A stretch of 40,521 nt of DNA from an uncultured Deferribacteres bacterium (lineage in GTDB: Bacteria > Zhuqueibacterota > Zhuqueibacteria > Zhuqueibacterales > Geothermadaptataceae): contig CAXHAT010000057.1 of NCBI GenBank assembly GCA_964014485.1, positions 1 to 40,521 on the forward strand, given 5' to 3'. The position numbers were made by a program, and so were the translations under genes. Positions 1-40,521 of this stretch are shown here, piece after piece. How positions within the stretch are numbered: position 1 is the stretch's first letter; every line of letters starts with the position of its first letter. A model generated the notes under the pieces. The model was given only the letters and a program-made list of their open reading frames with translations. It made no database searches and was not told where the DNA came from.

Positions 1-11
1 ATAAGAGACAG
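1..11 (+). other. Probable Nextera/Tn5 mosaic-end adapter remnant (technical artefact)
   Basis: ATAAGAGACAG is identical to the last 11 nt of the Tn5 mosaic end AGATGTGTATAAGAGACAG and sits exactly at the sequence start. Confidence 0.75.
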
Positions 12-1742
12 GTTTACGGCGAACGGCTCAGCTCGGTTCTCGTGGCAAAGTATCGAAATTTTGCCGCTGAAAAGTTTTCTGGAGAGGCTGAAATCAGTTT
101 GCTCAACGCCGCCGTCATGTTGGAAGGACAGACACATCGTAAGCTCTATTGGGCGGCTTCGGCAAGAATCGCGGATCGCCGTTTTTTGCTCAACACGCTG
201 CAGGAAAAAGGCGACGTTGCCCCGCGCGCTTTTGATTTGCAGGCGCATTTGAATTATAAACTGACGAATCGCCACAATCTGAAATTATTTGCGTTGGAGG
301 GCGAAAACAACGTCTCCGTCGAGCCTTCTCATTCCGACACGCAAGCCCAGGTCGGCTATCTGCAATTCATCTCCTATCACACGGAATTTGAAGGGTTTGA
401 GAAGTTTACGCAGCGCTCCCGGTTGGCTTCCTTCAGCATCGAATCGCGATTGAGGGAAAATATCAAACTCAAAAACCTCGCCGCCTTCGGTCGTTTTTTT
501 GAGCATGAGCATGTGGACAAATCGAGCGAAACGATGCGGTATTTGTTCAACCCGCTTTTTCCTGAGATCGAAACCGAAGAATTGTTGGTCAATGTCGGAC
601 TTGTCCGCAGGAATGACGAATTGCGTGAAAACATGCGGCAGTACCGCGGGCAAATCAAGTGGCAAATTTCGAACGATCTCAAGCTCTCCGCCGGCGGTCA
701 AATCATCACACGCGATTACAAAGACAACCTGATTGAGGAAGAATCTGATGTTCCGGCACAACCGGATTCGATTCGTGTTTATCTCGGCTATTCTTATTTT
801 TATGAAGGCCAGACGAACATCAAAACGCGGCAATCTGCAATCTATCAGCAAATTTCTCTTCAACCAACAAATCGGCTGGAAATTATTGGCGGAGTGCGCT
901 GGAGCCGGTACTTGCCGTCGAAGCAAAATGTATGGCAGCCGCGTGTTAATTTAATCTATCGACGCAACGGCGCGACGCAATTTCGTCTGGCTTGGGGGCG
1001 TTACGCCCAACCGCCGCGTTACCATGAATTTCGCGACACACAGAACAACATTTTTCCAGAGACGCGCGCCCAAATTGCGACACACTACGTGGCGAGCTTA
1101 CAGCATTTCAAGAAAAACGACTCGGAATATCGCGTGCAAGCGTTTTATAAAAACTTGTCGCGAATCATCCCATACAAGCTCGACGATATTTTCTTTCGCT
1201 ACCAGCCGGAGTTGCAGGCGAGCGGGCGAATTTACGGCGGCAGCGCATGGTGGCGCGGCAGACCGATTCCGCGCTTGGAGAGCTGGCTGACTTATACCTG
1301 GATGGATACAAAACAGAATATTTTGGGTGAAGGCGAAAGCCGACTGCCTTCGGATCAGACGCATACGTTTGCCGCCGTTTTGCAGGATTATATGCCTGAA
1401 TTCCCAAACTCACAGGCGCATTTGCGTTTCGTTTTTGGCAGCGGTTATCCTTATACGGCGGTTGGCACAACGGCGATTGAAAACGGCAAGCGCGAGTTGG
1501 TCGAAGGCCGCCGCAACGGTTTTCGCCTGCGATTTTACCGCCGCCTGGACGTTGGCTTCAGCAAGACTTTTCCATTAGCCAATGAACGCAGCGCTCGCGC
1601 CGTTTTCGAAGTTTTCAACATGTTCGATTTTCGCAATTTGTTGACTTATGACGTTTTCATTGACGGGCAGGGAGTCGCGGCTATTACGCCGCTGAACCTC
1701 AGTCGGAGGCTTTTTAATTTGAGGATGGACGTGAAGTTTTAG
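12..1742 (+). CDS. TonB-dependent outer-membrane receptor, 5'-truncated (beta-barrel part)
   Basis: The frame is open upstream of the ORF-track start at 42 and reads VYGERLSSVLVAK, resembling the YGxxxSxV end-of-plug motif. Also amphipathic strands, 'GGVRW...QPRVNLIY', 'YRRLDVGFSK...EVFNMFD' and a C-terminal Phe. Confidence 0.8.
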   Translation, partial: VYGERLSSVLVAKYRNFAAEKFSGEAEISLLNAAVMLEGQTHRKLYWAASARIADRRFLLNTLQEKGDVAPRAFDLQAHLNYKLTNRHNLKLFALEGENNVSVEPSHSDTQAQVGYLQFISYHTEFEGFEKFTQRSRLASFSIESRLRENIKLKNLAAFGRFFEHEHVDKSSETMRYLFNPLFPEIETEELLVNVGLVRRNDELRENMRQYRGQIKWQISNDLKLSAGGQIITRDYKDNLIEEESDVPAQPDSIRVYLGYSYFYEGQTNIKTRQSAIYQQISLQPTNRLEIIGGVRWSRYLPSKQNVWQPRVNLIYRRNGATQFRLAWGRYAQPPRYHEFRDTQNNIFPETRAQIATHYVASLQHFKKNDSEYRVQAFYKNLSRIIPYKLDDIFFRYQPELQASGRIYGGSAWWRGRPIPRLESWLTYTWMDTKQNILGEGESRLPSDQTHTFAAVLQDYMPEFPNSQAHLRFVFGSGYPYTAVGTTAIENGKRELVEGRRNGFRLRFYRRLDVGFSKTFPLANERSARAVFEVFNMFDFRNLLTYDVFIDGQGVAAITPLNLSRRLFNLRMDVKF

Positions 1743-1852
1743 TATCCGCCAGGCTTCGCTAAAACAAAGGAGTTAACCGTGACAAGGTCTACGCGAAAAC
1801 GCCCCGACGACGCCTTTTTAGATTGTTGGAGAATGATTTTGCTGATTGGGGG

Positions 1853-1890
1853 AAATAAAAACGGCGCGCTCTCGCACATGAACGCGCCGC
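1853..1890 (-). terminator. Intrinsic terminator downstream of ftsZ
   Basis: Minus strand reads GCGGCGCGTT-CATGTGCGAG-AGCGCGCCGT followed by TTTTATTT. Confidence 0.6.
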
Positions 1891-2036
1891 ATGGGTCTGC
1901 CAGGATTAAGAAAAAATTGCTTCTTTGAGCGAACAAAACAGATTCGGGGCGTCGCCGGGAGTGTAGGCGGCCGCGCTCACCTCACATCGAACTCGCCGCC
2001 AATATTGACTGCGATTAGCCCGAAACGCCCGCTCGC

Positions 2037-3275
2037 CTACTTTCTCCACCGCTTTCGGATGTAAGCCGGAGATTCCAGATCATCGTCGTCTTGGCTGTAA
2101 AGCGTCTGCTCGATCTCCGAGAGCGTCTCTTTCGCAGCACTTTTATTGCGCGCGCCGTTGCCGTTATACTGGTTATATGAAGGGGGCGAAGTCGCCGGCG
2201 CGCCGTTGCCGTTTGTGGTGCGGCGTTGGTAAGCAGGCACTTCCAAATCGCTCATTTCCGTGTCGATTAAACGCAGATTTTGCAGCGATTTCAGCGCACG
2301 ATCCGCAGGATTTTTATTAAAACCGGTCGCGATGACGGTCACGCGGATTTCTTCTTCCATTTGCGTATCGACGACGGCGCCAAATATAAGGTTGGCTTCT
2401 TCACCGGCGGCTTCGGAAATGACCATGGTCGCATCGTTCACTTCGTGCAGCGCCAGAGAATCGCCGCCCGTAATATTGACGAGCACGCCTTGCGCGCCTT
2501 CGATAGAAATATCGTCCAGCAACGGGCTGGCGATGGCTTTTTGCGCCGCTTCAACTGAGCGCGTCTCGCCGGAAGAAACAGCCGAACCCATCAAAGCGTC
2601 GCCCATTTCACGCATAACCGTGCGGACGTCCGCAAAGTCCAGGTTGATCAAACCGGGGATGCTGATCAAGTCGGAAATCCCTTTGGTTGCGTGCAAAAGC
2701 ACTTCATCCGCGGTGCGAAATGCGGCGGTCAGCGGCGTGCCTTTCGGAACGACGCTCAGAAGGCGCTGATTGGGAATCACGATGAGCGTGTCAACTTGCT
2801 CTTTTAATTCCATGATCCCTTCTTCAGCGCGTCGCAAACGTTTTGGGCCTTCAAAAATGAAAGGTTTGGTGACGATCCCGACTGTTAGCGCGCCTAAATC
2901 TTTGGCGATTTCAGCGACAACCGGCGCTGCGCCCGTGCCGGTTCCGCCGCCCATGCCGCCGGCAATAAAAACCATGTCGCTGTCGCTCAACGACTCAATC
3001 ACAGCTTCACGGTCTTCTTCTACCGCTCTGCGCCCGATTTCCGGGTCAGCGCCGGCGCCCAGACCGCGCGTGATGCCTTTGCCGATTTGCACGCGCCCGG
3101 AAGATTTCGCATGTTCAAGGGCTTGCAGATCGGTGTTAACGCTAATGAATTCCACGCCGCTTAAATTGGCTTCGATCATCCGGTTGACGGCGTTGCAGCC
3201 GCCCCCGCCGACGCCGACGACCTTCATGCGCGCGGAAGGCGAAAAGCTTTCGTCAAAGTTAAATCTCATGTTCAT
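2037..3275 (-). CDS. ftsZ: Cell division GTPase FtsZ
   Basis: KVVGVGGGGCNAVNRM, tubulin signature GGGTGTG, GLINLDFADV and VTVIATG; AGGAG RBS upstream. Confidence 0.99.
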   Translation of the reverse strand: MNMRFNFDESFSPSARMKVVGVGGGGCNAVNRMIEANLSGVEFISVNTDLQALEHAKSSGRVQIGKGITRGLGAGADPEIGRRAVEEDREAVIESLSDSDMVFIAGGMGGGTGTGAAPVVAEIAKDLGALTVGIVTKPFIFEGPKRLRRAEEGIMELKEQVDTLIVIPNQRLLSVVPKGTPLTAAFRTADEVLLHATKGISDLISIPGLINLDFADVRTVMREMGDALMGSAVSSGETRSVEAAQKAIASPLLDDISIEGAQGVLVNITGGDSLALHEVNDATMVISEAAGEEANLIFGAVVDTQMEEEIRVTVIATGFNKNPADRALKSLQNLRLIDTEMSDLEVPAYQRRTTNGNGAPATSPPSYNQYNGNGARNKSAAKETLSEIEQTLYSQDDDDLESPAYIRKRWRK

Positions 3276-3290
3276 GGCAGACTCCTAAAA

Positions 3291-3316
3291 TAGGTTATTA
3301 GACTTTAGGCTGTTAG
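3291..3316. repeat. Degenerate 7/8-mer tandem array (TAGGTTAT-TAGACTT-TAGGCTGT-TAG)
   Basis: Close to the reverse complement of the array at 37571-37604. Confidence 0.55.
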
Positions 3317-3385
3317 TAATAATTTGTGCGTGAGAACCATCATTTGAAAATTGGAAATTGTCATTTGCAGTTTATCAGGCACGGG

Positions 3386-4624
3386 TCAGATTCTGCTCGT
3401 GCCAAACCAACGTTTCATCCGCTCAATGATTTTTTCGAAAACGTGCGATTCGCTGTCTCCGAACGGGCCGTCGATGATGTGGCGATTGGCCTTGCCGTAC
3501 AGCACGAGACCGACGCCCGTCGCATGCAAGGGCAGCTTGACGTCATCACTGACCGTTTTCATCCCGGACGGCCTGCCGAGCTTCACCGGCATCTCCAGAA
3601 TCTCTTCCGCCAGCTCAATTGTGCCTGGCAGCATCGAGCCGCCGCCTGTTAAAACCGCTCCCGCCGTCATCAAATGTGCGTGGTCAGATTTGCGAATTTC
3701 ATTTTGTGCAAGCATGAGAATTTCTTCCATCCGCGGCTGAATAATGTCCACCAACAAACCTTTGGAAACTTTGCGCGGGGCGCGACCGCCGACGCCGGGA
3801 ACTTCGACCAAATCTTCCTTGTCCGTTTCGCCGCGAACCGTTTTGCCGAAGTTGATTTTGATCGCTTCCGCGCTCTCAACCGGCGTTCTTAAACCGTGCG
3901 CAATGTCGTTGGTGACATTTTTTCCGCCGAGGCTGACAATCGCGGTGTGGCGAATGCTGCCTTCATAAAACATGGCGATATCCGTCGTTCCTCCGCCGAA
4001 ATCGAGCACGCAGACGCCGAGGTCTTTTTCATCAGGCGTTAGCACGGCGTAACTGCTGGCGAGGGGTTCGAGCACCAGGTCCATCACCGTCATGCCTGCG
4101 CCTTCAATGCTGCGCCAAATGTTTTGCGCCGCCGTCACAGCACAAGTAACGATGTGGACTTCCGCCTCAAGCCGAACGCCCGACATGCCGACAGGATCGG
4201 TGATGCTGCGCTGGTCATCGACGATAAATTCTTGCGGTAAAATATGGATGATTTCACGGTCAAACGGCAGCGCCACAGCTTTTGCAGCGTCGATGACGCG
4301 CTTCTTGTCTTCCGGAGAAATGATGTGATTGTCTCCAGCCACGGCAACCACGCCGCGCCCGTTGACGCTGCGAATGTGATCGCCCGCGATGCCCGCGTAA
4401 ACAGATTCCACTTCTACGCCGGCCATTTGCTCGGCCTCTTCCCGCGCCTTGATGATCGCCTGAATCGTTTTATCTAAATTGATCACTACGCCGCGACGCA
4501 ATCCTTCCGACTGCGCCGTCCCGACGCCAATAATTTTCAACACATCGTTTTCATCGATTTCGGCAATGAGCGCGCAAATTTTGGTTGTGCCGATATCGAG
4601 CGCGCAAATATAGTCGTTTGCCAT
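3386..4624 (-). CDS. ftsA: Cell division protein FtsA
   Basis: ALDIGTTKI, LDFGGGTTDIA and VLTGGGS actin-fold motifs; directly upstream of ftsZ. Confidence 0.99.
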   Translation of the reverse strand: MANDYICALDIGTTKICALIAEIDENDVLKIIGVGTAQSEGLRRGVVINLDKTIQAIIKAREEAEQMAGVEVESVYAGIAGDHIRSVNGRGVVAVAGDNHIISPEDKKRVIDAAKAVALPFDREIIHILPQEFIVDDQRSITDPVGMSGVRLEAEVHIVTCAVTAAQNIWRSIEGAGMTVMDLVLEPLASSYAVLTPDEKDLGVCVLDFGGGTTDIAMFYEGSIRHTAIVSLGGKNVTNDIAHGLRTPVESAEAIKINFGKTVRGETDKEDLVEVPGVGGRAPRKVSKGLLVDIIQPRMEEILMLAQNEIRKSDHAHLMTAGAVLTGGGSMLPGTIELAEEILEMPVKLGRPSGMKTVSDDVKLPLHATGVGLVLYGKANRHIIDGPFGDSESHVFEKIIERMKRWFGTSRI

Positions 4625-4643
4625 GCCACCGCCTCCTTGTGGG

Positions 4644-4719
4644 TGGTTTATTGGATTGTTGGAATAATGGATTGGTGGATTTTTTCATTCATCCAGTATT
4701 CCAACAATCCATTATTCCA
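4644..4719. repeat. Inverted array of 8-mer units (5x TGG(A)nnnn then 4x nnnnTCCA)
   Basis: TGGTTTAT TGGATTGT TGGAATAA TGGATTGG TGGATTTT ... TTCATCCA GTATTCCA ACAATCCA TTATTCCA. Confidence 0.75.
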
Positions 4720-4723
4720 TTTT

Positions 4724-5467
4724 TCAGGTCTTTCTTTTTAACACAATTTGTTCATCGAAACGAAGATCCAGTCGCGCGACGTTCTCCAGCTTTTTTGTGG
4801 TCTGAAAATGTCGCCAGGCGGCGCCGAGCTTTTTGCATTTTTTTACCCATCCGCCGCCGCCGAGAATGACCGGCAGTTGTTCCTCGGTCGTCAAAAACTG
4901 GACGCCGTTGGTTTCCGTGTAAGTCGCTTCGGAAATCAAGTGATAAACAAAAGAATTCGCTTTTTGAAGATCGCCAAGAAAACCCGCGAGCCTTGCAACA
5001 TTTTCATTGTCGACGACTTCGCCCGGCAAGTGCTGTTTTAAGCGCAGGCCAACGATCACCGGGTAATCCATCCCGACTTTTGGCTTAAATCTCGGCAGCA
5101 AAACGCCTTCTCGATCCAGCCCCCAAAGCCCGTTGTCCAAAAGAACCGCCACGGGTTCACGTTCCTGAACGCGCACGCGAATGCTGGACGGAAACGTGCG
5201 CGCAACTTCGACCTTGGCGATTTCCGGCAGTTCGGCAATGCGCTCTTCGATGCGTTTCACTTCGGTATTCCAGATTGACCCGACCGTGTCGACGCGCGCC
5301 AATTCCAGAAGCTCCGCTTCTTCCAGTAAATTGTTGCCGGACACCATGATTTTGCGCACGGTAAACGCATGATTGTCCTGAATCCACACGCTCAAGTGCA
5401 AAAGCAGGAGAATCAAGCTCGTCGCAAAAAAAACGTACTTCCCAGCGTTTCTAACCTTTTCTGCCAT
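4724..5467 (-). CDS. ftsQ: Cell division protein FtsQ/DivIB
   Basis: Single N-terminal TM, POTRA-like 'VRKIMVSGN...ARTFPSSIRVRVQEREPVA' and C-terminal 'LDLRFDEQIV'; upstream of ftsA. Confidence 0.92.
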   Translation of the reverse strand: MAEKVRNAGKYVFFATSLILLLLHLSVWIQDNHAFTVRKIMVSGNNLLEEAELLELARVDTVGSIWNTEVKRIEERIAELPEIAKVEVARTFPSSIRVRVQEREPVAVLLDNGLWGLDREGVLLPRFKPKVGMDYPVIVGLRLKQHLPGEVVDNENVARLAGFLGDLQKANSFVYHLISEATYTETNGVQFLTTEEQLPVILGGGGWVKKCKKLGAAWRHFQTTKKLENVARLDLRFDEQIVLKRKT

Positions 5468-5476
5468 AATTTTTAT

Positions 5477-5563
5477 TGGATTTGTGCAGTGTTGGAATGC
5501 TGGAGTATTGGAGCAAACTTGAAGTGCTGCAAAATTCCATTAATCCAACAATCTATTATTCCA
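5477..5563. repeat. Inverted array of 8-mer units (second copy)
   Basis: TGGATTTG TGCAGTGT TGGAATGC TGGAGTAT TGGAGCAA ... AAATTCCA TTAATCCA ACAATCTA TTATTCCA. Confidence 0.7.
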
Positions 5564-5615
5564 GTCTTACCCTTTTCGTCTCGTTCTCAAGTGAAAATTG
5601 ATAACATGCTAAAAT

Positions 5616-5734
5616 CGGAGTGCAAAGCTTGCTTTGCCTTTCATTCGGCTCAAACGGACAAGCGGAGCAAGTTCAAAACGAACGCGATACTCAAAAAACT
5701 CGCGACAAAACCGCAAGGCAAGCCTTGCACTCCG
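5616..5734. repeat. REP doublet (REPIN/MITE-like) with GGAGTGC-tagged hairpin arms
   Basis: Left arm CGGAGTGCAAAGCTTGCTTTGC, right arm GCAAGGCAAGCCTTGCACTCCG. The same arms recur at 13791-13925. Confidence 0.8.
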
Positions 5735-5744
5735 TAATAATCCA

Positions 5745-6917
5745 TCAATTGGTGGTTGCGCTGAGTTTAAGCGCAGCTTGCTTGACTTTCTCCAAATTCA
5801 GAACGCGCGCCAGTCCGCGTTCGTCGCCTTGCTGGTAGATATTCAGCAAAAGCCCGACGCCGAACATGTTTATTATCAAGGCGGAGCCGCCGTAACTGAC
5901 GAACGGCATCGGGATGCCCGTCGTCGGGATCAGATGCAGCACAACGGCCATGTTCATAAACGCGTAAAGTCCAATCGAAATCGTTACGCCAAGCGCGAGC
6001 AAGCGCCCTTCATTATCCGGTGCGGACATTGCGATTCTAAATCCGCGAAAAACGATCACCAGAAACAACCCGATGACCAACAGCGTGCCGAGCAAACCAA
6101 GCTCTTCGCCAATAATAGAAAAAATAAAATCCGTGAACGGATCGGGGAGCCAATGAAGCTTTTGCTTGCTCTCGCCGAGCCCCACGCCGAACAATCCGCC
6201 GTTGCCAAGACTGATGAGCGACTGTTTGACCTGCCAGCCAATTTGCGATTCATCGCCAAACGCTTCAATAAATCCCATCAATCGATTGCGCTGGTAAGGC
6301 ACGCTCATAAGCATGAAAAAAACCGCTGAAATACCGGCGCCGAACAAGGCAAACAAGTGCCAAATCCGCGCACCCGCGATAAAAAGCATGCTGATGATGA
6401 TCAGAAAAATCATGATCGACGTTCCGGCGTCGGGCTGCAGCAAAACGGCCGTGCAGACAATTCCCGTCAGAATCAATTGCGGCAAGACGCCGTCGGTGAA
6501 CGAGCGAACTTCAACGCTTTTTAGCGTCAGGATTCTGGCGAACATCAGAATGAGCGCAATCTTGGCCAGTTCGGACGGTTGAAAACGAAAACCCATGACC
6601 GAGAGCCACCGGCGCGTGCTGCGCACCGTCCACTCTTCCGGAGCAAACATGAGCACGAGCAACAGAGTCAGTGCGCCCCAAAAAATCCAGGGCGCGTAGT
6701 CCAGAAAAACGTGATAGTCGATGCGCATGGCAAAGTAGAGCACGACCGCGGCGATCAAAATCCGAAAAACCTGCCTTTTCAAGAAAAACGTGGCGTCGCC
6801 GTAATTGTCGAAAGCCTTTGCCGAACTGGCGGTATATATAAAAGTCAGGCTCAAAGCCAGCAAAACCGCGATGGCGAGCAGCAAACTATAGTCGATTTTC
6901 TTTTTTTGTTCCGCCAT
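5745..6917 (-). CDS. ftsW: SEDS peptidoglycan glycosyltransferase FtsW
   Basis: RRWL...FQPSELAK, LLQPDAGT, GLGESKQKL..LP...TDFIFSIIGEELG and PTTGIPMPFVSYGGS; dcw context. Confidence 0.96.
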   Translation of the reverse strand: MAEQKKKIDYSLLLAIAVLLALSLTFIYTASSAKAFDNYGDATFFLKRQVFRILIAAVVLYFAMRIDYHVFLDYAPWIFWGALTLLLVLMFAPEEWTVRSTRRWLSVMGFRFQPSELAKIALILMFARILTLKSVEVRSFTDGVLPQLILTGIVCTAVLLQPDAGTSIMIFLIIISMLFIAGARIWHLFALFGAGISAVFFMLMSVPYQRNRLMGFIEAFGDESQIGWQVKQSLISLGNGGLFGVGLGESKQKLHWLPDPFTDFIFSIIGEELGLLGTLLVIGLFLVIVFRGFRIAMSAPDNEGRLLALGVTISIGLYAFMNMAVVLHLIPTTGIPMPFVSYGGSALIINMFGVGLLLNIYQQGDERGLARVLNLEKVKQAALKLSATTN

Positions 6918-6918
6918 G

Positions 6919-8004
6919 CTATCTGATTTTAAAAGTTGCTAAGGTCAGCAATGCGAACAGAATGCCGATAATCCAGAATCGAATCACAACCTTGGTTTCC
7001 GGCCAGCCCTTTAGTTCAAAATGGTGATGAATCGGAGCCATCAAAAACACGCGCTTGCCGCGACGCTTGTAGCTCGTCACTTGAATAATCACTGACAGCG
7101 TCTCCGCGACGAACACGGCGCCGATGATGGGCAAGAGCAGTTCTTTTTTGACCAAAATGGCCAGAGTCGCCAGCGCGCCGCCAAGCGCCAATGAACCGGT
7201 GTCGCCCATAAAAACTTCCGCCGGGTTGCTGTTGAACCAAAGGAATCCAAGAGCCGCGCCGATCAAAGCGGCGCAATAGACGGTCAATTCTCCCGCGCCT
7301 GGCAGGTAAATAATGTTCAAATAATCGCTGAACTGAACGTGCCCGGAGAAGTAGCAGATAGCGGCAAAAGCAAACGCCGCGATAGCAACGAGACCAATCG
7401 CCAAACCGTCGAGGCCGTCGGTCAGGTTCACCCCGTTTGAGGTCGCCATAATGACGAAAATCACCATCGGGACATACAACAGGCCGAAATCAATTTCATA
7501 GTTTTTGAAAAACGGTACGGTCGTCAGCGTCGAGATGTCCTTAAAATCCGGCGCGAGCAAAATACTGACACCGACGATAATCCCCAGCAGGCACTGGCCC
7601 GCGAGCTTGTATCGTCCGATTAAACCGTTCGGGTACTTTTTGATCACCTTCAGGTAATCGTCGAGGAAACCGACGACGCCCATCCAAACCGTCGCGATCA
7701 AAATCAGAATGACGTAGGTGTTGACGACTTTTGCCCAAAGCAGCGTCGGGATTAGCACAGCGCCGAGTACGATCAATCCGCCCATCGTCGGCGTGCCGCG
7801 TTTTTTCTGGTGGTGCTCCGGCCCTTCCTCTCGAATTTCTTCACCGATTTGCATTTTGCGCAGCCAGTTGATAATGCGCGGTCCAATGAAAAAACTGATG
7901 AACAACGCCGTCACCGCCGCCCCCGCTGCGCGAAAGGAAATGTACTGGAACAGGTTAAAACCTGAGACAAATTCGTTTAACGGGTAGAGTAAGTAGTAAA
8001 ACAT
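6919..8004 (-). CDS. mraY: Phospho-N-acetylmuramoyl-pentapeptide transferase MraY
   Basis: GTPTMGG, GFLDDY, SNGVNLTDGLDGLA, FMGDTGSLALG and MAPIHHHFE. Confidence 0.99.
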   Translation of the reverse strand: MFYYLLYPLNEFVSGFNLFQYISFRAAGAAVTALFISFFIGPRIINWLRKMQIGEEIREEGPEHHQKKRGTPTMGGLIVLGAVLIPTLLWAKVVNTYVILILIATVWMGVVGFLDDYLKVIKKYPNGLIGRYKLAGQCLLGIIVGVSILLAPDFKDISTLTTVPFFKNYEIDFGLLYVPMVIFVIMATSNGVNLTDGLDGLAIGLVAIAAFAFAAICYFSGHVQFSDYLNIIYLPGAGELTVYCAALIGAALGFLWFNSNPAEVFMGDTGSLALGGALATLAILVKKELLLPIIGAVFVAETLSVIIQVTSYKRRGKRVFLMAPIHHHFELKGWPETKVVIRFWIIGILFALLTLATFKIR

Positions 8005-8079
8005 TGATTCTTGATTAAATCAGGCAATTGTTTTGGTGCGGCGCAGGGCGCCGTCATTCTGCAAATTCAAAATCCAGGC

Positions 8080-8213
8080 GGAGTGTGATGATTCATCACC
8101 GCCTTCTCGTTCCCAAACTCCGGTTTGGGAATGCCATTGTTCTCGAAATTTTACTTCGCTTCAAAACTTGGTAACGAGCTGCAACTGGCGACTCTGAAGC
8201 GTCGCACTCCTAC
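8080..8213. repeat. Composite REP cluster: GGAGTG-tagged hairpins flanking a nested CTCGTTCCCA-type palindromic element
   Basis: GGAGT+GTGATGA-T-TCATCAC (8080-8099); CTCGTTCCCAAACTCCGGTTTGGGAA ... CTTGGTAACGAG (8106-8178); minus strand GTAGGAGT+GCGAC-GCTTCAGA-GTCGC (8213-8188). Confidence 0.6.
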
Positions 8214-8215
8214 GA

Positions 8216-9595
8216 TTAAGCAAAAGATTTCTTAAACTGCTCGATAACTTCTTCCATTTTCAGGCCGCGCGAGCCTTTCAGGAGAATCGTGTCTCCGGGC
8301 TTACTTTTTCGGTTCAGGCCCTCTGCGATTTCCGATTTATCGGCAAAAAGGCTCACATTTTCCAGGCCGGGCTTCATCGCTTCTCGCATCAAGTCGCCGT
8401 AAATCAAAACCTCAGCGAAGCCTTTTGACGCCGCGTGCTCAATGATTGCGTCGTGATCTTCGATTTCGGTCTCACCCAACTCTCGCATATCGCCGAGCAC
8501 GACGAACCGGTTTTCTTTTCCGGGCAGCGCCGACAGAAAATCGATGGCCGCACGCATGGATTCCGGGTTGGCGTTGTATGTATCGTCGAAAATGCGCCTG
8601 CCGCCAATTTCGAGACGCGTCATTCTGCCGCCGACGGTTTTAGCTTCCCGTAAACCATCGATAATTTTCTCGTTCGCTACGCCGCAAGCCACGCCCATTG
8701 CAATCGCCGCCAAGGCGTTTTGCGCATTGTGCAAGCCCGGCACGTCGAGCTCAATTTTTGAACCTTGCCAGTTAAAAGACGCGCAGCCGTTTTTATTCAA
8801 GGTCAAATTCTCGCCGCTGACGTAAGCCTGTTCGTTGAATGAAAAAGTCATTTTTTCCTTAACGCCGGCATCTTTTGCAGCTTGTCGGACGTTCGGATCA
8901 TCGAGATTGATCAAAGCCAGACCCGTCTCCGCCACAGCGTCAAACAACTCCTGTTTGGCACGACGCACGCCGTGAATGTCGCCAAGAAATTGCGTGTGCG
9001 CTTGCGCGACATTTGTGATTAAACCGATTTCCGGTTCAGCAATTTCACAGAGCGCCGCAATCTCGCCTGCGTGATTCATGCCCATTTCCAGCATGGCGAT
9101 TTCCGTTTCTTTCGGCATATCGAGCAGCGTCATCGGCAGACCGATGTGGTTGTTCAAATTTCCCTGCGTTTTGTGGGTTTTAAATGACGTTTCCAAAATA
9201 CTCGCCGCGAATTCCTTCGTCGTTGTTTTGCCGTTCGAGCCAGTGAGCGCCGCCACGCTCGGATTGCAATGTTTCCGATATGCCCAAGCCAGTTTTTGCA
9301 GAGCGGCCAGCGTGTCTTCGACGATGACAAAAGCGCCGACTTGCGGCTTTGAGCCTAGCGTTTTCCACCATCGCCGATCAACGATAATGGCGCCTGCTTT
9401 TGTAACAAGATTTTCGATGACAAACTTGTGCGCGTCATGAATTTCGCCGCGCAGCGCGACAAACACGTCTTCTTCTTCAACCAGTCGTGAGTCGATTCTT
9501 ACCTTTCCACCCGGAAGCTGCAATCTGTTCGCGTCGCCATGAATCTCCGCATCGATTCGCCAGTTCTTCAGCGCTTCAGCCAGTGACCAATCCAT
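8216..9595 (-). CDS. murF: UDP-N-acetylmuramoyl-tripeptide--D-alanyl-D-alanine ligase MurF
   Basis: IDSR, TGSNGKTTTKE, GNLNNHIGLP, EMGMNHAGEI, DDTYNANPESM and LLKGSRG. Start moved from 9655 to the in-frame ATG at 9595, 1 nt after the ftsI stop. Confidence 0.96.
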   Translation of the reverse strand: MDWSLAEALKNWRIDAEIHGDANRLQLPGGKVRIDSRLVEEEDVFVALRGEIHDAHKFVIENLVTKAGAIIVDRRWWKTLGSKPQVGAFVIVEDTLAALQKLAWAYRKHCNPSVAALTGSNGKTTTKEFAASILETSFKTHKTQGNLNNHIGLPMTLLDMPKETEIAMLEMGMNHAGEIAALCEIAEPEIGLITNVAQAHTQFLGDIHGVRRAKQELFDAVAETGLALINLDDPNVRQAAKDAGVKEKMTFSFNEQAYVSGENLTLNKNGCASFNWQGSKIELDVPGLHNAQNALAAIAMGVACGVANEKIIDGLREAKTVGGRMTRLEIGGRRIFDDTYNANPESMRAAIDFLSALPGKENRFVVLGDMRELGETEIEDHDAIIEHAASKGFAEVLIYGDLMREAMKPGLENVSLFADKSEIAEGLNRKSKPGDTILLKGSRGLKMEEVIEQFKKSFA

Positions 9596-9596
9596 G

Positions 9597-11780
9597 CTAT
9601 TCCAAACTTTTTGCCGCTCGTCGCCAGAGCGTATTTTCGGGCAACGTGCATTCAACGACGCAGCGAATTCCGGCGCGCACGCGGCTGCCTGCCGCCGGTT
9701 TTTGTTTTACCACGTTTCCGCTGCCGTAAACGACCGGTTCAAGTCCGTGAATCGTGAGCTTGTTCAGCGCCTCGCGCATGGAAAGTCCGACGACTTTTGG
9801 CATGATTAAAGAGCCGTCGTTTTCCGCAACTTCAAATAATTCGATGCTAACGCTGTCGCCGGGCTGCGTTGCCTTTCCCGGTGCTGGGAATTGCGATGCA
9901 ATAAAACTCCCCGAGCCCTGCGTGTGAACGTCCAGACCCAGCCCTTCCAAAACGGTAAGGCCTGCAAAAACGGAACGCTTGGTCACGTCCGGCATTTTCA
10001 AAGAGCCTTCAGCAACAACGATTTTTGTCCTGGATTTCTTTGGCGTTTTCGGGGCGTTCTTTTGGGTGTAAAATTTCTTTTCCCGCAGGCGGATTCGTTC
10101 CGCAATATTCTTAAAAACTTCCGCCGAAAACTTGCCCCATTGAAATTGACGGCTGGTTTCGAGTTTGACGTAGATCAAATATTCCGGTTTTTGCACCGGG
10201 TAAAATCCGGCAAAATTCGAGACAAATTCCGTCGCTGAATACCCGCGGCCGTTCGGCAGCGCTTTTTGCGCCGTCCCGGTTTTTCCCGCGACATTTAAAT
10301 TGGGCAATTTCGCTGGTTCTCCGGTGCCTTCTTCCACCACACGTTGCAGCAGTTTTTTCAAAAGATCCGCCGTCGATTTCGAAAGGATGCGCTTAGGCGG
10401 CGGAGAATCTTCGGCGAGAGTCAATTTGCCGTCTTCACCTTGCGTCCCGAGCAGAATCCTGGGCTTGAGCAACAAACCGCCGTTTGCAATCGCCGCATAG
10501 GCAAGCGCCATTTGCAGCGCCGTGACGGAAACTTCCTGACCAATCGACATCGAAGCCTGCGAATAATCCGACCATTGCGACGGCGATTTCAGCATGCCTC
10601 CCGCTTCGCCGGGCAGATCGACCAACGAGCGCCCGCCAAAGCCAAAACTGCTCGCAGCTTGAAAAAAACGCTCTTTGCCTAAAACCTCGCTCAATTTGGC
10701 CGTGCCGATGTTCGAAGAATACGAAAGCGCCTGACCGACCTGAAGCCAGCCGCGCGGCTTCGTGTCCCGGATTTTCCGCCCGTTTTTCACGTACAGCCCG
10801 TTTTCCGCAAAAATTTTGTCCGCCGGTTTTCTCAGCTTATTTTCAAAAAGCGCGGAATACGTCACAACTTTGAAGGTCGAACCCGGCTCATAAATGTCAG
10901 TTACGGCGCGATTTCTCCGGGCGGCGGCGGAGTACTTTGCCGGTGCGTTCGGATTATAGGAAGGCTCGTTCGCCATCGCCAGAATCTCGCCGTTTTGCGG
11001 ATTCATTACGATGACTGAACCGTTGCGCGCTCCGAATCTCCTGAGCGCCGCACGCAGTTCTTCCGTAACAATCGTTTGGACAATGTAGTCAATCGTCAAG
11101 ACGACTGATGCGCCGTCCGTCGGATGCAAATTTTCGATGATATTTTCCGGCACTGCACGCCCGCGCCCGTCGCGTTGAATCACCAGCTTGCCGGCTTCCC
11201 CAGACAATAAATCGTTGAATTGCAGCTCGGCGCCTTCGATGCCTTTGTTGTCCGCATCCGTGAAGCCCAAGATGTGGCCGGCAATTTCATGGTGCGGATA
11301 AATGCGTCGTGCGTCTTTTTCAACAAGAATTCCCGGCAATTCGAGGGCCGCGACCTTGTCTCCAACTTCGACGTCCACCCTTCTCCGAAGCCAAACGAAA
11401 TTGCTTTTGACTTTCTGGATGCGTCGACGCAGGCCGGATGCATCCATTTTGAGAAGCCTGGCAAGGGACTTGGCATAATTGCTCGCCGTCCCTTCCATTT
11501 GCCGCTTATCGAGCCCAATAGAATAGCACGTTTCGTTGAGAATGAGGTATTCGTTGTTGCGGTCGTAAATTTTACCCCGCCTGGCTTCTTGCGGAATCTC
11601 TACGACATATTGCTTGTTCGCCATCCGGCCGTATTTTCCGCGCTCCCAAAGTTGGATGTACAACAATCGCAAAACCACAGCGCCTGCGAACAAAAAGAAA
11701 AAGCCCGCCGCGATGTAAACGCGAACATCGTTTTTTCCCGTCGGTTGCTTTTTTGTACGTTTTTTGGCTTTGCGAAGCAT
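9597..11780 (-). CDS. ftsI: Class B penicillin-binding protein FtsI with two C-terminal PASTA domains
   Basis: N-terminal TM, RRGKIYDRN, SxxK (PGSTFK), SxN (SSN), KTGTAQ, and PASTA-like MPDVTK.. and MPKVVGLSMREAL. Confidence 0.95.
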   Translation of the reverse strand: MLRKAKKRTKKQPTGKNDVRVYIAAGFFFLFAGAVVLRLLYIQLWERGKYGRMANKQYVVEIPQEARRGKIYDRNNEYLILNETCYSIGLDKRQMEGTASNYAKSLARLLKMDASGLRRRIQKVKSNFVWLRRRVDVEVGDKVAALELPGILVEKDARRIYPHHEIAGHILGFTDADNKGIEGAELQFNDLLSGEAGKLVIQRDGRGRAVPENIIENLHPTDGASVVLTIDYIVQTIVTEELRAALRRFGARNGSVIVMNPQNGEILAMANEPSYNPNAPAKYSAAARRNRAVTDIYEPGSTFKVVTYSALFENKLRKPADKIFAENGLYVKNGRKIRDTKPRGWLQVGQALSYSSNIGTAKLSEVLGKERFFQAASSFGFGGRSLVDLPGEAGGMLKSPSQWSDYSQASMSIGQEVSVTALQMALAYAAIANGGLLLKPRILLGTQGEDGKLTLAEDSPPPKRILSKSTADLLKKLLQRVVEEGTGEPAKLPNLNVAGKTGTAQKALPNGRGYSATEFVSNFAGFYPVQKPEYLIYVKLETSRQFQWGKFSAEVFKNIAERIRLREKKFYTQKNAPKTPKKSRTKIVVAEGSLKMPDVTKRSVFAGLTVLEGLGLDVHTQGSGSFIASQFPAPGKATQPGDSVSIELFEVAENDGSLIMPKVVGLSMREALNKLTIHGLEPVVYGSGNVVKQKPAAGSRVRAGIRCVVECTLPENTLWRRAAKSLE

Positions 11781-11786
11781 TTGCGG

Positions 11787-12155
11787 CTATTCGTCTCCCT
11801 GGATGTAAACGGTCTGAGGTTTTAGCTCGATAAAGCCGAAACGCTCGCTGGCGACTTTGTGAATGCGGCGATAGCTGCTCAGCGATTCCGCCTGTCCGCG
11901 AAGGCGTTCATTTTCTTCAACCAAGAGTTTGCGAACTTTTTGATATTCAACGATTTCGCGCTCAATTTCCCGGATTTTAATTCGCTCCCAGACATAGAAA
12001 ACAGCCAGGCCGGAGAGAAGAATGAACAGTACACAAACCGGCAGCCAAAGAATGCCGTAGTCGGGTTGCAAAGCGACGCCGCCCTTGGCAGCTTTGCGTC
12101 GCCGAACCATTGTTTTTTGCTTAGACGAGTTTTTTGATCGCGCGGAGCTTGGCAC
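11787..12155 (-). CDS. ftsL: Cell division protein FtsL-like (alternative start ATG at 12110)
   Basis: Small bitopic protein with a TM followed by a coiled coil 'ENERLRGQAESLSSYRRIHKVA'; lies between rsmH and ftsI. Confidence 0.8.
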   Translation of the reverse strand: MPSSARSKNSSKQKTMVRRRKAAKGGVALQPDYGILWLPVCVLFILLSGLAVFYVWERIKIREIEREIVEYQKVRKLLVEENERLRGQAESLSSYRRIHKVASERFGFIELKPQTVYIQGDE

Positions 12156-13074
12156 TTCGTGATCTCGGGTTTTGTTGAACTTCCTGCGGCGACGGCGTCA
12201 CAACACGCCTGGTTAAAATTTCGCCTTCCTGGATATGATTACACGTACAAATCGGGGCGTCCTGCGGACAAACGCAGGTTCTGGCTTTTTCTCGAAAAAA
12301 GTTTTTGACCAGCCGATCTTCCAGCGAATGATAGGAAATGATCACCAATTTGCCGTCGGGTTTTAAGAGCGAAAAAGCGTTCGGCAAAAAACGCTGCAAC
12401 TCGCCCAACTCGTCGTTCACAGCGATGCGCAAAGCCTGAAAAACGCGCGCCAACGTTTTCACGCGCCATTTGCCCGGCGCTTCGCGACCAACAATTTCCG
12501 CCAGCCGCTCCGTTGTTTGAATTGGGCTCGTGCGCTGCGCCTGCAAAATCCGCTTAGCCAGTAAACGGCTTCGTCGTTCTTCACCAAATTTCCAGAGAAT
12601 CGACGCCAGCTCTTGCTCATCGACGCGACTCAGAAGTTCGGCGGCGGACTCGCCTGCTTTGCGATTCATTCGCAAATCGAGCGGGCCGCTTTGCTGAAAA
12701 CTGAAGCCGCGCTCCGGCGCGTTTATCTGGTGCGACGAGACGCCGAGATCAGCCAAAACGCCGTCGACGCCATTCCTTACTATGCTTTGCGTGGCAGTGA
12801 TAAGATTTGAAAATCGATCATGTATCGCCGTAAACCGAGAATCGTCTTCCAGCAAGTGCGATGCATGCGCTATCGCCGCCGGGTCGGCGTCAATGCCAAA
12901 AACGCGCGCACCGTCTTCCAATTTTCGAAGCAGCGCCCGCGCATGCCCGCCTCCGCCGAGCGTTGCGTCGATATAATCGCCTGCATGTGCAGCGATTAAA
13001 AACGACAACGTCTCAGAGACCATCACGGGTTCATGATAGGGATGCTCTGGTGAAGAATCATGCTGAAAAACCAA
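12121..13074 (-). CDS. rsmH: 16S rRNA m4C1402 methyltransferase RsmH (MraW); start uncertain
   Basis: HEPVM, DATLGGGGHA, DLGVSSHQ, RGFSF..GPLDLRM, ISYHSLEDRLVK and NPRSRSAKLR. Confidence 0.98.
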   Translation of the reverse strand: MVFQHDSSPEHPYHEPVMVSETLSFLIAAHAGDYIDATLGGGGHARALLRKLEDGARVFGIDADPAAIAHASHLLEDDSRFTAIHDRFSNLITATQSIVRNGVDGVLADLGVSSHQINAPERGFSFQQSGPLDLRMNRKAGESAAELLSRVDEQELASILWKFGEERRSRLLAKRILQAQRTSPIQTTERLAEIVGREAPGKWRVKTLARVFQALRIAVNDELGELQRFLPNAFSLLKPDGKLVIISYHSLEDRLVKNFFREKARTCVCPQDAPICTCNHIQEGEILTRRVVTPSPQEVQQNPRSRSAKLRAIKKLV

Positions 13075-13186
13075 CTCTCAAATCCCTTTAACGCCGCATC
13101 CTTGCGGCGATTTTTATTCACGTCAACTACGGCCAGACCATTAGGAGGGAACGTGCGGGAGGTAATCAGGCAAATTAACGACGGCG

Positions 13187-13693
13187 CTACGTACCGGCTT
13201 CGGAAGCTCCTTTCAATTCGGCGCGCTTGGCGATTTGGGCCGTCTGGAACGCCTTGAATGATTCAGGATTCCAGATGTCGAAAAAATTTCCCATCCCGAC
13301 AAATCGTAATTCCTTTTGAATGCTCGCGTCTTTCAAAAGATCAGCGGGAAAATTGATGCGGCCTTGTCCGTCCAACTTAATTTGATGCGCGTTAGCCGTC
13401 AAAAGCATGATCGCGAAAGTGTCGTCTGACGTTTCGCCTTCTTCATACTCAGTAAGTTTTCCCAAAATTGTCTCGTTATAATAACTCGTGGGATAAGCGC
13501 GGATGCAAGAGAGTTTGTCAAAGGGCATCAAGCGCAATGTGATGCTATTCACGCCATACATGTCCAGCACCTCGCGAATGCGGACAGGCGTGCTGCCTCT
13601 GCCTTTCGCGTCGAGCACGAAATCGAAGCAGCCCGTGAATTTCAAAATGCGATCGCTGGCTTGCGGCAGTGTATTCGCCACACCATTCACCAC
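13187..13693 (-). CDS. mraZ: Transcriptional regulator MraZ (true start possibly TTG at 13645)
   Basis: Two DxxGR repeats (LDAKGR, LDGQGRI..P) and 'FVGMGNFFDIWN'; first gene of the dcw cluster. Confidence 0.88.
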   Translation of the reverse strand: MVNGVANTLPQASDRILKFTGCFDFVLDAKGRGSTPVRIREVLDMYGVNSITLRLMPFDKLSCIRAYPTSYYNETILGKLTEYEEGETSDDTFAIMLLTANAHQIKLDGQGRINFPADLLKDASIQKELRFVGMGNFFDIWNPESFKAFQTAQIAKRAELKGASEAGT

Positions 13694-13764
13694 TTTTTGA
13701 CAATTTTACTCCACTTTGCCCCACTTTTTTGCACTATATACCACATAATCCCCCGAAATGCAAC
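13690..13764 (-). promoter_or_regulatory. MraZ-box array over the dcw promoter
   Basis: Minus-strand GTGG-like boxes with 10-nt period (plus strand CCAC 13711, CCAC 13721, GCAC 13731, CCAC 13741, plus CCAC 13690). They overlap a candidate TTGCAT-N17-TATATA promoter. Confidence 0.7.
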
Positions 13765-13790
13765 TTTTTTTTCGCGATTTTTTTTTAAGT

Positions 13791-13925
13791 CAAGGAGTGC
13801 AAGGCTTGCCTTGCTTTTCCATTACAGGCATTATTAAAAAGTCGTCTTTCAAAAACATCCTGCCGAAATTCGCTGCGCTGGATCGTTTGGGCGTGTAGCT
13901 CGCAAAGCAAGCTTTGCACTCCTTG
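13791..13925. repeat. REP doublet (REPIN/MITE-like), second copy in opposite orientation
   Basis: CAAGGAGTGCAAGGCTTGCCTTGC ... GCAAAGCAAGCTTTGCACTCCTTG, a 22/24 inverted repeat. Confidence 0.8.
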
Positions 13926-14170
13926 GTCGCCGAATCTTCTCGTAAAAATTCCCTTGCATTTGCGCACCTCTAAGGTTAATTATTTCCGCTTTTTTTGAAC
14001 CAACAATAGTCGCACTCAATCTGACCCAGAGACGATTTGAACGGAATCTCGCGAAAAGAAAGAGCGTTTTGGTCGCCCGGCCCTAAAAACAGCTCTTTAA
14101 TTGTCCCTTCTTTGGAACTCAGTAATTCCAATTCACCCCCTTATCTTTTAACCCAACAGGAGAGATTTCT

Positions 14171-17100
14171 ATGAGGAAATTGCTCACCACATTTGGAACG
14201 TTTGGTTTTGCAGCCGCGCTCTTCGTCATGACGGACGCGGTCGCACCTGAACAGGCACAAGCGCAGAACTACAATGCGGGCCCGGGCTTTAACGTCGCCT
14301 GGACGCTCAATCCCCGCGACTTTCCAGAGCTTTACACCCGCGGCCCGGCGTTCGGCGCACGCAGCGTTAACGTCGGCATGGATTTCGACCGCGACGGCAA
14401 GCGTGAAATTCTCTTTACCACAGATGAAACCTTGGCTCCGGAGGGCCCGGATCCGGGTTTCCTCGACGTTTATCTGTACGAAAACGACGGCCCGGACTCT
14501 TACAGCTATGTTTGGCATTATACGATGCCGGAAGGCAGCAACTCCTTGCCTGCCTTGACTTGGGGCGACATGGACGGCGACGGCTTGTATGAAATTTATT
14601 TCGGCGTGCCGACACTCCCGGATGATCCTGTGGATATGTTCGTATTTGAACAGGGCGAGGATTTCACTTTTCCTTCCGCACCAACACTGACCTATGATTT
14701 CGAAAGAACCGGAGACCTTGATTTCCGTCCTTCCGGCTTCAAGCTTGACGACATTGACGGCGACGGGGCTACGGAGCTCGCCGTACAATCACGCAAAAGC
14801 AGCAATCGCGAACTTGTGATTCTTTCGCTCGACAGTGAAGGATTGGACGAATTCGCCAGTTTCAAAATTGAGTTCACAGCAGGGGAAGATCTTCTTGGCG
14901 GCGGCGGCACTTATGACATTGAAGTTGTCGATTTCGACGGTGACGGCCAGAAAGAAATCTGGTACAACACCTGGGACAACTGGAGCATGACCATATTCGA
15001 GGCGACCGGTCCCGATACATATGAACTGCAAGTCGACCTCAACGGCATTATTCCAGACATTGATCCTGGCTCGTTTAACAGCCACGCCATGTATTTTCAG
15101 GACATGGACGGCGACGGCTTTCTCGAAGGCTGGTTTCCAATGACCAACGGCACATTGTATTTTATGGATGACGTGTCGGACGTTTCCATGCTGACAGTTG
15201 ATAACATTTGGGAAGTCGGTCATTTTAATCCGCTCAGACGTTCTCGCGGCGGCTCAGTCGGCGATATTGACAATGACGGCTTATGGGACATTGTCGCGAC
15301 GCACGGCACCGGTGAAAAAGTCTCACGTATGGAATACAACGGTATTGGCGATCCGGCGGATTCGACGAGTTACACCTGGTCGATCATTTTGGACAGCAGC
15401 GGCGAAAGCGGCGAACGCTATTATCCGTTGCGCATAGCGCCAGCCGATATGGACGGCGACGGTATGAAAGAAATCGTGCTGACCAATTTGTTTGCCACAC
15501 AGCCGGATCAGGACATGATCATCGTGCTCGAGTACGACGGGAGCTCGGACGTCCAGCTTGCGGAAAACTGGTCTGACGGCGGCGGCGTGATGAATGTCTC
15601 GCCAGATCCTTCCGTCATCGGTGCAGATATTTCCGCTCGGACGGCGATTGGCGGTTTTGACCTCGATCAGGACGGCGCGAAGGAAATCATCGTCACGGAT
15701 GTTTCTCGTGCAGGCGTGAAAGTCTTCGAATACAACAGCGAAGCCGACGTGTTCGAACAAACTTGGGAATCCCCGGCGGATACGGCTGCGGGCGTCAACC
15801 GGCGATTTGGCCTCAATCCAAGAACGGTCAACGTCTCGGATTTTGACGGCGACGGTAATTGGGAAATCGTCTTCCCGCTGGCTTCTGAACCTTCCGGTTT
15901 TTATGTCTATGAGTGGGACGGCGTACAAGGCAGCGACAACTACGGCGACGTCTACTCGACCATTATTTCCACTGAAGTTGACACTTGCTGCCCTGGTGAG
16001 AACTTCGTATCCTATCGCGGCGACCACGAACGGATTGACGTCAAAGACATCGACGGCGACGGCAAACAGGAAGCTTTGATTCCAATTCGCCGAAACGGCG
16101 GCGGCGGCAAGCGCGGTACAATCATCACTTCAGTTGAAGGCGAAATTGACCATGCAGCCGGCGGCGGCGGCTTTGAAACATGGGTAACCGAGTTCTTCGT
16201 TGATCGGATCAATTATGGCGGCGGTTCGCCTTATCAGGGTTTGCCTGCTGATCTCGACGGCGACGGCTCTTATGAAATTGTCAATCACTCTTGGAACAAT
16301 TTTGCCTTGTACAATTTCGACGTGCTTGGCGCCGATTCTTACGCTGCGGCTCCGGAAGACAGCGAAACCCGCTTCTTCCAGGCTTCCGCCACAGACGATT
16401 TTTCTATCTTTGGCGGTGAAGCTGGAGACGTAGATGGAAACGGCGATCACGAAGTCTACTTTTCTAACTTTGGCGACGGCAATAACTCAACATCCGCTGT
16501 GACCGCGAGCTTATGGGTGATCGATTATCAATCCGGTGACGATGTTCTTTCGATTGACGGCACACATGTCGTGAAAGTCGCCGATGATGTCGGGCGTTTC
16601 CACACCAGCGTCTTTGACGTCGACAGAAACGGTATGCCCAATATCTTTGTCGGCGGCAGCTACCCGCGCACCATAACAAGCACCGAAATGGTCGGGAGCG
16701 ATCCCAGAAATCCCGCTGATTACTGGACGCAAGTTATCTACAACGGCGACGGCGGCGTCATGAGAAACATTACAGTAACAGACTCCGCTGGAATCGTAAC
16801 TACCACATTTGATAACACTGCAGCCTTCGCTTCGAAAGTCCAATCGAATTGGCACGGCAATCCAATCGATTTTGACGACGATGGCGACTATGAAATCCTT
16901 GCCAGCTTCCAGGGCGTTTCTGACAGTATCACGACCACAACCCTGACTTGGAATGGCGCGAGTTACGATACTGTTGTGACAACGGCGGCGAATGAGCGCG
17001 CTTACACTGTGAAGCGGTTTGAGTTCTCCAGCATGGGCGTATCGGTTCGTGAATCCGAAGTGACGTTCATCACGCCGGAAGATTACGTTCTGGAGCAAAA

Positions 17101-17359
17101 CTATCCGAACCCGTTCAACCCGTCCACGACCATCCAGTACACTTTGCCGATCAGCAAGCAAGTGACTGTTCGCATCTACAACATCATGGGGCAAGTGGTT
17201 CGTACTTTGGTTGATGATCACATTCAGCAGGCGGGCACGCATTCGATTGTTTGGAACGCCACAAACGATCGCGGCATTCGCGTCGCCAGCGGTACATACA
17301 TCTATTCTCTTGAATACGGAAATGTCAAGAAAACCAAGCGTATGATGCTGCTCAAGTAG
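14171..17359 (+). CDS. Secreted FG-GAP/VCBS repeat protein with C-terminal FlgD-Ig/T9SS type A-like sorting domain
   Basis: Signal peptide (..AQAQ), 14 DxDxDG-type loops and the tail 'YVLEQNYPNPFNPSTTIQY...ASGTYIYSL...KRMMLLK'. Confidence 0.88.
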   Translation: MRKLLTTFGTFGFAAALFVMTDAVAPEQAQAQNYNAGPGFNVAWTLNPRDFPELYTRGPAFGARSVNVGMDFDRDGKREILFTTDETLAPEGPDPGFLDVYLYENDGPDSYSYVWHYTMPEGSNSLPALTWGDMDGDGLYEIYFGVPTLPDDPVDMFVFEQGEDFTFPSAPTLTYDFERTGDLDFRPSGFKLDDIDGDGATELAVQSRKSSNRELVILSLDSEGLDEFASFKIEFTAGEDLLGGGGTYDIEVVDFDGDGQKEIWYNTWDNWSMTIFEATGPDTYELQVDLNGIIPDIDPGSFNSHAMYFQDMDGDGFLEGWFPMTNGTLYFMDDVSDVSMLTVDNIWEVGHFNPLRRSRGGSVGDIDNDGLWDIVATHGTGEKVSRMEYNGIGDPADSTSYTWSIILDSSGESGERYYPLRIAPADMDGDGMKEIVLTNLFATQPDQDMIIVLEYDGSSDVQLAENWSDGGGVMNVSPDPSVIGADISARTAIGGFDLDQDGAKEIIVTDVSRAGVKVFEYNSEADVFEQTWESPADTAAGVNRRFGLNPRTVNVSDFDGDGNWEIVFPLASEPSGFYVYEWDGVQGSDNYGDVYSTIISTEVDTCCPGENFVSYRGDHERIDVKDIDGDGKQEALIPIRRNGGGGKRGTIITSVEGEIDHAAGGGGFETWVTEFFVDRINYGGGSPYQGLPADLDGDGSYEIVNHSWNNFALYNFDVLGADSYAAAPEDSETRFFQASATDDFSIFGGEAGDVDGNGDHEVYFSNFGDGNNSTSAVTASLWVIDYQSGDDVLSIDGTHVVKVADDVGRFHTSVFDVDRNGMPNIFVGGSYPRTITSTEMVGSDPRNPADYWTQVIYNGDGGVMRNITVTDSAGIVTTTFDNTAAFASKVQSNWHGNPIDFDDDGDYEILASFQGVSDSITTTTLTWNGASYDTVVTTAANERAYTVKRFEFSSMGVSVRESEVTFITPEDYVLEQNYPNPFNPSTTIQYTLPISKQVTVRIYNIMGQVVRTLVDDHIQQAGTHSIVWNATNDRGIRVASGTYIYSLEYGNVKKTKRMMLLK

Positions 17360-17367
17360 CATAATAG

Positions 17368-17429
17368 AACCTTCAAAGGCGCATATAGACTTGATTCAGG
17401 CTTTTCGTGGCGAGCGTCTTTGAAGGTTC
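17368..17429. repeat. Long inverted repeat after the FG-GAP gene (terminator or REP-like hairpin)
   Basis: GAACCTTCAAAGGCGC ... GCGTCTTTGAAGGTTC. Confidence 0.5.
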
Positions 17430-17512
17430 AAGGTTATCGCAATAATAAAGCTCATCAATGCCAAACGACAAAACATCGCAGTTCATATTAATTTTTTATC
17501 GGGGTATTTATT

Positions 17513-17929
17513 ATGAACACTACAAAGAAACGCTTCTTTTTTATCACTTTTTTCGTTTTAAGTTTTGGCGGATTTGTCTGGTCTGTCCCAACTATGACGA
17601 GCATAACGACAAATCATAATGATTTTGACTGGCAAACATCACCGACATACACGATTACCACCGGAGATGCCATCGCTGGTGGCGGAGGTTCAACAGGTTG
17701 GTTTATAGTAGAGTTCTCGCAAACTGGCAATGTTGGTTACTGGTGGGAAGTGTATAGAAATGGTGAAAGGATTGCCGGCAGCAGTAGTACACCAGCATTT
17801 GACGATTTCGATATCGATGTTACGGGTTCTGTAGGCGATGAGTTCTATTTGCGTCTTGCTGCTGGTCTCTGCCCATGTTTAGGCAACGAAGTGCCTTGCG
17901 GCTCAGCAACATTGAGACTCACATATTAA
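17513..17929 (+). CDS. Hypothetical small secreted beta-rich protein
   Basis: Basic then hydrophobic N-terminus, beta-strand-like patterning, CPC...C near the C-terminus, GGGG RBS-like site and its own terminator. Confidence 0.6.
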   Translation: MNTTKKRFFFITFFVLSFGGFVWSVPTMTSITTNHNDFDWQTSPTYTITTGDAIAGGGGSTGWFIVEFSQTGNVGYWWEVYRNGERIAGSSSTPAFDDFDIDVTGSVGDEFYLRLAAGLCPCLGNEVPCGSATLRLTY

Positions 17930-18030
17930 TTCGAAGATTGTCTAATCGCCACGTCTACTAGTAGTATGAGTCTTTTAATAAAATTATAGCGATTTTTTGT
18001 CAATCGGCTATTGATGCTCTTTACTTCTAT

Positions 18031-18066
18031 AAAAGCCCCGAAGACGACTGGTTTTCGGGGCTTTTT
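18031..18066. terminator. Bidirectional intrinsic terminator
   Basis: AAAAGCCCCGAAGAC-GACTG-GTTTTCGGGGCTTTTT. Confidence 0.75.
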
Positions 18067-18090
18067 CTTTAATATCGCATTGCGGCTGAC

Positions 18091-19788
18091 ATGAAGTTTG
18101 AAGGACGGAAATTCTCGATAATTATCGCAGCCTTTTGCTGCTGCCTGGGGTGCGATTCCGAGAACAACCAAGATTTAAAAACCGAAAAGATTGCAGCAGG
18201 CGCTTTTGTTGACGTCACGCAAAAAAGCGGCGTTCAGTTTCTGCACGACCCGAACCGCGACGAGTATTTTATGCCTGCAAGCATGGCTTCCGGCGGCGCG
18301 TTTCTCGATTTTGATAACGACGGCGATCTGGACATATTATTGATCGCAACATCTTTGGAAGCGAACGGCGGCAAGGAACAAATGACGCGATTATACCGCC
18401 AGGACGTGCCGTGGACGTTCAGCGACGTCACTTCAACTTCCGGTTTGGAGGAAACAGGCTACAGCATTGGCGTCGCCGCGGGAGACATAAACAACGACGG
18501 CTTCGCGGACATTTATATCAGCAACTACGGCGCGGACTTTCTTTACCAAAACAACGGCGACGGCTCTTTTAGCAATATTTCGAAAAGCGCTGGAATTACG
18601 AACGAAGCCTGGAGTGCATCGTGCCTATTTTTTGATGCCAACTATGACGGTTTTCTGGATATTTACGTCACGAATTATCTTGCGTACAACCCTAAAGTGA
18701 TTTGCTCTGACCAAGCGGGCCGCCGCGACTACTGCGGCCCTGGAAGTTTTCCCGGAGTCGCCGACAAGCTTTATTTAAATAATGGTGATTTGACTTTTAG
18801 AGACGCGTCCCAAACCTCGGGGATTGCACGTGTTACGTCCAAAGGGCTCGGAGTCGTCAGCGCGGATTTCAATGACGACGGTTTTCCCGATATTTACGTC
18901 GCCAACGATGGTGAACCGAATAATCTTTGGATGAATCAAGGCAAAGGCAAATTTGTTGATGAAGCCGTGACGCGCGGCGCGGCGATCAACAGCCTCGGTC
19001 GAGCTGAGGCAAGTATGGGCATTGCGGTCGGTTTTTTATCAGAAAATAAAACTCCCGATCTTTTCATCACGCATTTGCGAGGAGAAAGCAACACGCTTTA
19101 TCGCGCCGCGTCAAACAACAGCTACTTCGATGAAACGAGAAAAGCCAGGCTGCATGGTCTCAGTCTGCAATACACAGGCTTCGGAACCGGTTTTTTTGAT
19201 TACGATCATGACGGCGACCTTGATCTTGCCGTCGTTAACGGGCGTGTTGTCAGGGGCCCATTGATCGAAGCCACACCGTCAAATTCTTTTTGGCCGCCTT
19301 ATGCGGAACCAAACATGTTGCTTGAAAACAATGGCAACAATCAATTTCTGGAAATCGGAAACATGGCAGGCGGCTTTTCTAAACCGGTCGAGACCAGTCG
19401 CGGGCTGGCGTTTGGGGATGTGGACAACGATGGAGACATTGATTTGCTCGTAACAAACGCGGGCGCGCCTGCACGGCTTTACCGAAATGACGCACCTAAA
19501 AAAGGCGGCTGGCTAACGGTGCGCGCTATAGATCCGCCACTCAATCGTGATGCAATTGGAGCGGTTATCACCGTTTTTATTGAGAACGGTAAAACGTTAA
19601 GGCGACTTGTCCAACCGGGTTATAGCTATCTTTCGAGCAACGACGTTCGAGCGCATTTTGGCTTGGGTCAGACACAAAAGATTGAGCGCGTATGCGTTCA
19701 GTGGCCGGGCGGCGAAGAAGAGTGTTTTTCCGGCATTGACATCAATCAGTTCGTGACGCTTCGAAAGGGGGATGGAAAAAGTGAATGA
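18091..19788 (+). CDS. CRTAC1-family (FG-GAP + ASPIC/UnbV) lipoprotein
   Basis: Lipobox-like CLGC, multiple DxDNDG loops, SRGLAFGDVDNDGDIDL, and ASPIC-UnbV tail 'GYSYLSSNDVRAHFGLG...VQWPGG'. Confidence 0.9.
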   Translation: MKFEGRKFSIIIAAFCCCLGCDSENNQDLKTEKIAAGAFVDVTQKSGVQFLHDPNRDEYFMPASMASGGAFLDFDNDGDLDILLIATSLEANGGKEQMTRLYRQDVPWTFSDVTSTSGLEETGYSIGVAAGDINNDGFADIYISNYGADFLYQNNGDGSFSNISKSAGITNEAWSASCLFFDANYDGFLDIYVTNYLAYNPKVICSDQAGRRDYCGPGSFPGVADKLYLNNGDLTFRDASQTSGIARVTSKGLGVVSADFNDDGFPDIYVANDGEPNNLWMNQGKGKFVDEAVTRGAAINSLGRAEASMGIAVGFLSENKTPDLFITHLRGESNTLYRAASNNSYFDETRKARLHGLSLQYTGFGTGFFDYDHDGDLDLAVVNGRVVRGPLIEATPSNSFWPPYAEPNMLLENNGNNQFLEIGNMAGGFSKPVETSRGLAFGDVDNDGDIDLLVTNAGAPARLYRNDAPKKGGWLTVRAIDPPLNRDAIGAVITVFIENGKTLRRLVQPGYSYLSSNDVRAHFGLGQTQKIERVCVQWPGGEEECFSGIDINQFVTLRKGDGKSE

Positions 19789-19993
19789 ACCCGCGCGAAA
19801 TCCAGGGAAAGGCAGCCGCGCTTGCGACCTTGATCTGGAAGTAATCCTGGGCTCAAACGTTGAAGCGTTTGAGCCTCGTTTGCCGTCACTGGCGACGATA
19901 AATCGCCGCACTCCCCAAAACCTCTAATTTCGTGACGGCAAAATGCAGCCGGCTATCAAAACCTAAAATTCAAAACGTTGATAAGGAGAAACC

Positions 19994-20389
19994 ATGTTTG
20001 CAAAAGGTGAATTCGAGGTAAATCTGCAACCTTTAGACAATTATGCTGACGGCGAAGAAGGCATGATGCTGAATCGCATGTCCATAGATAAAACTTTCCG
20101 GGGCGATTTGGAAGCGACGAGTCGCGGCGAAATGTTAAGCGTCAGAACGCCGGTTAAGGGCTCGGCGGGCTATGTTGCAATTGAGCAAGTCAACGGTTTT
20201 CTGCGAGGGAAACGCGGCACGTTTGTTTTACAGCATTTCGGCGCAATGCAAGGCGATGAAAACCGACTCATTCTTGAAGTTTCTCCCGATTCCGCCACGG
20301 GCGAATTGATGGGTTTGACAGGAACGATGAAAATTATCATCAAGGACAGTAAGCATTTTTACGAGTTTGAATATACGCTCCCTCAATAA
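19994..20389 (+). CDS. DUF3224 domain protein
   Basis: 'AKGEFEV...IDKTFRGDLEATSRGEML...SAGYVAIE...GTFVLQH...DSATGEL.GL.G'; AAGGAG RBS. Confidence 0.85.
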   Translation: MFAKGEFEVNLQPLDNYADGEEGMMLNRMSIDKTFRGDLEATSRGEMLSVRTPVKGSAGYVAIEQVNGFLRGKRGTFVLQHFGAMQGDENRLILEVSPDSATGELMGLTGTMKIIIKDSKHFYEFEYTLPQ

Positions 20390-20420
20390 GGAGAAATTAA
20401 AAAACAGCGCATTTTGTCGG

Positions 20421-20449
20421 GTAACTAAATGAGCATTCGGCTTGTCTTA
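20421..20449 (+). promoter_or_regulatory. Possible ECF-sigma promoter for the permease gene
   Basis: GTAAC-N17-TGTCTTA about 50 nt upstream of ATG 20497. Confidence 0.3.
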
Positions 20450-20496
20450 TAATGAAGGGTTGAAAAATCAATGCCGAGCGCTCATTGGAGGAGACT

Positions 20497-22854
20497 ATGT
20501 TCAAGAATTATCTCAAAATCGCGCTGAGGAATTTGTACAAGTACAAAGGCTACTCGTTTATCAACATCGTCGGACTGACCGCGGGGCTGACGTGCAGCAT
20601 GCTCATTTTGATGTGGGTGCAGCACGAGCTCAGTTATGATCGATTCAATAAACATGCTGAAGACGTTTATCGCGTCGTTGAAAATCAATTCTACGCCGGG
20701 GGCGAAATTTTTCCCGTCGCCGTCACGCCCGGACCTTTGGCGAGCGCATTGAAAACTGAATTCCCGGAAATCGTCCAGGCCACGCGATTCAACTACCGGA
20801 CGTTGACCATCAAAAAAGACGAGCAGGTTTTCAGCGAGGGCGTTGCGTTCGCCGATCCCGAGTTTTTTGACATTTTTACCCTTCCGCTTGTGCAAGGCAA
20901 TCTCTCGACCGCGCTTTCAGACCCGCACTCATTGGTTCTCACCCAAGAAGCGGCGGCAAAATATTTTGGCGACGGGGATGCTGTCGGGCAGGTTTTGCGC
21001 ATTAACAACCAGGTTGATTTTCGCGTGACGGCCGTGATAGAAAACGTTCCGGATAATTCGCATCTGCAGTTCGACATTCTGGCGCCGTTCGTTTACATGC
21101 GCGAAATGGGGAGCAACCTGGTAACCTGGCGCTCGAATTGGTGCTACACCTACGTCCGCCTGCAAAAAAACACGCCGCACCCTCAGGTTGACGAAAAAAT
21201 TGTCGACCTGATCAAGAAGAACAACGAAAACAGCGTCACCGAAATTTATCTCCAGCCGTTGACTGAAATCCACCTCTACTCTTCCGGAAAATATACGGCG
21301 GATATTGGCGGGCACGGCGACATTCAATATGTCAAAATATTTTCCGTAATCGCATTATTCGTTTTGCTCATCGCTTGCATCAATTTCATGAACCTCGCGA
21401 CCGCACGTTCTGAGCGTCGCGCCAAAGAAGTCGGCTTGCGGAAAGTCGTCGGCGCGAGGCGCTCCCAGTTGATCAACCAGTTTTTCGGCGAAGCGGTTTT
21501 TCTTTCTCTGATCGCCTTTATTGCAGCGCTTATTCTCGTGAAATTATTACAGCCGACCTTCAATGATCTTTCCGGCAAAACGCTGGGTCTCGGCACACTC
21601 GAGCCCTATTTATTTTTGTCGTTCCTCGCGATTGCTTTGCTCACCGGCATTATCTCCGGCATTTACCCGTCTTTATTTCTTTCTTCATTCAAGCCCATCG
21701 AAACGCTGAAAGGCGGCGGGAGCGCCCGTCGCGGCGGTTCTTTGTTTCGAAAAACGCTGGTCGTGTTGCAATTCGCGCTCTCGGTGATCATGATCATTGG
21801 CACGCTCGTCGTCATTCGCCAGATGGAGTTTATCCGCAATAAAAATCTGGGACTGAACAAGGAAAATCTCGGCTATGTCTGGATGTCCGGGCAATTTAGG
21901 GAAAAAAGCGCTGTGGCTAAGCAAGAGCTGCTGCGCAATCCAAACATCACCGCGATCACCCGTACCAGCCAGCTTCCAACCTATGTCGCCAGGTCAAGTT
22001 CGGGCTTTGGATGGCCGGGAAAAGACCCCAACGACGACGTTTTGATGCACCTTTTGAGCGTTGATGAAGATTACGTAAACGCTTTCGCAATGGAAATGGC
22101 GGAGGGTCGTTTTTTTTCGCGGGAATTTCCCGCCGATTCGCAAACCGTCGTGATCAATCAACGCGCCGCTGAAATCATGGGATTGGAAAATCCCGTCGGC
22201 CAGCCCCTAACCGCCGGTCAGGCGGATTATACAATTGTCGGCGTGGTTAAGGATTTTCATTTTAAGCCGGTGCGCACGAAAATTGAGCCGTTGCTACTGT
22301 TTTTGAGCCCAACGCGCTACTACGCGATGGTGATGCGCACGAGACCGGAGAATATCAGCGAAACCATAGAATTTGTCGAAAGAACCTACAAAAACTTCAA
22401 TCCCGACACGCCGTTTTTCTTCAATTTTCTGGATGAAGATTATGACCGCCTGTATCGGGCGGAACAGCGCGCCGGCAAACTCTCCGGATATTTTGCCGCT
22501 ATCGCCATTTTGATCGCCAGCCTTGGGCTCTACGGTCTGGCTTCCTATATGGCGGAACGGCGAACCAAGGAAATTGGCGTGCGCAAAGTGCTTGGCGCGT
22601 CCATCCCAAATCTTTTTTTACTGTTGTCGAAGAATTTCATCGTTTTGGCGGGGATTGCCAATCTAATCGCTTGGCCGATAGCGTGGTTTGTCATGTCCGG
22701 CTGGCTGGAGAATTACGCCTACCGCACCAACCTGAACGCTTTTGTTTTCATTGCAGCGGCAGCTTTGGCGGTGGTAATCGTCCTGATCACCGTCAGCTAC
22801 CAAGCCGTTCGTGCGGCGCGAGCGAACCCCATCGACTCTTTGCGTTATGAGTAA
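20497..22854 (+). CDS. ABC transporter permease, duplicated MacB_PCD/FtsX type
   Basis: MFKNYLKIALRNL..K.YSFINI.GL, IACINFMNLATARS..RAKEVGLRKVVGA, RTKEIGVRKVLGAS and ANPIDSLRYE. GGAGGAG RBS favours ATG 20497. Confidence 0.95.
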   Translation: MFKNYLKIALRNLYKYKGYSFINIVGLTAGLTCSMLILMWVQHELSYDRFNKHAEDVYRVVENQFYAGGEIFPVAVTPGPLASALKTEFPEIVQATRFNYRTLTIKKDEQVFSEGVAFADPEFFDIFTLPLVQGNLSTALSDPHSLVLTQEAAAKYFGDGDAVGQVLRINNQVDFRVTAVIENVPDNSHLQFDILAPFVYMREMGSNLVTWRSNWCYTYVRLQKNTPHPQVDEKIVDLIKKNNENSVTEIYLQPLTEIHLYSSGKYTADIGGHGDIQYVKIFSVIALFVLLIACINFMNLATARSERRAKEVGLRKVVGARRSQLINQFFGEAVFLSLIAFIAALILVKLLQPTFNDLSGKTLGLGTLEPYLFLSFLAIALLTGIISGIYPSLFLSSFKPIETLKGGGSARRGGSLFRKTLVVLQFALSVIMIIGTLVVIRQMEFIRNKNLGLNKENLGYVWMSGQFREKSAVAKQELLRNPNITAITRTSQLPTYVARSSSGFGWPGKDPNDDVLMHLLSVDEDYVNAFAMEMAEGRFFSREFPADSQTVVINQRAAEIMGLENPVGQPLTAGQADYTIVGVVKDFHFKPVRTKIEPLLLFLSPTRYYAMVMRTRPENISETIEFVERTYKNFNPDTPFFFNFLDEDYDRLYRAEQRAGKLSGYFAAIAILIASLGLYGLASYMAERRTKEIGVRKVLGASIPNLFLLLSKNFIVLAGIANLIAWPIAWFVMSGWLENYAYRTNLNAFVFIAAAALAVVIVLITVSYQAVRAARANPIDSLRYE

Positions 22855-22882
22855 ATTCTGTGAGTTTTGCGGAAGGTCGTCG

Positions 22883-23632
22883 TCAGTCAATTTCCAACGT
22901 AACGGGACAATGATCTGACCCCATAATGTTAGGCAAAATATTGGCGTTTTTCAGGTTTGGTCGCAGGCTTTCAGAAATGCAAAAATAATCGATGCGCCAG
23001 CCGACGTTTCTGGCCCGTGCATTCGAGAAGTTGCTCCACCAGGTATAATGTCCGCCGTCTTGGACAAACTCGCGGAAAGTGTCAACAAAACCAGCTTCGA
23101 CGATATTATCAAATCCGGTGCGTTCTTCGTCGGTGAATCCGGCGTTGCGCCGATTTGTTTTTGGATTCGCCAGGTCAATCTCTTTGTGCGCCACATTTAA
23201 ATCCCCGCAAAATATAACCGGTTTTTGCTTTTCCAATTCCTTGACAAAACCAAGAAAATCCCGGTCCCATTCCTGCCGGTAATCCAACCGCAGCAATCCG
23301 CGCTTCGAGTTAGGCGTGTAAACAGTAATGAGAAAAAAGTCCGGAAATTCTGCTGTGATTACGCGTCCTTCCCGGTCATGCTCGTCTTTTCCAAGATCGT
23401 TTTGAACGTTTATCGGATTCGCACGCGTGAAAATCGCCGTTCCGGAATAGCCCTTTTTCTCAGCGGAATTCCAAAACTGATCGTAGCCTGGCAGTTCAAA
23501 ATCAACTTGTTCCTGCTGCGCTTTTGTCTCTTGAAGACAAATGACGTCCGCGTCGCAAGTCTGGAAAAATTCATCCGCGCCTTTTTTCAGAGCGGCGCGA
23601 ACACCGTTTACGTTCCAGGAAATAAATCGCAT
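22883..23632 (-). CDS. xth: Exodeoxyribonuclease III / AP endonuclease (Xth/ExoA family)
   Basis: [48 protein letters not shown] and GSDHCP. Confidence 0.97.
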
Positions 23633-23656
23633 TGTTCTCCCGCTGTTTATTCCGCG

Positions 23657-23712
23657 CAGATTGATGGATTAATGAATCGTTAAGCCCATTATTCCAACAA
23701 TCCGCGGCTCCA
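23657..23712. repeat. Inverted array of 8-mer units (third, more degenerate copy)
   Basis: CAGATTGA TGGATTAA TGAATCGT TAAGCCCA TTATTCCA ACAATCCG CGGCTCCA. Confidence 0.6.
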
Positions 23713-23725
23713 AAATGACCGGCGC

Positions 23726-24535
23726 TTACTGGACTTGCCGCACTGAGATGATTGCCACATCTTCTTCAGGCTTATCATTAAATGTAGACGTTTTAACGTT
23801 GCAAATCTGATCGACGACGGTCATGCCTTTCACGACCTTGCCAAAAACGGTGTGCTTGCCGTCAAGAAACGGCGTGTTGGCGTGGGTGATAAAAAATTGC
23901 GAACCGTTCGTATTTGGGCCGGCGTTCGCCATGGCAATCACGCCGCGAACAGCCTTATGAGAATTTAGTGAGCTGTCATACTTATAGCCCATTTCCGTGA
24001 AAAAATCCAACGCCGACATACTTACGTACTGCTTCATCACACTGTCAATTTCGGCGTTTCTAGCCAAAAACTCTTCCTGGTTGCGAATTTGAAGCTTCTG
24101 AAAAACGAATCGTTGAACTTCTTGAGAATTGACGGTCTGATTAGCGAGACCAAGCGCTTCTGCATTAATTTCGTCCTTGAATTTGAAGCCGGGGTCGCCG
24201 CGTCCGCTACCCAGAGGACAGCCGCCCTGCATCATAAAGCCTTGGATCACGCGATGGAAAATTAAGCCGTCATAATACGGTCGTTTGACTTTTTCTCCGT
24301 TGTTCGGATCGGTGAATTCCTTCGTTCCTTCGGCCAGGCCAATAAAATTCGCCACGGTCTCAGGGGCGTCTTTTTCGAATAATTCGAGATGAATCACGCC
24401 CATCGACGTTTCCATGGCCACAATCGGGTTATCCGGATCATTAAGTTCTGTATCAAATTCTATGCTTGGCTGATCGCAGCCGAAAGCCAGCATCGCGGCG
24501 ACTAAAAAACTCGCCGTCTTCAAGAATGAGCGCAT
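23726..24535 (-). CDS. Cyclophilin-type peptidyl-prolyl isomerase, lipoprotein
   Basis: Lipobox AFGC; APETVANF, YYDGLIFHRVI..FMMQGG, MANAGPNTNGSQFFIT and LDGKHTVFGKV. Confidence 0.95.
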   Translation of the reverse strand: MRSFLKTASFLVAAMLAFGCDQPSIEFDTELNDPDNPIVAMETSMGVIHLELFEKDAPETVANFIGLAEGTKEFTDPNNGEKVKRPYYDGLIFHRVIQGFMMQGGCPLGSGRGDPGFKFKDEINAEALGLANQTVNSQEVQRFVFQKLQIRNQEEFLARNAEIDSVMKQYVSMSALDFFTEMGYKYDSSLNSHKAVRGVIAMANAGPNTNGSQFFITHANTPFLDGKHTVFGKVVKGMTVVDQICNVKTSTFNDKPEEDVAIISVRQVQ

Positions 24536-24584
24536 GTTTGCTCCTTTTCAGGTGTTTCCCGTTCTGATTTTTATAAAGGAGCCT

Positions 24585-24613
24585 ATAATACCGTTCACGG
24601 CGCGTTTTGTCAA
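24585..24613 (-). promoter_or_regulatory. Sigma70-type promoter of the cyclophilin gene
   Basis: Minus strand TTGACA-N17-TATTAT. Confidence 0.7.
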
Positions 24614-24718
24614 GCAAAACTCTTGCTGTGAAATTCCGCGTTTTTTGGCGCGCGCACGCTCGTTTTTCCCTTCATGACCAGGCAGCACTCACTTTTTTTC
24701 GAATTTCAAAAATACTGC

Positions 24719-24751
24719 TGACATAATGTTGTCACTCTTCGTTTGTATCAT
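24719..24751 (+). promoter_or_regulatory. Palindromic operator plus -10 element upstream of the DinB-family gene (WYL-activator-like architecture)
   Basis: TGACA-N6-TGTCA, whose right half reads TGTCAC-N10-TATCAT. Confidence 0.5.
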
Positions 24752-24831
24752 GCCTGCGTCAAAATTATTATAGGCTTCGCGGCGGGTCGCTAAAACTCGC
24801 CGCGATCTCATTTCTCGAAAAGGAGGACAAC

Positions 24832-25311
24832 ATGGATTTACGTAAAGGTTTGGCGCAGGAACTTAAAGTAACGGAGGAATTTTTCAATCGCAGCACCAAC
24901 TGCCTGACGGAAGAGAACTCCGCCTTTGCACCTCAGGAAGTTTTGTATACAGTTGCGGGCCATGTCACCCACACGGCTCAGACAATTGAATGGTTTTCAG
25001 ACGGGGCCTTCAACTCCAAAGGCTTCGATATGAACTTTGACGATCACATCAAAGAAGCCAGAGAAACGAAATCTTTACAAGCTGCAAGAGATCGTCTGAA
25101 AAACGCTTTTGCACACCTAGCGGGCTTGCTGGAATCGAAAAGCGAGGCCGACTGGCTGGCGCCAATCGCCGAGGGGCCAATTATGGGCGGCCAACCGCGC
25201 TTCACCATTTTTAGCGCGATTGTGGATCATTGCGCGCATCATCGAGGCGCGCTCACCGTTTATTCGCGTTTGCTTGGCAAAGTGCCGGCAATGCCGTATA
25301 TGGATATGTAA
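24832..25311 (+). CDS. DinB/YfiT-like four-helix bundle protein (not DNA Pol IV)
   Basis: F.P....TV..HV.H and 'DHCAHHRGALTVYSRLLG.VP.MPY'; AGGAGG RBS. Confidence 0.9.
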   Translation: MDLRKGLAQELKVTEEFFNRSTNCLTEENSAFAPQEVLYTVAGHVTHTAQTIEWFSDGAFNSKGFDMNFDDHIKEARETKSLQAARDRLKNAFAHLAGLLESKSEADWLAPIAEGPIMGGQPRFTIFSAIVDHCAHHRGALTVYSRLLGKVPAMPYMDM

Positions 25312-25345
25312 AATCTGTCATGCAGTGATCGTCTGAACGCAGCCT

Positions 25346-25385
25346 GCAGCCCCGATGAGTTTTAGCAAAACCGGGGCTGCTCTTT
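25346..25385 (+). terminator. Possible intrinsic terminator
   Basis: GCAGCCCCG ... CGGGGCTGC followed by TCTTT. Confidence 0.45.
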
Positions 25386-25416
25386 CCCAAAACGCTATGA
25401 GCAAGAGGATAAACGC

Positions 25417-25782
25417 ATGACTGAGTACGAAAAAATAAACTATGTTGAGTTTCCAGCCAATGATCTTGGCGCGACCAAATCATTCTTCAGCAGAGTATTC
25501 GATTGGTCGTTTCAAGACTATGGCCCCGATTATTCATCTTTCACTTCTTCAAGCGCCGGCCTAGACGGCGGCTTCTTCAAGTCTGAGCTAAAAGCGACGA
25601 CGGCGACCGGCAGCGCGCTGATCGTTCTCTACAGCGTCAATCTCGAAGAAACGCTGTCAAAAGTGGTAGAAGCTGGCGGATCTGTCATCAAGGAAATCTT
25701 TTCCTTTCCGGGCGGCCGAAGGTTTCACTTTGCGGAACCAAGCGGGAATGAACTTGCCGTTTGGTCGGATAAAGATGCATAA
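25417..25782 (+). CDS. VOC family (glyoxalase/bleomycin resistance) protein
   Basis: KINYVEFPA.DL..TK.FF..VF.WSF.DYGPDY and FSFPGGRRFHF.EPSGNELAVWS. Confidence 0.93.
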   Translation: MTEYEKINYVEFPANDLGATKSFFSRVFDWSFQDYGPDYSSFTSSSAGLDGGFFKSELKATTATGSALIVLYSVNLEETLSKVVEAGGSVIKEIFSFPGGRRFHFAEPSGNELAVWSDKDA

Positions 25783-25821
25783 AAATACGTCGCCTCAATC
25801 TTGTTTTTTTGAAGAAAACCT

Positions 25822-26520
25822 GTGAGCAATCGAATGGACAATTTGTATCTTCACGAAGAAGCGTTACTGTTGGCTTTAAAAGACAGAGAAGGCACGATTG
25901 AATCTGGTACGATGTACCAATTTGCTCTTGGCGGCTCATTGTTGTCCGAGTTACTGCTGCATGAGCGAATTCGCGTCGAATCGCAAAAAAGAAAAGATTT
26001 CGTTGAGATAGCCGATCCAACGCCCGTGGGAGACGTTTTGCTAGACGAGTGCCTTGAACGTATTCGAACCAGCAAGCGGCGAGCGACGATAGAAACCTGG
26101 GTTTCACGGTTTTCAAACATCGGCAAATTGAAACATCGCATCGCACAACAGCTTTGCTTAAAAGGGATTTTGCGTGAAGACGAGGACAAAATTCTGTTGC
26201 TTTTCAGACGCAAAATCTATCCGGAAATTAATCCCGAGCCTGAACGCCGCTTGATTGAACGATTGCGCGAAGCCATTTTTGAGGACAACGCCCAAATGAC
26301 ACAAAACACCGCGATTCTCATTTCCCTGGCGCATGCCACAAGCTTGCTCAAAGTCATTTTCGACCGTAAGGCGCTAAAGTCAAGAAAAAAACATATTGAA
26401 CGCATCGCTGCGGGCGAGATGACCGGACGCGCCGTCGCGAAAGCGGTTGAGGCGATACAAGCTGCGATCATGGCTGCAGTTATCGCTTCCGCCGTAACTG
26501 CATCGACTGCGGGATCTTAA
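25822..26520 (+). CDS. GPP34 (GOLPH3/Vps74-like) family protein; start may be ATG 25834
   Basis: L.LHEE.LLLAL.D.EG, ALGG.LL.ELLL..RI, GD.LLD.CL..I and L..KGIL...EDKILLLF....YP. Confidence 0.85.
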   Translation: MSNRMDNLYLHEEALLLALKDREGTIESGTMYQFALGGSLLSELLLHERIRVESQKRKDFVEIADPTPVGDVLLDECLERIRTSKRRATIETWVSRFSNIGKLKHRIAQQLCLKGILREDEDKILLLFRRKIYPEINPEPERRLIERLREAIFEDNAQMTQNTAILISLAHATSLLKVIFDRKALKSRKKHIERIAAGEMTGRAVAKAVEAIQAAIMAAVIASAVTASTAGS

Positions 26521-26525
26521 ACACC

Positions 26526-26578
26526 GATGTTACGCGCCAGCTCTGAAGCCAGAGAAACTTCCAAGAGTGCGTAACATC
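26526..26578. repeat. Intergenic inverted repeat
   Basis: GATGTTACGCGC ... GTGCGTAACATC. Confidence 0.45.
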
Positions 26579-26616
26579 AGTTAATCAGCAATTTTAGAGT
26601 TTCAATTGGAGACCTT

Positions 26617-27297
26617 ATGGCCAGATTCGATCGCCTTTCAGTATTAAACCGGATTATTGCAAACGGCCTTGTTCCTGTTTTTTATCACCCGGACGTTGAA
26701 ACGGCAAAAAATATCGTGGTGGCTTGCGCTGAAGGCGGAGCAAGCGTTATTGAATTCACAAATCGCGGCGATAAAGCCTTGAGTGTTTTTAACGCACTTT
26801 CTTCGTTCGTTGAGCGCGATTATCCGGAAATCATGCTTGGAACAGGGTCAATTCTTGACGCGCCGACAGCGGCCCTTTTCATCGCACACGGGACTCAGTT
26901 CATTGTAAGCCCAGCCTTAAACGCCGAAGTCGCCAGACTATGCAATCGTAGAAAAATCGCCTATTCGCCGGGCTGCGGCAGTGCGAGCGAGATTTCGGCG
27001 GCGGAAGAGCTGGGCGTGGAAATTGTCAAGATTTTTCCCGGTTCTCAAGTCGGCGGCCCGGGTTTCGTCAAAGCCGTTCTTGCCCCAATGCCCGGCACGC
27101 GCATTATGCCGACCGGCGGCGTCGATGCTACACAGGAAAGCATTTATTCGTGGTTTCAGGCTGGCGCTTGTTGCGTCGGCATGGGCAGCAAATTGATTCG
27201 CAAGGATCTCGTCGCGGAAGGAAATTGGAAGGCCGTTTCAGAAAATGTGAATAAGGTTCTGGGTTGGATTCGCGAAGTTCGAGAGCAAAAAAGCTGA
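26617..27297 (+). CDS. eda: KDPG/KHG aldolase
   Basis: LVPVFY, EFTNRGD, G.GSI.D..TA, FIVSP, PGC...SEI..A.ELG.EIVKIFP, MPTGGV and VGMGS.L. Confidence 0.92.
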   Translation: MARFDRLSVLNRIIANGLVPVFYHPDVETAKNIVVACAEGGASVIEFTNRGDKALSVFNALSSFVERDYPEIMLGTGSILDAPTAALFIAHGTQFIVSPALNAEVARLCNRRKIAYSPGCGSASEISAAEELGVEIVKIFPGSQVGGPGFVKAVLAPMPGTRIMPTGGVDATQESIYSWFQAGACCVGMGSKLIRKDLVAEGNWKAVSENVNKVLGWIREVREQKS

Positions 27298-27331
27298 CGG
27301 GGTTGTCAGAAGAACCCCCGGTTTTTCATTT
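27298..27331 (+). terminator. Intrinsic terminator after eda
   Basis: CGGGGTT ... AACCCCCGG followed by TTTTTCATTTT. Confidence 0.5.
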
Positions 27332-27459
27332 TGGAAAACCAGTGACCGACACGCTCAAATCTTTGCCCTCGCCCGCCACAGATTGCGCTCAAAGCTCGAG
27401 GTTTAGATCAAGTCTTCCAGCGCGAAAGTTTTTGTCTGTTACCTTCAAACATTGTCCCC

Positions 27460-27505
27460 AAAAATCAAAGGGACGCTAAACTGAATTAGCGTCCCTTTGA
27501 TTTTT
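27460..27505. terminator. Perfect 20-bp hairpin, bidirectional terminator between convergent eda and usp
   Basis: AAAAATCAAAGGGACGCTAA-ACTGAA-TTAGCGTCCCTTTGATTTTT. Confidence 0.75.
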
Positions 27506-27541
27506 CAACAGCGAATCATTTTCTTCTTACCTAAGGGGAGC

Positions 27542-28474
27542 TTACGCATCTTTTTTTGAGACTTTGTTGACGCCTTTTGCAAGCAAAATGAAAACCGGGG
27601 CTTTTGCTTGTTTCGCCACCTTCTCACTATTCGATCCGATCAGGAAATGGTCAAGTCCGCCTAAGCCGTGTGTTGCAAGCACGATCAAATCGGCGTTTTG
27701 CTCTTCGGCAAACTTCACAATTTCAATATGCGCCCTGCCTTCACGAATGTGGCAGGCGTAATCAATCGGCTCGATCAAGGTTTCGTCCACGAAATCTTTC
27801 AACGCTTGCGCGGACTTTTCTCGCAAGTCTGACTGAACATCAAAGATCGTCGTACTTCCCGTAACATAGAATGAAGGATGAATTTGTTCTTCAACAACGT
27901 GCAAGACTTGCAACGATGCGTTGAATCTGCGAGCAAAATCCGCCGCATGCGCCAGCGCCAATTTTGAATAATTTGAGAAATCAACGCCAACGATGATTTT
28001 ATTCAACGCAGGTGTAAAGCTAGCTTCGTCTTTCCGCAATTTAACCGTAATCACCGGGCAAGGCGCATGACGAATGACGCGCTCGGCAACGCTGCCCATC
28101 AGGAAACGCTTGAATCCGGTTCGACCATGCGTTCCCATGACGATGAGATCAAATTCGCCGTCTTCTGCAAAATCAATAATCGCTTCTGCCGGAGAAATGG
28201 AGCGAACGGTTTTTGTCTTGACCTGGAGAGTTTCCAATTTGTCCACCATGCCATTCAGATTGTCCCCGACAGATTCCATCGTTTTCTCGACAATTTTTTC
28301 CGTATCCGGAAACTGATACACCGGATTGTTCGGGTCGTCGTGGAAAAGCGTTACGGCATGCAGCAGCGTAATTTCACTCTCATATTCATTAGCTAACAAA
28401 GCTGCAAAATCTAGCGCTTGATCGGCGTTGCTCGAGAAATCCACCGGAACCAAAATTTTCTTCATCTTTTTCAT
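27542..28474 (-). CDS. Universal stress protein, tandem UspA domains
   Basis: KKILVPVDFS...DLIVMGTHGR...MGSVAERV...APCPV and a second KIIVGVDFS...DLIVLATHG...IGSNSEKV. GGAGA RBS favours ATG 28474. Confidence 0.95.
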   Translation of the reverse strand: MKKMKKILVPVDFSSNADQALDFAALLANEYESEITLLHAVTLFHDDPNNPVYQFPDTEKIVEKTMESVGDNLNGMVDKLETLQVKTKTVRSISPAEAIIDFAEDGEFDLIVMGTHGRTGFKRFLMGSVAERVIRHAPCPVITVKLRKDEASFTPALNKIIVGVDFSNYSKLALAHAADFARRFNASLQVLHVVEEQIHPSFYVTGSTTIFDVQSDLREKSAQALKDFVDETLIEPIDYACHIREGRAHIEIVKFAEEQNADLIVLATHGLGGLDHFLIGSNSEKVAKQAKAPVFILLAKGVNKVSKKDA

Positions 28475-28505
28475 CGCTCGTCTCCATATCATTTAAAGAG
28501 GATTT

Positions 28506-29183
28506 TCAGGTTTCTTCCTTGATTTCCCGCAGCTGAAAGTTTACTGGAATTGACATCCACACTGCGACTGGCCGATCGCGCTGCAAGGCCGGCTCCCACT
28601 TCATTTTCATGATTGCGCTAATTGCGGCATCTTCAAATCCTACATTGGAGCCCGAATGTTTTAAAACCTGAGTTTTCAGAGGAGAGCCTTCTTTGTTGAT
28701 ATAAACGCCAATGATAACACGCGTTTCGACCCCGGCTTTACGGGCGATTTCAGGGTAGACAATTTTTTTCATCAGAGCTGACATGCCGCCGATCATTATC
28801 GGAGCCTTGTCAAATGGAATGAATCGGTAGACGTCGTCATCTCCCGAAGCTTCAGGCTCTTCAGGCGGCGGAGGCGGGGGAATCTCATCAAAGTCGATAT
28901 CCGTGGATTCGATTGTCTCTTCTTCAGGGACTTCTTCGTCAGCGGTCGGAATCGGAATTGACGGACGCATCGGCCGCGGCGGGCGGACCTTCTGCTCCGT
29001 GAGCGGGATTTCTTCGACTTCAACCGAGAATTCCGTAATCACCACATCCGGGGCCCTGCCCAATTCTCCCGGGAAAAGCTTAAGCCCGACGATTATTATC
29101 AGCAGTGCCGCAATAAGCGAGAGCTCCAAAGCCTTTGTGTGTTGCCTTTTGAGATCGAAACGGGGGTTTTTAAAAGGTTTCAT
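28506..29183 (-). CDS. tonB: Energy transducer TonB
   Basis: N-terminal TM, Pro-rich linker (PPPPPPEE) and TonB-C domain 'IVYPEIARKAGVE..V....INKEG...W.PA.QR..PV.VW..IPV.F.L'. Confidence 0.88.
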   Translation of the reverse strand: MKPFKNPRFDLKRQHTKALELSLIAALLIIIVGLKLFPGELGRAPDVVITEFSVEVEEIPLTEQKVRPPRPMRPSIPIPTADEEVPEEETIESTDIDFDEIPPPPPPEEPEASGDDDVYRFIPFDKAPIMIGGMSALMKKIVYPEIARKAGVETRVIIGVYINKEGSPLKTQVLKHSGSNVGFEDAAISAIMKMKWEPALQRDRPVAVWMSIPVNFQLREIKEET

Positions 29184-29269
29184 AACAGCGTCTCCTTCCC
29201 AAAGTCATACGTCTGAAATGACTTAGTTTTTAAAAAACGACTCGTGAATATCACTCACACTTTAGCTAA

Positions 29270-29285
29270 AGCAATCCATATGCCA
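29270..29285 (-). promoter_or_regulatory. Sigma54 (-24/-12) promoter of tonB-usp
   Basis: Minus strand TGGCATATGGATTGCT gives GG-N10-GC, 87 nt upstream of the tonB ATG. Confidence 0.65.
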
Positions 29286-29451
29286 TTAAGAGAAGATCAC
29301 CCTAAGCTCAAACTAAACAATATTTTAAGGGATTTTCATTTATAGGAGATCCGAGGGGAGAGTTTGCAAATGCAAGAATTGAGGGGCGTGCTTTACAAAA
29401 AATAGGAAGGCTTAAGAATTGGCCAATGTACAGACGATAGAGCGGATTCAG

Positions 29452-30369
29452 TCACGCATCTTTCCTGGGGGAGTCGAAAAAATTCTTAATAATGTAGCCC
29501 GCGATCTGGGGATTTTCTTTTAGTCTGCGAGAAGAGTAGCCATACCAATGTTCCCCGAACGGGACATAGACGCGCAGTTTCCTTTTTTCAGAGACGATAA
29601 TTCTTCTCAGCTCCTCATCCACGCCCAACAGCATTTGAAATTCGTAGTTTTCTTTGGGGATTTGGAGACGGTCAATTATCTCAAATGCGCGCCAAACCAG
29701 CTTTTCATCATGCGTGGCGATGCCGACGTAGACGCCTTTTTTCAGCATTTCTTCAAGCAGATTCGCATAATTCATGTTGATCAGTTCCGGCTCTTTGTAA
29801 GCGATTTCACGGCGCTCCACATAGATGCCTTTACACAGCCTGAAGTTAACTTGGTCGAAGCCGTTGATAATATTCGCGACATCACTGCGCGTTCGACGTA
29901 AATAGGCTTGTAACACAACGCCGACGTTATCGTGTGATTTTCGCAATCGTCGGTAGAGTTCGATTGTTTTGGTGGTGTATTGCGAATCTTCCATGTCGAT
30001 CCGCACAAAATTCCCCAGGTCGCCCGCTTTTTCAACGATTTTCTTGATATTCTCGAAACAGAACTCTTCATCCAGTCCCAGGCCAAGCGCCGTCAACTTA
30101 ACGGAAACGTTGCTGTCGACGCCCTCGGCGTGAATCATTTCCAGCGCTTCCAGGTAGCCTTCAACGGCTGCGAGAGCTTCTTCTTTTAGCGTAATGTACT
30201 CCCCCAAAATATCGACGGTCGCGCAACAGCCTTCATTTTCAAGGCCGCGAATCACGCGAACCGCGTCCGCTATAGTCTCCCCCGCGATGTATCGACTGGA
30301 AATTTTTCGGATAATCGGCTTCGGAACGATCGGCATGAGTCCGACCGTCAATCGGTTCAGTAAGTTCAC
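29452..30369 (-). CDS. Monofunctional proline dehydrogenase
   Basis: RYIAGET, D.LGE, SVKLTALG, FVRIDMED, VLQAYLRR, RLCKG.Y.E, IATHD, EFQMLLG and RVYVPFG..WYGY..RRL.ENP. Confidence 0.95.
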   Translation of the reverse strand: MNLLNRLTVGLMPIVPKPIIRKISSRYIAGETIADAVRVIRGLENEGCCATVDILGEYITLKEEALAAVEGYLEALEMIHAEGVDSNVSVKLTALGLGLDEEFCFENIKKIVEKAGDLGNFVRIDMEDSQYTTKTIELYRRLRKSHDNVGVVLQAYLRRTRSDVANIINGFDQVNFRLCKGIYVERREIAYKEPELINMNYANLLEEMLKKGVYVGIATHDEKLVWRAFEIIDRLQIPKENYEFQMLLGVDEELRRIIVSEKRKLRVYVPFGEHWYGYSSRRLKENPQIAGYIIKNFFDSPRKDA

Positions 30370-30376
30370 GAGCTCC

Positions 30377-31366
30377 TCAAGAATTCAAGACGTCTGTATT
30401 CACAAGATTTGGCGGGCGGCGTCCGCTCAAAACTTCGATAGCGTTTTCAGCCGCCATCATGGCCATTTTGTCGCGCGTTTCCAGCGTTGCGGAGGCAATG
30501 TGCGGCGCGAGAACAACGTTTTCCAACTCTAACAGTTCCGGATGTACTTCAGGTTCAAATTCATAGACATCCAATCCCGCGCCCGCGATCACTTTTTCAC
30601 GCAATGCTTGCGCAAGCTCGGCTTCGTTGACAACCGGCCCGCGCGAAGTGTTCACCAAGTAAGCCGTGGGTTTCATTTTCCGGAGAGATTCGGCGTTGAT
30701 CAAATGATGCGTCGAGGGAAGCAACGGCACGTGAATCGAGACGAAATCGGATTCACGCAACAAAGTATCGACATCGACTTTTTGGGCGCCAAATTTTTCT
30801 TCAAGCTCTTCATTTCTAAACTCATCGGCATACAGGATTTTCATGTTCCAGCCGACGGAACGGCTCGCGAAAACCGATCCAATTCTCCCGGCGCCAATAA
30901 CGCCCAAAGTCCTGCCGACAAAATCCCCGCCGAGCATGAGTTTTGGTCCCCAGGCATCGAACTTGAGAGCGCGCGTAAACCGCTCGGATTCAGAAATGCG
31001 CCGCGCCGTCGCCATGAGCAATGCCCAGGCAAAATCCGCGGTTGCGTCGGTGAGTACGCCCGGGGTGTTGGTCACTAAAATACCGCGTTCCGTTGCTGCG
31101 TTTAAATCGATATTGTCGTACCCGACCGCAAAATTGGCGACGACTTTTAATTGCGGCCCGGCTGCGTCCATAACCTCCCCGTCGATTTTGTCAGTTAACA
31201 GCGTGACAAGGCCGTCTCTGCCTGCAACCCGGCTTTTGAGTTCATCTTTCGAAAGCACTCGATCACTGTCGTTCATTTCGAATGCGGGAAACGCTTGTTT
31301 AAGCATTTCAACCCCCGCGTCTGGAATCAAGCGAGTGAGATAAACTTTTTTGTTTTCCTCCGGCAT
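30377..31366 (-). CDS. D-2-hydroxyacid dehydrogenase (glyoxylate reductase / D-glycerate dehydrogenase family)
   Basis: AVGYDNID, TNTPGVLTDATAD, G.IGAGRIG, NTSRGPVV, GLDVYE.EP and APHIASA. Confidence 0.94.
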   Translation of the reverse strand: MPEENKKVYLTRLIPDAGVEMLKQAFPAFEMNDSDRVLSKDELKSRVAGRDGLVTLLTDKIDGEVMDAAGPQLKVVANFAVGYDNIDLNAATERGILVTNTPGVLTDATADFAWALLMATARRISESERFTRALKFDAWGPKLMLGGDFVGRTLGVIGAGRIGSVFASRSVGWNMKILYADEFRNEELEEKFGAQKVDVDTLLRESDFVSIHVPLLPSTHHLINAESLRKMKPTAYLVNTSRGPVVNEAELAQALREKVIAGAGLDVYEFEPEVHPELLELENVVLAPHIASATLETRDKMAMMAAENAIEVLSGRRPPNLVNTDVLNS

Positions 31367-31546
31367 TTCTCCTCCTTACAAATCAGCCGTGCATTTTGTA
31401 TTCTTTAGCCTGAATAAATACGGCTTTATTGAGAATTGCGCAAATCGATATAGACCAATTTATTCTCTTCAGCTGTCAGGCCGGGTGACTGGGTCAAAGC
31501 AAAACTGCAATTGATAAGGAAGCGCGTTTTGGTTTCAGGTGGGGAT

Positions 31547-31592
31547 AAAAATCCGACGGCGGCGCAAGAAATTCTCGCAACCGCCGCCGGTT
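31547..31592 (-). terminator. Probable terminator of the lexA transcription unit
   Basis: Minus strand CCGGCGGCGG..GCGAGAA-T-TTCTTGC.CCGCCGTCGG followed by ATTTTT. Confidence 0.5.
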
Positions 31593-31677
31593 TGCCTGAT
31601 TTTGGGAAGAAGCTCTCACACAAGGTACGCGAGTCTCTCATGCGAGGCGTCTTGGGGGGTAGGGGTAGAACCTTTTC

Positions 31678-31721
31678 AGTGATTAGTGATTAGTGATTAG
31701 TGATTAGTGATTAGTGATTAG
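31678..31721. repeat. Perfect heptamer tandem repeat (AGTGATT)x6
   Basis: Six exact units plus AG; another unit at 31745 and an inverted ATCACTA at 31763. Confidence 0.9.
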
Positions 31722-31778
31722 AATATCGAAAGCGCTCATTAGACAGTGATTACGAGATTTTCATCACTAAACACCGCC

Positions 31779-32033
31779 TTAGCCGTCCAGCCCGACGCGA
31801 GCGAGCTGCCAGTTGAGATTGTAGGAGTTAAAGATCAATTCATAACTGTCCGGGCTGCCTGTCGAGACTGCAAAATGGTGTGCGCGCCCTCGTCCTAGCG
31901 GCACCATCCAATGGCTTTGCACTTTTGCGACTTTGTAAACGCTGCCCTGCCACTTGAACCGCAATGGCTGCAGTATGCCGTTCTGAAATAACGTGATGAC
32001 GTCGACCGGCTCAAAGATTTCTTCATAAATCAT
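31779..32033 (-). CDS. Small protein downstream of lexA, resembling DUF6504 / stand-alone ImuB-C domain
   Basis: GGGAGG RBS; pattern EPV.V......P..F.W.G..Y.V..V...W...HF.V......YEL.F....W.L. Confidence 0.7.
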   Translation of the reverse strand: MIYEEIFEPVDVITLFQNGILQPLRFKWQGSVYKVAKVQSHWMVPLGRGRAHHFAVSTGSPDSYELIFNSYNLNWQLARVGLDG

Positions 32034-32155
32034 GAGACTGTCCGCCTCCCGCGGCTTTCTATTTTTCCTGGTTCTTGTCGGTACGTCCTGTGGCTGACGA
32101 AAAGAAAGCTTCTGAGCGCGTTATTCTCGGCTGGCGGCGTCCTGATTCGGAAAAG

Positions 32156-32776
32156 CTAAATATGCTCTCGAATCAACGCGACGACTTTGCCTTGAATCGA
32201 CCAGCCCTCAGTAATTGGAATGTTGCCGTACAGCGTATTTTCCGGCTTTAAATATTTTAGACGCTCATTTTTGACCACGAATCGTTTCACCGTCGCTTCT
32301 TCTTCGCTCAGCGCCACAACAATGTCGCCGTTGTCGGCATGGTTCGTCGACCGGACGATGACCAAATCTCCTTCAAGAATTCCGGCGTCGATCATACTGT
32401 CTCCCTGAACGCGGAGAGCATAGTGTTTTGCAGCGGAATCCGTCAGATATTCCGGCACCGGAACATAGCGTTCTATATTCTGCTCCGCCGTAATCGGCGT
32501 TCCCGCAGCGACCAAGCCAACCAAAGGCACGCCTCGACTTTTCATATCGCCGTCTTCCTCCACGCCTTGTAAAATCGTAATGCCGCGAGCGCCGTTTGCA
32601 GCGCGCCGGATAAAGCCCTTTTTCTCCAAAGCTTCCAGGTGCTTGTAAACTGCATTCTTCGATTTAAAGCCGAATTCGTTTGCCAATTCCTGCATTGTAG
32701 GGGGATACCCAATGTCTCGTTTGATTTGGATGATTCGGTCCAAGATTTCTTTTTGTTTCTGAGTTATTTTTCGCAT
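32156..32776 (-). CDS. lexA: SOS repressor LexA
   Basis: T.KQ.EIL...GYPPT..EL...FG.KS..AV..HL.ALEKKG HTH, Ala-Gly cleavage site VAAG, catalytic GDSM and TVKR. Confidence 0.97.
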   Translation of the reverse strand: MRKITQKQKEILDRIIQIKRDIGYPPTMQELANEFGFKSKNAVYKHLEALEKKGFIRRAANGARGITILQGVEEDGDMKSRGVPLVGLVAAGTPITAEQNIERYVPVPEYLTDSAAKHYALRVQGDSMIDAGILEGDLVIVRSTNHADNGDIVVALSEEEATVKRFVVKNERLKYLKPENTLYGNIPITEGWSIQGKVVALIREHI

Positions 32777-32848
32777 AACTCCATCCTTCAGTCAGTACAA
32801 CTACCCTTTGGCTCTTAAAATCAGGCCGCTTGAAACTCAAGTGGTCTC

Positions 32849-32889
32849 ATGTTCACCGTCATAATACAAACAGGTGAACATAATGTCAA
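32849..32889 (-). promoter_or_regulatory. lexA promoter with an overlapping inverted repeat (candidate SOS box)
   Basis: Minus strand TTGACA-N17-TATTAT (32889-32861), overlapped by ATGTTCACC-N15-GGTGAACAT (32849-32881). Confidence 0.7.
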
Positions 32890-32923
32890 GATAAAATTTT
32901 CATTTTCTTCCGTCCCAACTTGT

Positions 32924-32967
32924 TTATTTCGAAAAGGTTTGACATTATTTCGAAAATTCATTACCCT
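32924..32967 (+). promoter_or_regulatory. Divergent promoter with tandem 12-bp repeats
   Basis: TTGACA(32939)-N17-TACCCT; TTATTTCGAAAA at 32924 and 32945. Confidence 0.45.
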
Positions 32968-33038
32968 TGCCGCACTTTTGCATCTAGAACATAATCAAAC
33001 ATTTGGCGCTTGTTAAACGGCATGAAAAAGGCGTAAAA

Positions 33039-33545
33039 ATGCGAAGCATCAAAACTCTTTTCATCATCCTTCTTGCAACAGCCGTCATCCCGTCGGTCGC
33101 CGGGGCGCAACTCAAGAACGAGACCGTCGGCAAACAACATTTTTCCAACAATCTTACACAAACGAATCCGCGCAGCTTTCTCAGCACGCTAGGACTCGAC
33201 CCGTCAAAATTCCAAATGCAGCATAGTTACTCTCTTTCGTTCATGAATTTTGGCGGAACGAGCTTAAGCCAGGGCATGTACCTGAACACGATGAGCTACC
33301 AGTTAAGCGCGCCATTGTCCGTGAGTTTGCAACTGGGCATGACGCACAATCCCTTGCAAGGAACCGGCGTAAACAGTCCGTTTACGAACGGCTTTTTCGT
33401 TTCTGGCGCGAATCTCGAATATAAGCCATCGAAAAATTTCCAGATGAGCGTGGGATATAACGCCTACCCGTCGTCGTACCACAATGGTTACTACTCGAGA
33501 GGTTACAATCGCTGGCGCCAGTCTTCATTTTTCGAAAAAAACTGA
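33039..33545 (+). CDS. Hypothetical secreted protein (beta-strand-rich)
   Basis: Signal peptide MRSIKTLFIILLATAVIPSVAGA-Q from ATG 33039, followed by alternating-pattern beta strands. Confidence 0.75.
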   Translation: MRSIKTLFIILLATAVIPSVAGAQLKNETVGKQHFSNNLTQTNPRSFLSTLGLDPSKFQMQHSYSLSFMNFGGTSLSQGMYLNTMSYQLSAPLSVSLQLGMTHNPLQGTGVNSPFTNGFFVSGANLEYKPSKNFQMSVGYNAYPSSYHNGYYSRGYNRWRQSSFFEKN

Positions 33546-33559
33546 CTTATGCTTTAAAC

Positions 33560-33590
33560 GCCGGTTGTTTTAACCGGTATTTTTTTGTTT
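33560..33590 (+). terminator. Intrinsic terminator
   Basis: GCCGGTT-GTTTT-AACCGGT followed by ATTTTTTTGTTT. Confidence 0.55.
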
Positions 33591-33626
33591 AATCTGCAGC
33601 CGTTTTTTTAGCGCCCGGAGGAAAAC

Positions 33627-34211
33627 GTGAAAAAACAATCGAGCATGGCGCGCAAACGCCCCGCAACCACAAAAGGAAGAGCCGCCGCCAAACCCAAGCC
33701 TGCCAGAAAAAAAAGAGCGGCCAAAAAAGGCAATAATACCAATTTAAAAAGCACGCTCTATGGTCTGGGCTTGTGGGCTCTGGGCTTAATCAACGCCGCA
33801 TTCATTTTCTCATTCGTGATGAAAATGATGCCCGCGGACGGCGAAGCTCCGATCAGTTCAGTCGAGCAAGTCGCGCAAAGCAATGCAACGGCTCAAATCA
33901 ACATCGAAGTACTCAATGGTTGCGGCGTTTCCGGACTGGGGAAAAAATTTGCCGATTATCTGAAGGATGCAGGATTCCAGGTTGAAGCTGATAATGTCGG
34001 AAATTACAGCTCGTTTGAAATCGAACAAACAATCATCGTTGATAGAAAATCGGTCGATACGCTGCTCGGTCTGCAAGTCGCCCAAAAGCTGGGCCTGCCT
34101 TCCTCTGCCGTGATTTATCAAAAATTGGAAAACGCTTCCGAAAGCGCCGGCGCAATTGACGTTCGCATCATCATTGGAAAAGACTATCAAAAAGTCGAAC
34201 TGCCGGAATAG
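33627..34211 (+). CDS. Membrane-anchored LytR C-terminal domain protein
   Basis: Basic N-terminal tail, one TM and 'IEVLNGCGVSGLG...L...GF.V...GN...DVRIIIGKDY'. Confidence 0.85.
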   Translation: MKKQSSMARKRPATTKGRAAAKPKPARKKRAAKKGNNTNLKSTLYGLGLWALGLINAAFIFSFVMKMMPADGEAPISSVEQVAQSNATAQINIEVLNGCGVSGLGKKFADYLKDAGFQVEADNVGNYSSFEIEQTIIVDRKSVDTLLGLQVAQKLGLPSSAVIYQKLENASESAGAIDVRIIIGKDYQKVELPE

Positions 34212-34318
34212 CTTTTCCCTCTTACTGCTGAAAGAAAAATTTCTACGCCCGCCGAAGAATCTTTCTTATATTCTTCCCGCAAAACATACGTTCATAACTT
34301 CCAACGCCAACGGCCATC

Positions 34319-36334
34319 ATGAACCGCGCCGAAGCTGAAAAGCAGCTCGCCAGAATTTTCGGACACCAGCATTTTTACGATCACCAGTGGGAAACCATAG
34401 AAAAATTGTTGGCGGGCGAACGTTTGCTTCTGGTTGAAAAAACCGGGTTTGGCAAATCGCTGTGCTACCAGTTTCCGGCGACGCAATTTCCCGGCGTCAC
34501 CGTTGTTTTCTCGCCGCTAATCGCGTTGATGCGTGACCAAATTCAATACCTTCTCTCAAAAAAAATTCCCGCCGCGGCTTTGAACAGCGAGCAATCTCAC
34601 GAAGAGAATCGGGCAATTTTGGAACAAGCCAAAGCCGGGCAAATCAAAATTCTCTACATCGCTCCCGAACGCCAGGAAAGTTTGGAATGGGCTGAAGCAG
34701 TTCGCAAAATGAATCTCGCGATGGTCGTCGTCGACGAAGCGCATTGCATTTCAGAATGGGGTCATGATTTTCGTCCGGCGTTCCGACGCGTCGTCCGGCT
34801 CATCAAACGTCTGCCGGAAGATTTCCCAGTGCTCGCGACCACGGCCACTGCAACCTGGCGCGTCACGCAAGACGTCATCGCGCAATTGAGCAAGAGAACG
34901 CAGCTTCTGCGCGGCGATATGGCGCGTGAAAATTTCAATCTCCGGGTGGTGGACTGCAAAAATGAAACGGAAAAAATGGTTTGGTTGGCGAATTTCCTGC
35001 AAAGCGCCGAAGGCTCCGGCCTCGTTTATACCGGCACGCGCGTCAACACCGACCTTTACGCTGATTGGCTCAAAGCCGCCGGAATCGACGCGGAAAACTA
35101 CAACGCCGGACTGGAGGCGGAAAAGCGCAAAAAAATAGAACAAGGTTTGCTCAAAAATCGCTGGAAATGCATCGTCTCCACCAACGCCCTGGGCATGGGC
35201 GTGGATAAGCCGGACATTCGATTCATCGTCCACACGCAAATTCCGCAATCATTGCTGCATTATTACCAGGAAATCGGGCGGGGCGGACGCGACGGCTTGC
35301 CGACGCAAATTGTGCTGCTCTACAATCCCGCAGATCGACGACTCCCGGAGTATTTCGTCAAAACAAGCCGTCCGGAAACCGCGACTTATGAGCTTGTGAT
35401 CGAAACCTTGCGCCAAAAAGCGATGATGGAAATCGAGCTGATGCGCGCGACCAACCTGCCGCAAACGCAAGTGCGGGTGATTCTGGCTGACTTGATCGAC
35501 CAGAACGTGGTTCACGAAATCCGTTACAACAACCGTAAAAAATTCGAATATCGCTTCGACGCGCCCAAACTCGATCCTGAGCCTTTCGCTCAACTCCGAC
35601 AGTATAAGCTCGCTGAGCTTGACAAAATGATCGCCTACGCAGAGACCGAATCCTGCCGAATGCGTTACCTGCGCGAATTTCTCGGCGACAAAGTTGCGGA
35701 AGACTGCGGCGCTTGCGACAACGATCTTGGCGATCACGAAGCATTCGAGTTGAGCTCAGCCTGGAAACAAAAAATTCACCGCTTCAGCGAAGATTATTTC
35801 CCGGAATTGAAAGTAAAAACGCCGCGAGCGGCGCTCGTCGACGGAGTTGCGGCGGCTTACTATGGATTTTCCAACGTCGGCGTCACGATCCATCGCTGCA
35901 AATATGAGCAGGGCGGCGATTTCCCCGAGTTTTTATTGAAGCGCACCTTGCGCGCAATCAAGCATAAATTTCTCGCTGAAAAATTCGACGTTTTGCTTTA
36001 CGTACCGCCGACCGAATCCGGCAATCTCGTTCAAAATTTCGCGGAAAAATTGGCGCAAGCGCTTAACTTGGAAGTCTCGCACGGCTTGACCAAAAAGCGG
36101 CGCACCAAGCCGCAAAAAGCTTTTCAAAATCCTGTTTTAAAATGGGATAACGTCAAAAACGTTTTTGCTTTCAAGGACGCTGAACTGGTGAAAGGAAAGA
36201 AAATTTTACTCGTGGATGATATTTTCGACAGCGGCGCATCCATTCGCGAAATCGGCTGGCTGCTCACGCGGCTGGGCGCGCGGAAAGTCGCGCCGGTTGT
36301 GATCGCCAAAACCATCGGAGGGGACAAAAAATGA
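34319..36334 (+). CDS. RecQ-family DNA helicase fused to a C-terminal phosphoribosyltransferase-like domain (RqlH-like)
   Basis: TGFGKSLCYQ, DEAHCISEWGHDFRP, TATA, ALGMGVDK, YYQEIGRGGR, Zn site CRM...CGACD and PRTase loop ILLVDDIFDSGAS; no HRDC seen. Confidence 0.92.
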   Translation: MNRAEAEKQLARIFGHQHFYDHQWETIEKLLAGERLLLVEKTGFGKSLCYQFPATQFPGVTVVFSPLIALMRDQIQYLLSKKIPAAALNSEQSHEENRAILEQAKAGQIKILYIAPERQESLEWAEAVRKMNLAMVVVDEAHCISEWGHDFRPAFRRVVRLIKRLPEDFPVLATTATATWRVTQDVIAQLSKRTQLLRGDMARENFNLRVVDCKNETEKMVWLANFLQSAEGSGLVYTGTRVNTDLYADWLKAAGIDAENYNAGLEAEKRKKIEQGLLKNRWKCIVSTNALGMGVDKPDIRFIVHTQIPQSLLHYYQEIGRGGRDGLPTQIVLLYNPADRRLPEYFVKTSRPETATYELVIETLRQKAMMEIELMRATNLPQTQVRVILADLIDQNVVHEIRYNNRKKFEYRFDAPKLDPEPFAQLRQYKLAELDKMIAYAETESCRMRYLREFLGDKVAEDCGACDNDLGDHEAFELSSAWKQKIHRFSEDYFPELKVKTPRAALVDGVAAAYYGFSNVGVTIHRCKYEQGGDFPEFLLKRTLRAIKHKFLAEKFDVLLYVPPTESGNLVQNFAEKLAQALNLEVSHGLTKKRRTKPQKAFQNPVLKWDNVKNVFAFKDAELVKGKKILLVDDIFDSGASIREIGWLLTRLGARKVAPVVIAKTIGGDKK

Positions 36335-37374
36335 GCGCCAAACGCATCGATCATAGCTGGGAAAGCGAGTCTCCCGGAAAGAAAAAAAGTGTGTCGTCGA
36401 AGACTACGGATCCAGGTCTGCCGCTCGAAATTATTTTCAGCGAGGAAATACCGATTCATGACAAAGCGTGGCTTGCCGCCATCGCGCATTTGAGAAAATG
36501 GCGCACCAGGCGCATCAATCAATTGCTCGCTGATATTCAGACTCGCAAAATTTCGATCGAAGCTTTTTTTAACCTGGGCGAAGAGGACTGGGCGAGTGAA
36601 TTTGGCTTGGACGCCAAGCAATGCGACGGTTTGTTCGCGGCGCAAAGTCAATTATTGTTGACATCGGATATTGTCGAGCGCATGGAACAGGCCGGTTTCG
36701 AAATTCTGTCGCAAAAAAGCGCGGAATATCCCCGGCGATTGATTCAAAACCTCGGAAAAGCCGCTGCGCCGCCGGTTTTGTATTTAGGAGGAGATTTAGA
36801 GTTATTGAATCAGCCGAGCATCGCCGTCGTCGGCTCGCGCAAGGCTTCGGAAAATGCGCTGGCGTTTACTGAATACATCGCCCAGCGCGCCGTGGAGCAA
36901 GACCAAATTGTCGTCAGCGGTTTTGCCAAAGGCGTTGATCGAAAAGCACTCGACTCAACTTTGGATGCAGGCGGGAAAAGCGTCATCGTGCTGCCGCAGG
37001 GCGTGATGACGTGCGGCAACAGCCTTGTGAAATATCAGGACGCGGTTTCAACCGGCAAAGCGCTCGTGTTCAGCACGTTTCACCCCAAAACGCCCTGGCG
37101 CGTCGGCGCGGCCATGCGGCGGAACGCTTTTGTTTACGGCCTGGCGGACGAAATCTACATTGCCGAAAGCGGCGACAGCGGCGGTACGTGGTCTGGCGCC
37201 ATCGACGGTCTGCGCAAAAAACGCCAAATTTTCGTGCGGCAGCCAAACGTGAATGAAAAGAACGCCAACGCCAAGCTCATTGCGCGCGGCGCCACCGCCA
37301 TCGGTTACGACGGTCAAATCACAAAATCCAGTGCGCCAAAGCAAACTGATCTTTTTGACGAAACAGGCATTTAG
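36331..37374 (+). CDS. DprA/Smf (SLOG) family DNA-processing protein (RqlI-like)
   Basis: EYP.RL...APPVLY..G, IAVVGSR, VSGFAKGVD, AM.RN..VYGLA and ESG.SGGTW; ATGA overlap with the helicase stop. Confidence 0.9.
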   Translation: MSAKRIDHSWESESPGKKKSVSSKTTDPGLPLEIIFSEEIPIHDKAWLAAIAHLRKWRTRRINQLLADIQTRKISIEAFFNLGEEDWASEFGLDAKQCDGLFAAQSQLLLTSDIVERMEQAGFEILSQKSAEYPRRLIQNLGKAAAPPVLYLGGDLELLNQPSIAVVGSRKASENALAFTEYIAQRAVEQDQIVVSGFAKGVDRKALDSTLDAGGKSVIVLPQGVMTCGNSLVKYQDAVSTGKALVFSTFHPKTPWRVGAAMRRNAFVYGLADEIYIAESGDSGGTWSGAIDGLRKKRQIFVRQPNVNEKNANAKLIARGATAIGYDGQITKSSAPKQTDLFDETGI

Positions 37375-37604
37375 GCTGTAGACTGGTGGGCAATTAGTCT
37401 TCTACGCATACTTTGGTCTCGTAATGAAACATCGAAAAAAGCAGAGAATCCGCCTGAAGCCGCATTTATTGTCATTCAATCCGCATCATTCATCGATTCT
37501 CAAATGACGCGAAGCAAATGACGACGAATGACAATTTAATTCAGTTTGCTAACGATTACTGAAAATCACCCTAACAGTCTAAAGCCTAACATCCTACAGC
37601 CTAA
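37371..37604. repeat. Intergenic region bracketed by inverted 7/8-mer TAGGCTG arrays with a nested AATGAC/GTCATT inverted repeat
   Basis: TTAGGCTGTAG (37371) versus CTAACAGT CTAAAGC CTAACATC CTACAGC CTAA (37571-37604); ATTGTCATTC (37468) and GAATGACAAT (37526). Confidence 0.6.
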
Positions 37605-37607
37605 AAA

Positions 37608-38537
37608 ATGTTTGAAGTCGTTTTTCTTGGAACCGGAGCCGCCGTGCCCACTCGTTTTCGCAATCTCTCGGCCACAGCAATGATCTGGAACGGTGAAATT
37701 TTTCTATTCGATTGCGGCGAAGGCGCGCAAATTCAACTGCAAAAAGCCGGCTTACGGCCAGGACGCTTGCAGCACATTTTCATCTCGCATTTTCACGGCG
37801 ATCATTTCTATGGTCTTCCCGGCCTTTTGACCAGCCTGCAAATGGCGGAATGTACGCAAGACGTTCATTTGTACGGCCCCGAAGGGCTCAAGTCATACAT
37901 CGATTTCCTCAGCAAAATCTCGCGTTTTACGCTTCACTATCCGCTGCATTTTCACGAAGTGTCGAACGATTCGCAAGGCGAAGAATGGCGTTACAAGGAC
38001 TTCAAAATCATCTGTCGCCCATTGCGTCACAGGATTCGAACGCTTGGCTGGGCGTTTGTTGAAAATACGCGCCCCGGCAAGTTCGATGCGGACAAGGCGA
38101 AAGAATTAGACATCCCGGTCGGACCGATTCGCAGCAGGTTGCAACGAAACGAGTCGATTGAACTCGCTGACGGCAGGATAATTTCTCCTGAATCGGTGCT
38201 CGATTCTGCACGGCCTGGCCACCGTTTCGCTTACTGCCTGGACACCCGTCCTTGCGCCGCTTCCGTTGAACTCGCAAAAAACGCCGATTTGCTTGTTCAT
38301 GAGGCGACCTTCGGCAGCCAGGATGCAGATTCAGCCAAGCTCTCAGGACACTCAACCGCGAAACAAGCCGCACAAATAGCCAAGGAAGCCGGAGCCGAAC
38401 GACTGGGATTGACTCACATCAGCAGCCGCTATCAAATCAATGAAATCGAAGGGTTGGAAGAAGAATCCTGCAAAATTTTCCCTCGATCATTTCTTGCGCG
38501 AGACTTGTTAAGGATGAAAATTGAGTACAAAGAGTAG
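37608..38537 (+). CDS. rnz: Ribonuclease Z
   Basis: FLGTGAAVPT..RN, LFDCGEG.Q, HFHGDH..GL.GLL, flexible arm (IP.GP...LQ), DTRP, LLVHEATF, HST and LTHISSRY. Confidence 0.95.
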   Translation: MFEVVFLGTGAAVPTRFRNLSATAMIWNGEIFLFDCGEGAQIQLQKAGLRPGRLQHIFISHFHGDHFYGLPGLLTSLQMAECTQDVHLYGPEGLKSYIDFLSKISRFTLHYPLHFHEVSNDSQGEEWRYKDFKIICRPLRHRIRTLGWAFVENTRPGKFDADKAKELDIPVGPIRSRLQRNESIELADGRIISPESVLDSARPGHRFAYCLDTRPCAASVELAKNADLLVHEATFGSQDADSAKLSGHSTAKQAAQIAKEAGAERLGLTHISSRYQINEIEGLEEESCKIFPRSFLARDLLRMKIEYKE

Positions 38538-38715
38538 CGAAAAATGGGCGGGATCGACTATCACAGAACAAGTTAGAAAACTTTCAAGCCGACGAATTGC
38601 TTCGCCCGTCTTTGCGAGATTTCCATGCTATTCTTTGATTCAAAAAACGTTGGCAAGTTGGAAAACGAAATGAGCGGTTCGGTGTAATCAATGCGGCGCA
38701 AACCGTGATTCACGC

Positions 38716-40011
38716 CTAACTCTTTGGCGCTGCCTTAAGCGTAGCTTCTTGCACGTTCGCGCTGGACGCAAGCGTTCGAGCGGCTCCGCTTGCCGCTGAG
38801 GCTTTCGCTTGCCCCGCACGCCGAATTTCCCAAAAAACGATGAAAAGAACCGTGAGAACGGCCACGCTAAAAACGCCGACCGGCACAATGATGAGAGGAT
38901 TCGGCCATGCGGCGTTCTCGGGCGAAATCGCGGGGTCGAGCACTTGCACTGTCGGCGTGTCGCGCGCTTCCTGGATTTTCGCCTGGTAATATTGCTGCGT
39001 CAAGAATTCCCACACGGTTTCCTGCACTTTCACTTCGCGCAGCAATCCGGCAAAACGCTTGGCGACTTGCGGCATTTCCGAAATGGGAATCATCAAATCA
39101 CCGTCCGCGTCCGGGTTGCGACGGCGAAGTTGCGCGTATTGTTCTTTCAAAGCCTTAAGCTCGCTTTGTGCACGGGAAAGCTCAGGATTACCGGAACGCA
39201 TGCTTTGCCGCATTAAATTGAGTTCGACTTCTTTCGCGATAATCATACCTTTCAATTGCCCGGCTTGCTCAAAAACCGTCCGCGCCTGATCTTCCAAAGA
39301 AAGGGCGCTGTTTTTCGCCTGAAAAAGCGCCAGACTGTCTGTCGCAGCCTGCAATTTTTCCGACGTGGAATCGAGTTGGGTTTCAATGTAGAGTCTTGTG
39401 GCTTTCGCGCGACTCACGCTTTTTTCACGGTTAATTTCGTCCAAAGCCGCAACAAACGCGTTCGCCGCCGCCGCCGCAACCGCCGGGTGATTCATTTCAA
39501 CTTCAATTTCAATCAAGCCTTGTTCGCTGACCGCCAGCGTCGTCTGCCTTCGTAGTCGCTTGACCGCTTTGTCGGTGGATTTCAGTTCCCAATATTCAAC
39601 CAAAGTTGTTTCGGCGCCGTCAATTTTAAACGACGTCTTTAGCACGCTCTCGCAGACTGAACGACTGCTCAGAATCTCAACGAACAGTGCAGAATAATTA
39701 CGCCCGCCCTGAAACGGCAGGGAAATAAGCGGCGTTTTTTCCAGCAATTGCGTCAAGGGGTTCGCGTCCTGCTGATCCGGCGGCAGCAAAACCGTGCGCG
39801 CAACGTAGGTTTTCGGCAGAAAAACGGAGAGCAGCACAAAAACTAGAACGGCAATCGCCATGTTGCGAAAAAGCGTATTACGGTGATTCTTGACGCTCTC
39901 GCCGACAAAGCCAAGATCGATGTGATCGTCGTCTAAAATTCTTTGGCTCCCCTCCCGCCCCATCGCCTGACGGTCAATTTTCGTTAAAGATTTATCGTTA
40001 TCCCGATTCAT
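38716..40011 (-). CDS. Wzz/GumC-like polysaccharide co-polymerase (no kinase domain)
   Basis: Two TMs flanking a coiled-coil periplasmic domain; P.TY.A...LLPP and YYQAKIQEARDTPTVQVLDPA..PE...WP. Confidence 0.85.
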   Translation of the reverse strand: MNRDNDKSLTKIDRQAMGREGSQRILDDDHIDLGFVGESVKNHRNTLFRNMAIAVLVFVLLSVFLPKTYVARTVLLPPDQQDANPLTQLLEKTPLISLPFQGGRNYSALFVEILSSRSVCESVLKTSFKIDGAETTLVEYWELKSTDKAVKRLRRQTTLAVSEQGLIEIEVEMNHPAVAAAAANAFVAALDEINREKSVSRAKATRLYIETQLDSTSEKLQAATDSLALFQAKNSALSLEDQARTVFEQAGQLKGMIIAKEVELNLMRQSMRSGNPELSRAQSELKALKEQYAQLRRRNPDADGDLMIPISEMPQVAKRFAGLLREVKVQETVWEFLTQQYYQAKIQEARDTPTVQVLDPAISPENAAWPNPLIIVPVGVFSVAVLTVLFIVFWEIRRAGQAKASAASGAARTLASSANVQEATLKAAPKS

Positions 40012-40521
40012 TTAAATCCTGCGTTCAAGGATGAGGTAAATCGTTGCCAATTGCGCGAGCACGGAAACCGTGTCGCGGATTTTTTCCCAAGCAGTCCGGT
40101 CTCCCTTTCTCGGCGCCCAGATCGCGTCGCCCGGTTCTAAAACCCCGGCTTTTCCGGCTTTCAAAATCGCACCCGACGCTTTCACGACGCGCGCTTTTTT
40201 CTTCGCCGCGTCCCAAGTTAAGCCGCCGGCTTTTGCGAGGTAAAACGCAGCGTTTTCGCCCTGTTTAAACGGCACTCCGCCGGGCCGCGCCACCCGCCCG
40301 GCGACAAAAACCAGTTCCGGCTTTGGCGGAATTTCAATCACATCGCCGTGTTGCAGGAACGGGTCTTCTTCCAGTGAACCGTCCAGAAGCTTGCCGAGGT
40401 CAAAATTGATTTCCTGAATCGCCGCCGTTTCCGCTTGCAGTAAAAAACTTTGATACTCAAGTCGAGACAATTGTCCCGGCGGCAAGTCTTTCAGACGCTC
40501 GAATTCTGCATTTTCGAACGT
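40012..40521 (-). CDS. SLBB-domain polysaccharide export protein, 5'-truncated
   Basis: Frame open to the window end (TFENAEFERLK...); 'L.HGDVI.IP....VFVAG.V..PG...F......YL..AGG' and 'LEPGDAIW.P'; adjacent to the co-polymerase. Confidence 0.85.
   Translation of the reverse strand, partial: TFENAEFERLKDLPPGQLSRLEYQSFLLQAETAAIQEINFDLGKLLDGSLEEDPFLQHGDVIEIPPKPELVFVAGRVARPGGVPFKQGENAAFYLAKAGGLTWDAAKKKARVVKASGAILKAGKAGVLEPGDAIWAPRKGDRTAWEKIRDTVSVLAQLATIYLILERRI

Follow-up and report, generated by a model that had tools for sequence, protein, structure and literature searches.

On the minus strand of the window, by which we mean the whole 40,521-nucleotide stretch of DNA analysed here, Pfam and NCBIfam scans located ten genes in the order mraZ-rsmH-ftsL-ftsI-murF-mraY-ftsW-ftsQ-ftsA-ftsZ, reading from position 13693 to position 2037. 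They formed a colinear, one-strand block that ran from mraZ-rsmH to ftsQ-ftsA-ftsZ, the arrangement that marks a dcw cluster. From the full Mur series (murE, murF, murD and murC with mraY and murG), only murF and mraY were present, making this a reduced variant. The block began with mraZ (13187..13693), encoding 168 aa from a GTG start and matching PF02381 at 8.7e-14 and the MraZ NCBIfam models at up to 9e-20, under their cut-offs, followed by rsmH (mraW; 12121..13074), encoding the 16S rRNA m4C1402 methyltransferase (TIGR00006, 334 bits, cut-off 154.3). ftsL (11787..12155) was assigned from its position together with weak matches to TIGR02209 (34.5 bits, cut-off 42.45) and the DivIC Pfam family (4e-6), and ftsI (9597..11780) encoded a class B PBP with a Transpeptidase domain (246 bits), a PBP_dimer domain and two C-terminal PASTA domains. 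murF (8216..9595; 459 aa from the ATG at 9595) scored 432 bits on TIGR01143 (cut-off 288.6) and only 95 bits on the murE model, mraY (6919..8004) scored 413.7 bits on TIGR00445 (cut-off 192), and ftsW (5745..6917) scored 354.1 bits on TIGR02614 (cut-off 337.5), all three exceeding the equivalog or subfamily cut-offs of these models. The block ended with ftsQ (4724..5467; FtsQ-type POTRA_1, 2.6e-15), ftsA (3386..4624; TIGR01174, 425 bits, cut-off 175.85) and ftsZ (2037..3275; TIGR00065, 431 bits, cut-off 295.2). In the ESM Atlas, FtsA matched generic FtsA clusters only. GC content was even over the region (0.51-0.54).

For comparison, we used 80 loci from species-representative genomes, fetched by MraY synteny. 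The canonical cluster (mraZ-rsmH-ftsL-ftsI-murE-murF-mraY-murD-ftsW-murG-murC-(murB)-ftsQ-ftsA-ftsZ) was displayed by loci L005, L007, L008 and L010 and by most of the 80. The window agreed with it in the flanking genes, the strand and the relative order of every gene present, but lacked murE, murD, murG and murC. No homologue of murE, murD, murG, murC or murB was detected across the 40.5 kb by family scans of the 35 ORFs or by tblastn with the full L005 gene set, and family scans alone, the L005 query set containing no Ddl, detected no ddl. These searches bear out the gene order and the six absences (murE, murD, murG, murC, murB and ddl) reported in an earlier note on this DNA. Family scans of the ORFs also revealed no Mpl, LdcA, AmgK or transporter genes in the window, in which Rfam and tRNA scanning likewise gave no matches.

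The retained enzymes had their catalytic motifs, as the earlier note had claimed for MurF, MraY, FtsW and FtsI. FtsI carried STFK301, SSN355 and KTG500, MurF the P-loop GSNGKT119-124, and MraY the motifs DD115-116, D268 and HHH326-328. Among columns at least 97% conserved in orthologues from the fetched loci, 20 of 20 were kept in MurF, 61 of 63 in MraY, 18 of 18 in FtsW and 21 of 21 in FtsI. MurF was thus identified by its TIGR01143 score, P-loop and conserved columns, and MraY by its TIGR00445 score, Asp pair, third Asp and HHH motif. Because these four proteins are intact, the host cell probably still makes ordinary peptidoglycan.

Joints, spacers and repeats

The ftsI/murF joint, at the usual murE position, and the mraY/ftsW joint, at the usual murD position, both read TAG-C-ATG, leaving the single nucleotide between genes that had been described before, and had the 9-mer ATAGCATGG in common. 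The ftsW-ftsQ spacer (5468..5744), the usual place of murG and murC (and murB and ddl), was 277 nt long and consisted mostly of repeats, again in agreement with the earlier description; its RNA fold z was -4.16. Repeat analysis resolved within it two TGGAWT arrays of 8-nt periodicity, inverted relative to each other (5477-5563), and a palindromic element of ~120 nt (5616-5734). The ftsQ-ftsA spacer (4625..4723, 99 nt) consisted of TGGAWTNN arrays, also arranged as an inverted pair, and the TGGAWT array motif occurred in 0 of the 80 comparison loci. By terminal-repeat comparison, the palindromic element was found to recur once upstream of mraZ (13791..13925), the two copies giving four terminal-repeat matches versus none in 100 shuffles. 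A non-coding, hairpin-containing spacer of 211 nt separated murF from mraY (8005..8215; RNA fold z = -2.61) and opened with a GGAGTGC-hairpin motif resembling the palindromic element; this spacer was missing from the earlier description, which is corrected here.

When the L005 gene set was compared by tblastn with the six intergenic stretches at E values up to 50, no gene relics were found in the spacers. A MurF-like 47-aa stretch inside the repeated element was rejected as a relic, having 26% identity and two stops and being the best of the noise matches. In the interval 1700-14300, a sigma-70 promoter scan, whose models do not include FCB promoters, gave 5 sites versus 7.5 expected and was thus uninformative, and terminator-like sites numbered 38 versus 22.3 expected.

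Recurrence of the arrangement in related genomes

Among the comparison loci, murD followed mraY in 59 of the 72 that could be assessed and murE preceded murF in 66 of 71, and ftsI lay immediately before murF in a single locus of 71 (L002), whose order was rsmH-ftsL-ftsI-murF-mraY-ftsW. Locus L009, from a KSB1 MAG, read murF-mraY-ftsW-murG-ftsQ-ftsA-ftsZ, with murG retained. Comparable spacing was seen in NCBI protein accessions when the closest named homologues of the window's proteins were compared: FtsW was two numbers away from MurF in six of seven pairs, and FtsI was one away from MurF in four of seven, the other three pairs, all from one KSB1 species in which one gene sits between ftsI and murF, differing by two. 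FtsI and FtsW differed by three in both available pairs, the first with a Calditrichota label and the second with a Ca. Zhuqueibacterota label. The core ftsI-murF-mraY-ftsW was therefore found again in independent MAGs, whose labels were KSB1, Ca. Zhuqueibacterota or Calditrichota. The reduced dcw cluster is genuine, old and lineage-wide.

The nearest named homologues with a KSB1 label had 67% (FtsW) and 47% (MurF) identity, those labelled Calditrichota 61% (FtsW) and 52% (FtsI), and that labelled Ca. Zhuqueibacterota 46% (FtsW); the closest matches overall reached 68%. MurF identities to the comparison loci were 35-51%, too flat for placing the window among them. Judging from submitter labels and identities of 37-67%, the host is probably close to the candidate phylum KSB1 (Ca. 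Zhuqueibacterota) of the FCB superphylum.

Fate of the missing mur genes

In its treatment of the FCB superphylum, Leonard 2022 gives murB and ddl outside the cluster as the usual state, already so in the FCB ancestor; this leaves just four of the six absences as unusual. Related genomes are covered by the KofamScan table of Li et al. 2022 (PMC9012183, supplementary file 7), which lists 44 MAGs filed as KSB1. In this table, murD (9), murE (10) and murI (4) were rarely detected, and murF (33), mraY (39), murG (38), ddl (38), the murC KO (36), mpl (40) and ldcA (40) were detected in most MAGs. Clade II is not KSB1 according to a later paper; minus this clade, murD was called in 5 of 33 MAGs, murE in 7 of 33 and mpl in 31 of 33 (PMC9012183). 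amgK was listed for 6/6 MAGs of clade I, 10/12 of clade III and 0/11 of clade II, and murA for 0/6, 3/12 and 10/11, respectively, so that amgK is present where murA and murB are missing, in clades I and III (PMC9012183); so coherent a pattern speaks for the table recording real biology. In the same table, dat and murI were both absent from the 15 clade IV MAGs, leaving no known D-Glu source annotated there, and dat was present in five of the six clade I MAGs. The ddl KO had four copies in each of the six clade I MAGs, and dapF and lysA were listed in most MAGs, suggesting that mDAP is made. Four clade III MAGs had murE and murI without murD, and three clade IV MAGs had murD without murE and murF (PMC9012183).

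An independent set of 75 MAGs is covered by Table S9 of PMC11683472, in which murU, amgK, murF, mraY, murG and mpl belong to low-numbered orthogroups and murB, murA and murE to high-numbered ones, the relation of orthogroup number to group size being assumed. K01925 (murD), COG0771 and COG0769 do not appear in Table S9, which is weak evidence because of this assumed numbering and because the table lists gains and losses at chosen nodes only. COG ids for all of MurC to MurF are likewise missing from Table S9, and those for MurC to MurF, MurB and MurI from the supplements of PMC9012183. Both tables are patchy, threshold-based annotations of MAGs at least 50% complete, and missed calls are therefore possible. 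The string "mur" had no occurrence in the main text of either KSB1 paper.

The earlier note had posed a choice between relocation of the missing genes and a non-canonical route. The choice was the right one, and the tables suggest a mixed answer, with murG, ddl and murC-type KOs elsewhere in related genomes and murD and murE mostly undetected. Since murD, murE and murI are mostly undetected and mpl is near-universal, a bypass is favored over relocation for the MurD and MurE steps. We tentatively suggest, as a reading with a fair amount in its favor and much in doubt, that the host genome has murG, ddl and a murC/mpl-type ligase at other sites, as judged from the host's relatives, and that MurD and MurE were lost, an Mpl-type ligase attaching a ready-made tripeptide instead. 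The evidence for the loss and for the Mpl route comes from annotation tables compiled by others, and no gene in the window bears on either.

By this Mpl route, the cluster would keep the enzymes acting from UDP-MurNAc-tripeptide onward: MurF would add D-Ala-D-Ala, MraY would then make lipid I, and FtsW and FtsI would carry out polymerisation and cross-linking at the septum. MurD (the D-Glu step), MurE (the mDAP step) and MurI (the D-Glu supplier) would most likely have been lost, and an Mpl-type ligase in place of MurD and MurE would join the L-Ala-gamma-D-Glu-mDAP tripeptide, derived from wall debris and trimmed by LdcA, to UDP-MurNAc. Relatives without murA and murB would obtain UDP-MurNAc from salvaged MurNAc via AmgK and MurU. 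The host may thus assemble its wall from wall fragments that it scavenges. In the relatives' tables, MurI, MurD and MurE, three unrelated families of one sub-pathway, are missing together, and the D-Ala branch (alr, ddl and murF) is kept. Counting against the bypass is the murC KO, found in 36 of the 44 MAGs: where MurD is absent, MurC would serve no evident purpose, unless the KO is a double call on an Mpl-type protein. In addition, our literature search found no free-living bacteria without MurD and MurE and none dependent on Mpl, giving the bypass a low prior; a search for amgK, murU and mpl in MAG studies returned no such paper. On a wider scale, it is conceivable, and we propose it with greater caution, that most of KSB1 / Ca. 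Zhuqueibacterota, the host included, gave up de novo synthesis of the stem tripeptide, having no MurD, MurE or glutamate racemase and in some orders no MurA or MurB either. Walls would then be made by Mpl ligating scavenged L-Ala-D-Glu-mDAP to UDP-MurNAc, and the pruned dcw cluster would be a mark of obligate dependence on other bacteria's debris.

Simple relocation, with all six genes canonical and elsewhere in the genome, the cluster split into sub-clusters and the pathway that of the textbooks, seems to us only somewhat less likely than the bypass and has clear precedents. Other phyla offer known cases of a reduced dcw cluster whose mur genes have all dispersed to other sites. Borrelia burgdorferi, in which murF-mraY-ftsW-divIB-ftsA-ftsZ stays together and the remaining mur genes are dispersed, counts for this reading, as does the dependence of MurF and MraY on the product of MurC, MurD and MurE. 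Cluster genes are also missing from other lineages among our loci: ftsW comes immediately after mraY in L032, L037, L041 and L061, L013 has a lone mraY, and L019 ends after mraY. Leonard 2022 describes a dcw cluster that evolved by genes being lost or delocalised, many phyla having sub-clusters, and murG, ddl and the murC KO, being found in 36-38 of the 44 MAGs (PMC9012183), must lie outside the cluster. However, murD and murE that had simply moved should match mraY in KofamScan frequency (39/44) and were called in only 9 and 10 MAGs; murI is missing too (4/44), and neither murD nor its COG appears in Table S9 of PMC11683472.

Less probable still is a non-orthologous or strongly diverged replacement, by which D-Glu and mDAP would be added stepwise, or as a cell-made peptide, by enzymes that the models miss. 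Diverged Mur ligases, or extra Ddl-like ATP-grasp ligases with Mpl attaching the cell-made peptide, would be the candidates. The fourfold ddl KO of clade I, dapF and lysA, the clade I dat calls and the retained murC KO are consistent with such a replacement, and the patchy murD and murE calls point to scores near the threshold in some of the MAGs. Against it, no candidate enzyme was found, the window has no additional ligase gene within the cluster or next to it, and Table S9 has no fallback annotation to COG0771 or COG0769.

An assembly or binning artefact, in which collapsed or chimeric joins deleted the genes, is very improbable. The window does come from a metagenome-type contig, with FtsI recorded on three contigs (the longest of 60,370 bases), and repeats are present in two spacers; however, both tight joints are in-frame stop-C-start junctions within unique coding sequence, GC content shows no break, and the same adjacencies occur in L002, L009 and at least 10 further NCBI accession blocks of different MAGs. 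The previous judgement that mis-assembly is unlikely holds, because the same joints recur in independent assemblies. A pseudomurein-like or other non-murein wall made by divergent Mur ligases and an MraY-like transferase, supported solely by a loose analogy in the earlier note, deserves almost no credence, since the archaeal MraY model, with a cut-off of 450, gave MraY 134.7 bits versus 413.7 from the bacterial one, the pMur ligase models (cut-offs 550-610) gave MurF 34-77 bits, FtsI has canonical PBP motifs and PASTA domains, and FtsW, FtsQ, FtsA and FtsZ are all bacterial.

Relation to known systems

The pseudomurein clusters of Methanobacteriales and Methanopyrales share with this cluster Mur-ligase-fold enzymes and an MraY-family transferase, but the window holds ordinary bacterial murein machinery, with pMurC, pMurD1, pMurD2, pMurE and archaeal MraY all far below cut-off. 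Another reduced cluster is that of the spirochaete type (murF-mraY-ftsW-ftsQ/divIB-ftsA-ftsZ), represented by L041 from a Spirochaeta MAG, which likewise has murF-mraY-ftsW without murD. In spirochaetes, the remaining mur genes are located elsewhere in the genome; in contrast, murD and murE are mostly undetected at all in the tables for the related phylum, and the two lineages are unrelated.

Gram-negative peptidoglycan recycling, as in E. coli and Pseudomonas, comprises AmpG/Opp import, LdcA, the tripeptide ligase Mpl and the AmgK-MurU bypass for MurNAc. The proposed Mpl step similarly feeds MurF and MraY, and KOs for mpl, ldcA and amgK are widespread among KSB1-filed MAGs. Unlike the accessory loop that runs beside MurC, MurD and MurE in E. 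coli and Pseudomonas, it would be the sole route here, with no component of it in the window. Tannerella forsythia, an FCB bacterium without murA and murB, depends on scavenged MurNAc and keeps MurC to MurF, providing a precedent within the same superphylum for wall synthesis on other bacteria's fragments. KSB1 clades I and III share its pattern of missing murA and murB and are amgK-positive; unlike in Tannerella forsythia, the proposed loss reaches the peptide-stem ligases MurD and MurE.

To our knowledge, MurD and MurE, which are antibiotic targets, are regarded as universally essential in wall-bearing bacteria. If the proposed loss is real, a free-living lineage without them would alter this view, and Tannerella-type sugar auxotrophy would be extended to the peptide stem. 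It would also tie a phylum widespread in sediment and sludge to the recycling of dead bacterial walls. Such dependence on wall debris could help explain the phylum's lack of cultured members and would suggest a cultivation recipe, namely supplementation with muropeptides, tripeptide or MurNAc. Even under relocation, the locus represents an unusually deep and stable pruning of a highly conserved cluster, intermediate states of which persist in relatives.

Gene order and retained enzymes in the window

The cell-wall and division (dcw) block comprises ten genes on the minus strand, from 13693 to 2037, in the order mraZ, rsmH, ftsL, ftsI, murF, mraY, ftsW, ftsQ, ftsA and ftsZ. MurF (432 bits; NCBIfam cut-off, 288.6), MraY (413.7 bits; cut-off, 192) and FtsW (354.1 bits; cut-off, 337.5) all passed their family thresholds. 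The earlier note had described this order as a pruned cluster lacking murE, murD, murG, murC, murB and ddl, and the searches confirmed it: tblastn with the gene set of L005, a comparison locus carrying the canonical cluster (set without Ddl), gave no match to murE, murD, murG, murC or murB in the window, and family scans of the rest of the window detected neither ddl nor any mur gene beyond murF and mraY. The 1-nt joints that it reported are also real, as stop and start codons are arranged as TAG-C-ATG at both ftsI/murF (9590-9600) and mraY/ftsW (6912-6925); its 277-nt ftsW-ftsQ spacer stood as well, while a 211-nt murF-mraY spacer (8005-8215) had been left unmentioned. The G+C content of the window is about 50%, with no compositional break across the cluster region. 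The two joints carry an identical 9-mer, ATAGCATGG (stop TAG, C, start ATG, G).

The retained enzymes appear functional, judging from their motifs. FtsI has STFK301, SSN355 and KTG500, MurF has GSNGKT119-124, and MraY has DD115-116, D268 and HHH326-328. Of the columns at least 97% conserved in orthologues from the fetched loci, the window keeps 20/20 in MurF, 61/63 in MraY, 18/18 in FtsW and 21/21 in FtsI, bearing out the intact catalytic motifs previously claimed for these four proteins. The septal PBP (9597-11780) carries two C-terminal PASTA domains, and SpoVD is the NCBIfam model that it fits best (460.8 bits, under the cut-off), an unusual profile for an FCB bacterium presumed to be diderm; the septal PBPs of L005 and of L002, another comparison locus, score similarly.

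Recurrence in relatives and rarity elsewhere

We assigned gene order by tblastn in 80 loci obtained from one MraY scan of species-representative genomes. MraY identity to the window was highest for L002 (70%), yet its FtsI and MurF shared only 38% and 39%. L002 reads rsmH-ftsL-ftsI-murF-mraY-ftsW to the contig end, and L009, from a MAG labelled candidate division KSB1, reads murF-mraY-ftsW-murG-ftsQ-ftsA-ftsZ; the synteny comparison with related taxa thus recovered the ftsI-murF-mraY-ftsW core in the former and murF-mraY-ftsW in the latter. Since L009 keeps murG without murD or murC, it represents an intermediate state of the cluster. The one interruption in its murG is a scaffold gap (a run of N) at about 3190-3290, and the gene retains its N-terminal GGTGGH motif as well as its C-terminal part; a first ORF pass had called a 117-aa C-terminal relic, which was rejected because the gap lies inside the gene.

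A large protein collection contained closer sequences than the species representatives, with best identities of 68% for FtsW, 58% for FtsI and 51% for MurF; the nearest named relatives were labelled KSB1 (FtsW, 67%), Calditrichota (FtsW, 61%; FtsI, 52%) or Ca. Zhuqueibacterota (FtsW, 46%). As a proxy for gene adjacency, we used sequential NCBI accession numbers wherever annotated MAG proteins had them. MurF and FtsW differed by 2 in six of seven pairs (MCA97338.., MCB95017.., MDZ73015.., MDZ73110.., MGH74964.. and MFQ57080..), the exception being MDZ7292109 versus MDZ7292742. FtsI and MurF differed by 1 in four of seven pairs (MGH74964.., MFQ56290.., KAA36614.. and MBN20081..) and by 2 in the other three, all from one KSB1 species (MDZ72921../73015../73110..), so that one gene, presumably murE, lies between them there. 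Both FtsI-FtsW pairs differed by 3: one, KAA36121.., comes from a 445-kb contig, and the other, MFZ55160.., bears the label Ca. Zhuqueibacterota. Because the differences are mixed, the numbering carries adjacency information, and it suggests that the ftsI-murF-mraY-ftsW core is widespread in this group, with murE- and murG-retaining variants. Together with the joint sequences and the order in L002 and L009, these accession blocks from other MAGs uphold the earlier doubt about mis-assembly: assembly error is effectively excluded as the cause of the missing genes, and the pruned cluster is a lineage trait rather than an artefact.

Where 1300 nt or more of sequence lay 3' of mraY (72 loci), the next gene was murD in 59 and ftsW in five (L009, L032, L037, L041 and L061), with another gene or nothing within 400 nt in eight. 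Upstream, murE preceded murF in 66 of 71 assessable loci, and L002 alone among these 71 had ftsI directly 5' of murF. Three of the ftsW cases, L032, L037 and L061, are proteobacterial (an alphaproteobacterium, a deltaproteobacterium and Thermomonas) and have a full cluster save for murD between mraY and ftsW. Lesser fragmentation was found in L013 (Kapaibacterium; a lone mraY at 10001-11131 flanked by rmlC and pgi), L019 (murE-murF-mraY, then ispG and mscS, at 7338-13997) and L041 (Spirochaeta; murF-mraY-ftsW). L013 and L019 are other FCB-type MAGs with stronger dispersal.

Reduced dcw clusters are already known. Our literature searches turned up no description of this pruned cluster and no report that KSB1 combines scarce murD, murE and murI and a near-universal mpl, an absence that is not proof. 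According to Leonard et al. (2022), the dcw cluster has been shaped by loss or delocalisation, and members of the FBC superphylum typically carry murB and ddlB away from it; two of the window's six absences are therefore the norm.

Fate of the missing genes

Mpl can bypass MurC, MurD and MurE in one step, and in the recycling pathway it joins UDP-MurNAc and L-Ala-gamma-D-Glu-mDAP. Gene counts for relatives were taken from supplementary file 7 of Li et al. 2022 (PeerJ, PMC9012183), which gives KofamScan mapper-mode counts for 44 MAGs of at least 50% completeness (clades I-IV: 6, 11, 12 and 15 MAGs). The late-step KOs were common (mraY, 39/44; murG, 38/44; murF, 33/44), as were ddl (38/44; four copies per clade I MAG), murC (36/44), mpl (40/44) and ldcA (40/44), with dapF and lysA in most MAGs, whereas murD (9/44), murE (10/44) and murI (4/44) were scarce (PMC9012183). 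murA (25/44) and murB (24/44) were both 0/6 in clade I and reached 3/12 and 2/12 in clade III; amgK (6/6, 0/11, 10/12 and 8/15 by clade) peaked in clades I and III, which have almost no murA or murB, and dat was found in 5/6, 5/11, 0/12 and 0/15 (PMC9012183). The calls are patchy, some MAGs having murE and murI without murD and others murD without murE or murF, and the main text does not mention mur genes (PMC9012183). As an iMeta 2024 letter (PMC11683472) renamed KSB1 Zhuqueibacterota and treats the earlier clade II as the sister phylum JdFR-76, we also recounted without clade II, giving murD 5/33, murE 7/33, mpl 31/33 and mraY 29/33.

Plain relocation of the missing genes elsewhere in the genome is somewhat less likely than a bypass through Mpl, because moved genes are expected at about the frequency of mraY and murD and murE are far rarer in these MAGs. 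By usual numbering practice, which we assume here, a lower orthogroup number denotes a larger group. In the gain/loss table for 75 MAGs (PMC11683472 Table S9), murU, ddl, amgK, murF, mraY, murG and mpl fall in orthogroups 229 to 1256, murB, murA and murE in 2929 to 3118, and murI in 5491; murA and murB are also lost at a later node, and the file has no entry for K01925 (murD), K01924 (murC), COG0769, COG0770, COG0771 or COG0773.

In these published sets, the D-Glu-supplying enzyme is missing together with murD and murE, the D-Ala branch (alr, ddl and murF) persists along with the lipid steps, and Mpl is almost universal alongside LdcA. The surviving cluster genes of the window are those acting after the Mpl product; murG is also needed for these later steps and would have to be encoded elsewhere in the genome. 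Since the surviving genes act after that product, and murD, murE and D-Glu supply are scarce while Mpl is near-universal, we tentatively favour salvage of stem peptide for wall synthesis as the most likely mechanism. In this reading, murA/murB-less relatives could obtain UDP-MurNAc from salvaged MurNAc through AmgK and MurU, and murG, ddl and a MurC/Mpl-type ligase would be encoded outside the cluster. We keep this reading tentative because the evidence is second-hand, threshold-based and patchy, because the window's apparent KSB1 placement comes from submitter labels and identities rather than from a tree, and because a retained MurC makes little sense without MurD. Replacement of the missing enzymes by ones of an unrecognised kind is improbable, and a pseudomurein-like system, the comparison drawn in the earlier note, is effectively excluded by the profile scores.

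Spacers, repeats and neighbouring genes

A sequence search of the 277-nt ftsW-ftsQ spacer (5468-5744) detected no decayed-gene relic, and its RNA fold z-score is -4.16. It holds one of two copies of a palindromic element of about 120-135 nt (5616-5734), the other lying upstream of mraZ (13791-13925). Each 21-nt terminus (GGAGTGCAAGGCTTGCCTTGC, or a variant with 2 mismatches) is itself a hairpin, and terminal-repeat matches numbered four versus none in 100 shuffles; the element resembles a REP- or MITE-like repeat. Upstream of ftsQ, the same spacer contains an inverted pair of TGGAWT(NN) arrays with an 8-nt period (5477-5563), and a similar TGGAWTNN pair fills the ftsQ-ftsA spacer upstream of ftsA (4644-4719). 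The array motif matched nine times versus 0.03 expected and was absent from the 80 comparison loci, and these arrays could be regulator binding sites. A partial array copy lies at 23663-23717.

The 211-nt murF-mraY spacer (8005-8215) is non-coding and contains several hairpins (RNA fold z = -2.61), beginning with a GGAGTGC hairpin akin to the repeat element and including an 11-bp hairpin; the corresponding gap is about 150 nt in L002, and murF and mraY overlap in L009. These spacer sequences may be palindromic repeats of a mobile kind or may act in regulation, and we draw no link from them to the pruning.

The other genes in the window encode a TonB-dependent receptor fragment, two FG-GAP/T9SS proteins, an ADOP permease, Xth, cyclophilin, Eda, Usp, TonB, proline dehydrogenase, LexA, a RecQ-ComF fusion, DprA, RNase Z and Wzz. 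The 7-mer AGTGATT forms a short tandem repeat of about seven copies at 31678-31726. At 34319-37374, the fusion gene overlaps the start of dprA; its 671-aa product joins a RecQ-family helicase to a ComF-type phosphoribosyltransferase domain, and LexA lies upstream (32156-32776).
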